64,000 nt of DNA from Actinomycetota bacterium. Its GTDB lineage: Bacteria > Actinomycetota > Thermoleophilia > RBG-16-64-13. Location of the stretch: positions 40,244 through 104,243 of the forward strand of contig JAAYJE010000038.1 in NCBI GenBank assembly GCA_012523095.1, written 5' to 3'. Positions within the stretch are counted from its first letter, which is position 1. Each line of letters begins with the position of its first letter. This document shows positions 1 through 64,000 of this stretch, piece by piece. Under the pieces are notes generated by a model. The model saw only the letters and a list, made by a program, of their open reading frames with translations. It ran no database searches and was not told the DNA's origin. A program made the translations under genes and the position numbers.

Positions 1-491
1 TGGACTATCGCCTGGATCTCAGGGACCGTGAGCGGCCGGATCATGTCTCGGTGGAAGTCGGCGGGAGTGGAGATGTTCACCGCGGACGCTCCTATGGGCG
101 GTCCCTCGTACGTAGCCGGATGGTTGTCGAACAGTGGGTTCTGCCAGGGACCGTCATGCTCCATCTGCAGGAATGTCGGGCACCCGTGGCTGTGGATCAT
201 GTCGACCAGGATCTTGATGCCGGGGATGTACTTATCGTCATCCATACGGTAGCGATAGTGCCAACGGCACCCCTGAGGGAAGTCCACCGTGGGAGCTTCA
301 ACCGAGATGATCCCCACCCCTCCGCGGGCCAGGGCATCGTAGAAGCCCATGGTGTTCTCGTTCATCGAGTCGTACTCGGTATCAAAGAACGTATGCATGC
401 CCGCGGCCGACTTGTAGAGACGATTGCGCGTCTTCACCTTACCGATCTGCCCTGGCTCGAGCAGCTTCGCGTACCTGCCTGGGTCGCTCAT
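1..491 (-). CDS. NADH:flavin oxidoreductase, Old Yellow Enzyme family; N-terminal part only, C-terminus beyond window start
   Basis: Minus-strand ATG at 489-491 preceded by GGAGGG. Manual translation MSDPGRYAKLLEPGQIGKVKTRNRLYKSAAGMHTFFDTEYDSMNENTMGFYDALARGGVGIISVE... matches the OYE TIM-barrel N-terminus. The frame runs off position 1, so it is absent from the ORF track. Confidence 0.6.
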   Translation of the reverse strand, partial: MSDPGRYAKLLEPGQIGKVKTRNRLYKSAAGMHTFFDTEYDSMNENTMGFYDALARGGVGIISVEAPTVDFPQGCRWHYRYRMDDDKYIPGIKILVDMIHSHGCPTFLQMEHDGPWQNPLFDNHPATYEGPPIGASAVNISTPADFHRDMIRPLTVPEIQAIV

Positions 492-574
492 ATGATCCGG
501 CCCTCCGTTCTTTCTGCTTTCGCGTGCCACTTCAGCGGCGCCGGCCTCCCGGCGTCATTTTTCCGTCCGGACCA

Positions 575-1516
575 TCAGACCGGCCCGAATGCTCCAATCT
601 CACTCAGATAGTCGAGCATCTTCAGGTACAGCTCATCGCGTTTCTTGAGGATCTCCACCTCGCTCCTGCCTTGATAATCGTAGATGCCACGCCCGCTCTT
701 GGCGCCGCAGTCCCCGCGTTCCACCCGCTCCTCCACGAACGAGTAGACCTTGCCCACGTTCTTCTGATAGGCCAGCAGCATGTCGAGGCCTTGGAAATCG
801 AAGGTCTGCATGACCCCGACGATCGGAAGCCGCACGCCCAGCGACGTCTTCACGGCCGTGTCGATCTCACCCGGCTCCACCAGACCTTCCTGGACCATGT
901 CCATGGCCGTCTCGCCAATGGCCCGCTGGATGCGGTTGACGATGAAGCCCGGGCCGAACTTCTTCATAGGCACCGGGCTCTTGCCGCAGACCTTCATGAG
1001 GGCCACGGTGAATTCCATGGTCTCGGGCGAGGTCCGCGGTCCCGGCACGACTTCGACCAGTGGGATGATGTGCGCCGGCGTGAAGAAGTGCGCGCACACG
1101 CCTCGAGGCTGCAATGCGTCCGGCAATAACTCGAAGATGTTGAGACTCGACGTGTTGCTGGCGATCACGGTCCGTTCAGGGCAGACGGCGGAGAGCTCAG
1201 CGTACAGTTCCCTCTTGGCGTCCTTGTTCTCGGCTATGGTCTCAAGGACGAAATCCGCATCCTTGGCGACATCCTTGACGTTCTGACTTGTCGTTATGCG
1301 GGCGATGGCCTCGTCTGCCACGGTTTGGGGGAGCGTGCCGTGTGCGACGAGAGTGGCGGAGTTGGCCCTCACCATCTTCATCGCCTTCTTCAACGTCTCC
1401 GCTTTGCGCGAGTACAGAGCCACCTCATACCCGGCGACGGCGAACATCTGAGCCACACCTGGGCCCATGGTGCCGGCGCCGAACACCGCTATCTTCTTGA
1501 CATCCTCGACTCTCAC
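575..1516 (-). CDS. 3-hydroxyacyl-CoA / 3-hydroxybutyryl-CoA dehydrogenase family protein (HBD-like), GTG start
   Basis: N-terminal Rossmann motif KKIAVFGAGTMGPGVAQ and C-terminal HCDH dimerisation region. AAAGGGG lies upstream of the GTG start. It is a paralog of 26931-27890. Confidence 0.8.
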   Translation of the reverse strand: MRVEDVKKIAVFGAGTMGPGVAQMFAVAGYEVALYSRKAETLKKAMKMVRANSATLVAHGTLPQTVADEAIARITTSQNVKDVAKDADFVLETIAENKDAKRELYAELSAVCPERTVIASNTSSLNIFELLPDALQPRGVCAHFFTPAHIIPLVEVVPGPRTSPETMEFTVALMKVCGKSPVPMKKFGPGFIVNRIQRAIGETAMDMVQEGLVEPGEIDTAVKTSLGVRLPIVGVMQTFDFQGLDMLLAYQKNVGKVYSFVEERVERGDCGAKSGRGIYDYQGRSEVEILKKRDELYLKMLDYLSEIGAFGPV

Positions 1517-1572
1517 CGACAGCCCCTTTCAGACCTCGCTTCTCCAGTCGCTCCCGTCCCGGGCAGCGGCGC

Positions 1573-2352
1573 CTAGGCCGTGCAGCTCCGGCCGCCGTCC
1601 ACATACACGACCTGCCCGGTCATGTAGTCAGAGGCCGCCGAGGCCAGGTAGATGCAGGTGCCCATGAGTTCCTCCGGCTCAGCGACCCGTCCGATGGGGT
1701 GCAGGGCGGTCGCCCCGGCCAGGACCTCGGGCGGCAGCGCGGCCTTCATGCCGGGGGTGAAGATCACCGACGGGCCGATGGCGTTGACGTTGACGCCGTG
1801 CTTGGCCCACTCGTACGCCAGCATGCGGGTGAGATTGCCGACGGCGGCTTTGCTGGCGCAGTAACCGACATTGCCCGCGAGCGGGACGCCGCGGTCGCCG
1901 GCCACCGAGCCGATGTTGATGATCTTGCCTTTCTTCTTCTCGAGCATGACCTTGCCGAATTCGCGACAGCAAAGCATGATGCTCTTCACATTGCTCTCGA
2001 AGAGCGTGTCCCAACTGCCTAAGGTCTGGTTCTCAAAGGGCTCTTTGATGTTCTGCCCCTGCGAGTTCACCAGGATGTCCACCGTGCCCATGGCCGCCAC
2101 GATCTCCCCGACCGCGTTCTTCACACCGGCCTCGTCGGTGGCGTCCATCCGGAAGGCCTTCACCTTCGTGGAGACTTCCGGATCGGCCGCAAGTTCACCG
2201 GCCACCACCTGCAGCTTCCCCAGATCGCGGCTGGCGAGAGCCACGTCCGCCCCTTGCCTGGCCAGCCCGAGCGCCAAGGCCTTTCCGATTCCTCCGCCTC
2301 CGCCGACGACCACTGCCACCTTGCCGTCGAGCCTGAAAAGGTCTCCCATCAT
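1573..2352 (-). CDS. SDR family oxidoreductase
   Basis: GKVAVVVGGGGGIGKA glycine-rich motif and YCASKAAV catalytic YxxxK. Start moved to the MMGDLFRL ATG at 2352; the track ORF extends to 2415 and would abut the upstream gene stop. Confidence 0.75.
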   Translation of the reverse strand: MMGDLFRLDGKVAVVVGGGGGIGKALALGLARQGADVALASRDLGKLQVVAGELAADPEVSTKVKAFRMDATDEAGVKNAVGEIVAAMGTVDILVNSQGQNIKEPFENQTLGSWDTLFESNVKSIMLCCREFGKVMLEKKKGKIINIGSVAGDRGVPLAGNVGYCASKAAVGNLTRMLAYEWAKHGVNVNAIGPSVIFTPGMKAALPPEVLAGATALHPIGRVAEPEELMGTCIYLASAASDYMTGQVVYVDGGRSCTA

Positions 2353-2416
2353 CGCCTCGTTTCGTCTTGCTCTGACATTCTCAGCTCCGTGCGCGGCTCG
2401 TTCCATCGTAGCCATC

Positions 2417-3661
2417 TCACCTGTAGGGCAACCAGCACTCCATCAACTCGTCGATGGGCCACAGGCTGAGCCGCTCGTAGCCGTCCTTGGTCACTAGGAT
2501 GTTCTCCTCCAGCCGCACACCGAACTTACCGCCCTTCTTGCCCGCGTAGGTCTCGACGGCCAGGCACATCCCTTCCCTGAAGGTCTGTTCGGGCACCCCG
2601 GCTACCTGGTTCATACGGTTGAAGAACGGCCGGTCGTGCAGAGTCAGACCCAGGCCGTGGCCGATGGCATAGGGGCCCACCTCAGCCCAGGTGTCGTGCC
2701 CCCAGTACTGGGGAGAGTCGGGCCACTTGTCGAGGAGCTGCCAGTCGGTCGAGCCGTCCTTGATGGTGCTCATGCCGTCATACAACATGGCCCGGCACTC
2801 CTCGTAGACGTCCTTCTGCTCTTGACTGGCCTTGCCCACGGAGAACGTACGGTAGACACACGACTTGTAGCCTTGGTAAGAGGCGCCGTCCACATCGATG
2901 TAGACCAAGTCGCCCACCTGCAGAGGCTTATCCGTGAACGACCACCCATAGGGGTTGGTATTGTGACCGGAACAGCAGACCAGGTCTTCGGTGTGGTCGT
3001 CCCCTTCCTCGTAGAGGGTCTTGATACCGATGGCGACCAGATCGCACTCCCGGATTCCCGGGCGGATGGCGTCCACGATCGCGGCAAAGGCCTTCTCGGA
3101 GTGTGCGCAGGTGATGCGCATCAATTCGATCTCATCCACCGTCTTGATCATGCGGGCAAGGTCCATGAAGGGTTTGGCGTGGACGACCTCCACGCCCCGC
3201 TTCTTGAAAGCCTCTGCGTAGATGTAGGAGAGCGTGGTGCCGTCGATGCCCAGCGGCTCCTTCTCCACGCCGTACTCCACCATGAAGCCGTAGATCTGGT
3301 CCACGACGTTCTGAACGACCTTGTCGTCGGGCGTGAAGGCCGCGATCTTCGCGATGCCGGCCGGAGCATGGATACGGCCCCCCATCCAGGGCATCCGCTG
3401 GATCAAGCCCTCTTGGTCGTTGCCTCCGATGATGTGCGGATCGCCGTTACGCGCACAGAAGCAGAACTGGGCCTCCAGAGGACGGTTGGGAGTGGTGATG
3501 TAGTAGCCCGTCATGTACCGGACATTGGCTTCGTCCCAGGTGACGATGGCTCCGAGCCCCGCCTTGTTGATCTCGGCCTTCGCACGCTGCAGGCGCTCCG
3601 CCCGTAGACGAGGATAGTTGACCCGTTCTTCGTAGTCGACCGCGTATTTTCCGAGTACCAT
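2417..3661 (-). CDS. M24 family metallohydrolase (creatinase/prolidase fold)
   Basis: Creatinase N-domain plus pita-bread catalytic domain with metal-ligand Asp/His/Glu pattern (..[18 protein letters not shown].., ..LHDRPFFNR..). ATG at 3661 follows GGAGGAG; the track start at 3664 is GTG. Confidence 0.75.
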
Positions 3662-3714
3662 CACTCCTCCTACCGTGTCGTCTATTCCGTCGTCTTAGGA
3701 CCCTGCGCGCGCTC

Positions 3715-4893
3715 CTACAGTCTTTCGAAGATCGCGGCGCACCCGATGCCGCCCGCCGCGCACATGCTGACCAATCCGTACCGGTTCTTGCGGCGTTTCA
3801 TCTCGTGCAACAGTGTCGCGGTGAGCTTGGCTCCGGTCGCACCCAGAGGATGGCCCAGAGCGATGGCTCCACCGTTCACGTTCAAGATCTCGCGGTCGAG
3901 GCCCAGTTCGCGCATGCAGTAGACAGACTGGCTGGCGAAGGCCTCGTTGAGCTCTATGAGCTCGATCTGGTCCATGGTGAGACCTGCGAGCTTCAGCACC
4001 TTCGGGATGGCGAACACCGGGCCGATGCCCATCACGGCCGGGTCGCAGCCGGCGGCGGCGAACGCTACGAAACGGGCCAGGGGCTCCAGCCCAAGCGACT
4101 CCGCCTTCTCCGCGCTCATCACGACCACGGCAGCGGCGCCGTCGCTGGTCTGCGACGAGTTGCCCGCCGTGACCGTGCCGTCCTTCTTGAAGACCGGCCT
4201 CAACTTGGAGAGGACTTCGACCGTGCTGCCCGGCCGCGGACCTTCGTCGGTGGTCGTTGTGGTGATCTTCTCGACCACCGTGCCGTCAGGGCCGGGGAGC
4301 CTGCGCTTGATCTCCACCGGCACGATCTCGTCGTCGAACGTGCCGTTCTCGATAGCCGCCAGAGCGCGGCGCTGGCTTTCGGCCGCGAACACATCCTGCT
4401 CTTCACGAGTGACGCTGAAGCGTTCGGCCACGTTCTCGGCCGTGATGCCCATACCGGCGTATACACCGGGGTTGACCTTCTGCATGTCCCAGCTGCTGAT
4501 CTGTTTGTTGCCGCCACCGGGCACCCGGGACATGCTCTCGATGCCCGCTGCAAGCACCACCTCGACCTGGCCCGACATGACGGCCTGGGCCGCATAAACG
4601 ACGGACTGCAGCCCGGAGGCGCAGAACCGAGTGAGGGTGACGCCCGGCACCGTGTCGGGGATGCCGGCGAGCAGGGCGTAGTTCCTCGCGCAGTTCAGCC
4701 CCTGTTCAGCCTCGGGGAAGGCGCAGCCCATGATGACGTCGTCTATCTCCGCCGGGTCGAGCCCGGGCGCGCGCTCCAGCGCCGCGCGGATGGACGTGAC
4801 CGAGAGGTGCTCCGGCTGGATGGTCCTGAACATCCCCCTCGGGGCTTTCCCGACCGGCGTACGTACCGCCGATACTACGACTGCTTCTATCAT
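3715..4893 (-). CDS. acetyl-CoA C-acetyltransferase (thiolase II)
   Basis: [13 protein letters not shown]-terminus, active-site Cys region [12 protein letters not shown] and C-terminal [21 protein letters not shown]. Confidence 0.85.
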
Positions 4894-4918
4894 GAAGGGT
4901 CTCCTTCGCTCCTCGCGC

Positions 4919-7297
4919 CTAGTTCCGGAGGGGCTTCCCGGTCCTCAGCATGTGTTGCATCCGCTCGATGCTCTTGGCCGTGCGGCACACCTCTAGGAAG
5001 GCCTTGCGCTCGAGGTCGAGGAGATACTGCTCGTCGACCTCTGCGTTGATCTCCACCTCGCCGCCCGACAGGACCCGGCCCACCATCATCGACAGATAGT
5101 GGTCGTGGTCGGAGATAAAGTCGCCGCTGCGGGCGTTATCGAGGATCCAACGGAAGTTCCCCATGCCGTCCACACCCATCACCTGCACCGTCACCGGCGC
5201 CGGCGTCTGCCAGCCCGACTCGAGCATCCCTAGGGCCACCTGCTTCGCCGCATGGATGAGGCCGTCGCGGTTCATAGTCACGCCGTCCCCGGGGCGAAGG
5301 TAACCGAGGTCGAACGCCTCCCAGGCCGAGGAGCTGACCTTAGCCATAGTGATGGCCTGGAATGAGCGCTGCATGATGAACCAGGCCCAGTTGACACCCT
5401 GAGCGGGGGCCGTGGTGCGGAACACCGCCTCCTTCATCCCTCCGGCCGCCGGCACAAGCCCTACGCCGGTCTCCACCAGCCCCATGTTGACGTCGGCGTG
5501 GGCCTGCACACGATGGCAATGCAGGCAGACCTCAAGGCCGCCGCCCAGTACCCTGCCGAACGGCGCCGCCACTATGGGGATAGGCGCGTACTTCATGGCC
5601 ATGCTCGTGCGTTGGGCCGTGCGGACCAGGTGCTCGATGCCGTCCCAGTCCTCAGCGGCGATCTTGTCGAGCATCAGCCTTATGTCTGCTCCGCCCGAGA
5701 AGTGTGCGCCTTGGTTACCGATGACCAGAGCGTCATAGGCGTCTCCGGCGTTCTCGATGGCCTTCAGAATGAAGAGCTGCACCCCTTCTCCCACGGTGTT
5801 GGCCTTGGTGTGGAACTCGATGCAGGCCACCCGGTCGCCCAGATCGACGAGACCGGCATGCTCGTTCTCCTCGAGCGTCCTGCCGTTCGCCTTGAGATCG
5901 GCGAGGTTGATCACACGCTTCCGCGCTGCAAGCGGCTTGTGTCCCTCCTGACCCGGTCCCCACACTTCGAGAGCGCCCGCCTCCTTCTTGTAGAACGAGG
6001 GAGCCTCGGTGGCCGCCAGCTGTAGCACCCATTCGGGAACGGCCCGGCCCTCCGCCTTCATCCGCTCGACGGTCTCCTTGACTCCGAGGGCGTCCCACAG
6101 CTCGAAGGGGCCCAGGTCCCAGGCATAGCCCCAACGCATGGACCGGTCGATCTGAGCGATGTCGGAGCAGATCTCGGGGATACGGTTGGCAGCGTAAACG
6201 AAGGTGGCGGCTAGAAGGTCCCACCCAAAACGAGCGGCCGCGTCGTCGAACGAGATGAACTTCCGCACGCGCGCTACCGGGTCGGAGATCTTGTTCGCCT
6301 CCGTGAGGCTCTCGTACTGCGGGTCCTGCCAGGGTCGGTATTCCAGCGTATTGGGATCGATGCACAGAGTGCGCTTCTCTCTGAAGAAGCTCCCGCCGGT
6401 CTTCTCGCCCAGATAGCCGCGGTCGACCATGTCCAGGATCCACTGAGGAAGCTTCCACTGCTCGCGCATCTCGTCGCCCACGGCGGTCTCGTAGTGGCTC
6501 TCGACCGCGTAGGCCAGCACATCGGTGCCGGCCAGGTTAGACGTGCCATAGGTGGCGGTCACCGAGCGGGCCAGGGCCCGGCCGCTGGCCGCGTCGACGT
6601 CCTCGATGGTGAGGCCGTACTTCTCCTGTTGATTGATCGCGTAAACGGTCGAGAAGATGCCGATGCGGTTGGCGACGAAGTTCGGGGTGTCCTCGCTCAG
6701 CACCACTCCCTTTCCCAGTCGAAGCTCGGCAAACTCCTGCAGACCTTTCACAACGGCCTTATCGGTATGACGGCCCGGGATCACTTCCAGGAGGTACATG
6801 AAGCGGGGCGGGAAGAAGAAGTGACTGCCCAGAAAACGCCTCTTCACGTCGTCGGGGAGGACCGATGCCATCGCGTTGACCGAAAGTCCTGAAGAGTTCG
6901 TCGACACGATAGTCTTAGGGCCGATGTACCCGGCCACCCGGCTCAGAAGGCTCTGTTTCACGTCGAGCCTCTCCACCACAGCTTCCACTACCCAATCCAC
7001 ATCCGCAAGCTTCGCCAGGTCGTCATCGAGGTTCCCCGGAGTGAGCAGATGGGCGCGGCTTGGGTGTGCGAAGGCGGCGGGGCGCCCCTTGAGAGCTGTG
7101 GAGATCGCAGCCTTGGCCAGACGGTTCCGCACGCCCGGGTCATCCAACCCCAGACCGAGCTTCTTCTCGTCGTCGTTCAGCTCCGTCGGAGCCAGATCGA
7201 GGAGCAGTGTGGGTATGCCGGCGTTCGCCAGATGGGCCGCAACCGCGGTACCCATGCGGCCCGCTCCGAGAACAGCCGCCCTTCGGATCACTAACAT
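4919..7297 (-). CDS. FadN-type bifunctional 3-hydroxyacyl-CoA dehydrogenase (N-terminal) / enoyl-CoA hydratase (C-terminal)
   Basis: N-terminal NAD-binding AVLGAGRMGTAVAAHLA followed by HCDH C-domains. C-terminal crotonase fold (..GGGLEVCLHCHRVQAHADVNMGLVETGVGLVPAAGG..). 792 aa with the same domain order as Bacillus FadN. GGAGG RBS overlaps the TetR stop. Confidence 0.85.
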   Translation of the reverse strand: MLVIRRAAVLGAGRMGTAVAAHLANAGIPTLLLDLAPTELNDDEKKLGLGLDDPGVRNRLAKAAISTALKGRPAAFAHPSRAHLLTPGNLDDDLAKLADVDWVVEAVVERLDVKQSLLSRVAGYIGPKTIVSTNSSGLSVNAMASVLPDDVKRRFLGSHFFFPPRFMYLLEVIPGRHTDKAVVKGLQEFAELRLGKGVVLSEDTPNFVANRIGIFSTVYAINQQEKYGLTIEDVDAASGRALARSVTATYGTSNLAGTDVLAYAVESHYETAVGDEMREQWKLPQWILDMVDRGYLGEKTGGSFFREKRTLCIDPNTLEYRPWQDPQYESLTEANKISDPVARVRKFISFDDAAARFGWDLLAATFVYAANRIPEICSDIAQIDRSMRWGYAWDLGPFELWDALGVKETVERMKAEGRAVPEWVLQLAATEAPSFYKKEAGALEVWGPGQEGHKPLAARKRVINLADLKANGRTLEENEHAGLVDLGDRVACIEFHTKANTVGEGVQLFILKAIENAGDAYDALVIGNQGAHFSGGADIRLMLDKIAAEDWDGIEHLVRTAQRTSMAMKYAPIPIVAAPFGRVLGGGLEVCLHCHRVQAHADVNMGLVETGVGLVPAAGGMKEAVFRTTAPAQGVNWAWFIMQRSFQAITMAKVSSSAWEAFDLGYLRPGDGVTMNRDGLIHAAKQVALGMLESGWQTPAPVTVQVMGVDGMGNFRWILDNARSGDFISDHDHYLSMMVGRVLSGGEVEINAEVDEQYLLDLERKAFLEVCRTAKSIERMQHMLRTGKPLRN

Positions 7298-7300
7298 ACT

Positions 7301-7992
7301 CTAGTCCTCCCCAGAATTATCTCCGCGATCCAGACCAAGACCCCGGAAGATGAAACCGATTAGAAACTCAACCGTCGACTCGACATCTTCGGGGCCGGAC
7401 AGCTTAAGGTTCCAGCCCCTAAGAACAAGGAATAGACACACGTACGAGACCAGATTCGCAGCCAACTCAGATTCCCGCCCCCGCAGCTGGTGTCCGGGGA
7501 TCAGCGAAAGAAGGTGCCGATAGAAGCCCACGACGTTCCGGTCGTCCAACTCGAGCACCTTTCGGAGGTGCTCCTTGTCGAGGTACTTGCTCTCGGTGAA
7601 TATGAACTGGTAGAGCTGCCGATTCGCGGAAAGATGCTTCATGGTGATCCGCAGCCCATGCTCCAACTTGGCCACAGGGTCGGTGATCTCCTCGATACCG
7701 GCGTCGACCAAACTCTGATTCCACAACTCCTGACTGTGACGGTGCATGAGGTACAGGATGTCGTCTTTTGAGGAGATGTAGTGGTACAGCTGACCCATGG
7801 ACATCCCGCACGCGGAGGCGATATCGCGGATGGAGGTCTTGCCGAAGCCCTTCTCGAAGAGCACGCTGCTCGCTCCTTCCACGATGATGCGCTGCTTCAT
7901 CTCGGTCAACTCGCGGTCGGTCGAGGCCGCCTGCAGAGATCCCTCCGCAACCCTCTGCAGCATCTCATCAAGCTGGTGTTTGGTGCTCGTCA
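7301..7992 (-). CDS. TetR/AcrR family transcriptional regulator
   Basis: HTH at ..KTSIRDIASACGMSMGQLYHYISSKDDIL.. The track ORF extends to 8287 but would overlap the SnoaL-like gene. The ATG at 7992 (MTSTKHQ...) gives a typical ~230 aa TetR. Confidence 0.75.
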
Positions 7993-8093
7993 TGAAGGTC
8001 GCGCACTCCTTGCGTCCGATATAGTGTTGTCCGCGGCCGGCCTCTCCCGGCCTGATGAACCGATCTGCCGGAAGAGCGGATGACCGCCTTCGA

Positions 8094-8142
8094 TAGAGCG
8101 CTCGCTCTAACCATTCTGGCAGGTATTCCGGCCCGGTGTCAA
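8094..8142 (-). promoter_or_regulatory. Predicted sigma70-type promoter (TTGACA-N17-CAGAAT on minus strand) with a 16-bp palindromic operator TAGAGCG-N2-CGCTCTA just downstream; copy 1
   Basis: Plus-strand tgtcaa 8137-8142 (-35), attctg 8113-8118 (-10), palindrome tagagcgctcgctcta 8094-8109. Near-identical architecture to copy 2 at 10740-10786. Confidence 0.45.
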
Positions 8143-8180
8143 GAGACATGCCGAGACGGACAGGCAACGCGTACCAATCC

Positions 8181-8687
8181 TCACCAGAGACCGCTTGGCG
8201 GGCCGCCACCCGGCAGTCCATGGATTTCGCTCCAACGCATGCAGGCGATCTTCCATCTGCCGTTCTCGCGTACAAAATCGTTGTCATAGCGGCCCTGGAC
8301 CCAGAACATCGACTGGCCGGTCCTCTTGTAGAAGTACATCATGAAGAGCATGAAGTCGCCCTTGGCGTTGTCTCCCTCAACGGTGATGATGGGATTCACG
8401 CAGACGTCGCCTTCATTGCCCGCGTGCGTCTGAGACAGCTCTTCTTTCAGCCATCGCCGGATATTCTCTTTGCCTCTCACAGGCTCATGCAGGTACACGT
8501 CCACCTGGGCGTCTTCGGCGAAGCACTCGGCGCACTCGTCCCACTCCATGAGCATGAGCGCATTGAGGTACCGGTACTGTACTTCCTGGATCTCCCTGAC
8601 ATCTGCGGTCTCGCGGGCAAGCGCCGACAGCCTGCCGACCCTCTCTTCGAGTTCGGCGATCCGCGCTTCCAATCCCGGCTTGTCCAT
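8181..8687 (-). CDS. SnoaL-like / NTF2-fold (ketosteroid-isomerase-like) protein
   Basis: 168 aa. ATG with AAGGAG RBS. NTF2-like pattern (..EDAQVDVYLHEPVRGKENIRRWL.. ..ITVEGDNAKGDFM..). Confidence 0.55.
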   Translation of the reverse strand: MDKPGLEARIAELEERVGRLSALARETADVREIQEVQYRYLNALMLMEWDECAECFAEDAQVDVYLHEPVRGKENIRRWLKEELSQTHAGNEGDVCVNPIITVEGDNAKGDFMLFMMYFYKRTGQSMFWVQGRYDNDFVRENGRWKIACMRWSEIHGLPGGGPPSGLW

Positions 8688-8857
8688 ACCCTGCTCCTTT
8701 TTCTCTCGGCATCACTTCTCGTACACGATCTCAGACCGGGGGCGCCTATATCGCAGAGCCGATCTTCCCCGGCTCCAACAGCTTCTCGTACTTGGCGCTC
8801 ATGCTCGACTGCGCTCCTCCGGGTCGCGCCTCGCTGCCGAGGCTCTGTACCGAGGTT

Positions 8858-9913
8858 CTACGTCGTCAGCAGTATTTTGACGGCCCCCTCGAGACGCTTG
8901 TCAAAGATCTCGTACGCCCGGATAACGTCGTCTAAGCTCATCCGATGGGTCACTACTGGGGAAACGTCGAGCTCTCCATCTTCGATCACCTTCACGAGCT
9001 TAGGCATGGCACCGAGATCACCCATGCCCATGGCCACCGTCACGTTCCTGGCCTGCATGCGGGGCGCGTTGATCTTGATAGGCGCTTGGAAGGCACCGAC
9101 CACAGCGACGACCCCACCTGGAGCAGCGACCCGGATGGCGTTCTCCAGGCTCTCCTCTTTGCCTACCGCTTCGACGATGTAGTCCGCGCCCCAGCCGTCC
9201 GTGTGTTGCCGCACCGCTTTGCGGACGTCTTCGGTTCCGGCGGCATCGATGGTCACGTCCGCGCCCAGCCTCTCGGCGAGGGCCAACCGCTCGGCGCGAT
9301 TGCCCACCGCGATGATTTTGGCGGGGCGGAACAGCTTGGCGGAGGCCACGGAGCAGAGACCCACCGGACCGAGGCCGAACACCACGACATGGTCCCCCTC
9401 ACGCACGCCGCGCCCGCCCGGAGAAAGCCCGGCAACCGCCGAATACCCGGTCGGGAGGATGTCTCCCGCGAAGATGATGCGATCGTCCGGTGCAGTGACA
9501 TGCTGCAGCGTGTTGTCGGCGAAGGGCACCCGCACGTAGTCGGCCTGCGCCCCAGGCAGATCGCCCAGTAGGGGCCCGTGGCCGAAGGTCGCTCCGCGCT
9601 CGCACGCGCTATAGAGGCCCCGCCTGCAGGCCCGACACCGGCCACACCAGACGGCCGCGGCACCCACCACCCGATCCCCCGGTTTGAACCTACCGACCGC
9701 CCCGCCCACCTCGTGCACCACACCACAGAACTCATGCCCGATGATCCGCCCGGGTTCCATCTTGGGAAGAAGGCCGTGCACGATATGGGTGTCGCTGCCG
9801 CAGATACTGGCCGTCGTGACCCGGACGACGGCGTCTTCGGGATCCTGGACGACCGGCTCCGGCACGTCCTCCAGCCGGATATCATTCGGGCCTTCGTATA
9901 CGACGGCTCTCAT
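8858..9913 (-). CDS. zinc-dependent alcohol dehydrogenase (MDR family)
   Basis: MRAVVYEGPNDIRL, CGSDTHIV, GHEFCGVVHEVG zinc motifs, and a Rossmann VVVFGLGPVGL segment. The ATG at 9913 overlaps the upstream SDR stop (ATGA). Confidence 0.8.
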   Translation of the reverse strand: MRAVVYEGPNDIRLEDVPEPVVQDPEDAVVRVTTASICGSDTHIVHGLLPKMEPGRIIGHEFCGVVHEVGGAVGRFKPGDRVVGAAAVWCGRCRACRRGLYSACERGATFGHGPLLGDLPGAQADYVRVPFADNTLQHVTAPDDRIIFAGDILPTGYSAVAGLSPGGRGVREGDHVVVFGLGPVGLCSVASAKLFRPAKIIAVGNRAERLALAERLGADVTIDAAGTEDVRKAVRQHTDGWGADYIVEAVGKEESLENAIRVAAPGGVVAVVGAFQAPIKINAPRMQARNVTVAMGMGDLGAMPKLVKVIEDGELDVSPVVTHRMSLDDVIRAYEIFDKRLEGAVKILLTT

Positions 9914-10683
9914 CCCTCTTCGACCTCGAGACCGTGCCAGCAAACGAGCTCGTCGTCAAAGGCCACGCAACCCGTGACCCCATTCGCATCCTGCTTGGCG
10001 AGGAACATGACGCATGTCACCATAGATGCCGGGGACTTCCAGCCGATCTGGTCCTCGGGCTTAGCCCACATCCGCATCCCCTCGGTGCTCACCACACCCC
10101 ACGGTTTGACGGCGTTGACTGCGATGTTGTTCTTGCCTTCTTCAGCCGCGAGCGCCCAGGTGAACCGGTCAAGACCCGCCTTTGAGACGGCATAGACGGC
10201 GCTGTAGCCCACGGTGCCGCTACCGCGTTCGGCGCCCGCGTTGGAGGCGATGTTGACGATGCTCCCGCCACCCTGCCCGCGCATGCTTGGTATGACCGCT
10301 TTGGAGCACAGGAAGGGTCCCGTCGTGTTGACTTTGAGCACGACCTCCCAACGTTTCAAGGGCATCTCAACGCACGGGAACGGGAAGTCGATGGCCGCGT
10401 TGTTCACCAGGATGTCGATGCGTCCCCACTTGGCCAGAGTCGCCTCGACCATGGCGTTGACACTCTCCTCGCTGGTCACGTCACAACGCACGGCGATGGC
10501 CTCGCCGCCCAGCTTCTCGATGTCGGCCACCGTCTCGCCGATGGTGCCCGGCAGCTTCTCGTGCGGCTGGACCTCGCTGCGGGCCGCCACGACCACCTTT
10601 ACACCCTCTCTCGCGAACCTCAGGGCAACAGCTTTTCCGATACCCCGGCTGGCTCCGGTGACGATAGCTACCTTGCCACGCAT
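9910..10683 (-). CDS. SDR family oxidoreductase
   Basis: MRGKVAIVTGASRGIGKA start, NNAA, and YAVSKAG catalytic motif. GGAGG RBS. Confidence 0.8.
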   Translation of the reverse strand: MRGKVAIVTGASRGIGKAVALRFAREGVKVVVAARSEVQPHEKLPGTIGETVADIEKLGGEAIAVRCDVTSEESVNAMVEATLAKWGRIDILVNNAAIDFPFPCVEMPLKRWEVVLKVNTTGPFLCSKAVIPSMRGQGGGSIVNIASNAGAERGSGTVGYSAVYAVSKAGLDRFTWALAAEEGKNNIAVNAVKPWGVVSTEGMRMWAKPEDQIGWKSPASMVTCVMFLAKQDANGVTGCVAFDDELVCWHGLEVEEG

Positions 10684-10739
10684 TCCTGCCTCCTCTTACT
10701 TGGAACCGGCATCACGCACCCGAAGCAGCAGACTTGGAT

Positions 10740-10786
10740 AGAGCGCTCGCTCTATCATTCTGGCAGAAGTCCGCTGCTTGTGTCAA
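10740..10786 (-). promoter_or_regulatory. Predicted promoter plus palindromic operator, copy 2 (same architecture as 8094-8142)
   Basis: Plus-strand tgtcaa 10781-10786, attctg 10758-10763, palindrome tagagcgctcgctcta 10740-10755. It sits 57-103 nt upstream of the SDR start at 10683. Confidence 0.45.
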
Positions 10787-10897
10787 GGACTGAAGAGCCG
10801 TAGTCTCAACCATGATGGACGCGCCGGACGCCGCGATGAGCATCGCTTTTCGGGTAGAATCCAGGCCACCGGCACTTCGACCACAGGTGAACACTCG

Positions 10898-11621
10898 CAT
10901 GAAGTACTACAACTACAGCATATCCCCAGGGATCTTCGCACGCTTCCCCGGTTACGTCCGCGGCGTGGTGATAGCCCACGAGGTCAAGAACGGCCCGTCC
11001 CCGGCCGAACTGGTGGAGATGATGCGCGAAGCGGAAGAGTCGGTGCGGGCGAGGGTCGATCCGGAACAGATCGCCGAGGAACCACGGATCAAGTCCTGGC
11101 GCGAGGCGTACCGAGCCTTCGGCGCCAAACCCTCAGAATTCCGCTCCTCAGTGGAGGCCATGGCAAGGCGGGCTCTGCGGGGCGACCGGCTTCCCAGCAT
11201 CAGTGCGCTGGTCGACCTCGGTAACGTCATGTCGCTGCGGCACCTGATACCGGCCGGGGCCCATGCCATCGACCTCTTGCAGGGAGACATAGAGCTCCGT
11301 TTTGCCAACGGCGATGAAGACTTCGTGGCCTTCGGCTCCGAGAAGTTGGAACACCCTCTACCGGGTGAGGTGGTCTTCGTCGAGGGCGGCACCAACACGG
11401 TGTTGACCAGACGCTGGACCTGGCGCCAGGGCAACCACACCCTGACCCTCCCCGACACAACCGCCATCGAGTTCAATGTCGACGGGTTACCGCCTGTCAC
11501 GCGCGAGGAGATCGAGGCCGCCTGCGCCGAAGTGGCGGAGTTGATCCGGCGGTTCTGCGGAGGTAGCAGCCGCATCGACTACCTGACGGCGGAGACCCCA
11601 CGCATCTCCCTGGCACCCTGA
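10898..11621 (+). CDS. B3/B4 tRNA-binding-domain protein (COG3382-like stand-alone PheT B3/4 domain)
   Basis: ATG at 10898 with AGGTGA RBS. Motifs MKYYNY...GVVIAHEVKN...KSWREAYRAFGAKPSEFRSSVEAMARR...LVDLGNV resemble stand-alone B3/4 proteins. Confidence 0.5.
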
Positions 11622-11662
11622 GCCGGCGGAGCCACTCGTTCCTACCGAACACCCGCCCGACG

Positions 11663-12859
11663 CTAAACCGCCTCCACCACCGTGGCGATGCCCTGGCCGC
11701 CGGCGATGCACAGCGTTGCCAGCCCGTAGCGCGTGCCCCGCTTCTGCATCTCATGGAGCAAGGTCGTGAACACCCTCGCCCCGGAGCAGCCTATAGGATG
11801 GCCGAGCGCGATGGCTCCTCCGTTGACGTTGAGGACGTCCATGCGGTCTCCGATGCCTAGCTCTTTGATGACCGCCAACGACTGCGCCGCGAACGCTTCG
11901 TTCAGTTCAATCAGACCCATATCGTCAAAGGTGAGGCCCGCGCGTTTCAGCGCCAAGCGCGAGGACGGCGCCGGCCCGAGACCCATGATCTCTGGAGGCA
12001 CGCCCGCGACGCCCATGCCTCGTATCGCCACCATGGGTTCGATACCGCGACGACCCGCCTCCTTGGCCGACATGACCACAGTGCAGCCGGCCCCGTCGTT
12101 GCGGCCCGAAGAATTGCCCGCGGTCACCTGCCCGTCCTTCTTGAAGACGGCCGGCAGTGCCGCCAGCCCCTCCAGAGTGCTCCTACGTGGATGCTCGTCG
12201 GTATCAAAGACGAGAGGATCCTTCTTCCGCTGCGGAACGTGTACCGCTACGATCTCGCCCTTGAAGCGACCTGACTCGATAGCGGCGAACGCCCGCTCCT
12301 GGCTCTGCAATGCGAAGGCATCCGATTCTTCGCGGGTGATGCCGTACTTCTCCCCCAGGTTCTCGGCCGTCAGCCCCATGGTCAGGTCGCCGTACACCTC
12401 GTAAGGTTGAGAGCGGGGCTGGCTTTCGGTGTTCGAGTCGAGCAGCACCGCGTTGCCGGCCCGGTACCCGTAGCGCGCGTCCCTGAGGTAGTAAGGAGCC
12501 CTGCTCATGCTCTCTACGCCACCCGCGACCACGATGTCGGCCTCGCCGATCATGATACTGGCCGCCGCGTTGTGGACAGATTGAAGACCCGAGCCACACT
12601 GCCGCATGACCGTGTAGGCGGGCACCTCCACAGGCAGCCCGGCCTTGAGCGCCGCCACACGCGCCAGATTGGCGGCGTCCGCACTCTGCTTGGCCTGGCC
12701 CATGATGACTTCGTCCACTTCGCCAGGTTCTACCTCGGCCCGTGCCAAGGCTTCCTGTATGACCAGCTTGGCGAGATCCTCGGGCTCCATGTCCTTGAGC
12801 CCTCCACCCAACCTGCCTACCGCCGTTCTCACGGCACTGACGATGACCACTTCGTCCAT
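11663..12859 (-). CDS. acetyl-CoA C-acyltransferase (thiolase)
   Basis: MDEVVIVSAVRTAVGR start, Cys region TVMRQCGSGLQS, and C-terminal GGQGIATVVE. ATG at 12859 with GGGAAGG RBS; the track start at 12895 is GTG. Confidence 0.85.
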   Translation of the reverse strand: MDEVVIVSAVRTAVGRLGGGLKDMEPEDLAKLVIQEALARAEVEPGEVDEVIMGQAKQSADAANLARVAALKAGLPVEVPAYTVMRQCGSGLQSVHNAAASIMIGEADIVVAGGVESMSRAPYYLRDARYGYRAGNAVLLDSNTESQPRSQPYEVYGDLTMGLTAENLGEKYGITREESDAFALQSQERAFAAIESGRFKGEIVAVHVPQRKKDPLVFDTDEHPRRSTLEGLAALPAVFKKDGQVTAGNSSGRNDGAGCTVVMSAKEAGRRGIEPMVAIRGMGVAGVPPEIMGLGPAPSSRLALKRAGLTFDDMGLIELNEAFAAQSLAVIKELGIGDRMDVLNVNGGAIALGHPIGCSGARVFTTLLHEMQKRGTRYGLATLCIAGGQGIATVVEAV

Positions 12860-13009
12860 GAGACCTTCCCTGTCTATCCGCCAAGAGTTCAACACGGCCG
12901 GCCGTAGAGGACTCCACCGCCGGCCGAGACCGCCCCGACCGTCAAAGGATCCCCGACGGCCGAGGCCATTCCAGCGGCCTGAGGATCGCTCCCCGACCGC
13001 TTCAGATCA

Positions 13010-13849
13010 TCAGTCGAACGGCTCCAGCACGATGCCGCCTAGATCGACGTCGGTATGCGTGAACACCTCGATGATCATCGACGCGTATCCGTCGCACTCG
13101 ATGTTCACACGGTAGTCCTTGTTCTTCTCCAAGCCGTCGAACTCGAAGTCCCCATAGTTGTCTGTGTGGGTCTCGAGCCTGATCCCCTCTCCCTCGAGAG
13201 TGACCCACACTCCTTCGGCGCACTCGTCAGGGACGTCACGCCGGATGACCTCACCGACCACGAAGCGTTTGGGGATGCCGACGTACTTGACCAGCGGAGA
13301 GGTATTGTACTCGGGATGAAGCGCCTCCGTATCGAGGGTCGCAACCAGCTTCGATATCTCGCTGTTCGGGTCGTCCAGGTCGCCGAAAACGAGAGCGCCG
13401 GTCGGACAGGCTTCTACGCACCGGGGTTGCTTCTCCCCCGCATCCAGCATGTGCGCACACAGGGTACATTTCTGGGGGATATCCAGTTCGGCGTTCCAGA
13501 AGACCACCCGGTAGGGACAAGCGTTCACTACCGCCTTCTGCCCCTTGGCCCTCACCGGGTCGATCATGACGACGCCGTCGTCGCGCCGGTATACGGCGTC
13601 GTCCAGGGCCACGGCGATACAAGGCGCCTCTTCGCAATGTAGGCACGGAATCGGCAGGTAGTCCACTTTAGGTTTGGGATAACTCCCGCGCTCGATCTCC
13701 TTGACCTGCATCCAGAACTGCCCCTCGAGAGGTTGGGGAGCCGAATAAGAGCCGTAGTCGTTGCCATAGTACTCGTCGCGGCACGCCAAGAAGCAGTTGT
13801 GGCAGCCACTGCACTTGGTCACGTCTATAAGCAAGCTAAGCCGCGCCAT
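13010..13849 (-). CDS. Molybdoenzyme small (beta) subunit of the pyrogallol-phloroglucinol transhydroxylase family, copy 1: three [4Fe-4S] motifs plus C-terminal beta-sandwich domain
   Basis: CSGCHNCFLAC, PCLHCEEAPC, CPYRVV and CTLCAH...CVEACPTGA Cys clusters. C-terminal ..NYGDFEFDGLEKNKDYRVNIECDGY...VDLGGIVL resembles the Pelobacter BthL C-domain. GGAGGG RBS inside the alpha gene end, 3-nt gap. Confidence 0.8.
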   Translation of the reverse strand: MARLSLLIDVTKCSGCHNCFLACRDEYYGNDYGSYSAPQPLEGQFWMQVKEIERGSYPKPKVDYLPIPCLHCEEAPCIAVALDDAVYRRDDGVVMIDPVRAKGQKAVVNACPYRVVFWNAELDIPQKCTLCAHMLDAGEKQPRCVEACPTGALVFGDLDDPNSEISKLVATLDTEALHPEYNTSPLVKYVGIPKRFVVGEVIRRDVPDECAEGVWVTLEGEGIRLETHTDNYGDFEFDGLEKNKDYRVNIECDGYASMIIEVFTHTDVDLGGIVLEPFD

Positions 13850-13852
13850 CTC

Positions 13853-16402
13853 TCAGCCCTCCCATTTCCCTATCTCGATGAGGCACGAGTTGGGCGTCAT
13901 CCCCGGCGCATTCTTGGACAGCATCCGAGACGGGGTCAGCATGCTGACACACCCGCCCCTGTCCGGGGAGTCAGGGTCGCCCGGCATCAACGGGTCGTAC
14001 AGGGCCGAAGAAGCGTAGCTGTGCACCGTCCCAGGACGGACCCGACCTGTGACGACGGCGATGCAGAGCACCGACGCTCTGTCGTTGTAGAGGCGGACGA
14101 TATCGCCACTGTTGATGCCCCTCTCAGCCGCGTCCTCCGGATTCAGCCGCGCCGGCCACCAAGGATAGCCGTCCTTCTTGATGCGATGCACCGGGATGTC
14201 GTTAAGCCAGTCGGTGTGCTTGTCGTAGTGGCAGTGGAACGAGAAACGTGGATGCGGAGACAAGAGCTGCAACGGGTATTTGTCATACAGTCCGGGCGTG
14301 CGATACCCCTCCCAGCTACGGAGATATCGGGGCACTACCGGCCGTTCCTCGTCATCGGGGAAGTACTGCTTCAGACTCTCCGAGGCGAACTCGATCTTGC
14401 CGCTGAAGGTTCCCAGCTCGTGGTTCGCCGCGGTCAGCCGCTTGGGATTGCCGACGTCGGGCGTATCGCAGGCCCGGCCCTCGTAGAACCAACGCAGCCC
14501 AGGCGTGGGTTCGTAGTCGTCCTTGATGTTGATGATGTGATAACCCTTACGGTTGAACTCTTCCCAGCTCACCTCTTTGGGCAGGTCGCAGGCGTCGAAG
14601 AAACCTTTGACCCAATCGACCTCGGTCTTGCCGCCATCGGTGTACTCATCGCGGAGACCCATCTTCTCGAAGATGAGAGCGAAGATCTCATAATCCGATT
14701 TGGAATCCCAAAGTGGTTCGATGCACTTCTGCTCACGGACCACCACCCGGTAGTTGCAACCGCTGCTGGCGTGCCAGGTGTAGCCGTTAACGGCGGCCCA
14801 CTCCCCGATGTCGTCACGTTCGAAGTTGGTGCAGGCGGGCAGGATGACGTCGGCCATGCGGGTCTCGCTGTTCCACCAGATGTCTTGGTTCACCACGAAC
14901 TCCAGCTTGGGGCTCTGATACATACGCGCCCACTTCGTGGTGTCGCTCATGGTGCCCATGAAGGAGCCGCCGTATCGGTACCACAGCTTGACCTCAGAGC
15001 ACCCCTCCGCCGGGTACTTGAAATGCATGAATTGCTGCTCGAGGCTCCTGCCGCAGAAGCCCTCGCCGTACCACTCCACCGGAGGGTCGAGGATAGCGTC
15101 GGGCACCGTCAAGCGCCAAAGCCGCTGGGGGTTCGAATTGACCGGGATGTAGTCCGCGACCTTGGGAGACATCGATATGCGACCGTTAGGCTCACCATAG
15201 GCGGGCACCCAGACCGTGGTGTCGTTCGGAGCCCCCATCGTCGTACCCCAGATGCTGCGGCCCGGTGCGCCCAACCCCTGCATCGCCTGCAGCAACACCA
15301 TCATGCGGGCCCACTCAGTGCCGTATGCCTCCCGGCAGGCGCCGCCCTCGCCGCCGCGAGACCCCCCGGAAAGGATGGTGCGCTTGGCCGCCCACTCTCG
15401 GGCCAGGGCGCGGATCACTCGAGCCTCCACGTCGCACTCTTCGGCGGCCCACTCGGGGGTTTTGGGCACTCCGTCGATATCCCCCAGTATGTACTCCTTG
15501 AACTCTTCGAAACCGATGGTACGGTCGGCGACATACTCTTTGTTGTAGGTGTCCTCGGTGATCCACACGAAGGCTATGGCCATAGCCATGGCTGCGTCGG
15601 TGCCCATGCGCGGAGTGATCCACTTGCCGCCCATAACAGCGTTCGTGTAGTTATAGAAGGGGTCGATGAAGACCATCTTGACACCCTTCTCCTTGAGCCA
15701 CTGGCGCCAGAGCGCAGAGTCTTGGCCCGAGTATGTTCCCCGGGTGCTGTCCGGATCGTTGGACCAGTAGACGATCATCTCGGCATTCTGTAACGCATCG
15801 CCCAACATGTCGTACGGTTCGGGCATCCCGAGACGCCAGTAGAACCCGTAGCTGTGCGTGGCTCCCCAGTGCCAGCCCTCCCAGCTGTCGGGGTTGTCGA
15901 GCACCGGGGTGCCTTCCATCATGTTGAGGAACCGCGCGAAGGGCCCCATCTTATAACCCACGATGCCCCAGTTGTGGTGCGACGAGGTCATGCCGCTGAT
16001 GGCTGAGCCGCCGTAAGCATCCTTCACTCTCGTCAGCTCGGAGCTCACCAGAGTAGCAGCCTCATCCCAAGAGATGTGCTCGTAGGGAGACCTGCCACGG
16101 TTCTGCGGATTTCGGCCCCCGGGCCCGGTGGAGCCTGGAGCACCATTCGCGTCGAAATCGACCCGCTTCATCGGGTACTTGATGCGCTCGTCGGAGTAGA
16201 TGCGGCGGCGTTCTGCGTGGGTATAAGGCGACAGCGTCACCTTCTTAGGGGGAGAGTACTCTTTGCCGCCGGCTTCGATGGTCCAAGGCTTGAAGTCCTT
16301 CTCATCGACCACCAGTGGACGAACCCGAACGATCTTCCCGTCTTTGACATAGACAGACACGGGCCCGCTGTTGGTACAGTTGGCGAACACCCTTTCGGCC
16401 AT
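13853..16402 (-). CDS. Molybdopterin-dependent large (alpha) subunit of the pyrogallol hydroxytransferase (transhydroxylase) family, copy 1
   Basis: 849 aa MopB-type protein without an N-terminal CxxCxxxC FeS motif and without a Tat signal. Blocks PDSWEGWHWG, MIVYWSNDP, GVPKTPEWAAEE, ILPACTNFERDDIGEW and SDYEIF are as in the Pelobacter acidigallici large subunit. Confidence 0.8.
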   Translation of the reverse strand: MAERVFANCTNSGPVSVYVKDGKIVRVRPLVVDEKDFKPWTIEAGGKEYSPPKKVTLSPYTHAERRRIYSDERIKYPMKRVDFDANGAPGSTGPGGRNPQNRGRSPYEHISWDEAATLVSSELTRVKDAYGGSAISGMTSSHHNWGIVGYKMGPFARFLNMMEGTPVLDNPDSWEGWHWGATHSYGFYWRLGMPEPYDMLGDALQNAEMIVYWSNDPDSTRGTYSGQDSALWRQWLKEKGVKMVFIDPFYNYTNAVMGGKWITPRMGTDAAMAMAIAFVWITEDTYNKEYVADRTIGFEEFKEYILGDIDGVPKTPEWAAEECDVEARVIRALAREWAAKRTILSGGSRGGEGGACREAYGTEWARMMVLLQAMQGLGAPGRSIWGTTMGAPNDTTVWVPAYGEPNGRISMSPKVADYIPVNSNPQRLWRLTVPDAILDPPVEWYGEGFCGRSLEQQFMHFKYPAEGCSEVKLWYRYGGSFMGTMSDTTKWARMYQSPKLEFVVNQDIWWNSETRMADVILPACTNFERDDIGEWAAVNGYTWHASSGCNYRVVVREQKCIEPLWDSKSDYEIFALIFEKMGLRDEYTDGGKTEVDWVKGFFDACDLPKEVSWEEFNRKGYHIINIKDDYEPTPGLRWFYEGRACDTPDVGNPKRLTAANHELGTFSGKIEFASESLKQYFPDDEERPVVPRYLRSWEGYRTPGLYDKYPLQLLSPHPRFSFHCHYDKHTDWLNDIPVHRIKKDGYPWWPARLNPEDAAERGINSGDIVRLYNDRASVLCIAVVTGRVRPGTVHSYASSALYDPLMPGDPDSPDRGGCVSMLTPSRMLSKNAPGMTPNSCLIEIGKWEG

Positions 16403-16453
16403 CAGTCATCAGCTCCCATGAGATTCCGTGGTGGGCGGCTTCAAGAGGTAAAA

Positions 16454-16492
16454 CGATATCTCGATATTATTGAGTAATACTGCTAGTATCGT
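16454..16492. promoter_or_regulatory. 39-bp conserved operator-like motif, copy A, in the divergent promoter region between the transhydroxylase-1 operon and IclR/transhydroxylase-2
   Basis: cgatatctcgatattattgagtaatactgctagtatcgt matches the reverse complement of 28095-28133 at 30/39 positions, including an identical 18-mer cgatattattgagtaata. Confidence 0.45.
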
Positions 16493-16501
16493 AGAGTAGG
16501 C

Positions 16502-17362
16502 ATGGTCCATTTGCAAGGCATGCGCTCGCCTGGAAGAGCGGCCCCGATCGACGGGAGAGATATGGCCGCGACGACAGCATCGCGAGATACCGATCCTTTC
16601 TCGGTCAGAGCGCTGGCCCGAGGCCTCTCCATTCTATGCCTTTTTGACGTGGACCACAGAGAGTGGACCATCGACGAGATGGTGGAGCGGACCGGGCTGG
16701 TTCGCATGACGGCCTACCGGATGGTGCGGACTCTGGAGTCCATGGCCTTCCTGGTGCGGGATTCCGCGACCAATCGCTACCGGCTCGGGCCGGCCATGTT
16801 GGCGCTCTGCTACGTCGCCGCCGATCAGTCGGAGTTCATCGCGGCGGCCCGACCTTTTCTCGAATCCCTCGTGGAGCAGACGGGAGAATCGGTCACTCTG
16901 GCCGTGGAGGTCGACGGGTTCCCCGTGTGTGTGGACATCATCAACACCACCCGTCCCTTCAAGCGCCAAACGGCCCCCGGCCGCATCCTCGGTGACATCG
17001 CGACGGTCCACGGAAAGATCTTCACCGCCTTCAAGTCGCCGGAGGAAAGAGAAGCGCTTCTCGCTCGGCCCCGCGCCAGGCGGACACCTCAGACCGTGAC
17101 CGACCGGGAGGTCATCCTGGCGGAGCTCGACCGGGTAGTCAAGGACGGCGTAGCCTACGATCTCGAAGGGTACTACCAGGGTCTGTGCGCGGTGGGCGCT
17201 CCGGTACGCGACCAGTTCGGAGCGGTCACGGCCTCAATCTCCGTGGTGGCTCCTGCGGGCCGCTTCGGTCCCGCCGAGAGCGCCGCTTTCGCGGAGGCCG
17301 TCACGGAGGCGGCCGGCGCCTTCTCCGCCTATCTGGGGTGGACCCCCCGAGCATCTACTTAG
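16502..17362 (+). CDS. IclR family transcriptional regulator
   Basis: N-terminal wHTH (..SVRALARGLSILCLFD...WTIDEMVERTGLVRMTAYRMVRTLESMAFL..) and C-terminal IclR effector domain. The start codon is uncertain; later Met at 16520 or 16562 are possible. Confidence 0.75.
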   Translation: MVHLQGMRSPGRAAPIDGRDMAATTASRDTDPFSVRALARGLSILCLFDVDHREWTIDEMVERTGLVRMTAYRMVRTLESMAFLVRDSATNRYRLGPAMLALCYVAADQSEFIAAARPFLESLVEQTGESVTLAVEVDGFPVCVDIINTTRPFKRQTAPGRILGDIATVHGKIFTAFKSPEEREALLARPRARRTPQTVTDREVILAELDRVVKDGVAYDLEGYYQGLCAVGAPVRDQFGAVTASISVVAPAGRFGPAESAAFAEAVTEAAGAFSAYLGWTPRAST

Positions 17363-17488
17363 GTAGTTTGGACCCCCGTTCTGCCGGGCAACTATTGACT
17401 GATCGCTCCCAGCAAGGTACAAAGGATTGGCCAATAATCTCAAACCCGAGGCGTCCATTCACCCCTCTTCGAAAGGACGACGATTGCT

Positions 17489-20140
17489 ATGGCCAAAGGG
17501 GAACGCGCAAAGGTCGACGTGAGTGTCGACAAAACAACGATCAAGAACCTCGCGATGGGGGGCCTTTTGGGAGGAGGCGGCGAGTGCTTCGTGGATGTCA
17601 AAGATGGGAAAGCGATCCGTATCAGACCCTTCAAATACGACTGGAAGTGCGACTACGACTCGCTCAGACCGTGGAAGATCGAGCGTAACGGCGAGACGCT
17701 GCAGCCGCTGCCCAAGGCCTTGCCGGCCCCGTTCTCTCTCGCGTACAAGAAGAGGACCTTTTCCCCCAACCGTATCAAGTTCCCTTTGAAGCGGGTGGAC
17801 TGGGACCCGAATGGAGCACCCGGGTCCACCGGGCCCGGCGGCCGCAACACCCAGAACCGTGGCAAGAGCAAGTTCGTGAGGATCTCGTGGGACGAAGCCA
17901 TTGACCTTGTCGCCTCGGAGGTCAAGCGCGTCCATAAGGAATACGGCCCGCTCGCCATCCTGGCGCAGGGTGACGGCCACGGAGAGTGCAAGACCATCCA
18001 CACACCGCACGGCCATCAGGCCCGCCTGCTCGATATGATGGGGGGCTTCACGCAGCAGGTGCGCAACCCCGACAGCTGGGAGGGCTGGTACTGGGGCGCG
18101 AAGCACGTGTGGGGGCAGGGCTTCCAAGGCATGATGTCACCGGCGGCCAACCTCACCAAGGACATCTCCGAACACTCCACCATGGTCCTCAAATGGGGCT
18201 GCGACGAAGAGACCACGCCCTGGGGTTTCACCGGCCAGTATGCTACCCGCATCTCGCAGTTCTGGACGCGGGCCGGCATCAAGCAGGTGTATATCTGCCC
18301 CGACCTCAACTACGCCGCCGCCGTCCACGCCGACAAATGGATCCCGGTGCTCCCTAACACAGACGCCGCGCTCCAGCTGGCCATCATCTACGTGTGGCTG
18401 ACCGAGGACACCTGGGACAGAGAGTACGTCGAGACGCACGCGGTAGGCATGGACAAGGTGGCCGCCTACGTGCTGGGCGAGGACCAGGAGGGTATCCCCA
18501 AGACGCCTGAATGGGCCTCGAAGAGGTGCGGCGTGCCGGAGTGGACCATCAAAGCCCTGGCCCGCCAGTTCGCCAAGAACACCACATCCATCATCCACTA
18601 TTTCGGCGGCTCGGCTTTCCGGGGTCCATACTCACATGAGCCCGGCCGTCTGGAGTGCATCCTTCTCGGCATGCAGGGGCTCGGCAGACCAGGCGTTCAC
18701 CAGTGCCAGATGACGTACTTCGGTATGCCCCGCGCGGAGGGGTTGGGCAGCATCCGTTTCTTCAACCCTGAGTTGCCCGAGCGGCTCACGAAGCCCTGCT
18801 GGACCACGGTGCATTCGTGGGGTCCACAGCTCATCCCCAAGACACTCATCCAGGACGCCATCCTCAAACCACCCCTGGTATTCCACGGCGCCGGCGGCCA
18901 GGAGAGCCCGACCGAGGAGCAGTTCGACCGCTACACTTATCCCATCGCGAAGGAAAAGGGCGGCGTCCCCATCCACATGATCTGGACCGACACGCCCTGC
19001 CGCATCACCTGCTGGAACCACGGCAACTGGACCATCGAAGCTTTCAAGGATCCCAGCATAGAGTGTGTGGTCGCACAGCACCCGTGGATGGAGAACGAAT
19101 GCCTCTACGCCGACATCGTGTTACCGGCCAACACCACCCTCGAGGTGGAGGACATCGTCACCACCACCCGGCAGGGACCTCACTTCGCAAGCGTCTCCAT
19201 CCAGGAGCAGTCCATTCTGCCGATCGGCGAGTCGAAGAGCGACTACGAGATCGTGGCCGCCATCGCTGAAGAGCTGGGCTACGGCGAAGAGTTCACTGGG
19301 GACATGAGCACGTACGATCTCCAGAAGCTCGTGTTCGACAGCATGCACCTGGACAAGCTCACCACGTGGGAGGACTTCTACGAGAAGAAGACCTACGTGT
19401 ACAAGACGGCTCCCGACTGGGAGGACGACCCGCCCGGCTTGCGCAAGTTCTACGAGGATCCCAAGAACAACCCGCTCCCGACTCCGAGCGGCCTTCTGGA
19501 GTTCTATTCCGCTCGACTGGCCGAGCACTTCCCTGACGATAAGGAGCGGCCGCCGTTACCGAAGTGGATCGAGAAGGGCGTCACTCACGACGAAGCCCTG
19601 TCGAGCGAACGGGCGGCCATGTTCCCGCTGCTTCTGATCTCCAACCATCCGCGCTGGCGCACACACGCCCAGGGTGACGACAACAGCTGGGCCCGGGAGA
19701 CCCCTACCGGCAAGGTGCTGGGCTTCGACGGCTACAAGTACGAGCCTATCTGGATCAACCCTGTTGATGCTGATGAGCGTGGCATCAACGACGGCGACGT
19801 GGTCAAGATCTTCAACGAGCGTGGCGTCGTACTCGTCGGCGCCCGCGTCTGGGAGCGGATCAAACCCGGCGTGGTTTATGTAGACCACGGCGCCCGGCAT
19901 GACCCGCTGGTGCCGGGCAAGGTATGCCGCGGAGGCGCCATCAACACTATCGCCCCCAATGGGATCACCTCCAAGAACGCCGTCGGCCAGGCCACAAGTG
20001 GTTACCTGGTCGACGTGCAGAAGGTGAAGAACGAGGAATGGGAGGAGTGGCGTAGGGACCATCCCGAAGCCTTCGCACGGGTCTACGACCCGGGTGCCGG
20101 TTTACGCTTCGACGCATGGATCGAAGGAGGCGACAAATGA
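17489..20140 (+). CDS. Molybdopterin-dependent large (alpha) subunit of the transhydroxylase family, copy 2
   Basis: 883 aa with no Cys4 N-motif and no Tat signal. It shares NGAPGSTGPGGRN.QNRG, PDSWEGWYWG, GIPKTPEWA, VLPANTTLEVEDI and SDYEIVAAIAEELG blocks with copy 1. Confidence 0.8.
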   Translation: MAKGERAKVDVSVDKTTIKNLAMGGLLGGGGECFVDVKDGKAIRIRPFKYDWKCDYDSLRPWKIERNGETLQPLPKALPAPFSLAYKKRTFSPNRIKFPLKRVDWDPNGAPGSTGPGGRNTQNRGKSKFVRISWDEAIDLVASEVKRVHKEYGPLAILAQGDGHGECKTIHTPHGHQARLLDMMGGFTQQVRNPDSWEGWYWGAKHVWGQGFQGMMSPAANLTKDISEHSTMVLKWGCDEETTPWGFTGQYATRISQFWTRAGIKQVYICPDLNYAAAVHADKWIPVLPNTDAALQLAIIYVWLTEDTWDREYVETHAVGMDKVAAYVLGEDQEGIPKTPEWASKRCGVPEWTIKALARQFAKNTTSIIHYFGGSAFRGPYSHEPGRLECILLGMQGLGRPGVHQCQMTYFGMPRAEGLGSIRFFNPELPERLTKPCWTTVHSWGPQLIPKTLIQDAILKPPLVFHGAGGQESPTEEQFDRYTYPIAKEKGGVPIHMIWTDTPCRITCWNHGNWTIEAFKDPSIECVVAQHPWMENECLYADIVLPANTTLEVEDIVTTTRQGPHFASVSIQEQSILPIGESKSDYEIVAAIAEELGYGEEFTGDMSTYDLQKLVFDSMHLDKLTTWEDFYEKKTYVYKTAPDWEDDPPGLRKFYEDPKNNPLPTPSGLLEFYSARLAEHFPDDKERPPLPKWIEKGVTHDEALSSERAAMFPLLLISNHPRWRTHAQGDDNSWARETPTGKVLGFDGYKYEPIWINPVDADERGINDGDVVKIFNERGVVLVGARVWERIKPGVVYVDHGARHDPLVPGKVCRGGAINTIAPNGITSKNAVGQATSGYLVDVQKVKNEEWEEWRRDHPEAFARVYDPGAGLRFDAWIEGGDK

Positions 20141-20955
20141 AGGTCTTCGTCATCGATGTCGGCCTTTGTGTAGGCTGCTACGCCTGCCAGTTCGTCTGCA
20201 AGGACGAGCACGTGGGCAACGACTGGTCGCCGATCGCCAAGCCCCAGCCCGACACCGGCCAGTTCTGGATGCGGCTGGACGAACACATCCGCGGCACGGT
20301 CCCCAAGGTGGAGATGCATTACGTGCCGAACCCCTGCATGCACTGTGACGAGGCCCCCTGCATCCCGCCCTGCCCCATCGAGGGAGCCATCTATAAGCGC
20401 GACGACGGGCTGGTGATCATCGACTCGATGAAGTGTACGGGGTGTAGGTTATGTGTCGACGCCTGCCCCTACGACGCCATCTACTTCAACGACGACTTGA
20501 ATCTGGCCCAGAAGTGTACAGGCTGCGCCCATCTCCTCGACGGCGGTGAATGGATGGTCCCGCGCTGCGTCGACGCCTGTCCCACTGAGGCCATCAAGTT
20601 CGGTGAAGAGAGCGAGTTCGCTGCCGAGATAGCGAAGGCCGAAGTGCTGAAGCCCGAGCTGGGCCACAAACCGCGCGTCTATTACCTCAACATCCCGAAG
20701 AAGTTCATCGCGGGCACCGTATACGATCCGGTTGCTAAGGAGATCATCGAGGGCGCCACCTGCACGCTCACGAACGGCAACGACAAGGCCCTCACCGCCA
20801 CGACCGACGGCTTCGGCGACTTCTGGTTCCGGGGGCTCCCCGACGACGCCTCTTACAAGCTGAGCGTCTCGGCCCCGGGCTTCAGAACCAAGACGATGGA
20901 GGACATCCGCACCGAGAAAGACGTCAATCTAGGCGACATAGCGCTTGCCAAGTAA
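20137..20955 (+). CDS. Transhydroxylase-family small (beta) FeS subunit, copy 2
   Basis: ATG at 20137 overlaps the alpha stop (ATGA) with GGAGG 6 nt upstream; the track ORF starts earlier at 20116. Motifs MKVFVIDVGLCVGCYACQFVC, PCMHCDEAPC, CTGCRLCVDACPY, CTGCAH...CVDACPTEA, plus C-terminal GFGDFWFRGL...VNLGDIAL domain. Confidence 0.8.
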   Translation: MKVFVIDVGLCVGCYACQFVCKDEHVGNDWSPIAKPQPDTGQFWMRLDEHIRGTVPKVEMHYVPNPCMHCDEAPCIPPCPIEGAIYKRDDGLVIIDSMKCTGCRLCVDACPYDAIYFNDDLNLAQKCTGCAHLLDGGEWMVPRCVDACPTEAIKFGEESEFAAEIAKAEVLKPELGHKPRVYYLNIPKKFIAGTVYDPVAKEIIEGATCTLTNGNDKALTATTDGFGDFWFRGLPDDASYKLSVSAPGFRTKTMEDIRTEKDVNLGDIALAK

Positions 20956-20992
20956 TGACCTGATCAGTCTCTCGCGCGGACGTCGAAACAAA

Positions 20993-21028
20993 GGCCCCCT
21001 GCCGCAGGTCACGGCAGGGGGCCTTTTT
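20993..21028. terminator. Rho-independent terminator hairpin (12-bp GC stem, 7-nt loop, T5 tail), probably bidirectional between convergent genes
   Basis: ggccccctgccg caggtca cggcagggggcc ttttt immediately after the 20955 stop. The minus-strand gene ends at 21086. Confidence 0.6.
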
Positions 21029-21085
21029 CTTCCCACGGTGGTCTCGCACGGGTTCCCCGTGAAAGGTCCGCTACAGCGAGATAGG

Positions 21086-22216
21086 TTACCTCGATCTTGC
21101 CGGGTCGGCGTCTATCAGGCCCTCGAGTCCGTGAGAGAGCTCCTGCAGCTTTCTGGCCTGCTCCTCCACCTCCCTGGTGGCTGCCACCGACTGCTTCTCC
21201 GCCTCGTTGATGCTGGACATGGCCTTGCCGATCTGCTCCACACCCGCCAGCTGTTGACCGCTCGCGGTGGAGATGTCCGTCGTCGCTTCGGCGGTCCTGG
21301 TCGCCGCCTCCATCCTCTCACTGATGTTCTCCAGAGCCTTGTTGGCTTCGAGCCTGCCCATCTCCACGGTCTCCCGACCCTGTTCCGCAGCCTGGACAAC
21401 CACGTCGCTGGCCTTCTGGATCTCGCCGAGGACCGCCCGCACCTGCGCGACCGCCTGTTTGGATTGCTCGGCCAGGCTCTTGACCTCTTGGGCGACCACG
21501 GTGAAGCCTTTGCCGGCCTCTCCGGCCTTGGCCGCTTCGATCGATGCGTTCACGGAGAGCAGATTGGATTGCTCGGCGATATCGTTGACCGTGGCGATTA
21601 CCTCTCCCACCGACTCGTTCTGCTCCTTCAGCCGATCTATGGCCTCCGCCACCACGCCCATATCGCGGTGTATCTGTTCGAAATGATCGAAGTTCCTTCT
21701 TGCCGACTCAGCACCGAATCTCGACTTCTCCACCACACTCTGTGAAACCTCCGAGGCCTCAGAAGCCTTCTCTCGGGTCAGCGCCGCCGTCTGCCTGACT
21801 TCTTCCACCGTGACCGTGGTCTCGTTCGTGGCTGTCGCCGTCTGCGCAGCCGCGGCCGCGACCTGCGACGAAACGGCCAGCAGTCCGGCCGCGGCCTCAG
21901 CGATACTGGTGACGGCGGCCCGAAGTCGGCGGCGGATCCCACGGCTGAGGGCCACGGTCCCCACGCCGCTCAGCGCCACCGCCACAGCCGCAAGAACAAC
22001 TATGGCGATCAAGAACACGGTGGCCGTGCCGTCCAGCGTGTCCAACATGCCTTGGAGTGTCTGATCCCCCGAGACTCCTGCCTGTCCGGCCGACTTGACG
22101 AAGTCCCCATGCCAAGACCTGACCCAGACCATGGCGCCGATGCCGACACCTGCCACCGCCAGCGTCAATACCAAGGGGCCGACCATCGCAGTCGTGATAC
22201 GCCGTCCGATCGTCAT
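21086..22216 (-). CDS. methyl-accepting chemotaxis protein (two TM helices, short periplasmic loop, MCP signalling domain)
   Basis: Conserved MCP signalling-domain core (..[32 protein letters not shown]..) and two hydrophobic segments near the N-terminus. ATG at 22216 with GGAGGA RBS; the track start at 22297 is rejected. Confidence 0.8.
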
Positions 22217-22417
22217 CTCACGTCCTCCCTCTCTTGCCCTCGACCCGCACCTTTGCTGGTCGTCAAGAGGCATGCCTCCTGCGTCTATTTCGTCCACGCA
22301 GGCCGATTTCCCCCAAGGACTTGCCTGCGCCCCAGGGTCCGGCCATCGAAACAGGTGCTGAAGACGACGAGGCGTCCGGAAGGAGTGATGCCTCTCCCCG
22401 TCCGTGTCGACGGACGT

Positions 22418-23233
22418 CTACCCCCAGCTTGAGCCGTATTGCCCGATCGCCGCCGCAAACGCGTCGATGAAGTGGACGCCTCCGTCGACGAGTATGGTGG
22501 ATCCGGTCATGAAGTTGGAGTCCTCACCGGCCAGGAATACGAACAACCCGGCGATATCAGTCGGAGTCGCGATGCGGTGCAGAGGCACGTGGCCGGCCAT
22601 GGTCGCGAAGACACCGTCCATGTCGGTGTTGAGGACCTCGGCCATCGGTTCGAAGTTGCTTTCAAGCATAGCCGTGCGCACCGGCCCCGGGCAGACCACG
22701 TTGCATCGCACGTTGTTCTTGCCGTAGTCGAGAGCCACCTGCTTGGTCAGATGGATCAGGCCGGCCTTGGTGGTGCAGTAGGCGGGTCCTCCGGGTACGG
22801 CCACCACTCCGGCCAGCGACGCCACGTTGATGATCGAGCCGCCTCCAGCCTTGGCCATCTCAGGGATGGCGGCCTTCATCATCAGGAAGGGGCCCGTCAG
22901 GTTCACCTCAAGCATCTGGCGCCAAGCCGCCGGGTCCATGTCGACAACCCCGGCGTTCATCTCGATAGCAGCGTTGTTGACCAAGATGTCGAGCCGCCCC
23001 GTGAAGCCGAGCGCCGCCTCGACCATCTTGCCGGCGTTGCCGTCCTCCGTCACGTCTCCGCAGAAGACCGTGACGCTGTCCGTGGGCAGTAACGCGGCCA
23101 CCTCGTCCAGCTTCTCTCTACGCCGACCCGTGATGACGATCTTGGCGCCTTCCTCCACGAAACGCTTCGCGACCCCCGCGCCGATGCCGGTGCCGCCGCC
23201 GGTGATGAGTGCGACCTTGTTTTCTAGTTGCAT
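22418..23233 (-). CDS. SDR family oxidoreductase
   Basis: NKVALITGGGTGIGAGVA, NNAA, YCTTKAG. ATG at 23233 with AAGGGGA RBS, 10 nt after the upstream MBL gene stop. Confidence 0.75.
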   Translation of the reverse strand: MQLENKVALITGGGTGIGAGVAKRFVEEGAKIVITGRRREKLDEVAALLPTDSVTVFCGDVTEDGNAGKMVEAALGFTGRLDILVNNAAIEMNAGVVDMDPAAWRQMLEVNLTGPFLMMKAAIPEMAKAGGGSIINVASLAGVVAVPGGPAYCTTKAGLIHLTKQVALDYGKNNVRCNVVCPGPVRTAMLESNFEPMAEVLNTDMDGVFATMAGHVPLHRIATPTDIAGLFVFLAGEDSNFMTGSTILVDGGVHFIDAFAAAIGQYGSSWG

Positions 23234-23243
23234 TGCCGTCCCC

Positions 23244-24170
23244 TTACTCTCTGGGCGGGTCACCGTCGAACCCGCCGTTTGGATTCAAGAATATCTTCCC
23301 AGGTTCGCCGGGAAGAGGGGTGAGCCAATCGGGGCTGCTGTGGGGAAAGAGCAACCTCGCCTGCCAGTGGATGGCAAAATCCTCCGCTTTCACGTCCCCA
23401 TAGTACCTCGCCATGCCCTCGACCAGGTCCGCCCCGGTCTTGGCGATGTTATACATCTCCTCGTAGACATCCAGGTAGCGCACCGACCAGTCGACGCAGT
23501 CGGTATAGGTGCGAGAGGTGTCCTCCTGCACATCCTCCAAGATGCGTAACTTGGCTTCGTCGCAGTGACCTGGGATGACGATGCGGGGGTCGAATTCCAG
23601 GAGCTTCTTGATAGAGGCCCTCCACTTGACCCGTCGCTCCACGTTGCTTTCGATGGGCCATAGGTGACAGTCGTGGAAGGCCACATCAGTCGCACACAGG
23701 ACCCGGATCGACGGCGCCCAGACCACGGAGTTGTTGACGCTGTCTCCCTCCCAGCCGTCCGACACCAGCAGTTCTTCGCCCTCCAGTTCGAGACGAGGCT
23801 CGTGCATGGGCATAGGGATGATGGTCTTCGGTGGAATATCCGGCCCAAAACGATCTATTGCCCACATATCCACCTTGTCGCTCGAGGTGAACACCACATC
23901 TCTCACCACGCTCGGCAGCGCCACGATCTTGGCGTGCGGGAACGCATGCGCAAGGACGCTCAGCCCGAAATGGTGGTCGGGATGGAAGTGAGAGACATAT
24001 ATATGGGTGAGGTTCTTCCTCATCGGGATGATCTCCGCGATCATCCTGTGGGTGTCGCTCAGCAATTGGGACGCGTCGACAAGGACGGCGTCGCGCTCCC
24101 CATAGAACAACGTGGAGTTGCTGTTGAAACCCAGGTAGCTGTGAAGAAACACGCGGTATTTCAGCGTCAC
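23244..24170 (-). CDS. MBL-fold metallo-hydrolase
   Basis: HxHxDH motif YVSHFHPDHHFG with downstream His/Asp ligands. GTG start with GGAAGGGG RBS. Confidence 0.7.
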   Translation of the reverse strand: MTLKYRVFLHSYLGFNSNSTLFYGERDAVLVDASQLLSDTHRMIAEIIPMRKNLTHIYVSHFHPDHHFGLSVLAHAFPHAKIVALPSVVRDVVFTSSDKVDMWAIDRFGPDIPPKTIIPMPMHEPRLELEGEELLVSDGWEGDSVNNSVVWAPSIRVLCATDVAFHDCHLWPIESNVERRVKWRASIKKLLEFDPRIVIPGHCDEAKLRILEDVQEDTSRTYTDCVDWSVRYLDVYEEMYNIAKTGADLVEGMARYYGDVKAEDFAIHWQARLLFPHSSPDWLTPLPGEPGKIFLNPNGGFDGDPPRE

Positions 24171-24321
24171 ATCAACCCCTTCCTATCGACAGGCTGCAAA
24201 TCTTCTCCAGACCACGAGTACTCCTTGAAGATGTCCAGCATGATACCGGTTGCCTTGAGCGCATGCTCCCTTGGAATCGCAGCCAAGAGCCTTCCCGACG
24301 CAGGTGAAGGACGAGTCGCTG

Positions 24322-25155
24322 CTACGTCGGGTCCAAGTCCCGTCGCGAGTAACCCAGAAAAGCCGAGAGGTCGGTGGCCGTGGATTTGATCGCCTCGGCG
24401 TACTCGCGCTTCTCGTCGGGCCCAAACCGTCCTGCGGGTACGATGAGGGAGATGGCGGCGATCACTTTGCCGAGTTGGTCGCGCACCGGGGCTGCGACGG
24501 CACAGGTGCCTACATTGCGCTCCTCGATGTCAAACGCCACTTCCTCGCGCGCCACCCGTCCCAACTCCTTGGCCAGGACCTTCGGGTCGGTGATGGTGTG
24601 GGGAGTGAGTCGAGGATGATCGCCGGCCAAGATCTCAGCCTTTTCGGCTTCGGTCTTGAAGGCCGCGAAGATCTTACCGTTTGCGCTGGCCGTATCGCCG
24701 ATGATGCGGCCCACGGCGACCTCCCGTCTGAGCGGCCGCGGCGTATCCACCATATCGACGCTCACCGCCACCCCGTCCAACTCGATGGCCAGCGTAGCCG
24801 CTTCGCCCGTTTGCTCGGTCAGGTCCACTAGGTAAGGCCGCACGATCGCCGCGAGCTCCGAGTAGCCGCCCGACAAGTACATGGTGGCCAGCAACGCAGG
24901 ACCCAGGTGATACCGGTTGGTCACGGGATCCCGTACCAAATAGCGCGAAGACTCCATGGTCCGGATCATCCGGTAGGCCGTCATCCTTGGAAGGCCGGCG
25001 CCCTCAGCGATCTCGTCCAACGTCCATTCTCGGTTCTCAGCGTCGAACAGGCCAAGGATAGTAAGACCCTTCGCCAGGGCCCTCACCAAGAAGGCCCCGT
25101 CCGCACCTTCCGCGGACCCCGCCCGCTGTTCAGGTTTTGCAGTCGATTTGGCCAC
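24322..25155 (-). CDS. IclR family transcriptional regulator (second copy)
   Basis: ..FLVRALAKGLTILGLFDAENREWTLDEIAEGAGLPRMTAYRMIRTMESSRYL.. and IclR C-domain. Paralog of 16502-17362. GTG start. Confidence 0.75.
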   Translation of the reverse strand: MAKSTAKPEQRAGSAEGADGAFLVRALAKGLTILGLFDAENREWTLDEIAEGAGLPRMTAYRMIRTMESSRYLVRDPVTNRYHLGPALLATMYLSGGYSELAAIVRPYLVDLTEQTGEAATLAIELDGVAVSVDMVDTPRPLRREVAVGRIIGDTASANGKIFAAFKTEAEKAEILAGDHPRLTPHTITDPKVLAKELGRVAREEVAFDIEERNVGTCAVAAPVRDQLGKVIAAISLIVPAGRFGPDEKREYAEAIKSTATDLSAFLGYSRRDLDPT

Positions 25156-25201
25156 TCTGGCTCACACCCCTTCAGGCTTCACCACTCACACCGAAGCTCT
25201 C

Positions 25202-25990
25202 TCACACAAAGGCCATAGTCCCGCCGTCAGGATACAAGATGGTCCCGGTCACGAAGTCCGACGCGGCCGAGGCCAAGAAGACGGTCGGGCCGATGAGGTC
25301 GGGCACTGTGCCCATGCGGCCCATGGGCACATTCACAAGCATCTTCTCATAGCGGTCGGCTTCTCTGCGAACACGCTCCTCGGTCATGGGTGTGACGGTG
25401 ATTATCGGGGCGATGGCGTTCACCATGACCTTCTTCGAAGCCAATTCAACCGCCAACTGCTTCGTGAGCATGTCAACCGCGCCCTTGCTGGCGCAGTAAG
25501 CGAGATTGCCGCCCAGTGCGGCGCGCGCCCCACGTATCGAAGACAGATTGATGATCTTACCACCCCCGTGCTCAACCATGTGCTTCGCGAAGTGCTTGCA
25601 GCAGAGCATCACACCGCGGACGTTCACGCTGAAAAGATTGTCCCAATCTTCGAGAGGGAACTCCGTGGCCGGCGCCTTCACATTGAAACCCTGCGCGTTG
25701 ACGCCCACATGAATGCGGCCCATGTCTTCGACGGCGGCCGCGATTATCTCTTCGACGTTCTTCTCCTGGTCTTGGCCCGTCACCACCGGGTAGGTGAACA
25801 CCCTCTGCCCCGTGGTCGCGTGGATCTCTTCCACCGCGCTGTCGATGGCGTCCAGGTTGATGTCGGCGATACCCACCCGAGCGCCGAACACGACTAAACC
25901 CTGCGCCAACCCGCGCCCGATCCCGCCGGCGCCGCCCACCACCACGACATTCTTGCCTTTCAGGGAGAACAGGTCAGGCGATATTTCCAT
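25202..25990 (-). CDS. SDR family oxidoreductase; candidate phloroglucinol reductase-type enzyme
   Basis: GKNVVVVGGAGGIGRG, NAQG, YCASKGAV. First gene upstream of the IclR regulator and last of the HBD-like / BKACE / SDR operon. Confidence 0.7.
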   Translation of the reverse strand: MEISPDLFSLKGKNVVVVGGAGGIGRGLAQGLVVFGARVGIADINLDAIDSAVEEIHATTGQRVFTYPVVTGQDQEKNVEEIIAAAVEDMGRIHVGVNAQGFNVKAPATEFPLEDWDNLFSVNVRGVMLCCKHFAKHMVEHGGGKIINLSSIRGARAALGGNLAYCASKGAVDMLTKQLAVELASKKVMVNAIAPIITVTPMTEERVRREADRYEKMLVNVPMGRMGTVPDLIGPTVFLASAASDFVTGTILYPDGGTMAFV

Positions 25991-26067
25991 GGCCCTGCCA
26001 CCATCCTTTTTCCGTCAGATCTCGTTGCGAGGTTCCTGATCTTGTGAACTGTTGCATGCCGCTCACG

Positions 26068-26922
26068 CTACCGCTTCACAATGCCCAGCATCTGCCGGAC
26101 CTCGTCAGGGGTGGTGGGCTCTATGTTGAGCTCTCGAGCGATGCGGACCGACCGCTCCACCAACTGAGCGTTACTCTTCGCCAGCACGCCCCGCGAGTAG
26201 TAGATGTTGTCCTCGAGCCCCACTCGGATGGCGCCGCCCCTGATCATCGCCATGGTGGTGATAGGGAGTTGCGCGGCCGACGTCGCACAGCAGTTGAAGT
26301 AGCAGCCTTCGGGCAGGAATTCGATCATCGAATTGAGACTCTCGGGCGTCGCCTCCACCGCACCTTGGTACATCATGCCGAGTACGATGTTGACGTAGTA
26401 CGGCGGTTTGATGAGTTCCTTCTTGATGAGGTTGCTCACGTCCCGATACATGCTCTGCGAGTAGCACTCCATCTCGGGCTTGATGTCGAGTTCCCGCATC
26501 TTGGTCGCCCAAGCCTCGATGTCCTTGGTGAGGTTCGAGAATGGAGTGCCGGCGAATTCGCCCGTCTGCCGCATGAGCGTCCCCATGTTGAGCGAGGCCG
26601 ATTCAGGTTTGGCGTCAAGGCAGCGCACCCGCTCCTCGATGGTGAGGTTGGCTCCCCCGCCGGTAGAGAACTGGATGATGATGTCGCCGCATCTGCCCCG
26701 GACCGCCGCCAGTATCTCTTCGAACTTCTCTTTGGTGCCGGTAGGCTTGCCCTTCTCATCGCGGGCGTGGATGTGCACTATGGAGGCCCCGGCGTTGTAG
26801 CATTCAAGCGCAGCCTGGGCAATCTCCGCCGGCTGTTCGGGGACGTTAGGGTTCATATCTTTGGTGACCATCGCCCCGTTCAGCGAAGCGGTGACGATGA
26901 CCTTGCCGGCGGGCAGTTTCAT
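26068..26922 (-). CDS. BKACE family (beta-keto acid cleavage enzyme, DUF849 TIM barrel) protein; candidate triacetate acetoacetate-lyase type
   Basis: KVIVTASLNGAMVTKDMNPNVPEQPAEIAQAALECYNAGASIVHIHARD and later GGGANLTIEER, RVGLEDNIYY blocks are typical of 3-keto-5-aminohexanoate-cleavage-enzyme-like proteins. AGGAG RBS. Confidence 0.75.
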   Translation of the reverse strand: MKLPAGKVIVTASLNGAMVTKDMNPNVPEQPAEIAQAALECYNAGASIVHIHARDEKGKPTGTKEKFEEILAAVRGRCGDIIIQFSTGGGANLTIEERVRCLDAKPESASLNMGTLMRQTGEFAGTPFSNLTKDIEAWATKMRELDIKPEMECYSQSMYRDVSNLIKKELIKPPYYVNIVLGMMYQGAVEATPESLNSMIEFLPEGCYFNCCATSAAQLPITTMAMIRGGAIRVGLEDNIYYSRGVLAKSNAQLVERSVRIARELNIEPTTPDEVRQMLGIVKR

Positions 26923-26930
26923 GGTTGCTC

Positions 26931-27890
26931 CTATATCTTCTCGTAGATGAGGTCTTTGACGTCCTCGAAGACCTTGATGAGTGCGGCGTCGCGTTCTCGT
27001 AGCACCTGCTCCAGGGGACGATCGGTGTAGTCGAAGAAACCCTTGCCCGTCTTCACGCCCAGGTCGCCCGCCTCCATGAGTTCTTTCAGACTCTTGGGCT
27101 GATTGTCGATGGGCGCCTCTACGAAGTCAGGGTTCTGTAGGTTCCCATAGCTGAGGTCGATGCCCGTGAAGTCGTATCGCTGGACGAATCCAAGCACCAT
27201 AGCCCGAGGAATGATGCTGGCCTTGACGGCGAGATCGAGTTGCTCGGCGGTCATGTACCCGTTGTCGAGGAGGAAGAAGATCTCTCGTCCTATGATGCGC
27301 AGAAAGCGGTTGATGCAGAATCCGGGAACGAACTTCTCGAGCACCGTGGGGACCCTCTCCACCTTCTTCAGGAATCCCACCACGAAATCGACAGTGGTCT
27401 GCGCCGTCTCCGGCCCCTTGACCACTTCGACGAGCGGCACTATGTGCGGAGGGGCGAACCAGTGGGCTATCAAGGTCCGGGGCAGACGCTTGACCGGCAT
27501 GATCTCGTAGATGTTGAGGTAGGAGGTATTGCTGGTGATTATGGTCCGCTCGGGACAGACGGCGTCGAGAGCCTCGTAGAGCTCCTTCTTCGCGTCCATA
27601 TTCTCGGCGATGGTCTCTATGACGAAATCGGCGTTCTCGCCCGCCTCTTCCACCGATTGGGTCGTCCTGACGCGGGCCAACACCCTCGGCACCGCGCTCT
27701 CAGCAAGGAGCTCGTTCTCGACGAAGGTCGCGAGATTTGCCTGGGCCACCCTCATCGCCTTGTCGAGAGTCTCAGCCTTGCGCGAATACATCGTCACGTC
27801 GTATCCAGCGGTGGCGAACACCTGAGCAAGGCCGGGACCCATAGTGCCGGCTCCAAAGATGGCAACTTCCTTCACGTCAGCCAGTTCCAC
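26931..27890 (-). CDS. 3-hydroxyacyl-CoA dehydrogenase family protein (HBD-like); candidate 3-hydroxy-5-oxohexanoate dehydrogenase type
   Basis: VKEVAIFGAGTMGPGLAQVFATAGYDV Rossmann start and HCDH C-domain. About 50 % identical by eye to 575-1516. GTG start with GGAGG RBS. Its stop overlaps the BKACE RBS. Confidence 0.75.
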   Translation of the reverse strand: MELADVKEVAIFGAGTMGPGLAQVFATAGYDVTMYSRKAETLDKAMRVAQANLATFVENELLAESAVPRVLARVRTTQSVEEAGENADFVIETIAENMDAKKELYEALDAVCPERTIITSNTSYLNIYEIMPVKRLPRTLIAHWFAPPHIVPLVEVVKGPETAQTTVDFVVGFLKKVERVPTVLEKFVPGFCINRFLRIIGREIFFLLDNGYMTAEQLDLAVKASIIPRAMVLGFVQRYDFTGIDLSYGNLQNPDFVEAPIDNQPKSLKELMEAGDLGVKTGKGFFDYTDRPLEQVLRERDAALIKVFEDVKDLIYEKI

Positions 27891-28094
27891 GCGAGTCCTC
27901 CCTGCCCTCGTCCTTCTCCAAGCTAAGTATGATCGGTCCTGGTATCAGTATACCGCGATACATAGATGAAATATCGAGTTTGGGAGATATGAGCGGCATC
28001 TCAGCCGTCTCTGGAGATCCCGCCGGCCCGGGGCATGCGGGCGTGGGTCCGTTGAAGACGCCGCCCATCTTGAAAATCGACCAGCCCTAGTCTA

Positions 28095-28133
28095 CGATAT
28101 CGCTGATATTACTCAATAATATCGCGATATCGT
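28095..28133. promoter_or_regulatory. 39-bp conserved operator-like motif, copy B, in the divergent promoter region between the phloroglucinol-type operon and the third molybdoenzyme operon
   Basis: acgatatcgctgatattactcaataatatcgcgatatcg is the reverse complement partner of 16454-16492. It contains the inverted repeat CGATATCGC...GCGATATCG. Confidence 0.45.
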
Positions 28134-28269
28134 AACTGTCTTTGTTTAGGCCTTTGCCGGTGTCGGCGATCTCAAGCTGGAGAAACGACGTCCGCACCGG
28201 CGACAATGAAAGGGGTGCCCTGATGGCAGCATCGAAGGCTTCTTGGCACAGCGAAGGGAGAACCGCATC

Positions 28270-29037
28270 ATGAGATGGGGGATGGTCATCAACCTCGCGA
28301 AGTGCACCCGGTGCCACGCATGCGTCGCCGCCTGCAGAATAGAGCATTTCCTGCCGCTCAGGATCACCTGGCCCAGACTGATCGCACTGGAGGTGGACGA
28401 CGGCGTCACGGTGGACGTCTCGACCTACCCGGTGCGCTGCAACCAGTGCCAAGAGGCGCCCTGCGTGGAGGTCTGCCCGACTGAGGCTTCATATAAGAGA
28501 GAGGACGGGATCGTCGCCATCGACTCCGACAAGTGCTTCGGATGCCGGTACTGCGTCATCGCGTGCCCTTATCAGAACCGCACGTATCTTTCCAGGAGAA
28601 GGAACGTCAACTACTTCCCCGAGCACGCCAAGACGAGCTTCGAGAAGAAGGGCAAGAAGCTCTATCCACACGTGGTGGGAACCACCGAGAAGTGCAACTT
28701 CTGTATGGAGCGTATCGACGCAGGCATGGCGAAGGGTCTGAGGCCGGGCATCGACCGCGAAGCAACCCCAGCCTGCGTGAACATCTGCCAGGCCAGGGCT
28801 CTGACTTTCGGCGATTTGGACGACCCTAACAGCAACGTTTCCGAACTGATCCGCGAGAAGAACGGGTTTGTGCTTCACGCTGAGTACGGCACGGAGCCTT
28901 CCGTCTATTACATCGATTACAAGATCGGTAGAGCTCCCTCGAACAAGGCTCCCATCGAGGCTCAGACGGGCAGCCACATACAGCACCTGAGCACTGTCTA
29001 CGGCCCGTCCAAAGAAAAACTCGCCAAGAAGTACTAG
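28270..29037 (+). CDS. 4Fe-4S ferredoxin-type electron-transfer (beta) subunit of a DMSO-reductase-family oxidoreductase (PsrB/TtrB/DmsB-like); no Tat signal
   Basis: Four Cys clusters: CTRCHACVAAC, CNQCQEAPCVEVCP, CFGCRYCVIACP, CNFC...C. ATG at 28270 with AAGGGAG RBS; the track start at 28243 is rejected. Confidence 0.8.
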   Translation: MRWGMVINLAKCTRCHACVAACRIEHFLPLRITWPRLIALEVDDGVTVDVSTYPVRCNQCQEAPCVEVCPTEASYKREDGIVAIDSDKCFGCRYCVIACPYQNRTYLSRRRNVNYFPEHAKTSFEKKGKKLYPHVVGTTEKCNFCMERIDAGMAKGLRPGIDREATPACVNICQARALTFGDLDDPNSNVSELIREKNGFVLHAEYGTEPSVYYIDYKIGRAPSNKAPIEAQTGSHIQHLSTVYGPSKEKLAKKY

Positions 29038-29055
29038 ACAGGGAGCGAAGAGAGC

Positions 29056-30012
29056 ATGAACGCAAGAACCTCACGTCAATGGATGGTCACCCACGAGTGG
29101 ATGGTCAAACCCATGGGCCAGGTCGAGTGGATCCAAGGGAAGGGTCTCCTGGTGTGGCTGGCGGAGGTCTTCTCCGCCCTAGGAACCGGTCTATACCTGG
29201 TGGCGCTCTTCTTTACCCAGTCGCATCCGCTCACCGCCTTCTGGGCCGGGCTCTTCGGCTGGATAGGGATCGCCATCTTCAAATTACCCTTACACTTCCT
29301 CTACCTCGGGAAGCCCTGGCGCTTCTGGAGAGCTTTTCCGCCGGTAAGTGGCGCATGGAGGACCTCGTGGTTCGCACGGGGCATCGTCTTCACAATGATC
29401 TTTTTGGCCTGCGGCGCCGTGCAATTGATAATGATCGGGCTGATGGGCTACGGCAAAGGTAACGTCAGCATAGAGGTGATCAACTGGATCTTCATGGTCT
29501 TGGCCGGCCTCACCGGCGTGGTCACCGCCATCTACTGCGGTTTCGCGATGAGTTACTGCAAGAGCGTGCCATTCTGGAACACCGGCCTGCTGCCGTTCGT
29601 GTTCCTTATCATGGGCGTCGCCGACGGTCTGGCACTGATCATGGGTGTCGCCCTCGGCACCGGCGAACAGCTCATCGCCACTGCGGAAGCGGCCACACGC
29701 ATCTTGCTCATCGTCAACGCGCTGCTGATCATCATGTACCTGGTGAATGCGAACTACCAGTCGAGCACGGCTGAGCTGTCGGCGCGAGAACTCGTGCGTG
29801 GACACATGGCCTGGGTCTTCTGGCTGGGGATCGTGGTGTTCGGCATCGTCATCCCCTTCGTGATCGCCGTGATCGGAGCCGCTACTCATGTGCCGACCGG
29901 GTTGCTGATCTTTGCCGTTGTCAGTCACACCATCGGAGCGTTCTCGCTGAAGTACGGCGTGCTCAAGGTAGGCATCTACAGGCCACTTCTTCCCAAGGCG
30001 CAGGCCTACTAG
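29056..30012 (+). CDS. NrfD/PsrC-type polytopic membrane anchor subunit
   Basis: 318 aa with eight or more hydrophobic helices. The position between the FeS and catalytic subunits matches Ttr/Srd-type B-C-A operons. Confidence 0.7.
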   Translation: MNARTSRQWMVTHEWMVKPMGQVEWIQGKGLLVWLAEVFSALGTGLYLVALFFTQSHPLTAFWAGLFGWIGIAIFKLPLHFLYLGKPWRFWRAFPPVSGAWRTSWFARGIVFTMIFLACGAVQLIMIGLMGYGKGNVSIEVINWIFMVLAGLTGVVTAIYCGFAMSYCKSVPFWNTGLLPFVFLIMGVADGLALIMGVALGTGEQLIATAEAATRILLIVNALLIIMYLVNANYQSSTAELSARELVRGHMAWVFWLGIVVFGIVIPFVIAVIGAATHVPTGLLIFAVVSHTIGAFSLKYGVLKVGIYRPLLPKAQAY

Positions 30013-30041
30013 GGCGCCCGGGTTAGGTTGAGGAGACACTG

Positions 30042-32282
30042 ATGGCAAGAGAAGTCATATATTCAACGTGTAAGAGCTGCCACGGCGGCTGCGGCGTCAA
30101 AGTCACCAAGGAAGACGGGGTCGTCATCCACATCGAGGGCAACCCCGACTCTCTAACTGCGGGCACCATGTGCTCGAAAGGTCTCTCGAGCATCCAGCAT
30201 ATCGATAACCCTTACCGCCTCAAGTACCCCATGAAACAGGTGGGCAAGAAGGGTCACGGCAAGTGGAAGAGGATCTCCTGGGACGAGGCGCTGGACACCA
30301 TCGCCGAGAAGATGAAGGAGGCGATCAAGGATCCGGGGCCTCACAGCATCGCCATCTCCCAAGGCACGGGGCGCGGTTACAACCGCTACACTATGCGCAT
30401 GGCGCGCTCCCTGGGCACCGGAAACGCGATCACGCCCGGTTATGTATGCCACAGCCCCCGCCTGGGCCTTTACGCCCTCGTGACCGGCTATGGCCGCCTC
30501 TACTGCGACTACCACGGCTGGGGCGGCGAGTTCCCCAAGACCCAGATCATGTGGGCGAAGCAGCTGGAGATATCGAGCGCCGACTCCGAGATGTGCTACT
30601 GGTACATGAACTCCCTCGACTACGTCAAGAACCTCATCATCATCGACCCGCGGGCCAGCGCCTACGCCACCCGCGCAGGTCTCTGGATCCAACCCCGGCC
30701 GGGCACCGACTGCGCTCTGGCCCTGGGCATGGGCCACGTCATCATCGAGGAAGAGTTGTGGGACAAGGACTTCGTTGAGAACTGGACCTTCGGCTTCGAC
30801 GACTACCGAGAATGCGTCAAGGAGTGGACGCCGGAGAAGGTCTCCGACGTCTGCTGGATACCCAAGGAACAGGTCATCGAGGCCGCCCGCATGTGGGCGA
30901 TCGACACGCCCGGCTGCATCCAGGTGGGTAGCTCGCTCGAGCGACAGGCCAACTGCGGTTACACGATCAGAGCAATCACCTGTCTCATGGGACTGGCCGG
31001 CAACATCGAACGGCCGGGTAGCATGATCAGCTGGGTACTGCCGGACACCGGCCTCATCGAAGACTTCAACCTCGAGCTCCCCATCACCGATGAGATGAAG
31101 GCCAAGATCATCGGCGGCGACCGGTTCAAGATGGGCGCAACCCGTACCTGCAACCCCGACACCATGGTCAAGGCCATCAACTCCGGCAATGCCCCCATCC
31201 GAGTCTGGTTCAGCGTGGGCGGGCAGCAGATCTTGCACATGGCCAACACCAAGGAAGTCGTGGAGGCCATCGAGAAGGTCGAATTCATGGCTCACGCCGA
31301 TCAGTTCATGGGTCCCATGGCCGAAGCCGCAGACATAGTGCTGCCGGCCGCCCACTGGCTGGAGCTGGACGACGTCTACGATATGCACCCCCGTTTCATG
31401 ATCGAAGCCCACAACAAGGTGGTCGACCCGCCGGGCGAGGCCAGATCCGACGCATGGATCTTCAACGAGATAGGTAAGAGGGTCGTGCCCGACAAGTGGT
31501 GGGACAGCGTGGATGACATGCTCGACTACCAGCTCAGACGCGGTGAGTCCAAAGACGGCGGCCCACTCAAGTGGAACGAGTTCGCCGAGAAACTGGTCAG
31601 CGGATGTTGGGGCCCCGACCAGGTGTACTACAAGTACAAGACCGACTTCTGGAAAGAGGGCGGCGGTTTCCCGACTCCGTCGGGCAAGTTCGAGTTCCGA
31701 TCCCAGCACCTGGAATCGCTGGGGTACGATGGGCTGCCGGTTTACAATGAGCCCGGAGAGAGCCCTTACTCGACTCCCGAGCTGTTCAAGGAATACCCTA
31801 TCGTGATGAGTAGCGGATTCCGGCAACCCTGGTACTTCCTCGGGCAGTATCGCAACATCCCCTGGCTCCGGAGTTTCATGGAGTTTCCAACCGCCCAGCT
31901 CCATCCGGAGACCGCTAAGCTGTACGATGTGGAAGACGGCGACATCATCTGGATCGAATCCCCCAGGGGCAGGATCCGACAGAAGCTCCGTTGCTTCCCA
32001 GGCATCAAGAAGGGTGTCCTGATGGCGACGGCCAACTGCTTCTATCCGGAGGAACCACCCGAAGGCTACCACGGCTTGTTCATCTCCAACCCGAACGTAC
32101 TCACCAGCAACGACCACCTCGACCCCATGTACGGGTCACCCGACCTCACCTGCCTGATCTGCAAGGTGTACAAGGCCAAGGATGAGGAACTGACCGAGGA
32201 GGTCTTCCGGAGCGAGGAGTACGGGTTCGTGCCGGAGAGCATCGGAGCGACCGAACCCAAGGTGAAGAAGGACGACGACTAG
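30042..32282 (+). CDS. molybdopterin (bis-MGD) oxidoreductase catalytic subunit with N-terminal [4Fe-4S] Cys motif; no twin-arginine signal
   Basis: N-terminus MAREVIYSTCKSCHGGCGVKV...C (CxxCxxxC...C MopB FeS-0 motif). 746 aa with molybdopterin-binding and C-terminal MopB_CT-like regions. GAGGAG RBS. Confidence 0.85.
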   Translation: MAREVIYSTCKSCHGGCGVKVTKEDGVVIHIEGNPDSLTAGTMCSKGLSSIQHIDNPYRLKYPMKQVGKKGHGKWKRISWDEALDTIAEKMKEAIKDPGPHSIAISQGTGRGYNRYTMRMARSLGTGNAITPGYVCHSPRLGLYALVTGYGRLYCDYHGWGGEFPKTQIMWAKQLEISSADSEMCYWYMNSLDYVKNLIIIDPRASAYATRAGLWIQPRPGTDCALALGMGHVIIEEELWDKDFVENWTFGFDDYRECVKEWTPEKVSDVCWIPKEQVIEAARMWAIDTPGCIQVGSSLERQANCGYTIRAITCLMGLAGNIERPGSMISWVLPDTGLIEDFNLELPITDEMKAKIIGGDRFKMGATRTCNPDTMVKAINSGNAPIRVWFSVGGQQILHMANTKEVVEAIEKVEFMAHADQFMGPMAEAADIVLPAAHWLELDDVYDMHPRFMIEAHNKVVDPPGEARSDAWIFNEIGKRVVPDKWWDSVDDMLDYQLRRGESKDGGPLKWNEFAEKLVSGCWGPDQVYYKYKTDFWKEGGGFPTPSGKFEFRSQHLESLGYDGLPVYNEPGESPYSTPELFKEYPIVMSSGFRQPWYFLGQYRNIPWLRSFMEFPTAQLHPETAKLYDVEDGDIIWIESPRGRIRQKLRCFPGIKKGVLMATANCFYPEEPPEGYHGLFISNPNVLTSNDHLDPMYGSPDLTCLICKVYKAKDEELTEEVFRSEEYGFVPESIGATEPKVKKDDD

Positions 32283-32375
32283 ACCCAGAGGCGCCTCGGC
32301 ACAACAGCCGAGGCGCCTCTGGGTGAACGAAGCCCCCGGCCGGCATCCGCCGACCGGGGGCTTTCTCTTTCTCTC
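32283..32375. terminator. Two tandem GC-rich hairpins (putative intrinsic terminators) between convergent genes
   Basis: cccagaggcgcctcgg-cacaaca-gccgaggcgcctctggg (32283-32322), then gcccccggccgg-catccg-ccgaccgggggc followed by ctttctctttctc. Confidence 0.5.
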
Positions 32376-32432
32376 CTTCTCTCCGTAAGACCTAGGAAGC
32401 CCTGGCGTGTACGGCGCACCCGGACCCGGCCG

Positions 32433-32738
32433 CTACTTCCTACCGTACTCCGTTGCGAAGAACATATCGTGGAACAGGATAGGCTTCGAGGGGTCGTTGA
32501 TCTTCTTGAAGTTGAGCGGGCAATGGTAAAGACCGGCAGGCACCGAGACGAACGTGGCTTGGGTGAACGTGAACTTCTCCATATGGTCTGCATCTTCCCC
32601 CAGCCAAAGCTCCACTTCGCCGCCCAGATCCATCATATTGGTGATGTCCCCCCCCACCAGCAGGATGAACTGATCGAAGTCGTGGGCGTGGCTTTCGGAG
32701 ATCATCTCAAAGGGCTCCGAGATGGGCCACCAGGTCAT
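32433..32738 (-). CDS. small cupin-fold protein of unknown function
   Basis: ~100 aa with His/Glu-rich beta-barrel-like pattern (..SHAHDFDQFILLVGGD...GEVELWLGED...VPAGLYHCP..). ATG at 32738 preferred over the TTG track start at 32786. Weak call. Confidence 0.4.
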   Translation of the reverse strand: MTWWPISEPFEMISESHAHDFDQFILLVGGDITNMMDLGGEVELWLGEDADHMEKFTFTQATFVSVPAGLYHCPLNFKKINDPSKPILFHDMFFATEYGRK

Positions 32739-32968
32739 ACGCACGTTCTTGTCCTCGGGGCCCCATCCATCGACACCGCTTCGCAAGGCCAGTCGAGGGC
32801 CGCTTACCTCAGGATGAGGGTTCTCACCGGCCTATCACCAGGCCGAAACGCTGTCAATAACCTGTGCGTCAGTGGGATTCCCCCGTCTGCCGACGCGTCG
32901 CAGCGCCGTGCGATGAGCCCTCGTCATCGCAAACGTCGATGCCGGCGTGATCGGGCCGGATGCTCACG

Positions 32969-34429
32969 CTACGCTTCTGTCTGGCGGCGTGCCTCATCAG
33001 GTGTGACGGGTGGTTTCGACGCCGTGCTGCGGTTGCACCTCTCGGCGGTCCATCCCGTCTCGCGGAGAAAAGCCGCCAGCACCGTCCCCACGAGAAACAC
33101 GCCGGCGGCCAGCAGGTAGGAGTACTTGAGCGAGCCGAAAGCATCGGCCATCAGACCGGCCGCGTACGGTCCGAGAACTTGCCCCACCCCTATGAAGATC
33201 GTGACGAAACCCAGAGAGGCGGAGGCTAGAACGGGACCGAACTGGTCGCCGCAGCCGGCTCCGACAATGCCGGGCACCGCGACTGCGGTGAGCCCACAAA
33301 GAACGGCCGAGATCATAAGTCCCGGCGTGGTCGGACACCAGGCGAAGAGGGCCGCCGAGACGGCCTGGAGCAGGCAACTGATGCCGATGGCCCGCCCTCG
33401 TCCGATGCGGTCGGAGATGCTGCCCCAGATGAAGCCGGCGGCGATGCTCATCACCCCCAGGGCAAGGAAGAACCTGCCCGCGGACTGAGCACTGAGGCCC
33501 AAGTCGACGGTAAGACGCCTTTGGAAGAACGTGAAGTAGATCATGTAGGCAAAGCCGAACATGAAGTAAACGAAGCCCATATGCCAGGCGTAGCGGGAGC
33601 GGTAGACTTTCCGCAGGTCAAACGGGATCGGCGCAGTCCGCGGCGCGGGCGCGGGCGCCGGCGACCAGCTCGCCAGCGTAGCCGCCAGGGCCACCTCGTT
33701 GCCCTTACCGGCCTCGCCTTTGGCCGTCTCGGCCTCCCAGATCGATCCCTTCATGACAGGAGTATGCGCCGAGCGGTCCGGACGATTACGCTGGATGATG
33801 AACGTCAGAACCCCCACGGCTAGAGTCAAGGCAGCGAAGAAGTACCAGGCAAGACGCCACCCCTCGGCTCCGCCGCCCTCTATGATGCGCGGAACGACAG
33901 GCCCCGTGATCACCAAGGCAAGTGACGAACCTGATGAGACCACACCCGAGGCCATGCCCCGCCGGCGGATATCGAACCATGCCGACATCAGCGCCACCGA
34001 GGGCACCAGCACCATGCCGCTGCCCACCCCGGTAAGGAGACGGGCCGCGGAAGCCGCCACCACGCCATTGGAGAGCCCTGTGGCCGCCATCCCCAGGGCC
34101 GCCACCACCGAACCCACCCCTACAACTATGCGGGGGCCGAACCTGGAAGCCAGGATACCCCCGACGGCCGCCATCAGTACGTACCCGCCCAGGTTCCAAG
34201 AAGCGAGCGAACCGGCGGCGGCGCTGCTGATACCCAGATCGTCCTGCATGGCCGGCAGGATGGCGCTGTAGCCGAAGCGACCGAAACCCAGTGCGCCGAA
34301 CACGGCCAAGAAACCCATGGCCAGCACCACCCATCGATACGAAGGGCGTTGGGTGAGCCGCCGCGATCCGGCGCGGGGGCCGCCGGCCGGAGGAGTCACC
34401 TTCGGAGACGAGTCAGCCGCTGTCAACAC
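32969..34429 (-). CDS. MFS transporter (oxalate/formate-antiporter-like subfamily)
   Basis: Twelve predicted helices and an MFS signature region. GTG start 3 nt after the IorB stop; the start is uncertain. Confidence 0.7.
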   Translation of the reverse strand: MLTAADSSPKVTPPAGGPRAGSRRLTQRPSYRWVVLAMGFLAVFGALGFGRFGYSAILPAMQDDLGISSAAAGSLASWNLGGYVLMAAVGGILASRFGPRIVVGVGSVVAALGMAATGLSNGVVAASAARLLTGVGSGMVLVPSVALMSAWFDIRRRGMASGVVSSGSSLALVITGPVVPRIIEGGGAEGWRLAWYFFAALTLAVGVLTFIIQRNRPDRSAHTPVMKGSIWEAETAKGEAGKGNEVALAATLASWSPAPAPAPRTAPIPFDLRKVYRSRYAWHMGFVYFMFGFAYMIYFTFFQRRLTVDLGLSAQSAGRFFLALGVMSIAAGFIWGSISDRIGRGRAIGISCLLQAVSAALFAWCPTTPGLMISAVLCGLTAVAVPGIVGAGCGDQFGPVLASASLGFVTIFIGVGQVLGPYAAGLMADAFGSLKYSYLLAAGVFLVGTVLAAFLRETGWTAERCNRSTASKPPVTPDEARRQTEA

Positions 34430-34432
34430 ACA

Positions 34433-35047
34433 CTACCGGGTAGAGCAATCCGTGTCGGATGTGGAGGCACCGGCGGCGCCCAGCCGGAAGGCTTCGAGGT
34501 TCACTTCGACGGTCTTGGGCGGCACCGCCTTACGGATCACCTCTTCCCAGGTTCCGAGCGCAAAGGGAAGAGTGGACGAGATGGCGCCCAGCATTGCTAC
34601 GTTGGCCGCCTTCACGGTACCCGCCTTGGCGGCCAACTCATTGGCGTTCACACACTTGGTGTTGGGCCAAGCCGCCCTGATGAGGCCGTCCACGTCGTCG
34701 GGATAGGAGGCGAGTCCGGCCGAGACCGGGCTGGGGTTGATGCGCAGGGCGTTATAGACGAGCACACCTCCCGGCTTCAGCCAATGTACATAGCGTAATC
34801 CTTCCAGAGCCTCGAAGGCCATGAGGAGATCAGCCGTACCCTCAGGCACCAACGGCGACCAGACTTTGTCGCCGAAGCGGAAGTGGCTGGTGACGCTACC
34901 ACCGCGCTGGGCCATGCCGTGCACCTCGCTCTGCTTCACATCGTAGCCCTCGCTCATGGCGACGTGGCTCAACACGAAACTGGCGAGGACGACTCCTTGA
35001 CCCCCAACGCCGGTGAGTAGTACGTTCATGGTCGGGCGGGCGGTCAT
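34433..35047 (-). CDS. iorB: indolepyruvate/2-oxoacid:ferredoxin oxidoreductase subunit beta (IorB-type)
   Basis: NVLLTGVGGQGVVLAS...SEVHGMAQRGGSV...GTADLLMAFE pattern. ATGA overlap with the IorA stop. Confidence 0.8.
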   Translation of the reverse strand: MTARPTMNVLLTGVGGQGVVLASFVLSHVAMSEGYDVKQSEVHGMAQRGGSVTSHFRFGDKVWSPLVPEGTADLLMAFEALEGLRYVHWLKPGGVLVYNALRINPSPVSAGLASYPDDVDGLIRAAWPNTKCVNANELAAKAGTVKAANVAMLGAISSTLPFALGTWEEVIRKAVPPKTVEVNLEAFRLGAAGASTSDTDCSTR

Positions 35048-36891
35048 CAGGATCCCTCCCCTTCAGCCGACACTGGTCGGACGATCGCATCTTGTCTGCA
35101 CAGTTGCGAACAGATCCCACAGCCGGCACATTCGGTCGCGCTGATCTCCACCTTGAGATCGTCGTCGGCGTCGGTGTAGAGGTTGAGCGCCCCACACCCC
35201 GCCTGGAGACAACGTTTGCACCCTATGCAGAGCTCGGAAACGACCTGATAGACAGGCTTGCGGATCTTGAATTGTAGAACGCACGGGGCTTTGGCGATCA
35301 CCACGGAGGCCTCGTCGGCGGCGAGTTCCTCACGGAGCACCCGCTCCGTCTCAGCCATGTCATAAGGGTCGATGGTCGTCACCCGCTTGATGCCGAGCGC
35401 AGCACACAAAGCGGGAATGTCCACCACCGCTGAGGGTTCGCCCAGCAGTGTCTTGCCCGTCCCTGGGTTCTCCTGACCTCCGGTCATGGCGGTCGTGCTG
35501 TTGTCGGCGATGATGCTGAGCGTCTTGCCGCCGTTGTAGGCCACATCCATGAGAGAGGTGATGCCCGAGTGGAAGAAGGTGCTATCGCCGATGACGCCGA
35601 CGATCTTCTTGCGGAGGTCGGGCTTGGCGTCCTCAGCCGGCGGCTCCAACACCTTGGCCATGCCGTGCGCCATGCTGATGCTGGCTCCCATGCAGGTGCT
35701 GCAATGCACCGCGTTGTACGGGGGCAACGCGCCCATGGTGTAGCACCCGATGTCGCCGCTCACGTAGACCCGCAGCTTCTTGAGCACTACAAACAGGCCT
35801 CGATGCGAACATCCGGGGCAGAATGTGGGAGGCCGGCCCGGCAGATCCGTCGCCTGCGGGCCCAGGTCGCCGAGAAGATCGGGGTTGACGCCCGGCAATC
35901 CTGCGCGGGCAAGCGACTGCGCAACCAGTCGAGCGTTCAGTTCGCCCTCCAGACTGTTCAGCTCCTTGCCTCCGTCGACCTTGATACCCATGAGCCTGAT
36001 GGCTTCTTCGAGGAAGGGGTCTAGCTCTTCGACCACATACAACTTATCCACCTTGGCCCGGAAGTCAGCGATAAGCTTTGCCGGCAGGGGGAAGATCATG
36101 CCTAGTTTGAGGTAGCTGGCGTCCGGAAGAGCCTCGCGCACGTAGCCGTAGATGGCTCCTGAAGTGATGATGCCCACACGGGTATCACCCATTTCCACCC
36201 GATTGAACGGGCAGGTCTCGGCGTACTCGGCCATATCCAGGACCCTCTGCTCGACCACCTGATGCCGTACGATGGCGTTTTGCGGCATCATGAGGTACTT
36301 GGTCCAGTCGCGGCGTACCGCGGCGACGGGCGCCGTCTCGACGCGTTCACCCATCGTCACCAGACTCTTCGAATGCGACGTCCGGGTGGTGGTGCGGAAC
36401 AGCACCGGGGTATCGAATCGCTCGGAAAGATCGTAGGCGGCAACCATGAACTCCTTGGCTTCGCCGCTGTCGGAAGGCTCCAACACGGGGACGCGCGCGA
36501 ACTTGGCATAGTTGCGATTATCCTGCTCATCCTGAGAACTGTGCATCCCCGGGTCGTCAGCGGACACCACGACCAGACCCGCCTCCACCCCCACGTAGGA
36601 GGATGAGAAGAAGGGGTCGGCGGCTACGTTCAATCCCACGTGTTTCATACACACGAGCGCCCGTCCACCGGCCATGGACGCTCCGACGCCCACCTCCATC
36701 GCCACCTTCTCGTTGGGCGACCACTCGCAGTAGACGCCCTCGTAGTCCACCATGGACTCGAGTATCTCTGTGCTAGGGGTACCTGGATAGGCCGCCGCCA
36801 GCCGGACACCGGCTTCCCATGCGCCTCGAGCGATCGCCTCGTTGCCCGAGAGGATCTCCACCGCTTCTGCCGTCTGAGTCTTACTCGTCAT
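35047..36891 (-). CDS. iorA: indolepyruvate/2-oxoacid:ferredoxin oxidoreductase subunit alpha (TPP-binding, two C-terminal [4Fe-4S] motifs)
   Basis: TPP-binding GDIGCYT / GDSTFFHSG regions and C-terminal CIGCKRCLQAGC...CAGCGICSQLC. ATG at 36891 follows GGAGGAGAT. The track start at 36945 would overlap the upstream gene by 43 nt. Confidence 0.8.
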   Translation of the reverse strand: MTSKTQTAEAVEILSGNEAIARGAWEAGVRLAAAYPGTPSTEILESMVDYEGVYCEWSPNEKVAMEVGVGASMAGGRALVCMKHVGLNVAADPFFSSSYVGVEAGLVVVSADDPGMHSSQDEQDNRNYAKFARVPVLEPSDSGEAKEFMVAAYDLSERFDTPVLFRTTTRTSHSKSLVTMGERVETAPVAAVRRDWTKYLMMPQNAIVRHQVVEQRVLDMAEYAETCPFNRVEMGDTRVGIITSGAIYGYVREALPDASYLKLGMIFPLPAKLIADFRAKVDKLYVVEELDPFLEEAIRLMGIKVDGGKELNSLEGELNARLVAQSLARAGLPGVNPDLLGDLGPQATDLPGRPPTFCPGCSHRGLFVVLKKLRVYVSGDIGCYTMGALPPYNAVHCSTCMGASISMAHGMAKVLEPPAEDAKPDLRKKIVGVIGDSTFFHSGITSLMDVAYNGGKTLSIIADNSTTAMTGGQENPGTGKTLLGEPSAVVDIPALCAALGIKRVTTIDPYDMAETERVLREELAADEASVVIAKAPCVLQFKIRKPVYQVVSELCIGCKRCLQAGCGALNLYTDADDDLKVEISATECAGCGICSQLCRQDAIVRPVSAEGEGS

Positions 36892-36902
36892 ATCTCCTCC
36901 GC

Positions 36903-39080
36903 CTATGAAAGGGGGTTGCGGTCGCACCGCCGAGTCGCGTACCACTCCATTCTATCGAGTGCCAGCGCCGCCGACCGGGGCGATGTGAGCACGATGGGGT
37001 GGTAGCGTCTGCCTCGATCGAACACCGAACCACGGATGGGGGTGTCGGGTACGTTGATTATAGGCTTGTCGGTCGTCTCCATCAGCTCGGCGATCAGGTC
37101 GATGAACTCCGTTTCCCAAGGACTGAGCCCCGCATATTCGCCGTCGTCGCAGGTGGGTCGCACGTTACTGCCGCTCGTGGGGATCCCCAATGTGGACAGC
37201 ACGACGACGGCGTCTACAGCGTCACACTCTGCGACAAGCCGGAGCACCCGCGGACCGACATCTCCGCCGGCCGCGGTCACCATGTCGAGCGGATTCTGTC
37301 TGCTCCAGTAGGGAGGCAGGATCTCGTCAAGAGCCTCGTACAACTCGGGCGGGAATTCGGCCAGCTGCAGCCCATGACGAGCCGCCTCGTCGGCCGCCAT
37401 CACGCCGGCACCACCACCGTTGGTGACTATCGCCACCCGGCGTCCTTTGGGCAGCGGGTTGTACGCAAGACAGGCGCCCAACTCTATTACGTCCTGAGAG
37501 CTGGTACAGGTCACTATCCCGGCCTGCCTTGCCGCCGCCTCCCACACCGCGGCGGAACCGGCCATGGCTCCGGTGTGTGACGCCGCAGCTCTGCTGCCGA
37601 ACTCGGTCAGACCGGCCCGGAGCACAACGACCGGCTTGACGGCGGTGGTGCGTCGCGCCGCTTCGAGGAAGCGCCGTCCATCATCGACGCCTTCAACATA
37701 CATCATGATGCACGTGGTGTTCGGATCGTCCCTCAGGTAGTCGAGGGCCTCGGTGACTCCTATCTGGGCTTCGTTGCCGACGCTCAGGAACTTGTCGATG
37801 CCTATGTTGCGCCGTTGGCAGAAGTTCGTGGTCTGGACCCCTATGTTGCCCGATTGCGATACAAAGCTGAGTGTCCCTTTGAGCGGGTGAAGAACAACGA
37901 ACCCGACGGCATGCAGGCTCACCTCGTTGGAGACCATCCCCATGCAGTTAGGTCCCATCAAGGTGACGCCGCCCTCGGACGCGATCCGGGCTATCTCCTG
38001 CTCGGCCTCCACGCCGGAAGCGCCGGTTTCGGAGAAACCGGCGGCGATGGCGATCGCGGCCTTGATACCCTTGCGCCCGCACTGTTCAAGCATCGCGGCC
38101 ACCTGGTGGCCGCCGACGGCGAGCAGAGCCAGATCGGGGGCCTCAGGCAGGTCTTCGATGCTCGTATAGGCCTTCAGACCGAAGAACTCGCCCCCTCTTG
38201 GGTTCACCGGATATACAGTCCCCGTGTAGCCGCCGTCGAGGATGTTCTTGAGGGCGGACCCTCCCCATTTGGTTATGTCTCCGGAAGCTCCGACAACCGC
38301 CATGGATCGCGGCGCCACCAACGGCTTGAGATCAGGGACAAACGCGCTCCGCCGCGGTTCCTTGGTCTGTTCACGAGCAAGGATGATCAGAGCGTCGGCG
38401 GCCACCGGCCGGCCGCCCTCCACCAAGACCGGATTAATATCAATCTCGGCGATCTCGGGATGGTCGAGCGCTATCTGCCCTACAGCCTGAAGGATCTTCC
38501 CGAGCTCAGCTCGGTCCACGGGTGGATAGCCACGGAAAACGCCTAACAGCCGCTTAGCTTTGATCAGATCCGGTAGTTCGGCCGCGTCCTGATCGTCGAG
38601 GGGAGCAAGGCCGAGCACCACGTCGCCAAGCGCCTCCGTGAGAACCCCGCCCAGTCCGAAAGCCACCACCGGCCCGAAGACGGAATCCCGCTTCATCCCC
38701 ACCATGAACTCTCGGTTACCGGCCACCATCTGCTCCACCAGCACCGCTTCGAGTGCGTCTCCGGCCCGCTCCTCCAACAAACGGTACGTCTCGGCCACCG
38801 CTTCCGCGCCTTCGACACCCAACACCACCAGCCCCGCTTCGGTCTTGTGATGGATCTCGCCGCCGACGCCCTTCATCACCACTTTGCCCCCGATGCGCAT
38901 AGCTGCCGCCACCGCCTCGGCTTCGCCCCTTACGAGAGCGCCCGCCGGCACCGGGATACCGTATGTCGCGAACACCTGCTTCGATTGTCGCTCGTCGAGG
39001 GCCGTGGCCCCGGATGCCAGAGCCGCCGATATCAGTTGCTGTACGGCTGCGAAGCCGAGCGCTTGTGATCGTGTGTCCAT
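36903..39080 (-). CDS. ADP-forming acyl-CoA synthetase (acetate--CoA ligase, NDP-forming); fused ATP-grasp (N-terminal) and CoA-binding/ligase-CoA (C-terminal) domains
   Basis: ATP-grasp block SKQVFATYGIPVPAG...GGKVVMKGVGGEIHHKTEAGLVVLGV; CoA-binding MAVVGASGDITKWGGSALKNILDGGYTGTVYPVNP; ..MGPNCMGM.. ATG at 39080 with AAAGGGG RBS. The track start at 39146 is not ATG. Confidence 0.8.
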   Translation of the reverse strand: MDTRSQALGFAAVQQLISAALASGATALDERQSKQVFATYGIPVPAGALVRGEAEAVAAAMRIGGKVVMKGVGGEIHHKTEAGLVVLGVEGAEAVAETYRLLEERAGDALEAVLVEQMVAGNREFMVGMKRDSVFGPVVAFGLGGVLTEALGDVVLGLAPLDDQDAAELPDLIKAKRLLGVFRGYPPVDRAELGKILQAVGQIALDHPEIAEIDINPVLVEGGRPVAADALIILAREQTKEPRRSAFVPDLKPLVAPRSMAVVGASGDITKWGGSALKNILDGGYTGTVYPVNPRGGEFFGLKAYTSIEDLPEAPDLALLAVGGHQVAAMLEQCGRKGIKAAIAIAAGFSETGASGVEAEQEIARIASEGGVTLMGPNCMGMVSNEVSLHAVGFVVLHPLKGTLSFVSQSGNIGVQTTNFCQRRNIGIDKFLSVGNEAQIGVTEALDYLRDDPNTTCIMMYVEGVDDGRRFLEAARRTTAVKPVVVLRAGLTEFGSRAAASHTGAMAGSAAVWEAAARQAGIVTCTSSQDVIELGACLAYNPLPKGRRVAIVTNGGGAGVMAADEAARHGLQLAEFPPELYEALDEILPPYWSRQNPLDMVTAAGGDVGPRVLRLVAECDAVDAVVVLSTLGIPTSGSNVRPTCDDGEYAGLSPWETEFIDLIAELMETTDKPIINVPDTPIRGSVFDRGRRYHPIVLTSPRSAALALDRMEWYATRRCDRNPLS

Positions 39081-39177
39081 GCAGTTACTCACACCCCTTT
39101 GGCTCCTCGCGGATCCCTCGTCGAGCCGGCCCTTTCGCACGCCCACGGCGATGCTAGGTTGTTTGAATGTCCATATG

Positions 39178-39189
39178 ATAACTCGTTAT
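39178..39189. promoter_or_regulatory. Perfect palindrome ATAAC-TC-GTTAT in the divergent promoter between the acyl-CoA synthetase/Ior operon and the GntR gene (candidate FadR-type operator)
   Basis: ataactcgttat at 39178-39189. A nearby direct repeat GTGATT...GTGATT is at 39214-39233. Confidence 0.35.
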
Positions 39190-39261
39190 ACCTTTACGTC
39201 AAGCCGCTATGGTGATTTGGTATAGTGATTATGCCAGTAACCTGCTCCGCAAGGGGAGAGC

Positions 39262-40026
39262 ATGCCCACGTGCAGACAACAGCCCGACGACCTGCAGGAG
39301 ATATCCCTCCTCCCTGAAACCGCGAGCGACAGCGCGGTGCGCTTCCTACGGGCCATGATCTTCTCCGGTGAGCTAGGGCCGGGCGACAAGCTGCCGCCCG
39401 AACGTGACCTCGGTGCGCGACTAGGTATCTCCCGCATGACACTCCGGCTGGCCTTGAAAGCGCTCGAAAGCACGGGCTATATCGTGACCACGCGTGGTTC
39501 GCACGGAGGTTCCCGAGTGGCCGACGCCGATTCCTTGATCCGGTGCTGGAATCAATGGATGTCTCTGCATGCGCAGGAATTGGCCGACATCTTCGAGTTC
39601 CGGACCACTGTGGAAGCGAGGCTTGCGGCTCTGGCCGCAGAGCGGCGCACAGAGGAGGACCTGCGAGCTATGCAGAGGGCGGTCGCCAAAGAACGACGAC
39701 CTCAGGATTGGTCGTCCCTATTCCGCGTCGATGTCGACATCCACAGAAGCATAGCGCGTGCGGCCCGCAGTCCGCGTTTGGAACGAGCCATGCTCTCGTC
39801 TCGAGAGGATTTCTTCGCCCCCGTCAACCTGGCCCATTTCGAAGAGCGGGAACATCAGGTCCACGCTTCACACAACGCCATACTGGAGGCCATCCGGCGC
39901 CGGGACGCCGCGGCGGCTGAAGAGGAGATGCGGCGACACATCCTAGTCATACGGATGCTCACCGATAAGGCTCTGAAGGCTGCGGGGATCGCGCTGCCGC
40001 CGGCCCTTCTCTCATCCCCGCGCTGA
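39262..40026 (+). CDS. GntR family transcriptional regulator (FadR/FCD subfamily)
   Basis: wHTH ..LPPERDLGARLGISRMTLRLALKALESTGYIVTTRGSHGGSRV.. and C-terminal all-helical FCD-like domain. AAGGGGAGAG RBS. Confidence 0.75.
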   Translation: MPTCRQQPDDLQEISLLPETASDSAVRFLRAMIFSGELGPGDKLPPERDLGARLGISRMTLRLALKALESTGYIVTTRGSHGGSRVADADSLIRCWNQWMSLHAQELADIFEFRTTVEARLAALAAERRTEEDLRAMQRAVAKERRPQDWSSLFRVDVDIHRSIARAARSPRLERAMLSSREDFFAPVNLAHFEEREHQVHASHNAILEAIRRRDAAAAEEEMRRHILVIRMLTDKALKAAGIALPPALLSSPR

Positions 40027-40135
40027 GAAGCAGCGCGGAGGCCACGAGCGGCGATCCTCTCCGCCGGCGCCAAGATCAGCGTCGTCTTTACCCGAGCCCA
40101 AGGATCCGACGAGAAGCAACAGGCGCATCTTGCCT

Positions 40136-40879
40136 CTAACGGATCGCGAAGAACACGCGGGTATCGTCACGCGCAAAGGCCTCTTCGACCATCAACGTGC
40201 CGCCGACGATCTGGTCTGACGTCACGGCAAAAAGCAGATTGCCGGCGACGGAGCCGCCCGGCAAGACTTCGCCTGAGTCGAGTATGGAGTCTGGGGCGAT
40301 CGCACCGCTCGGCTTCAATGCGGTCCCCCTTCCACCCACAAACTCATACAGCATATCCATCCAGAACGTGCTCGACTTCTCCCCGACGTAGACGGCTTCT
40401 ATGCTCACAAGGAGATACTGGCTGTCGGGAGCGGGCGGGTCGTTGAACATGTTCTCCTCGAGGACGGCCTGGGTCGCGTTCAGTGTCGTGCTCACAACCT
40501 TCACCCTCCAGCCGCCGACTTGGACTTCCCGGCCTACAGGGATGGGGTTCCGTCGGCCTCCTAACTCACCGATGGTCACGCTCGTCGTAGTCCTGCCCGG
40601 TCTGTCCTCGCTCGTGGTCGCGCTTCCGGTCGCCCCGTCGGCGACGACCGAATCGCCCTCGGTAGTCGTAGCGCCGGCGCCTCCTGTCCGCGCGGTCGAG
40701 GCCTCTGAGGTAGGCTCGCTCCCGGCGCCTCGCGCATCGCACCCTACCGCAGGGCAGACCACAACGACAGAGAGCAGGAACGCTATGACGAGGGCCAGTA
40801 GCGTACGGAGAGCGCCTTGGCCGATGCCATGGTGCTCGTCCGATGCGGCCTTTCCAGATGACCGGCCGGCTGGTAGCAA
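40136..40879 (-). CDS. DUF4352-domain (Ig-like) secreted/lipoprotein with Thr/Gly-rich linker
   Basis: C-terminal ..SQYLLVSIEAVYVGEKSSTFWMDM.. block is typical of DUF4352. Hydrophobic signal-anchor TLLALVIAFLLSVVVVCPAVGC. Start assigned to TTG at 40879 behind AGGAGGGG; the track ORF extends to 41005 with no convincing start. Confidence 0.45.
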   Translation of the reverse strand: MLPAGRSSGKAASDEHHGIGQGALRTLLALVIAFLLSVVVVCPAVGCDARGAGSEPTSEASTARTGGAGATTTEGDSVVADGATGSATTSEDRPGRTTTSVTIGELGGRRNPIPVGREVQVGGWRVKVVSTTLNATQAVLEENMFNDPPAPDSQYLLVSIEAVYVGEKSSTFWMDMLYEFVGGRGTALKPSGAIAPDSILDSGEVLPGGSVAGNLLFAVTSDQIVGGTLMVEEAFARDDTRVFFAIR

Positions 40880-41311
40880 TACCCCTCCTAACGATTCCGG
40901 CTTCTGACACTGGGAGAGTTTAGTGCCTACCGGGCATATAGGACCAGGGTGTAGACATACACGCTGCGCGGACTTACGGCTGCGGCGTGAAAGTGGCCGC
41001 CTCAAGCTCCATGATCGCCTCGGCGATGCCGGGTAGACCGGGGAGCCTGACCCCGCCCAACGAGCTGCCGGAGTCTGGAGTCGCCGTAGATGTAGTAGGA
41101 CGAGCGGGTCGGGGCGATTCGCCTTGATGAGGGCGGAGAACCGCCGCCGACTGTTCCCGAGGCCGCCCCACCCCAGGCTTCCATCATCGACGACGGATAC
41201 TCTGGACTCCGCCTCCTAATAGTCCATGCACGAGCCACGCAAGACGGCCTGTTCACTCCCGGGGCACGTGAAGAGCCCACGCGGCCGACGGTCCTCACGC
41301 CTCTTGCCTTG

Positions 41312-42490
41312 TCAGGCCAGCTGTTCTTGTGCGTGCTTCTGACTGATGGCGGCCGCCAGGTCCTCCAGAGCCTTCAGATCGGTCTCTCTCGGGAAGCCTT
41401 TGCAGATGACGGGATCGAGCACTTCTACCTTCAGATTGGGGATCATCCCGGAGAGAGTCTCCACCATCCTACCGCCCCACCCATACGAGCCCACGATGGA
41501 AAGGAAGCGCGCTTTGGGTTTGAGCGCGTTGGCCAGCAAGGTGGCATAGGCCGCCAACGGGTGTGGTCCCGCAAGAACAGTGCAGCTCCCCACTACCACG
41601 GTACAGGCGTCGAGGAGCACCATGGCCAGCTTGCCGATATCGGTCACGGCTAGATCGAACAGCTCCACCCGAACCCCCCGCTCTTCGAGAGCGGCGGCCA
41701 AGTGCTTCACCATGGTCTCGGTGCTGCCGTGCATGGAGACGTACGGTATGACCACCAGGTTCTTGGGGGGTGCCGACACCCACTCTTTGTACAGATCCAC
41801 GATGAATGCCGGTCGCTCGTAGATCTGCCCGTGACTGGGGGCGATCATTTGGATGTCGTATCCTTTGAGCTTCTCCAGGTTCTTCTCGATCTGAGGCCGG
41901 AACGGAGCCATGATCTCGGCGAAGTAGCGCTTAGCCGCCTCTTCCACCCTGCACTCGTCGGTCACGTAGAGGTCGGAGGCGGCGATGTGAGAGCCGAAGA
42001 AATCGCAACTGAAGAGGATGCGTTCTTCTTCCAGATAGGTGACCATGGTCTCCGGCCAATGGACCCACGGGGTGTGGATGAACGTGAGGGTCTTGCCGCC
42101 CAGCGATAGCTGCTCACCGTCTCCTACGGTGAGAAACGCCTCCTCTCGGATGGCAAGGGCGTCGATCAGCATGTCCTTGCCCCGGGGCGTGACTACCACC
42201 TTCGCGTCGGGATACTTCTCCAACACCATGCCGATGGAGCCGGAGTGATCCTGTTCGGCATGGTGGGAGACGATGTAGTCGATCCTGGGCACATCAGCCA
42301 ACTGACTCAGCAGGGTGGCGGCCTTGGGTGGATCGACCGTGTCTAACAGGGCCACCTTCTCTGTGCCTTCCAACAGATAGGCGTTGTAGGAAGTGCCGTC
42401 CGGGAGCGGGATGAGCGAATCGAAAAGACGCCTCTCCCAATCTACCGCCCCGAGCCACTGGACACCATCTCTGATCTTTCTACGATTCAT
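41312..42490 (-). CDS. FprA-family flavodiiron protein (MBL-like diiron domain plus flavodoxin domain)
   Basis: Diiron ligand motif SHHAEQDHSGS, MBL fold, and C-terminal flavodoxin region (..VIPYVSMHGSTETM..). ATG at 42490 with GGAGG RBS; the track start at 42805 is rejected. Confidence 0.8.
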   Translation of the reverse strand: MNRRKIRDGVQWLGAVDWERRLFDSLIPLPDGTSYNAYLLEGTEKVALLDTVDPPKAATLLSQLADVPRIDYIVSHHAEQDHSGSIGMVLEKYPDAKVVVTPRGKDMLIDALAIREEAFLTVGDGEQLSLGGKTLTFIHTPWVHWPETMVTYLEEERILFSCDFFGSHIAASDLYVTDECRVEEAAKRYFAEIMAPFRPQIEKNLEKLKGYDIQMIAPSHGQIYERPAFIVDLYKEWVSAPPKNLVVIPYVSMHGSTETMVKHLAAALEERGVRVELFDLAVTDIGKLAMVLLDACTVVVGSCTVLAGPHPLAAYATLLANALKPKARFLSIVGSYGWGGRMVETLSGMIPNLKVEVLDPVICKGFPRETDLKALEDLAAAISQKHAQEQLA

Positions 42491-42599
42491 ACTTGTACCT
42501 CCACAAGACTTACCCGGGCAACGCGGGAAGAGGCCCCACGGCCACGTCTCCGGCGCGCCGGTTCTGAGTATCTCTGCCCGATAGACTGCGAAAGAAAAC

Positions 42600-42635
42600 G
42601 TGCGACCACCTGTGCGACCACCTGTGCGACCACCG
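42600..42635. repeat. Three tandem 12-bp direct repeats (gtgcgaccacct x2, gtgcgaccaccg)
   Basis: Read directly at 42600-42635 in the intergenic region between divergent genes 41312-42490 (minus) and 42706-43929 (plus). Confidence 0.7.
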
Positions 42636-42705
42636 GGCAAGCCGGGCGCGTGTGAACGATTGTCGACCACCCGGGTTCTGAGCCCGTTGGTACAATGGAT
42701 GCGTA

Positions 42706-43929
42706 ATGGATTGGAAGACCATGCTCGTCGTCCACCTAGTGGTGGGAGCCCGGGTTCTACTGCCCCTCGTGATCCCTCGCTATCCCTTGTGGGGCATCCT
42801 CGCATGCATGATCCTCGACTCCGCCGATCAGAGCATCCTGGAAGCCTTTGGTGTCGTCTTCCCCCGTTACCAGAGCTACGACAAGGCCCTCGACATCTAC
42901 TACCTTGCGGTGGCGTACCTGGCCACTATGCGCAACTGGGAGAATCTCGCGGCCTTTCAGGTAGGCAGGGTTCTGTTTTATCTCCGTCTCCTCGGAGTGC
43001 TGGCGTTTGAGCTGACGGAAGCCCGCTGGCTTCTGTTCGTCTTTCCCAACGCGTTCGAGGCCTTCTTCGTCTACTACGAGATCGTCCGGCGCCGCGGCAA
43101 CCCGCGGCTCCTGACCCGCAACGCCCTGCTGGTTGTGGTGGCCGTCATCTGGTTCGTGCTCAAGCTTCCACATGAATGGTGGGTCCACATCGCGAAGCTC
43201 GATGCCACGGACTTCGTCAAGACTCACATCCTGGGCGCACCTCCGTCCACCTCTTTCTGGCGGGCGATCATAGAGGCCCCCGCCGTGACAGGGTCGCTGA
43301 CCCTCATCGCGGCGATTCTAGCGTTGGCCGCATGGCACTTCGCTAAGAAGAGAAAGCGCAGGACGGCCCTGAACAGGACCCTGCACGGCGCGACGGCGAA
43401 CGACGCCGGGAGCCTGTTGTCGACGACAGATTCCGATGTGGCTGCGGTCTCGGCGGGTCGGGCCCGGCGCACGCTACGGGTATCCCTCTTTCGTTACCAA
43501 GCCGCGTTCGGTCTGCGGGTCGGGGTCCTCGTGGAAAAGGTTGCGTTGGTAAGTGCCGTATCGGTGATCTTCGGACAGATCCTGCCCGGTATGGAGGCCA
43601 ACGGCATCCGCACGGCGTTCTTCGTCTCGCTGACGGTGGTCATCGGCGACTTCTTGCTCCGCTGGACGCTTCGGCGCTTCATGATCCTGGTGGGAACCTG
43701 GGTGGATGTCTCGATGATGGCCGTTCTCAACTTCTTCTTCGTGCTGCTGTTCCAGTTCATCATCCCGTACGCACCGCGGCACAACCTGGCGCCGGCCCTG
43801 ATCTTTGCTTCGCTCATCACCCTTTTCGTCGCCCTCTACGACGGCTGCCGGCCCATCTATGACGTGCGCGAAGCGGATACTCAGGTCGCCAAGCGTGGCG
43901 CAAGCGCGCCTTCAGCGAGAGGGTATTGA
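42706..43929 (+). CDS. hypothetical polytopic membrane protein
   Basis: 407 aa. Multiple hydrophobic helices at both ends, with a basic loop (KKRKRRTALNRT) in the middle. No recognisable family. Confidence 0.45.
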   Translation: MDWKTMLVVHLVVGARVLLPLVIPRYPLWGILACMILDSADQSILEAFGVVFPRYQSYDKALDIYYLAVAYLATMRNWENLAAFQVGRVLFYLRLLGVLAFELTEARWLLFVFPNAFEAFFVYYEIVRRRGNPRLLTRNALLVVVAVIWFVLKLPHEWWVHIAKLDATDFVKTHILGAPPSTSFWRAIIEAPAVTGSLTLIAAILALAAWHFAKKRKRRTALNRTLHGATANDAGSLLSTTDSDVAAVSAGRARRTLRVSLFRYQAAFGLRVGVLVEKVALVSAVSVIFGQILPGMEANGIRTAFFVSLTVVIGDFLLRWTLRRFMILVGTWVDVSMMAVLNFFFVLLFQFIIPYAPRHNLAPALIFASLITLFVALYDGCRPIYDVREADTQVAKRGASAPSARGY

Positions 43930-44109
43930 TCGCCTGTGTAGATCGCCGCCACCTCCGAGGCGGCCCAGTTCTGCCCAGCCCAGGTCGACGGCAAGTGGGG
44001 ATCCACCAGCCTCTTTCGAAGTCATCGCCCGCGGAGTCTCACTTACGGAGTCTTTATCGACTTGTTCGTATGCTGGACGAGCATCCCCACTCGTGAAGGA
44101 ACAATGACC

Positions 44110-45693
44110 ATGAGAAGATCATCACACGTCGGCAGAACGTTGCAGGTGCTGGCAGTCGCGGTTCTCCTTGGTTCAGCAGGCCTAGCCGCAACAGGATGCG
44201 GGTCAGGTGCAGCAGCCGATACCACTATTGCCACCGACCGGACCGTGTCCTCGGCGACCTCGACACCCGTCACCTCTTCGGCAGGTGTTTATGACGCGGC
44301 CGGCTTGTTCGACGACTCTGTGGTCCACCAGATCAGCGTCTCCTTCTCCCAAGACGATTACGACGCGATGATCGAGACTTACAAGAACAGCGATACCAAA
44401 GATTGGATCGAGGCCACGGTCACCATCGACGGTGCCACCTACCAGGACGTCGGTATCCGCCTCAAAGGCAACTCGTCCCTTAGCGGACTCAGGAACGGCC
44501 GCGGCGGAGGCCCGAGTGGCGACATCTCGGCCGACGAGCCCGAGGGGCTGCCTTGGCTCGTGCGTCTCGACAAGTTCGTAGACGGACAGAACCACGATGG
44601 AGTAAAAGAGTTGGTCGTGCGCTCCAACACCTCTGAGACGGCGCTGAACGAGGCCGTCGCGACCGAGCTCCTCGCACTTGCCGGCCTGGCCTCACAGAAG
44701 GCGATCGCCGTCAGTTTCAGCGTCAACGAGAGCGAAGCCGTCCTGCGGCTGGTCATCGAGCATCCGGACGATGTGTGGATGGCGGCCAACTTCAGCATCC
44801 AGGGAGCCCTCTACAAGGCGGAGAGCACCGGGGACTACAGCTACCGCGGCGCCGACCCCGAATCTTACGACGAGGTGTTCGACCAGGAGGCGGGCAAGAA
44901 GAACGCCGATCTGACGCCGCTGATCGACTTCCTGGATTTCCTCAACAACTCCGACGACGTCACCTTCTATTCCACGCTGGTCGAGAGACTGGATGTGGAA
45001 TCGTTCGCCACTTATTTGGCAATGCAGGAACTCATAGCGAACTCCGACGACATCGACGGTCCGGGCAACAACTCCTACTTGTACTACGACCCGGAGAGCG
45101 GCCGGTTCACCGTCGTCGCCTGGGATCACAATCTGGCCTTCGGAGCCATGTCGGAGATGGGCCCGGGCGCGATGGCCCCGGGTGCGGGTGGGAACATCCC
45201 GGACTGGGGAGGCAGCCCCCCTGATGCAGGAGGGGATCTTTCGGATACAGGCGAGATTTTCCCAGAAGCCGGTGCTCGGAACCGAGATGATACCGACCGC
45301 GGCGGCCGTAACCGCGGCGGTCGCGACACCGGCAGTGCACCTCCCGGCGATATGGTCCCCGGCGACATGCCTCCCGGCGGCATGACCCCGGAAGATATGC
45401 CTCCCGGCGACGCACGCACCGACCCTCGGAACGGGGGCTTCGGCGGCAAGAGCAACAAGCTGGTGGAACGATTCCACGCCGACAGCGAGCTGCAGGCACT
45501 CTATGAGGAACGGCTTGCCACTCTGAAAGCGCAGCTGTTCGACTCCGGCGTCGCAGCCGACGTCCTCGCCCGCTGGGTCTCGCTCCTCGAGACCCAAGCT
45601 TCGGATCTGGTCGATGCAGCCACCGTCCAGAGTGAAGCAGCGAAGATCAGCAGCTATTTCACCGGCGACCAGACGACGGGTGGAAAGCCGTGA
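44110..45693 (+). CDS. CotH kinase-family protein, predicted lipoprotein
   Basis: Lipobox LAATGC after the MRRSSHVGRTLQVLAVAVLL signal. CotH-type blocks (..ETALNEAVATELLALAGL.., ..NNSYLYYDPESGRFTVVAWDHNLAFG..). Pro/Gly/Asp-rich C-terminal region. GAAGGA RBS before the ATG at 44110. Confidence 0.7.
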   Translation: MRRSSHVGRTLQVLAVAVLLGSAGLAATGCGSGAAADTTIATDRTVSSATSTPVTSSAGVYDAAGLFDDSVVHQISVSFSQDDYDAMIETYKNSDTKDWIEATVTIDGATYQDVGIRLKGNSSLSGLRNGRGGGPSGDISADEPEGLPWLVRLDKFVDGQNHDGVKELVVRSNTSETALNEAVATELLALAGLASQKAIAVSFSVNESEAVLRLVIEHPDDVWMAANFSIQGALYKAESTGDYSYRGADPESYDEVFDQEAGKKNADLTPLIDFLDFLNNSDDVTFYSTLVERLDVESFATYLAMQELIANSDDIDGPGNNSYLYYDPESGRFTVVAWDHNLAFGAMSEMGPGAMAPGAGGNIPDWGGSPPDAGGDLSDTGEIFPEAGARNRDDTDRGGRNRGGRDTGSAPPGDMVPGDMPPGGMTPEDMPPGDARTDPRNGGFGGKSNKLVERFHADSELQALYEERLATLKAQLFDSGVAADVLARWVSLLETQASDLVDAATVQSEAAKISSYFTGDQTTGGKP

Positions 45694-46778
45694 GAAGACG
45701 ATCGCTCAAACACAGTACCGTGACGGCGGATGACCTACGACGCAGCCCCTGCGAGACCGGGGCAGGAGGGCCGCCCAACCTCCATATCAGTGTCACCAGC
45801 AGTGCGTCGACCGCCCCCCGGCTGCGCGAGCGCGTGGAGCAGAAGTTCTTCATCAGACCGGAGCGCATAGCCATCACGCTCGCCCTTCTCTCAAGGACCT
45901 GCAGACCTGATGGCCTGCACCCCGCCGACCAGGTGAACAGTCTCTACTTCGACACGATCGATCTCGACGAGTACCGCAGGTCGGATGCAGGCGATTCCGC
46001 CAAAGACAAGATCCGCATCCGGTGGTACGGCCGAGACCCCGACCCCAATCTTCGCACCGATGTCGGCGCCGCGCCGGACCACTGGGGGGCGGCGCCGACA
46101 CGCGTGCCGCTGGGACGCGTGCCGCTGGGACGCGTGTCATTAGAAGCCCTCTCTGCAGAAGGCGCCCCCTTCCCAGTCGTCGCGGTGTGGCTTGAGCGCA
46201 AGACCCGTCGCGGTTTCGTTTCGACCAAACAGCGCCGGCCCTTGGAGGTCCCCTCCCCCTCGCTGGAGTTCGCCCGGCTCGGACGGGGGATCGTGCCTCC
46301 TACCCTGCTCGTGAGCACCATGGCCGATTTCGGTCTCTTCGTGCGCGGACGGATGTGTCCGGTGATAGCCATATCCTATTGGCGCTACCGCTTCGTGGAG
46401 CCTTTCACCGGCTTCCGCATCTCCCTGGATTCCCGCGTACGTTCGTCGGTGGTGATGCCGGGGTTCGGCCGAGGAGAACGAGGCCTGGAGCTACCCGGAG
46501 CGGTGGTCGAAGTGAAGGGACCCGTCTTCGCTCTACCGGCCCCTCTTGGGCCGTTGCTCGACATCGGGTCTTCCTGGACCCGGTATTCGAAATACGCATC
46601 CAGCCTCGATGCCCATGCGGCCGACCTGGGTGGCGTGTCGAGAGCCTGGCCCTCTGGGTCTATAGCGAGAGACCTCGGGATCCATTCGCGGGTGACCGAG
46701 CAGACTCCCGTGCTCGGAAGACTCCCCGAGCCGGGGCAGGCGACCGAGCGTGCACTGGAGACCCTGAGCAAGTACTAG
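45690..46778 (+). CDS. VTC-domain (CYTH-like, polyphosphate-polymerase-type) protein
   Basis: ..ERVEQKFFIRPERIAITLALL...VNSLYFDTIDLDEYRRS...DKIRIRWYG.. resembles the bacterial VTC domain. GTGA overlap with the CotH stop. The true start may be the internal GTG near 45835. Contains a 2x15-bp tandem repeat at 46101-46130. Confidence 0.55.
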   Translation: MRRRSLKHSTVTADDLRRSPCETGAGGPPNLHISVTSSASTAPRLRERVEQKFFIRPERIAITLALLSRTCRPDGLHPADQVNSLYFDTIDLDEYRRSDAGDSAKDKIRIRWYGRDPDPNLRTDVGAAPDHWGAAPTRVPLGRVPLGRVSLEALSAEGAPFPVVAVWLERKTRRGFVSTKQRRPLEVPSPSLEFARLGRGIVPPTLLVSTMADFGLFVRGRMCPVIAISYWRYRFVEPFTGFRISLDSRVRSSVVMPGFGRGERGLELPGAVVEVKGPVFALPAPLGPLLDIGSSWTRYSKYASSLDAHAADLGGVSRAWPSGSIARDLGIHSRVTEQTPVLGRLPEPGQATERALETLSKY

Positions 46779-46805
46779 AGAACAGATCGAAAGGACCGCA
46801 AGAGA

Positions 46806-47477
46806 ATGTGGCAAGACATCGTATCGGTGTGGCAGGGGATGCAGTCGTCGCTGGGTTGGACGGAGGCGCTCATAGCCATCGGATTCTCAGTGGTGTTCTC
46901 ACTGATCGTCTACTTCATGTACCAACTGTTCTACGGCTCCAGGCACATCGGCGCCGGGGTGAACCGCATGTTCCTCATGGGCGGGCCTGCCATCACCGTG
47001 CTGTTCTTGGGCATCCAGACATCCATCCCCTTGTCCCTGGGTCTGTTGGGAGCCCTCTCCTTCGTGCGCTTCCGTACTCCCGTCAAGGATCCGGCCGAGA
47101 TCGGCTTCCTCCTCCTGCTCATCGCCTGCTCCATCGGCGCCTCGTCGGGCAACTTCATGGTCACGGCTCTGCTGCTGGTGGGGGTGTTCATTATCCTCGG
47201 CGTCAAATGGCTACTGCGTGATCGGGCGGCGCTCGGAGCGCGGGGGAGCATGATGCTGTCTCTCGACCAGGCCGCCTTCGACGCCGTCGAGAGCAGGGTG
47301 AAAGGAGTGCTGGCGGCCAAGTTCAGGGGTCTGAACCTCGAATCGATGTCGGTGGTCGACGGCCGGGTCAATCTGCAATACCAGTTCAAACAGAAGGCGG
47401 GTTTCGACTGGACGGCTTTCGCCTCCGAGATGAACCGGACGACCGCCCCGGCGACGGTGGAGATATTCGTAGGATGA
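46806..47477 (+). CDS. DUF4956-domain membrane protein
   Basis: Four hydrophobic helices then a soluble C-terminal domain. Its position directly after CotH and VTC matches the known CotH/VTC/DUF4956 neighbourhood. Confidence 0.6.
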   Translation: MWQDIVSVWQGMQSSLGWTEALIAIGFSVVFSLIVYFMYQLFYGSRHIGAGVNRMFLMGGPAITVLFLGIQTSIPLSLGLLGALSFVRFRTPVKDPAEIGFLLLLIACSIGASSGNFMVTALLLVGVFIILGVKWLLRDRAALGARGSMMLSLDQAAFDAVESRVKGVLAAKFRGLNLESMSVVDGRVNLQYQFKQKAGFDWTAFASEMNRTTAPATVEIFVG

Positions 47478-49156
47478 GTGACATTCGTACAGCAAGAAGA
47501 ATCGCTCGGTCGACGCTCGCTGTGACGGTGGCCGCCGTCGTGCTGTTCGGGGCCTTCGGCTGCGGGGACCGAACGGAGCCGACGACCACCACGTCTGTAG
47601 CCACCGCCGGCGACGACAAGACGACGGCAACGACTGTGACCGCCGTGACGGCAATCGCCTCAGAACCCACGTTCGCCGCTTTCGCTGAAGAAGACCTGAG
47701 CGACACCTGGGACTCTGCCACGGCTTCCTTGGTCATCCTGGCCGGCGACTCGATCCGGTTCGAAGGCAGAGGCGCCACGGTGGCCGGGAGCAGGCTCACC
47801 ATCACGTCCCCCGGCACCTACGTGATCAGCGGCGTCCTCGATGGCGGACAGATCCTGGTGGAATCGGAAGACAAGGGTAGCGTCAGGCTGGTGCTGAAGG
47901 GAGCGGACATCTCGTGCTCCACCAGCGCCCCCATCCACGTACTGAGCGCCGGTAAGACCATCATCACCCTTGCCGAGGGGACCGAGAACCGGGTGAGCGA
48001 TGACGCTTCCGGCAGACCCGAGGAGGCCGGATCAGATGATCCCAACGCAGCCATCTTCAGCAAGGACGACCTGACGATCAACGGTTCCGGCTCGCTCACG
48101 GTCTCGGCCCGCTACAACAACGGCATCGCCACCAAGGACGACCTCAGGATCGCCGGTGGCTCCATCACGGTGGAGGCGGCCAACGACGCCCTCAAGGGAC
48201 GGGACAGCATCGGAGTGCGCGCGGGGACCATCACCGTGGATGCCGGCGGAGACGGCCTCCAGGCGAACAACAGTGACGACCTGAACAAGGGCTATGTCTC
48301 CATCGAAGGCGGCGTCTTCGACATCATCGCCGGCTCCGACGGCATCCAGGCCGAGACCACACTGGTCGTCAGCGGTGGCGACCTCAGCATCTCGACCGGC
48401 GGGACCACAGCGGACGACTCCACCAGCGCCAAGGGGCTCAAAGCCGGCACCGGAGTGTTCGTGACGGGCGGCGCCTTCGTCATCGACTCATCCGACGATG
48501 CCGTTCATTCTGACGGTGTCGTGAAGATCGATGGAGGGATCCTCGAGATCGCGTCCGGCGATGATGGGATCCACGCCGACAAGACGCTCGAGATCAACGG
48601 CGGCTACATCACGATAGATTCGGGTGGCGACGGCTTGGATTGCAACGGACCCGTCTTCATGACCGGTGGCACGGTCATCATCAACGGTCCGGCCGACGAC
48701 CGTGACGGCGCCCTCGACTATCTGAGTGAGTTCACAATCACCGGTGGATACTTGGTGGCGGTGGGCAGTTCGGGCATGGCCGAGACGCCCAGCGAGACGT
48801 CCGGTCAGCACTCCATCATGGTGAATCTCGACCAGGCCCAGAAGGCCGGGACCCTCATCCACATCGAGAGCACCATGGACGAGGACATCCTGACCATGGC
48901 TCCCACCAAGCAGTTCCAGTCGGTGGTGCTCTCTTCCCCGGCCATCGAAGCCGGCGAGACCTACAAAGTCTATCTGGGCGGCACTTCGACCGGCACGGTC
49001 ACCGACACCGTCTATTCCGACGGGACGTACACGCCCGGCACTGAATATGTCAGCCTCACCATCGAGGGGATGGTCACCGTCGTCGGCGCGGGCGGAGGCA
49101 TGGATCGCGGTGGGCGGCCCGACGGCGGTGGGCGGTCGAGCGGCGGGCGCCCGTGA
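47474..49156 (+). CDS. beta-helix repeat carbohydrate-binding-domain lipoprotein (Cthe_2159/PF14262-like)
   Basis: Lipobox FGAFGC, Thr-rich linker, then many ~22-aa repeats with DGIxA / GGD motifs and a Gly/Arg-rich tail. ATGA overlap with the upstream gene. Confidence 0.5.
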   Translation: MSDIRTARRIARSTLAVTVAAVVLFGAFGCGDRTEPTTTTSVATAGDDKTTATTVTAVTAIASEPTFAAFAEEDLSDTWDSATASLVILAGDSIRFEGRGATVAGSRLTITSPGTYVISGVLDGGQILVESEDKGSVRLVLKGADISCSTSAPIHVLSAGKTIITLAEGTENRVSDDASGRPEEAGSDDPNAAIFSKDDLTINGSGSLTVSARYNNGIATKDDLRIAGGSITVEAANDALKGRDSIGVRAGTITVDAGGDGLQANNSDDLNKGYVSIEGGVFDIIAGSDGIQAETTLVVSGGDLSISTGGTTADDSTSAKGLKAGTGVFVTGGAFVIDSSDDAVHSDGVVKIDGGILEIASGDDGIHADKTLEINGGYITIDSGGDGLDCNGPVFMTGGTVIINGPADDRDGALDYLSEFTITGGYLVAVGSSGMAETPSETSGQHSIMVNLDQAQKAGTLIHIESTMDEDILTMAPTKQFQSVVLSSPAIEAGETYKVYLGGTSTGTVTDTVYSDGTYTPGTEYVSLTIEGMVTVVGAGGGMDRGGRPDGGGRSSGGRP

Positions 49157-49210
49157 TCGGCAAGGCGGAGCGCCTGACGCGGGTGCGCAGCGTGCGCCGC
49201 CGCCGGCCGT

Positions 49211-50011
49211 TCACCACGGCGGCAGCCCCTGCTCCATGAGGGCGCGAAGATCGAACATACTCCGCTGGCTCACCGTGATGACACCGCGGTAGGGACGGTC
49301 GAAGTCCATGATGACGAAAAGGACGACCGCTACCACCGCCGCAAGGATCAGTGTGGCGGTCAACGAGCGCCCCCCGGTGATGCCCGATAGGTAGCCGATG
49401 ATGCCCATCACGGCGAAGGATACGACCATGATCATGTACAGAACTGACTCAGGCACATGGTTGCGAAGTCCGGCGTCCCGGCGGGCGGCCGAATCGTTCA
49501 TCTCGTTCAACGCCTCAAGGTAGAGGCCGGCGGTCACCGCCCCCGGGTCATCCTGAGCGGTCCTCACACCGAGAGACCACAACTCGTGCCGCAGGGGGAC
49601 CTCCTTCTTCGCCATCTCAGACAGACCCTTCAGATACCAGTCGGGACGGGCCAGTTCCAGGCGCACGTCCAGATACTCTTGGAACACGTCCACCGCGTGC
49701 GCCTGTTCGGATTCCGGCAGAAGCGCGGCCCGCAGGAAGGCGGTGCCGATGGCGTTGGATTCGTCCGTCACCGCGGCTTGACGGTCCTCGAAGCGGGAGA
49801 CGGCCATCGAGACGGTGAAGGCAAGAAGTAGGCCGAGCAGGGCGGCCACCATGGCCTGGACATAGACGTAGTGGTCCTTGCGGCGACTGCCCGCGACCGC
49901 ACGGCGGCGGCTCAGTCGATAGGCCCCCTCCGCCACGGCAAAACAGACCACCATGAAGACCAGGGCAACGACCCAGCTTTTGGTCCCGAACAAGAAAGTG
50001 AAAGAATCCAT
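49211..50011 (-). CDS. hypothetical membrane protein (two N-terminal and two C-terminal TM helices; DUF4239-like topology)
   Basis: ATG at 50011 (MDSFTFLF...) chosen; the track start at 50095 is rejected. Family recalled from topology only. Confidence 0.4.
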   Translation of the reverse strand: MDSFTFLFGTKSWVVALVFMVVCFAVAEGAYRLSRRRAVAGSRRKDHYVYVQAMVAALLGLLLAFTVSMAVSRFEDRQAAVTDESNAIGTAFLRAALLPESEQAHAVDVFQEYLDVRLELARPDWYLKGLSEMAKKEVPLRHELWSLGVRTAQDDPGAVTAGLYLEALNEMNDSAARRDAGLRNHVPESVLYMIMVVSFAVMGIIGYLSGITGGRSLTATLILAAVVAVVLFVIMDFDRPYRGVITVSQRSMFDLRALMEQGLPPW

Positions 50012-50217
50012 GACCTTCGTCCCTTCGCAGCCTCCCGCGCCCTCCACTCGAGGGCGTCCGCGGTTCTTCTTATGCCCGCTGCGCAGCCTGTTCACACGGG
50101 ACTGCGAGATTCACACGGGCGGCCGGGCTCGGATCGTACCCCTGGACGGACCGATGATCCCGATCAGGCCCGGAAAGTGGTATGATTTTATCAATCGAGC
50201 GATTCATCGATGGGAGC

Positions 50218-50529
50218 ATGGAAGTCGTGGAACATGTGCTGAGCGCCACAGAGGCACGCGTCCGTTTCGGCGAGTTGCTACGGCGCGTGACCGAACAGAA
50301 CGAGACGGTGGTGGTCGAACGCGGGGGCGTCCCCCAGGCGGTGGTGATGAGCATGGCCGAGTACCAGCGGCTCTCCGTGAAGCAGACCCCTGGAGGTTGG
50401 CGCAGCCTCGCACGCACAGCCCATGACAAGGCCATGAAGGAGCTGAGAGGCAGACCCGCTCACCGACCTGAAGACATGCTCGAACAAGCACGCAAAGAAC
50501 GCGATGGTCGACTCAGTAGTCTGCGTTGA
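50218..50529 (+). CDS. Phd/YefM family type II antitoxin
   Basis: MEVVEHVLSATEARVRFGELLRRVTEQNETVVVERGGVPQAVVMSMAEYQRL fits the Phd/YefM N-terminal fold. The start is ambiguous (50182, 50218 or 50230). Confidence 0.55.
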   Translation: MEVVEHVLSATEARVRFGELLRRVTEQNETVVVERGGVPQAVVMSMAEYQRLSVKQTPGGWRSLARTAHDKAMKELRGRPAHRPEDMLEQARKERDGRLSSLR

Positions 50530-50956
50530 TGCCTGCCTGATCGCCCGCCTGTTCGTCGGACCAGACGATGCCCGCACCTGGGAGCTCTTCGACACCTGGA
50601 CCGCACAGGGGACACTCATATGCGCCCCTTCGCTATTGGTCTACGAACTCACTGACGCCTTATACCGGTACCACAGGGCCGGTCTGCTGAGCCAAGCGAC
50701 CCTGCAGCTCGTGATCGACGCGGTGGAAAGCCTCCCTCTCGCGCTCGAGCCCTTCACCACCTTGGTGAAGCCGGCCGTCCGCCTCGCTTCGACCCTTGGG
50801 CTTAGCTCCACCTACGATGCGTACTACTTGGCGCTCGCAGAGCGGCTGGACACCGAGCTTTGGACGGCCGCTGCCCGACTCAAACAACGAGTGGGCGACC
50901 GAGGTCCCCGTATCCGGCTGGTGAGTGAGACGGCGGCTCCACACCGAAGACCCTAG
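50504..50956 (+). CDS. PIN-domain toxin (VapC-like)
   Basis: N-terminal VVCVDACLIARLF with conserved acidic residues later (..YDAYYLALAERLD..). It overlaps the antitoxin 3' end. Confidence 0.55.
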   Translation: MVDSVVCVDACLIARLFVGPDDARTWELFDTWTAQGTLICAPSLLVYELTDALYRYHRAGLLSQATLQLVIDAVESLPLALEPFTTLVKPAVRLASTLGLSSTYDAYYLALAERLDTELWTAAARLKQRVGDRGPRIRLVSETAAPHRRP

Positions 50957-51075
50957 CCGTCCACTCCCGACGGCTCAGACACGCAGCCAGGGCCACGAGC
51001 GTCCCCACGTCGAGGGCTCCCTGGATGATCTGAGCATCCTGCCACCACCGCCGCCTTCCGAGGCGCCGGGCCTGG

Positions 51076-51510
51076 TCAGTCCTCCTGCAGCGGCTCTATG
51101 GCGGCGAAGAAGTCCCGCAACTGCCGGAGTCGCTCGTCGGAGAGACCGTCCAGCAGCTTCATCCCCTTGGCGAGTACGATGCCGCCCAGCTCATCGACCA
51201 ACGCGTGACCGGCATCGGTGGGGGTGAGCAACCGTATCCGCCGGTCATCAGGGTTTTCCCGGCGGTCGATCAAACCTCGGTCGACGAGCCGCTGGGTGAT
51301 GCCCGTGGCCACGTTGGGCCTGATGTCCAGCGCCTCCGCCACCCTGCTAACGGGTGTCTCCTGCTGGGCGAAGATGAACGCGAACGCGCGGATCTGCTGG
51401 ATGGTGAGTTCGTAATCGAGCAGCGACGAAGTCTGCTCCGGCAGACTCACCGCCAGCAGGCGGAGCCAGACGGCGCCGATCTCCTGCTTCAGTCGGTCCC
51501 GCTCGGTCAT
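51076..51510 (-). CDS. MarR family transcriptional regulator
   Basis: wHTH ..PVSRVAEALDIRPNVATGITQRLVDRGLIDRRENPDDRRIRLLTPTDAG.. Confidence 0.8.
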   Translation of the reverse strand: MTERDRLKQEIGAVWLRLLAVSLPEQTSSLLDYELTIQQIRAFAFIFAQQETPVSRVAEALDIRPNVATGITQRLVDRGLIDRRENPDDRRIRLLTPTDAGHALVDELGGIVLAKGMKLLDGLSDERLRQLRDFFAAIEPLQED

Positions 51511-51745
51511 GGCCCAAGTGCCTCCTGGTCGGCGCCGGCAGCATCTCCCTCGGCTGCATGCCTACGTACTTTTATACACCTCAGATAGACAGTACACTAC
51601 TATGATATGAACTGCGGGTAGCGATGGTGTCGTGATGTCGTCGCCTCGACGGCGCTTTGACGCTCCCACAGGGCATCACATCGATGATAGCAGCAAGGTG
51701 CCGCGCTCCGGCGATGAGCTACCGAACGACCAAGGAGCAGCCAGG

Positions 51746-53989
51746 ATGAGGGTCACCGAACGGATAGGCAGGATCGTCGAACGCCACGCGTTGGCCATCC
51801 TCATCGTCGTCGTGGTCCTTTCAGCGTTGGCGGCGTGGGGCGTGAGCAGGATATCGGTCATCACCACGCAGGACACCTTCCTTTCGCCGAAGAGCGAGGC
51901 CTTCCAGGGACACAAAGCCTACGAGGAGACCTTCGGCGGCGACTCCATGCTGATACTCGTCCCGGGGTCGCCTTTGCAGCTGGCCACCCCAGAAGCCCTG
52001 CAGAGCTTCACCGAACTCGAAGCGACACTCGAAGCCGATCCGAAGATCCTCTCGGTGCTGAGCCCGCTCACGCTCCTGGAAGGAGCCTCCGCACAGGCCG
52101 ATCTGGATCTCAGCGACCCCGCCGCCCTTCTCGAGGCCGCCTTCGCCGACGAGTCTCTACTCACGCAACTCGAGCGCTTCTTCCGCAACAACCACGCCCT
52201 TGTCGTGGTGCGCTTGGCCGGCGGTCTGACCACCGACGAACAGTCTGAGGCCGTGCGCTCCATCCAGGCCGCCGTCGATGCCGCTCCCTTCGCTGCCGAC
52301 GCCATCGTGGCCGGCAACCCCCGGATGATCTCAGACATAACTTCAGCCATCTTCTCCGGTCTCATCCAGACCGGGGTGATCGCGGTCGTACTCATGGTGC
52401 TCATCCTCTTCATAGCCTTCCCCGCCCGCTGGCGCCTGCTGTCACTCCCCCTGGTGCTGCTGGGCGTACTCTGGACCTTCGGCGTCGCCTCCGGCGCGGG
52501 TGTCCCCCTGACCTTGGTGACCCTGGCCGGCCTGCCGGTACTGATCGGCCTGGGAGTCGACTTCGGCATCCAGTTCCACAACCGCTACGAAGAAGAGATG
52601 CGGCGGGGACAAGCACCTGCCGAGGCCCTCAAGACCTCCGTCTCGCGCATCGCCCCCACCATGGGAGTGGCTGTGACGGTGATGGTGTTGGGCTTCATGA
52701 CTCTCCTCATCTCGACCATCCCTGCCGTGAAGGATTTCGGCGTGCTGCTGGCTATCGGAGCGGCGGTGCTTTACGTCGTATCCCTGTTCGTTCTGAACGC
52801 CTTCCTCTATCGGTTCGATCGTCGGCCGCGGATCGTCACCGTCAAGGCGGACGTAGGTCTTGCCCGCAGACTGCTCGCTAAGGATTGGTTGTGTCTGGGG
52901 AGGGCCCTCCCTGCGGTCGCGCGCTGGTCCCGGCGCCGGGCCGTCTGGGTGATATTGGTGGCCGTGGCCTTGGCCGCCTTCGGTTTCGCCATCGACAGAG
53001 ACCTCGACGTCCAGGCCGACATCGAGAAGCTCATCCCTACAGACACGCCGGGGGTCGTGGCCCTCAACCAGGCCCGCCAGGTAGTCGGCAGCGGCATCGA
53101 CCTCCCGGTTCTCATCCAGGCCCCGGACGTCACTGCGCCGTCGTTCTTGGAATGGCTGGTCCGCTTCCAGACCGAGGCACTGACGTCCCACCCGGAGGTC
53201 GTCTCGGCCGACAGTGTGGTCGGGGTACTCGGCCTTGAGCCGGGGGAGCCGGCCCCACCCGCGGACGAAGTGGCCGCGGCCCTCGACATGCTGCCCCAAG
53301 AGATGCGCGACGGCTTGGTGAGTGCGGATGGGACCAAAGCCTCTTTCACTTTCACCATGGCTGACATGGAGATGGCCACGCTGAACGACCTGATAGACGA
53401 TCTCACCACCGCGGCCGACCTGCCTGCCGGAGTGAGCCTGACGACCGGAGGCGCCGCCACCCTGACCGCGCGGACGGTAGAAGCCTTCGCCCAGAATCGA
53501 GGACTGGTGACGGCGATGGGCATCCTCGTCGTACTCTTGGGGCTGCTCGCCATCTACCGCAACTGGCGGCGCGCCGTCATCGCGGTGGTCCCCATAGTGC
53601 TGGTGACGGGCTGGTCTTCGGCCCTCATGTGGGTGGCGGGCATAGACCTCAGTCCGCTCACCGCCGTGCTCGGAGCCCTTGTCATCGCCATCGGGACGGA
53701 GTTCACGGTCCTCCTCCTCAGTCGTTATTGGGAAGAAAGGGGCAAAGGCAACGGACACGCCCTCGCCATGGAGGAAGCCGTGGCCAAGGTGGGCCGGGCC
53801 ATCACCGCCTCGGCCCTCACCGTGGCCGCCGGCTTCGGAGCCCTCATCGCCTCGTCGTTCCCCGCCCTGCGCGACTTCGGCATCGTGACTGTGGTGGATG
53901 TGGTCTTCGCCCTCATAGTGACGTTGACCGTGGTGCCCGCGTTGGTGCGCTGGCTCGACCGGGAGAAGACCCCGACGTCGGCAGGATGA
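51746..53989 (+). CDS. MMPL/RND-superfamily (HAE3-type) transporter
   Basis: Two 6-TM bundles, each followed by a large loop; RND-type. ATG at 51746 with AAGGAG RBS; the track start at 51632 is rejected. Divergent from the MarR gene. Confidence 0.8.
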   Translation: MRVTERIGRIVERHALAILIVVVVLSALAAWGVSRISVITTQDTFLSPKSEAFQGHKAYEETFGGDSMLILVPGSPLQLATPEALQSFTELEATLEADPKILSVLSPLTLLEGASAQADLDLSDPAALLEAAFADESLLTQLERFFRNNHALVVVRLAGGLTTDEQSEAVRSIQAAVDAAPFAADAIVAGNPRMISDITSAIFSGLIQTGVIAVVLMVLILFIAFPARWRLLSLPLVLLGVLWTFGVASGAGVPLTLVTLAGLPVLIGLGVDFGIQFHNRYEEEMRRGQAPAEALKTSVSRIAPTMGVAVTVMVLGFMTLLISTIPAVKDFGVLLAIGAAVLYVVSLFVLNAFLYRFDRRPRIVTVKADVGLARRLLAKDWLCLGRALPAVARWSRRRAVWVILVAVALAAFGFAIDRDLDVQADIEKLIPTDTPGVVALNQARQVVGSGIDLPVLIQAPDVTAPSFLEWLVRFQTEALTSHPEVVSADSVVGVLGLEPGEPAPPADEVAAALDMLPQEMRDGLVSADGTKASFTFTMADMEMATLNDLIDDLTTAADLPAGVSLTTGGAATLTARTVEAFAQNRGLVTAMGILVVLLGLLAIYRNWRRAVIAVVPIVLVTGWSSALMWVAGIDLSPLTAVLGALVIAIGTEFTVLLLSRYWEERGKGNGHALAMEEAVAKVGRAITASALTVAAGFGALIASSFPALRDFGIVTVVDVVFALIVTLTVVPALVRWLDREKTPTSAG

Positions 53990-54049
53990 GCGGCCGGTCG
54001 GAAGTTGTGAACGTGAACCTTTCCGCCCTCTTGAACGTTCTATTGGTAG

Positions 54050-54610
54050 GTGACAGACGACAAGGGAGGCGCTACGGAGCAAAGCGAAGACACCAGGGGC
54101 CTCATTGTGGAGGGGACCGACCGTCGCGGACACGACGAGAGCTTCGAGTCGCTTTTCCGGCGGTATTATCCCCGCGTGGTCCAGGTTCTCTGTCTCACCA
54201 CCCTGGATAGAGAAACAGCCGCGGATGCTGCCCAGGAGGCCTTCCTCCAGCTGCATCTCGATTGGGAACGAGTGTCCCAGTACGGGAACCCGGCCGGCTG
54301 GATCTATCGCGTGGCCCTCAACCGCTCTCGTGACTACAGGCGCCGTGCGGTGAAGACTCTGAAATTTCGCCAGAGCCAAGCCGGAGGTGCAACCGATCCC
54401 CAGGAAGTCGTCTGGGAGCCGCAACTGAGCTTTCTCGAGGCATTGAAGGCACTGCCCGAACGACAGCGACAGGCGGCGGCCCTTCATTACGTCGCGGGAT
54501 TCTCGCAAAAGGAGACCGCCGAAGCCATGGGTCTGTCTGAAGGCACCGTCAAGAGCCATCTGTTTCGAGCGCGAGACACACTGCGCAGGAAGATCGAGGT
54601 GGAATCATGA
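54050..54610 (+). CDS. ECF (sigma-70 family) RNA polymerase sigma factor
   Basis: Region 2 (..FESLFRRYYPRVVQVLCLTT..AQEAFLQLH..WIYRVALNRSRDYRRR..) and region 4 (..ALPERQRQAAALHYVAGFSQKETAEAMGLSEGTVKSHLFRAR..). The start is uncertain: GTG at 54050 or GTG at about 54109. Confidence 0.8.
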   Translation: MTDDKGGATEQSEDTRGLIVEGTDRRGHDESFESLFRRYYPRVVQVLCLTTLDRETAADAAQEAFLQLHLDWERVSQYGNPAGWIYRVALNRSRDYRRRAVKTLKFRQSQAGGATDPQEVVWEPQLSFLEALKALPERQRQAAALHYVAGFSQKETAEAMGLSEGTVKSHLFRARDTLRRKIEVES

Positions 54611-56124
54611 AGCAGACGGAGATGAACGACGAGCAATTGCAGCAGGAGTTTCAGAAGAACCTGCCCAGGGTCGACGCCCAGCAGGGATGGAGGCGGTTGC
54701 AGGCAAGGCTCGCAGATAAACGGTCACCCGGGTTGAGAAGATTCAAGCAACGCCGGCCACGCGTGATCATCACCGCAGTTACCGTCGGTGCCGCTGCAAT
54801 AGTGATCATTCTGGTTGCCGCCACAGTTCTCGGGGTCTTCGGTGACGGTACCGAGGTAGCTTCAGTAGACGTGACAACCGGGTCGACCGGCGGTGGACCT
54901 GCGACCGTCACGACAACATCCCCCGGTCCCGTGAGGCCGACCACAGACGGTCCATCCGGAGCCGGATCGGTGTTGACCACGTCTCCCTGGGCTGACTCCT
55001 GGCCGTCTGTGGGAGCGTCCGAAGCGGCGAAGTCGGCCATATCGGCTTGGCCGGCAGGCATCGAGTTCCTCGTGCTCAGTACGGGGTACGAAGTCTACGT
55101 AGTGGACCACGATGGCATCAGGTGGAGCCAGGAGATACAGGCGCGCCCCGAGAACACGAGCCTTGCACCTTCCACTCCCTTCGACGGTGTGGCCGTTAGC
55201 AAAAACCAACAGTTCCTCGCCTACGTCGATCATGCGAAGGAGGTGGTTGTCCGCTCGATCAGTGACGGAGCCGAGGTCGGTCGCGTCCCGTATCGGGCCG
55301 AAAGTGAGACGCAACTGCGCTGCCTGTCCTCCGACGGGAACTTGGTTGCGCTTGCCTCGGTGTCTCCGGACCTGCCCAAGGGGACGGTCGGCTCCCGGTT
55401 GCCGTGGAAGGTCATAATCTTGAACCTGCACACCGGCGAGACCTTCATCGAGCAGCCGCTTGAGGACCTGGTCAAGGAACGGACCGCCACGGACTCCAAA
55501 GCCGCCTTCACGCTCTATTCACTGCATTGGCTGTCGGAAGGACGACTTCTCGTCCAGTACAGCGGGTCGGGGCAGACTGCCTATGTCTATGACATCCAAA
55601 CGGACAGCATGGTGCCCATCCCCGGCCTGAGCATGGTCTCCGCCGTCGGCGATGACGACACCGTCTATGGGTGGGGGGATGACCCGAAGGGTCCTCGCCC
55701 GGTGATCTGGGACGGCGGTGCGATCAAAGCACTCGAGCTCGATGCCGATTCGGCCTACGCCGGCTCGGGAGCCTTCAATCAGGCGGGGGATGCTCTTGTG
55801 GTCCAAGTGCTGTCCTCCACCCATCAGGCCCGGGGATGGCAGCTCTACCGCCTCACCGAGGGGCACTGGGAACGCTCCGGCCCCGTCTCGGAGATCTCAT
55901 GGATGAAGGCAGGCCCCCGTGTCCTGAGTGCTGACGGCACCTCCGCTTATACCGCTCTGGAAGGGGGCCGCCAATGGGAGAGCGGTCAGTACGCCGCACT
56001 TCTCTCCCATGACTTTCAAACGGGAGCATGGCAGGAGTGGCTGGGGCCGGAGGACCTTCTCGTCGACTTCGGCCAATACCCCTTCGTGGCGATCGTTCCT
56101 ACGGCTGCGCCGATAGGCGGATAG
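54607..56124 (+). CDS. ECF-sigma-associated single-pass membrane protein with large extracytoplasmic beta-propeller-like domain (putative anti-sigma factor)
   Basis: ATGA overlap with the sigma gene. Short cytoplasmic N-region, one TM (VIITAVTVGAAAIVIILVAATVLGV), then a Thr/Pro linker and ~380 aa beta-rich domain. No zinc-finger anti-sigma motif. Confidence 0.45.
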   Translation: MKQTEMNDEQLQQEFQKNLPRVDAQQGWRRLQARLADKRSPGLRRFKQRRPRVIITAVTVGAAAIVIILVAATVLGVFGDGTEVASVDVTTGSTGGGPATVTTTSPGPVRPTTDGPSGAGSVLTTSPWADSWPSVGASEAAKSAISAWPAGIEFLVLSTGYEVYVVDHDGIRWSQEIQARPENTSLAPSTPFDGVAVSKNQQFLAYVDHAKEVVVRSISDGAEVGRVPYRAESETQLRCLSSDGNLVALASVSPDLPKGTVGSRLPWKVIILNLHTGETFIEQPLEDLVKERTATDSKAAFTLYSLHWLSEGRLLVQYSGSGQTAYVYDIQTDSMVPIPGLSMVSAVGDDDTVYGWGDDPKGPRPVIWDGGAIKALELDADSAYAGSGAFNQAGDALVVQVLSSTHQARGWQLYRLTEGHWERSGPVSEISWMKAGPRVLSADGTSAYTALEGGRQWESGQYAALLSHDFQTGAWQEWLGPEDLLVDFGQYPFVAIVPTAAPIGG

Positions 56125-56125
56125 C

Positions 56126-56157
56126 GGCGTCATCCGACGGAGGCGTCATCCGACGGA
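56126..56157. repeat. Two tandem 16-bp direct repeats (ggcgtcatccgacgga)
   Basis: Read directly, immediately after the 56124 stop codon, at the start of a 487-nt noncoding stretch. Confidence 0.6.
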
Positions 56158-56611
56158 GTCGCCGTCCCCGTGGCTCTCGTCGTATTCGTCGCTGCTAAGT
56201 GGGTCGCTGAATCGCCGGGCGACCCGTTGTGCCTCGACGCCTTTGGGGGCGGGCGCGCCCCGAGCCGCGACGCGCCCCAAGCCGCAGGTCCACTTGAATC
56301 CGTCGGCCAAGTCCCCTAGAGTGAGTGGCTGCGCACTCCGTGCGCTCGTGGCCGTTGCGTTACACGGAACGCGGCGGCTTCCTTGCGAAGCAGAGAGGAG
56401 GGCAGAGATGACACGTTATCGGACTTGATCCTGGGCAGCGGCATGTACGGGTTGCATGTGCGTCACAACTAGTCAATCGCGCCCAGGTTCTCGCTCTCCC
56501 CTTCGCAGTCTGCCCTCGTCGGACCCGGGGTCTCCTGACTCCAGACGAACGAGGTCGGTCTAGATACTGAGGAAGAGGTGTTCGGCCTGGGCCCGGCTCA
56601 AGGAAAGGCTC

Positions 56612-57742
56612 ATGGCCAAGAACACCAGTAGGACTTCACTCATAGGACTCAAGAGTTTTTTCACATCCCGATGGGGCCCGATTGTGACAGGGGCGATCAT
56701 CGGCATCCTAGCGCCCCTCCTCGTATTCTGGGGCAACCCCGGCAACATGGGCATCTGCGTGGCCTGTTTCACACGGGATATCGCAGGAGCCCTCGGGATG
56801 CACCGAGCAGGCGTGGTCCAATATATACGTCCCGAGATCATCGGAATCGTGCTCGGAGCACTGGCCGCGGGTCTGTTGTTCAAGGAGTTCAAGGCGAAGG
56901 GAGGCTCGGCCCCGCTCGTCCGCTTCATCCTCGGTTTCTTCGCCATGGTCGGTGCCCTGGTTTTCTTGGGCTGTCCTTGGCGGGCTTATCTTCGCCTCGC
57001 CGGTGGTGACCTGAACGCGCTGTTCGGGATCCTGGGACTCATAATCGGCATCGGCATAGGGGTCGTCTTCCTGCGCAGGGGCTTCTCGCTCGGTCGTGCC
57101 CGGCCCGCATCCGCGGCAGTCGGTTGGATCATGCCCATCGCCATGATCGCCCTCTTGGTCTTGCTCTTGGTCGCCCCTCTGTTCGGGCGCGATGCGGACG
57201 GCAACCCGGTCGGCCCCATCTTCTTCTCTGAGAGCGGTCCGGGCAGTCAGTACGCCTTCTGGGTCATCGCTCTGGTGGTGGGTCTGGTAATCGGTTTCCT
57301 GGCGCAGCGGAGCCGCTTCTGCACGGTGGGGGGCATCAGAGACGTGATGCTGATGCGCGATCGACATCTGCTGAACGGGATCATCGCTCTGGTCGTGTTC
57401 GCATTCATCACCAACCTCATACTCGGCCAGTTCCACTTAGGCATCGCCGACCAGCCTGTGGCCCACACCGACCAGTGGTGGAACGTCCTGGGGATGGTGC
57501 TCGCAGGATTCGCCTTCACCCTCTCTGGAGGATGTCCGGGCCGTCATCTGGTCATGTCCGGCGAAGGTAACGCCGACTCGGGCATGTTCGTGATCGGGAT
57601 GCTTGTCGGGGCCGGGTTCGCCCACCAGTTCTCGATGGCCAGCTCAGGAGCCGGAGCGGGAGCTTTCGGCCCCATGGCCGTCGGTATCGGCTTGGCGGTG
57701 TGCCTGGCCATAGGACTGACGATGAAACAAAAGGCCTCCTGA
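56612..57742 (+). CDS. YeeE/YedE family membrane transporter (thiosulfate / sulfur-selenium compound uptake, TsuA-like)
   Basis: Conserved Cys-containing loops GICVACF, FCTVGG and GGCPGRH, with two internally repeated halves. AAGGAAAGG RBS. Confidence 0.8.
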   Translation: MAKNTSRTSLIGLKSFFTSRWGPIVTGAIIGILAPLLVFWGNPGNMGICVACFTRDIAGALGMHRAGVVQYIRPEIIGIVLGALAAGLLFKEFKAKGGSAPLVRFILGFFAMVGALVFLGCPWRAYLRLAGGDLNALFGILGLIIGIGIGVVFLRRGFSLGRARPASAAVGWIMPIAMIALLVLLLVAPLFGRDADGNPVGPIFFSESGPGSQYAFWVIALVVGLVIGFLAQRSRFCTVGGIRDVMLMRDRHLLNGIIALVVFAFITNLILGQFHLGIADQPVAHTDQWWNVLGMVLAGFAFTLSGGCPGRHLVMSGEGNADSGMFVIGMLVGAGFAHQFSMASSGAGAGAFGPMAVGIGLAVCLAIGLTMKQKAS

Positions 57743-57832
57743 GGAAGGCCTTCTGACGAGGGCCTCTTGAGACCGCCGCGATAGCCCCCAAGACCGGCAC
57801 GGATATCTGACGACACAGAAGGAGTACAAGAC

Positions 57833-58075
57833 ATGAGCGACACGACCAACATGGCCGACGACCGATTGACAATCGACTGCAGCGGCCTCTCCTGTCCTGA
57901 GCCCGCGTTCACAGCTAAGAAGGTCCTCACGTCGACCGATGCGAAGACCGTGGAGATACTGGTCGACTCGGCCACCTCCCAGAACAACGTGCTGCGCGCC
58001 GGCGAAAAAGCAGGCTGGACCGGTGAGGCGGAAGAGCGTGACGACGGGGGATTCCGAGTGGTCTTCCGAAGGTGA
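57833..58075 (+). CDS. TusA-like sulfurtransferase (TsuB/YedF-like)
   Basis: 80 aa with the CPxP motif LTIDCSGLSCPEPA. AAGGAG RBS. Confidence 0.75.
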   Translation: MSDTTNMADDRLTIDCSGLSCPEPAFTAKKVLTSTDAKTVEILVDSATSQNNVLRAGEKAGWTGEAEERDDGGFRVVFRR

Positions 58076-58083
58076 TATGACGC

Positions 58084-58638
58084 ATGCGGCTGTTCAAGAG
58101 AAAAGATAAGACCGGCGAAACCTCGACAGACGAGGCCCTTGGGCTCTTCTTGTTCGACGAGGTGCCCGACGCCTTGGCGGCCGAACAAGCACTCAAGGCG
58201 GCCGGGTATCAGGTCTCACTCGTCTCTCCCCCGCCGGAGCTCCGGGCCGGCTGCGACTTGGCCGTAGTCCTGCCGCGGGTGGAACAGGTCGGAGCCCAAA
58301 GGGTGCTTGCAGACTCCGACGTCCACGTACGCGACTGGGTCGACGACACCGAGCGGAGCAGCGCCGTCACCGATCTGGTCACCACGGTGGATCTCGGCGA
58401 CTGGCTGATGGTCCGAGCGGGCAACATGAAGATCGTGGTAGACAAGAAGACCACGGAGATCGTCAATACATCCGGCGGCGGCTGTCCCGATATCCCCTAC
58501 CTCAACCTGCATTATGTGGGAAAGCGCCTGGCGGACGCCCAGCGCCCGAAGAACGTCGGGTTCACCCTGTGCGGACTCATGCTCGATCGCGCCTATCTTG
58601 AGGCCTGCGCGCTCCTCGACAACGGAGCCGGATCATGA
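58084..58638 (+). CDS. DUF3343-domain (putative S/Se carrier) protein with an extra C-terminal Cys-containing domain
   Basis: N-terminal ~75 aa (..LFLFDEVPDALAAEQALKAAGYQVSLVSPPPELRAGCDLAVVL..) resembles DUF3343. The C-terminal ~100 aa carries GGGCPD and TLCGLM cysteines and belongs to no family I recognise. Confidence 0.5.
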   Translation: MRLFKRKDKTGETSTDEALGLFLFDEVPDALAAEQALKAAGYQVSLVSPPPELRAGCDLAVVLPRVEQVGAQRVLADSDVHVRDWVDDTERSSAVTDLVTTVDLGDWLMVRAGNMKIVVDKKTTEIVNTSGGGCPDIPYLNLHYVGKRLADAQRPKNVGFTLCGLMLDRAYLEACALLDNGAGS

Positions 58639-59573
58639 GTCTGCTCGTGGTGGCCACTTATCCTGTCGAGGGCGGTCGGGTGCTGGATGGAGCGGCCGAG
58701 CTCACAGAAGACGGCCGCCTGACCATCGACGGGTCGCCTCTACCGGCCTCCCAAGGCACCTACGCGCTTCTCGCAGCCGCCTGCCGGACCGCCTCGTTCC
58801 TCGATGCGCCGTCACCCCACGCCTTGATCGCCGGCGACATCGGCCGTGGCGACGGGACTCGGGCTGCATTCAAGCAGCTGGTCGAGACGGTGTCACGCAT
58901 CAGACCGGCCGTGGTGGTCTTCCACTATATGCAACCGATCATGGCGCTGATGAGGCACGCGCTCGCTGAACTAGCGGGCGCGTGCCCCGACGCCCTCCTT
59001 GTGGCCGACGCCGGCGGGATGTACGCGGCGAAGGCCGCAGGGCTTGCACCCCGTTTCGAGCTCATGACCCCGGATATCGGCGAGATCGGTTTTCTGGCCG
59101 ATCCCAAGGTCAGCCATCCTGCATATGTGGGCCACCACCTTCTCGGCGGCGCTGACTTCGACCCGGCCGCGCTGGCGCGGGAGGCTCACGAAAACGGTGG
59201 TTCTTCACGAGTTCTGCTCATCAAGGGTGCCGTCGACCACGTCGTAGAGGAGGGGGCGGTCACGGCCGTCATCGACGAACCGAACGTACCTGCCCTGGAA
59301 GCCATCGGGGGCACGGGAGACACCATCACCGGGCTCGCCTCGGCCTTCATGGCAGCCGGGTTAGACACGGTGGGTGCCGCCATCTGCGCCGCCCGCGCCA
59401 ATCGGGAGGCCGGTGTCCTCATGCAGGCCACGCCGGCCATGAGCGCCGCAGATCTTGTCGACAGACTCCCAGAGGTGCTCGTGAACCACCTCGAACATGC
59501 CGGCAACGATCGAAGCAGGTCCCGGCGAAGCCGACGCGGGGAATCGAACCCCGGACCTGCTCATTACGAGTGA
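58635..59573 (+). CDS. ribokinase-fold carbohydrate-kinase-domain protein (YjeF-C / ThiM-like), function unknown
   Basis: ..LLIKGAVDHVVEEGAVTAVIDEPNVPALEAIGGTGDTITGLASAFMAAGL.. matches the GxGD anion-hole region of YjeF-C/hydroxyethylthiazole-kinase-type proteins. ATGA overlap with the upstream gene. The last 45 nt overlap the antisense tRNA-Thr. Confidence 0.5.
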   Translation: MSLLVVATYPVEGGRVLDGAAELTEDGRLTIDGSPLPASQGTYALLAAACRTASFLDAPSPHALIAGDIGRGDGTRAAFKQLVETVSRIRPAVVVFHYMQPIMALMRHALAELAGACPDALLVADAGGMYAAKAAGLAPRFELMTPDIGEIGFLADPKVSHPAYVGHHLLGGADFDPAALAREAHENGGSSRVLLIKGAVDHVVEEGAVTAVIDEPNVPALEAIGGTGDTITGLASAFMAAGLDTVGAAICAARANREAGVLMQATPAMSAADLVDRLPEVLVNHLEHAGNDRSRSRRSRRGESNPGPAHYE

Positions 59574-59601
59574 GCCGCTCTGCCATCTGAGCTACGTCGG
59601 C
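59529..59601 (-). tRNA. tRNA-Thr (anticodon CGT)
   Basis: Manual cloverleaf: acceptor GCCGACG/CGUCGGC, D arm GCUC-AGAUGGCA-GAGC, anticodon arm GCUCA-CUCGUAA-UGAGC, variable AGGUC, T arm CGGGG-UUCGAUU-CCCCG, discriminator U. No encoded CCA. Confidence 0.9.
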
Positions 59602-59670
59602 AAAATGCAACTTTTGGCTGCAATATCCCCTGCTACGCCACACTCCGAGTTGTGCTATGTTTAGTGTTGG

Positions 59671-60922
59671 TTGGTGTGTATTAATCGGTCTTTTTATGAC
59701 GCCACTGTGACGCGAAAAACACACCTGACCAGACGCATGCTCGACAGCCTGGAACCCAGAGGGGGCCAGTATACCGTGTGGGATGATGAGCTGCCCGGGT
59801 TTGGCGTCCGGGTAACACGGGCAGGCACCATTTCGTTCGTTCTCGATTACATCACCCGGAGCAGCATCCGGCACCGCCAAACCATCGGGCGCTACGGAGC
59901 CATCACTGTCGACCAGGCGCGTGATGAGGCGATGAAGATACTCGGACAGGTCGCCGCCGGACTCGATCCTCTCGATATCAAACGGAAGGCGCGCGAAGGT
60001 CAGACAATCCGGGAGTTCGCTGCAGAATACCTGGCTCACGCGAAGGGCTACAAGAAGCCGGCTTCGATCCGCGCCGACACCTATGCACTTGACGCTGTGA
60101 TCGTGAAGAAACAGGATAGTCGACGGCTAGACGCAGTGACACGCGAAGATGTGGCACGCCTCCATCGTAGTCTTCAAGCACGTCCTCACCAGGCGAACCG
60201 GATCCTCGCCACTTTCAGCCACCTATACACCGTGGCCGCCGCCTGGGGCAGAGTGCCCGAAGGCTTCAACCCTTGCCGACACGTGGCCAAGTTCCAGGAA
60301 ACGAAACGCAAGCGTTTCCTCGACACCGACGAACTGGCCCGCCTTGGTGAAACACTTGTCGCTCTTGAGCCGGATCACCCTTACGAGGTACGCGTCGTCC
60401 GCCTGCTCCTGCTCACGGGCTGCCGCTTGAACGAGATCTTGTCGTTCGCCTGGGCAGATGTCGACCTTGAGCACGCCGTCCGACGTCTCCGCGACGCCAA
60501 GGCCGGGCCGCGGGATGTTCCTTTGGGTGCTGCGGCCATCGATGTGCTGCAACCGCTCGCCCGAGAGTCCGAGTGGGTGATCCCCAGTCGCAGCCGCAAG
60601 GGCAGGCACTTGGTGAATCTCTCCACTTTCTGGCATCGGGACGTGATCACGGCCGCCGAACTGCCAGGTGTCCCGCTTGCATGATCTACGCCATACCGTT
60701 GGAGGCGCGGGTGCCAGTGCGGGTCTCTCTATGCTGGAGATACAGGCCATTCTTGGCCACAGCCAGGTTTCCACCACCGAGCGCTATTCTCATCTGTCTA
60801 GAAGCGCGGCCCACGAAGCTGCAGACAAGGTCTCCGGGGATATCGCCGCCGCTCTTGCGACACCTACCCGAAGCGCTGACATCATCGACATGCGGGAGCG
60901 GCGGCGACAGAAGGCGAAGTAG
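59671..60922 (+). pseudogene. Tyrosine-type site-specific integrase (P4-like, with N-terminal arm-binding DUF4102-type domain), interrupted by a 1-nt frameshift near 60668-60685
   Basis: N-ORF 59671-60684 carries ..YTVWDDELPGFGVRVTRAGTISFVLDY.. and the core-binding domain. The catalytic HDLRHT...LGHSQVSTTERYSHL (His and Tyr nucleophile) continue in the next frame as ORF 60668-60922. The frameshift falls in a ggtgtcccgc C-run. Confidence 0.75.
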
Positions 60923-61437
60923 TGGATGCTGGAAAGGGGGCGGTGATGAGCGGCACGGATTGGGAACCTGAGCGGCCCGGCTGGTGGTCACGGCAGGGCT
61001 ATGCGACCAAAGTGGTCATCGTCATCGTCGTTGTCATGGTTGTCGGAGGCATAGTAGCCATCGCCACACATGATCGCGAGGAAGAAGCCGTGACCTACTA
61101 CACTTATTCAGCCACCGATCGTCCCACCACCACGGTGCGTAGCCCGACCAAGCAGGTGGAGCTGGTGAGCGAGACGCTGCAAGTGAGCCACGAGCGCAAG
61201 TACATGAGGTTCACGGGGAAGGTCAAGAACACCGGCACTCGGGCGCTCAAGTTCGTCAAAGTCCGTGGCTATGCCCTTACCGACCGCGGCGCCACGGTGA
61301 ACACCGACTATGCGTACATCGACAGCGACATCCTCGCCCCCCGCGCGACGGCCACCTTCACGATCATCATCGATGACCCTCACAATGAGGCCACTCGGGG
61401 CAGATTCGAAGTGATGGAGGCGCGTTACGCCGACTAA
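60922..61437 (+). CDS. hypothetical membrane-anchored protein
   Basis: One TM (VVIVIVVVMVVGGIVAIA) then a ~120-aa beta-rich extracytoplasmic domain. No family recognised. Confidence 0.35.
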   Translation: MDAGKGAVMSGTDWEPERPGWWSRQGYATKVVIVIVVVMVVGGIVAIATHDREEEAVTYYTYSATDRPTTTVRSPTKQVELVSETLQVSHERKYMRFTGKVKNTGTRALKFVKVRGYALTDRGATVNTDYAYIDSDILAPRATATFTIIIDDPHNEATRGRFEVMEARYAD

Positions 61438-61469
61438 CCGGGACAGCAGATGGCCATGACGCAGCGAGC

Positions 61470-62291
61470 TCACTGCGGCGGCTTACACACTTTGCAGGGC
61501 TCATATCCCTGGGCCATGGCATCAGCGAGGCTAATGGGGATCTTGCTCTTCTTGAGGTGCCGGCAACCAGCGCGATGGTATTTTTCGCCCGTGTTTGTGA
61601 TGTAGACGGTGGGGCCGTCACTTTTCTCCGAGCTAACGGTGGTGGTCGGTGCTTCCGTCGTTGTGGTGGTTGGGGTTTCCGTCGTTGTGGTGGCGGCTCC
61701 CCATAGACCTGCGTCGGCATTGCGAGCTGCCTCTTGCGCCGATTGGAAGGTCTCTACGTATTTCACGTTGGGAGGATAGGTGGCTATCTGCGCATAGCCA
61801 TCAAGGACCAGACGGTGGTTAATGCAGGTGTCGCCCGCCCAGACGTAAGCCAAGAGGCGGCCGTAACGATCGTGCTCGTCAACATCGAGCTCCAACGACA
61901 GTGGACCCAAACACAATAGTTGCTCGTTGTAGGCTGTGGCCATAGCGCCGTATTCGTCGTCGTCCGTCTCCGGGCAGTCGACACCGATGTAACGGACTCT
62001 TTCGTTGCTGCCGTCGGGCATCTGCACCTCAATGGTGTCGCCATCGATGATGCGCACTAGTTCGACGGCGATCCTGCCCAGGGTAGTGGTGGTCGAGGGG
62101 ATGGTGGTGGTCGAGGGGATGGTGGTAGTGGTGTATTCTGTGGTGGCAGGTGCTGTTGTAGTGGGTGCCGTGATGGTGGTTGACTCCCCTGTCACGACTG
62201 TGACGAGAGCTTCATTGTCTCCGCAGGAGGTGGCGGTAACAGCCAGCGCGAGACATACGCAAAGTGTCGCGATCACCCGGTAGATTCTCAT
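61470..62291 (-). CDS. thermonuclease (staphylococcal-nuclease SNase-fold) family lipoprotein with Thr-rich linkers and a C-terminal Cys/His zinc-ribbon-like tail
   Basis: Signal and lipobox MRIYRVIATLCVCLALAVTATSCG. SNase core ..IIDGDTIEVQMPDGSNERVRYIGVDCPE...YGRLLAYVW...NHRLVLDGYA.. Tail ..YHRAGCRHL...CKVCKPPQ. Contains an 18-bp x2 tandem repeat at 62088-62123. Confidence 0.75.
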   Translation of the reverse strand: MRIYRVIATLCVCLALAVTATSCGDNEALVTVVTGESTTITAPTTTAPATTEYTTTTIPSTTTIPSTTTTLGRIAVELVRIIDGDTIEVQMPDGSNERVRYIGVDCPETDDDEYGAMATAYNEQLLCLGPLSLELDVDEHDRYGRLLAYVWAGDTCINHRLVLDGYAQIATYPPNVKYVETFQSAQEAARNADAGLWGAATTTTETPTTTTTEAPTTTVSSEKSDGPTVYITNTGEKYHRAGCRHLKKSKIPISLADAMAQGYEPCKVCKPPQ

Positions 62292-62407
62292 TTACGCCCC
62301 CAACGTTTTATGAGCATCTGAAGCACAGGCGGCACGCATCTATACTAACAGTTGGTCAAGAATGGTGGTCCCGCGGGATATTGTGTTCCAAAGACGGGCA
62401 AAGTACC

Positions 62408-62662
62408 ATGGCCCTCATGGGAAAACAGGACCTGCCAGGCGAACTGAATCCGGGAATATTGGTCGACTTCGCAAAGTCGAGGGGCTTCACTCTTGATAAG
62501 TCAGAGGGCAGTCACATGCTATACCGCAAGCCTGGTTGGGGCCACGTATCGATACCGAATAAGCCGATCCCGACGCGGCGAAACAGCTGGACCTTCAAGA
62601 ACATCCTTACAGCCTGCGGAGCTACGCGCAAGGAATTCACTGAGTGGCTGCGCGCCCACTAA
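62408..62662 (+). CDS. HicA-family toxin (YcfA-like mRNA interferase)
   Basis: ..FTLDKSEGSHMLYRKPGWGHVSIPNKPIPTRRNSWTFKNILTACG.. has the HicA G-SH motif and C-terminal pattern. ATG at 62408; the track start at 62264 is rejected. Confidence 0.6.
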   Translation: MALMGKQDLPGELNPGILVDFAKSRGFTLDKSEGSHMLYRKPGWGHVSIPNKPIPTRRNSWTFKNILTACGATRKEFTEWLRAH

Positions 62663-62665
62663 TTT

Positions 62666-62986
62666 CTAGTGGGCCCAGGCCTCCAGGTCTTGGATGAACG
62701 GCATCGAGCGCCCATCCGTTCCCGGCCTGTTGCCGGGCGAAAGCCTGGACAGGCACTTCAATACACGGAACTTGATTCTCAGCCGTAGAGGAGCCGGACG
62801 TCTAAGTTCTCCCAGCGTCCTGCCCAATTTGCGGCCTTCTTCGATGTAGGCCTCAGCCATCCAGATGGAACTCTTGATGGCTTCATCCGACGTGTCGCCG
62901 GTGCCGACGACGTTGTAGTCCAAAACGATGGATGCCCAGTACTCCCCTTCGCGCCGGACGATGCCGCGCATCTTTACGGCGTCCAT
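62666..62986 (-). CDS. HicB-family antitoxin-like protein (UPF0150 fold)
   Basis: ..MRGIVRREGEYWASIVLDYNVVGTGDTSDEAIKSSIWMAEAYIEEGRKLG.. fits the HicB N-domain. Convergent to the HicA gene with a 3-nt gap. Start ambiguous (62986 or 62971). Confidence 0.5.
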   Translation of the reverse strand: MDAVKMRGIVRREGEYWASIVLDYNVVGTGDTSDEAIKSSIWMAEAYIEEGRKLGRTLGELRRPAPLRLRIKFRVLKCLSRLSPGNRPGTDGRSMPFIQDLEAWAH

Positions 62987-63136
62987 GCTGTGCAATCTCC
63001 TGTAATGGTCGTCTCCCTCCGTGCCCTCATCTTATACCCAGTATCTGCATCGTGTCCACATTCAGCAACATAATCCTGAACTCCTCTATTAGAGACGCGG
63101 AAAGCCCCGCCCCCTCGAAAGGGGACGAGGCGAAGG

Positions 63137-63207
63137 TAGCGCCGGTGGGAATCGAACCCACGTCTGCGGGATATGAACCCGCCGAGAAACCTCTCCTCTA
63201 CGGCGCG
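63137..63207 (-). tRNA. tRNA-Met (anticodon CAT), initiator-like features
   Basis: Manual fold: acceptor CGCGCCG/CGGCGCU with 1:72 C:U mismatch, D arm GAGG-AGAGGUU-UCUC (A11:U24), anticodon arm GCGGG-UUCAUAU-CCCGC with three consecutive G:C pairs, short variable loop, T arm GUGGG-UUCGAUU-CCCAC, discriminator A followed by CC. Confidence 0.6.
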
Positions 63208-63255
63208 ACGGGACCCGACCTGCAAGGGGTCGGGTGGGTCATCAGTCAGGTGGGA

Positions 63256-63576
63256 CTATTCTTCAGGCGGCGCCTTGCGTTGTCCGAGCAGCGGCACCTT
63301 CAGGTCTTCCGCACTCTTCGCCTTGATGACCGCAAGCGCCACGATGCTCCCGTTGATGAGCGCCGCCACGTACGCCGCCGGATCCTCGGGTCTAGCGAGC
63401 GCGGTACCGAGCTCGACCAACCCGGTCGCAATCACGAGCGTGGCGATCCGATTGACGATATCGGTCCAGTACTCGGGAACCGCGAAGCGGAAAGCCGAGA
63501 TCAGGATGTAGACGATGGCGGCCGCGAGCGGGACGGTCAGGTTCTTGAGCGTTTCGAGCGTGATGAATTCATCCAT
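63256..63576 (-). CDS. small two-TM membrane protein (holin-like)
   Basis: 106 aa from the ATG at 63576 (MDEFITLETLKNLTVPLAAAIVYILISAF...) with GAGAGGA RBS. Two hydrophobic helices and a charged C-terminus. Family not recognised. Confidence 0.35.
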   Translation of the reverse strand: MDEFITLETLKNLTVPLAAAIVYILISAFRFAVPEYWTDIVNRIATLVIATGLVELGTALARPEDPAAYVAALINGSIVALAVIKAKSAEDLKVPLLGQRKAPPEE

Positions 63577-63811
63577 CTGTGTCCTCTCTTTCGTTCTTCT
63601 CTTTGCGCATGGCTCGCCAGTCAAGCGCCCCCTCGACGAGCAGGAAGGCGGGAACCACCACTTCGATGATGCGTGTCGTCGTCTCCCCCAGGGGGTGCCC
63701 GCACACGTCGAGCACAACGCCGACGATGACGGCCCCGGCCGCGAGCCCCCACTTGCGACTGAGAAGCTTGTTCTGCGTCCAGGTCCCGCAGATCCCTCCC
63801 CACAGCTTCAT
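63569..63811 (-). CDS. small two-TM membrane protein
   Basis: 80 aa overlapping the downstream holin-like start. Coupled (ATGA) to the upstream HTH gene. Weak call. Confidence 0.3.
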   Translation of the reverse strand: MKLWGGICGTWTQNKLLSRKWGLAAGAVIVGVVLDVCGHPLGETTTRIIEVVVPAFLLVEGALDWRAMRKEKNEREDTDG

Positions 63812-63993
63812 AGGCGTCTCCTTACTTCGAGTTCGAACAGGCGCAGGAAGCGACGGGTCTGGGCTTGCTCGAAGGCTTCCACCTCAGTGAGCGAGTACCG
63901 TACGGCCCGGCCGAACTTACGGAAACAGGGGCCGTAGCCAGTCTTACGCCAGGCTCTGACGGTGTTCACGCTGATGACAAGGCGGACGGCCAC
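63808..63993 (-). CDS. AlpA/excisionase-family helix-turn-helix DNA-binding protein (HTH_17-like)
   Basis: 61 aa; ..VRLVISVNTVRAWRKTGYGPCFRKFGRAVRYSLTEVEAF.. matches the phage excisionase/AlpA pattern. Confidence 0.55.
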   Translation of the reverse strand: MAVRLVISVNTVRAWRKTGYGPCFRKFGRAVRYSLTEVEAFEQAQTRRFLRLFELEVRRRL

Positions 63994-64000
63994 CTGGTGT

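Follow-up and report, generated by a model that had tools for sequence, protein, structure and literature searches.

The window, a stretch of 64,000 nucleotides, harbors a tight operon at 28270-32282 (+) that encodes, in the order B-C-A, what is best read as an inward-facing, three-subunit Mo/W enzyme acting in polyphenol breakdown as a quinone-coupled aryl hydroxyl oxidoreductase (probability about 0.55). The genes for subunit B (28270..29037, +), subunit C (29056..30012, +) and subunit A (30042..32282, +), all present as open reading frames at these coordinates, are separated by gaps of 18 and 29 nt, and a Shine-Dalgarno sequence (AGGGAG, 28255-28260) lies ahead of B. An alternative start for B, TTG 28243, is possible upstream, but ATG 28270 is preferred because it matches the family-wide start MRWGMVI[ND]L.KC. 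The three genes are real, since the same order recurs in related loci, with A 67-97% identical. The enzyme is uncharacterized, and no published description of it was found.

Subunit B (255 aa from ATG 28270) belongs to the NrfC/PsrB/DsrO/ArrB type of four-cluster [4Fe-4S] ferredoxins and is cytoplasmic. Its 16 Cys residues form four groups, sufficient for four clusters, and it is matched by Fer4_11 and related Pfam families. Its top NCBIfam models are DsrO and ArrB, with scores under all cut-offs (DsrO, 181 vs. 200 bits), and among PDB entries it is matched best by ArrB (6cz7_B, E 7e-35) and PsrB (2vpw_B). The N-terminus, MRWGMVINLAKC, is conserved and too short for a signal peptide.

Subunit A is a 746-aa Mo/W-bis-MGD catalytic subunit of the acetylene-hydratase-like clade, with an N-terminal [4Fe-4S] motif (N-terminus MAREVIYSTCKSCHGGCG) and the Pfam domains Molybdop_Fe4S4, Molybdopterin and Molydop_binding. 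The FeS ligands are C10, C13, C17 and C44, and C136 aligns with Cys141, the W ligand of acetylene hydratase (AH); this metal-ligand Cys is kept in 135/136 outgroup representatives. AH Asp13, presumably essential for catalysis, corresponds to His14 in A and is His in 40/40 family members, while AH Ile142 corresponds to His137. The quality of the AF2 model of A is too low for a reading of the active site. The best PDB match is AH (2e7z, 285 bits, E 7e-84), ahead of PsrA (156 bits, E 1e-44), and the scores fall below the NCBIfam cut-offs of PhsA (251 of 694 bits), TtrA (63 of 1750) and ArrA (107 of 1600). The operon as originally predicted, with a four-cluster FeS subunit, an NrfD/PsrC-type subunit and a 746-aa bis-MGD subunit bearing a Cys4 motif, is recovered in the open reading frames, Pfam matches and Cys motifs, but its likeness to Ttr/Srd stops at gene order. 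A Ttr/Psr-like assignment of A is rejected, and a conventional tetrathionate or polysulfide reductase, the outcome that would have spoken against the prediction, was not what emerged: the TtrA and PhsA models fail, and AH is closer than PsrA. The family of A is isolated, its next relative being 51% identical and the remainder ≤40%. Gut catechol dehydroxylases, bis-MGD enzymes that act on ring hydroxyls, are likewise reported to be nearest to AH (PMC7028382), and through this shared nearest relative A may be placed beside them.

Subunit C is an 8-helix membrane anchor of the NrfD/PsrC family with a putative quinone site (Pfam NrfD, 59.6 bits, cut-off 25.8). The AF2 model (pTM 0.77) has 8 TM helices, and the closest fold is PsrC (2vpw_C, probability 1.0, TMt 0.59), in which the N- and C-terminus are both on the P-side (PMC8076601). 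In C of the window, the side that bears the termini carries 14 K+R vs. 1 on the opposite side; among homologues the medians are 14 vs. 0, and all 62 of 62 share the bias, which is reversed in E. coli NrfD (3 vs. 6). The conserved extramembrane segments all lie on the K/R-rich side, and the loops on the K/R-poor side are variable, with indels. By the positive-inside rule, C is predicted to be N-in/C-in, inverted relative to PsrC. Because the charge bias is the reverse of that of PsrC, the complex should face the cytoplasm.

No Tat motif was found in B or A, with E. coli NrfC (SRRQFL) and DmsA (SRRGLV) serving as positive controls. An upstream Tat start for A, sought as a possible refutation of the claim that both proteins lack export signals, is impossible, as 30042 is the first start codon past the in-frame stop. 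In 78 related loci, at most a median of 11 aa in B and 10 aa in A can stand ahead of the first Cys motif, and there is no room for a signal on either. The family-wide lack of signals on B and A and the inverted bias of C together support the predicted cytoplasmic orientation. That this is unusual for NrfD-anchored complexes is true in that nearly all such enzymes face outward, but SoeABC provides a precedent (PMC8076601).

The surroundings of the operon point to hydroxybenzenes. Two transhydroxylase-like alpha/beta pairs occur in the window. The first, TH1 (13010..16402, −; 868 bits vs. 4v4c_A), is likely the orthologue of pyrogallol-phloroglucinol transhydroxylase and keeps the PgtL residues H144, Y152, D174, S175 and Y404. 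The second, TH2 (17489..20955, +; 17489-20140 and 20116-20955), is a divergent pyrogallol-hydroxytransferase-like pair (403 bits vs. PgtL 4v4c_A) identified by Pfam AhtL-like_1st in alpha and Fer4_11 plus CarboxypepD_reg in beta. It keeps H144, D174 and S175 and has lost Y152, R153 and Y404, which suggests a substrate/co-substrate pair other than the canonical one. In other phyla it is this type of paralogue that sits directly beside B-C-A. Divergent from B-C-A lies a phloroglucinol-pathway-like operon (22418..27890, −; Pfam and NCBIfam matches), which encodes, in minus-strand order, a 3-hydroxyacyl dehydrogenase, BKACE, an SDR, an IclR regulator, an MBL-fold hydrolase and an SDR; the PGR/TfD/TAL cluster of C. 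scatologenes is available for comparison (PMC10470551).

The divergent promoter between this operon and B-C-A contains a palindromic operator-like element (28093..28134) with perfect 11-nt inverted arms, TACGATATCGC-N20-GCGATATCGTA. The window contains exactly two copies of its core, the 18-mer TATTACTCAATAATATCG (0 expected by chance): one at 28107-28124 (+) and one at 16462..16479 (−), the latter in the divergent promoter of TH1 and IclR2. Aligned by eye, the two copies match at 33/41 positions. A promoter motif common to B-C-A and a transhydroxylase had been proposed, and this exact 18-bp core bears it out. An IclR-family regulator located between TH1 and TH2, IclR2 (16502..17362, +; Pfam HTH_IclR and IclR_C), may be the protein that binds the shared operator; the window has another IclR gene at 24322-25155 (−).

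The B-C-A family is sharply delimited and spans five phyla; many anaerobes of soils and sediments carry it, usually beside enzymes that isomerize trihydroxybenzenes of plant origin. Conservation is highest in A (65-97% identical); B and C are 64-94% and 36-81% identical to their counterparts in the window, and the order is maintained in essentially all related loci with enough upstream sequence (80 fetched). A TH2-type pair abuts B-C-A on the same strand in 29/32 loci of three lineages (11/12 Thermoleophilia-like, 15/16 Desulfobacterota/SAR324-like and 3/4 Acidobacteriota loci); in a Desulfobacteraceae MAG, B-C-A-THalpha-THbeta forms an isolated five-gene unit amid housekeeping genes. In Gaiellales-like loci, the window among them, B-C-A and the phloroglucinol-pathway operon are arranged head-to-head, and Gaiellales-like MAGs also keep the pathway genes of the window beside it. 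No transhydroxylase was found within 10 kb of B-C-A in 21/22 Chloroflexota loci, so the hydroxybenzene link is not universal and the substrate may vary by lineage. Downstream neighbors include UbiA, radical-SAM and UbiE genes in one lineage and, in Dehalococcoidales, genes for a cytochrome b-like protein, UbiA, a radical-SAM protein and a methyltransferase.

The functional link to hydroxybenzenes derives from TH2 adjacency, the head-to-head phloroglucinol operon and the shared operator core. Because proteins of the NrfD family are cofactor-free, their sequences do not reveal quinone binding; the quinone link draws on the NrfD membership of C and the UbiA/UbiE-type neighbors of some lineages. 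A quinone-linked hydroxybenzene oxidoreductase, as originally proposed, is a strong fit to the gene neighborhoods, though quinone use, substrate class, reaction direction and Mo vs. W are inferred. B-C-A would be a complex iron-sulfur molybdoenzyme (Mo or W) at the cytoplasmic face of the membrane. With C upside-down relative to PsrC and its termini cytoplasmic, the conserved quinone- and ferredoxin-binding face would also be cytoplasmic, and B would dock there. The four [4Fe-4S] clusters of B may then wire the quinone site to the [4Fe-4S] cluster of A and its Cys-ligated bis-MGD metal. The chemistry of A is most likely that of an aryl-OH dehydroxylase/hydroxylase, in which a polyhydroxybenzene loses or gains a single hydroxyl of its ring in a two-electron, quinol/quinone-coupled reaction. 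Di- and tetrahydroxybenzenes could thereby enter or leave a trihydroxybenzene pool that TH1 and TH2 would isomerize to phloroglucinol; alternatively, B-C-A may supply and regenerate the tetrahydroxybenzene co-substrate. If A were a tetrahydroxybenzene dehydroxylase, the transhydroxylase co-substrate would be consumed, a point of physiological logic that counts against this reading.

It is possible, though rather unlikely, that the main task of B-C-A is to carry electrons to or from the TH2-type enzyme at the membrane, with A having a minor role or a second substrate. TH2 would then, like resorcinol hydroxylase, catalyze net hydroxylation, and the FeS chain of its beta subunit would deliver electrons to quinone by way of B; in the extreme form, a five-subunit supercomplex would couple TH2 hydroxylation electronically to dehydroxylation by A. 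The self-contained unit of Desulfobacteraceae and the adjacency in three lineages favor this, as does the loss from TH2 of PgtL residues that TH1 keeps. What the three FeS clusters of the transhydroxylase beta subunit do is not known to have been explained, which would also speak for it. However, the strong conservation of A, with its FeS cluster and Cys ligand kept, makes a passive role unlikely, and most Chloroflexota loci, like the Gaiellales-type arrangement, have B-C-A with no transhydroxylase close by. We consider it very improbable that A is instead a non-redox hydratase like AH, its closest solved relative, with B and C vestigial or only keeping the metal reduced. AH itself requires the reduced W(IV) state, which would suit such a role, but the replacement of Asp13 and Ile142 by His and the conservation and synteny of B and C in all loci argue against it.

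The chance of a cytoplasmic enzyme for inorganic substrates is just as small, whether a SoeABC-type sulfite:quinone oxidoreductase or a sulfur/oxyanion reductase of the Psr/Phs/Ttr/Arr type. Such enzymes share the three-subunit design, DsrO and ArrB models score best on B, and SoeABC is a known cytoplasm-facing case for which an inverted NrfD-like subunit is proposed (PMC8076601). Yet the equivalog cut-offs are missed widely, AH is far ahead of PsrA, the gene order differs from soeABC, and the neighbors are aromatic-catabolic genes, not sulfur genes, with an operator common to a transhydroxylase promoter. Slighter still is the prospect of a conventional periplasm-facing NrfD reductase whose A and B are exported by hitch-hiking or by a missed signal. 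Hitch-hiker export does occur for DmsB and hydrogenase large subunits. In E. lenta, moreover, those catechol dehydroxylases that have FeS and anchor subunits leave the cytoplasm by the Tat route (PMC7028382). Against this, the 78 loci leave no room for a signal on A or B, no RR motif was found in TH2 alpha, and the inverted charge bias of C in 62/62 homologues would put the conserved B-binding face on the wrong side for a periplasmic complex.

Among known systems, SoeABC of Allochromatium vinosum and Aquifex aeolicus comes close to the preferred oxidoreductase in design, as judged by its published description. It combines a Mo-bis-PGD subunit containing a [4Fe-4S] cluster, a four-cluster ferredoxin and an 8-TMH NrfD-like anchor, lacks export signals, and is proposed to have peripheral subunits on the N-side and an inverted anchor (PMC8076601). 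In contrast to B-C-A, with its AH-like A and aromatic-catabolic neighbors, the sulfite:quinone oxidoreductase has the order A-B-C and a sulfur-oxidation context. AH of Pelobacter acetylenicus (2e7z) shares with A the N-terminal Cys4 cluster, the Cys metal ligand, a Lys between cluster and pterin, and a cytoplasmic location without signal peptide, but it is a monomeric non-redox hydratase without the two His substitutions, whereas B-C-A always co-encodes a ferredoxin and a membrane anchor. PsrABC of Thermus thermophilus (2vpw) supplies the best structural match of C and a good match of B, and ttrBCA has the same gene order; unlike the signal-less B-C-A, however, both are Tat-exported and periplasmic. 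The catechol dehydroxylases of E. lenta (Dadh/Hcdh/Cadh) and Gordonibacter (Dodh/Cldh/Hcdh) co-encode FeS subunits and adjoin specific regulators and MFS transporters; they are either Tat-exported with an anchor (~1200 aa) or soluble two-subunit enzymes without Tat (~770 aa; PMC7028382, PMC11585353). By description, B-C-A differs from both architectures in pairing a membrane anchor with an absent Tat signal. PgtLS and RhLS are also cytoplasmic hydroxybenzene enzymes and are encoded beside B-C-A in many genomes. They belong to another MopB branch, with a Ser ligand and an AhtL-like N-domain but neither an alpha-subunit FeS cluster nor a membrane subunit, and enzymes of this type and B-C-A are probably partners in one pathway.

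The membrane-anchored molybdoenzyme B-C-A is encoded by three forward-strand genes arranged head to tail, with gaps of 18 nt (B/C) and 29 nt (C/A). B (28270-29037) matches Pfam Fer4_11 and is of the four-cluster ferredoxin type, C (29056-30012) matches Pfam NrfD (59.6 bits against a gathering cut-off of 25.8 bits) and A (30042-32282), the bis-MGD catalytic subunit, carries three Pfam MopB domains. The 16 cysteines of B are arranged as four groups. B lies below all NCBIfam cut-offs, the top models being DsrO, ArrB, QrcC, NrfC and TtrB, and its nearest solved relatives in a PDB sequence search are ArrB and PsrB. Its start is assigned to ATG 28270, because this codon reproduces the family-wide sequence MRWGMVI[ND]L.KC, and the alternative TTG 28243 was dropped in its favor; AGGGAG is found 5′ of the ATG at 28255-28260. 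Just 3′ of A, and convergent with it, lies an ORF of 117 aa (32433-32786, reverse strand) that has no Pfam or NCBIfam match; its counterparts in two related metagenome-assembled genomes (L001, L017), located in the same place, show 93-94% conservation.

The N-terminus of A reads MAREVIYSTCKSCHGGCG, and the nearest solved relative of the protein is the acetylene hydratase (AH) of Pelobacter acetylenicus (PDB 2e7z; E 7e-84, 285 bits), followed by FdhF (174 bits) and PsrA (156 bits). In the alignment the [4Fe-4S] ligands of AH correspond to C10, C13, C17 and C44, its tungsten ligand Cys141 corresponds to C136, and K46 falls on the conserved Lys that lies between the cluster and the pterin. The position of AH Asp13, which we take to be the catalytic residue, is occupied by His14 in 40/40 family members, and that of AH Ile142 is also His, within the motif C-H-S-P-R; because of these replacements A is not regarded as an acetylene hydratase. 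Asp is found at the Asp13 position in only 6 of 136 outgroup representatives. A also falls under every curated cut-off (score/cut-off in bits: PhsA 250.7/694, TtrA 63/1750, ArrA 107/1600, FdhA 252/666). Assignment to the Ttr/Psr/Phs reductases is disfavored, as the PhsA and TtrA cut-offs are missed and a twin-arginine signal is absent. An AF2 model of A from a 16-sequence alignment had a mean pLDDT of 49.9 and was set aside as a basis for fold search or active-site analysis.

The original observation that A and B carry no Tat signal is borne out by N-termini that are too short across the 78 loci compared, and the upstream Tat start that would have contradicted it was not found. In the window, 30042 is the first start codon of A past an in-frame stop. 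The longest possible N-terminus, taken as the maximum from any in-frame start up to the first Cys motif, has a median of 11 residues in B and 10 in A, which leaves no room for a twin-arginine signal on either protein in the 78 loci; open frames that run further upstream are confined to a few high-GC genomes and show no conservation. The same script recovered the signals of E. coli NrfC (SRRxFL) and DmsA (SRRGLV), each followed by a hydrophobic stretch. On these sequence criteria, the Tat signal is judged to be absent, rather than missed. An RR motif is lacking in the alpha subunit of TH2, a transhydroxylase of the window, as well.

C has no cofactor motifs, and in its AlphaFold model (pTM 0.77) it crosses the membrane with eight helices; its best fold match is PsrC of the Thermus polysulfide reductase (2vpw_C; probability 1.0, target TM-score 0.59, 284 aligned columns). 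PsrC was recovered by fold comparison only, a phmmer search of C against PDB sequences giving nothing meaningful. According to a review of the NrfD family, PsrC has its two termini on the P-side, where its quinone site and its FeS partner also lie, and of the complexes reviewed SoeC alone is expected to be inverted (PMC8076601). The charge distribution of C does not conform to the canonical NrfD/PsrC orientation, in which the P-side holds the termini as well as the FeS partner, and resembles the exception proposed for SoeC: 14 Lys+Arg are located on the N-terminus, loops 2-3, 4-5 and 6-7 and the C-terminus, and 1 on the opposite loops. Across an alignment of 62 homologues the median count is 14 on the termini side and 0 on the other, with the same bias in 62/62, whereas in E. 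coli NrfD, evaluated with a cruder hydropathy-based predictor, the bias is reversed (3 vs 6). The strongly conserved extramembrane segments (RQWMVTHEWM, FKLPLH..YLGKP.RFWRAFPP, CKSVPFWNTGLLP, YLVNANYQS and HTIGAFSLKYGVLKVGIYRP) all fall on the Lys/Arg-rich side, and the loops of the opposite side are variable and contain indels. These conserved segments are low-confidence regions of the single-chain model, as would be expected of a docking surface. From the positive-inside rule, on which the orientation rests, together with the placement of the conserved face, C is predicted to be N-in/C-in, with that face meeting the signal-less B and A in the cytoplasm. As predictions of this kind go it is exceptionally clean, and the lack of export signals, an independent line of evidence, is in accord with it.

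The B-C-A genes are genuine members of a tight and sizeable family. A protein search returned hundreds of homologues with 65-100% identity, all derived from metagenomes or MAGs and bearing generic names only ("molybdopterin-dependent oxidoreductase," "anaerobic selenocysteine-containing dehydrogenase"). Scanning one genome per species gave 223 relatives, and the best 80 of these, taken for locus comparison, come from Actinomycetota (Gaiellales and Thermoleophilia, with one Gaiellales MAG 97% identical, a match that probably places the window in that order), Desulfobacterota (with Desulfatiglans), Acidobacteriota, SAR324 and Chloroflexota, the last mostly Dehalococcoidales. B and C are co-encoded with A in every locus compared, the B-C-A order is retained in essentially all loci with sufficient upstream sequence, and C is paired with a four-cluster FeS gene directly upstream in about 78 loci. 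The family is isolated in a library clustered at 50% identity, with one relative at 51% and all else at or below 40%; two cluster look-ups of the nearest outgroup proteins gave generic names only. A literature search found no paper describing the family, and a metagenome study of Chloroflexi mentions "acetylene hydratase-like" genes alongside pyrogallol hydroxytransferases (PMC3971608). All components of B-C-A come from known families, and SoeABC provides a precedent for an inward-facing NrfD-anchored molybdoenzyme. B-C-A would represent an orthologous family not described before and, for the AH-like clade, a new architecture, one that is partnered in a conserved manner by transhydroxylase paralogues.

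A second family, in A-B-C order, was encountered in two related loci (L086/L087, 4001-8488). The catalytic subunit (P0442; 966 aa, AH clade) shares 30% identity with A and is accompanied by a four-cluster FeS protein; the NrfD protein shares 27% identity with C (E 2e-15). This family has no Tat motif, and the Lys/Arg residues of its NrfD protein lie on the termini side. Genes for a CCG-domain protein and another MopB protein come next. As this relative is signal-less and shares the charge bias, inward-facing NrfD-anchored enzymes in this clade may be commoner than recognized.

The transhydroxylase uses a tetrahydroxybenzene co-substrate, and to our knowledge neither the source of this co-substrate nor the role of the three FeS clusters of its beta subunit has been explained. 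The window contains two alpha/beta pairs, TH1 (13010-16402, reverse strand; large subunit 13853-16402) and TH2 (17489-20955, forward strand; large subunit 17489-20140). Compared with the large subunit of Pelobacter acidigallici, whose active-site residues reportedly had their functional roles assigned in the crystal-structure paper of 2004, TH1 scores 868 bits and keeps H144, Y152, D174, S175 and Y404. TH2 scores 403 bits and keeps H144, D174 and the Ser ligand; it has T152 and P153, and Y404 cannot be aligned. TH2 probably differs from TH1 in substrate or co-substrate. TH2 represents the type that accompanies B-C-A. Between the convergent TH2 beta gene and a gene for a methyl-accepting chemotaxis protein lies a perfect 15-nt inverted repeat (AAAGGCCCCCTGCCG / CGGCAGGGGGCCTTT, 7-nt loop, 20990-21026), likely a bidirectional terminator. 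The chemotaxis gene itself (21086-22297, reverse strand), located between TH2 and a phloroglucinol-pathway-like operon and also present in one related locus (L009), may mediate chemotaxis towards phenolic substrates.

The neighborhood of B-C-A varies with lineage. A same-strand TH2-type pair adjoins it in 11/12 Thermoleophilia-like loci (arranged TH1 - IclR - TH2 - B-C-A), in 15/16 loci of Desulfobacterota, SAR324 and Proteobacteria-labelled genomes (B-C-A followed by TH2-type alpha/beta, with downstream gaps from 42 nt) and in 3/4 of Acidobacteriota, where transhydroxylase pairs flank B-C-A. One Desulfobacteraceae MAG carries B-C-A and the alpha and beta genes as a five-gene island amid unrelated housekeeping genes. 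Among Chloroflexota the count is 0/22, with a transhydroxylase alpha gene about 6 kb upstream in one locus; since these members have no transhydroxylase link, a single substrate may not suit all lineages. Here B-C-A usually extends, with overlapping stop and start codons, into four more genes, encoding a 372-aa cytochrome b561/FdnI-like membrane protein, a UbiA prenyltransferase, an AhbD/NirJ-like radical SAM/SPASM protein and a UbiE-like methyltransferase (L068 12178-13296, L073 13014-13949, L063 13914-15122 and L069 14357-15046, with similar arrangements across L061-L076). This Dehalococcoidales-type operon may carry its own haem or quinone supply and a fourth, di-haem subunit. In two further loci (L084/L085, 3329-18311) B-C-A is followed by FixC/FixX-like genes, UbiA, two radical SAM genes and UbiE, perhaps for menaquinone biosynthesis, and preceded by an AthL-like pair and a NarJ/TorD-like chaperone. 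Both kinds of neighborhood fit a membrane electron-transport role for B-C-A.

In the window and in Gaiellales-like loci, B-C-A stands head to head with a phloroglucinol-pathway-like operon (SDR, BKACE, 3-hydroxyacyl dehydrogenase), and an MFS transporter, IorAB and an ADP-forming acyl-CoA synthetase are encoded downstream. The pathway enzymes have been defined in Clostridium scatologenes (PMC10470551); the operon contains no cyclase-family dihydrophloroglucinol cyclohydrolase like that of C. scatologenes. It does encode an MBL-fold hydrolase (23244-24170, reverse strand; Vmh-like, below cut-off), 78-88% conserved in related Actinomycetota loci, that may be a non-orthologous ring-opening enzyme. 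The genes for the indolepyruvate:ferredoxin oxidoreductase IorAB and the acyl-CoA synthetase (34433-39146, reverse strand) follow B-C-A in many loci of Actinomycetota, where they are conserved with identities of 57-85%. Elsewhere in the window are a flavodiiron protein (41312-42805, reverse strand; ODP beta-lactamase fold plus flavodoxin), of a kind characteristic of organisms sensitive to oxygen, and two tRNA genes (59529-59601 and 63137-63207, both reverse strand).

The 380-bp divergent region upstream of B contains a palindrome, TACGATATCGC-N20-GCGATATCGTA, at 28093-28134. Its 18-nt core, TATTACTCAATAATATCG, recurs as an exact inverted second copy at 16462-16479, in the divergent promoter of TH1 and the IclR-family gene IclR2, and 33/41 positions match when the two copies of the 41-bp element are compared by eye. 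The window holds these two core copies against 0 expected, even with three mismatches allowed, which supports the original proposal of a regulon based on a motif common to the B-C-A and transhydroxylase promoters. The exact core was found in none of the related loci. The obvious candidates for binding this operator are the two IclR proteins (16502-17362, forward strand, and 24322-25155, reverse strand). Rfam scans of the 5′ region detected no riboswitch, the Moco riboswitch included, and a scan for consensus promoters and terminators gave nothing above shuffled background.

Taken together, B-C-A is best read as a cytoplasm-facing, quinone-coupled aryl-hydroxyl oxidoreductase, a prediction that would add a second family of inverted NrfD-anchored molybdoenzymes facing the cytoplasm beside SoeABC, the L086/L087 family probably being a third. 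A would hold the FS0 cluster and a Cys-ligated Mo or W, and electrons would be carried by the four clusters of B. A quinone site on the N-side would make the enzyme itself electroneutral, which is also the assumption for SoeABC. B-C-A would change the hydroxyl count by one and the transhydroxylases would shuffle the positions; a further role of B-C-A could be to produce the tetrahydroxybenzene co-substrate or to recycle it. By our own rough estimate, aryl-OH/aryl-H couples lie near the menaquinone potential, so either direction of the reaction is thermodynamically plausible.

The main rival to this reading holds that B-C-A is mainly the link of TH2 to the quinone pool. The adjoining pairs and the five-gene island would suit it, and the Chloroflexota members sit less easily with it: the genes for B-C-A stand beside paralogues of the transhydroxylase in Actinomycetota, Desulfobacterota, Acidobacteriota and SAR324, and alone in Chloroflexota. 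In the extreme form, B-C-A and a TH2-type transhydroxylase would make up one membrane-bound five-subunit machine wired by the beta-subunit FeS clusters, which we consider unlikely. A hydroxylating Ser-Mo site (TH2 alpha) would then be wired to a dehydroxylating Cys-Mo/W site (A), both being joined to the menaquinone pool through B and the inverted NrfD protein, and phenol hydroxyls would be moved, added or removed without free tetrahydroxybenzene, or the complex would make the co-substrate itself. If real, such a machine would connect the respiratory chain of anaerobes from soil and sediment, belonging to at least four phyla, with the fermentation of polyphenols. Other explanations are poorly supported. 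An inorganic substrate of the Soe/Psr/Ttr type would suit the three-subunit design, but the curated scores of A and the aromatic neighborhood point elsewhere; a periplasmic orientation would follow NrfD precedent, against the charge bias and the missing signals; and a purely hydratase function of A, suggested by its kinship with AH, has to contend with the exchanged Asp13 and the constant presence of B and C.

Anaerobic breakdown of tannins and flavonoids runs via trihydroxybenzenes and is relevant to peat and wetland carbon storage (the "enzyme latch" idea) and to gut polyphenol metabolism. The aryl-hydroxyl oxidoreductase predicted here is a candidate answer both to the source of the co-substrate and to the electron-transfer subunit of the transhydroxylase. 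It also gives annotators reason to drop the labels "polysulfide reductase," "NrfD" and "anaerobic selenocysteine-containing dehydrogenase" for B-C-A genes.

Like AH, A has a Cys-ligated W/Mo-bis-MGD center and an N-terminal [4Fe-4S] cluster; in contrast to AH, a stand-alone monomer without electron-transfer partners, it always occurs with B and C. With SoeABC, B-C-A shares the three-subunit CISM organization, facing the cytoplasm on an inverted NrfD-like anchor (PMC8076601; predicted for B-C-A), but it differs in gene order and lies in an aromatic-catabolic rather than a sulfur neighborhood. Catechol dehydroxylases take a hydroxyl group off an aromatic ring reductively. They have been delimited as bis-MGD subunits with AH as nearest characterized relative (PMC7028382). 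AH is also the top PDB match of A, and through this shared relative A is a putative member of the catechol dehydroxylase clade. The E. lenta type is Tat-exported, about 1200 aa long and has a four-cluster partner as well as a membrane anchor, and the Gordonibacter type is soluble, about 770 aa long and without Tat, with a small FeS protein (PMC7028382, PMC11585353). B-C-A, without Tat yet with an NrfD anchor, takes a feature from each type and fits neither described architecture.
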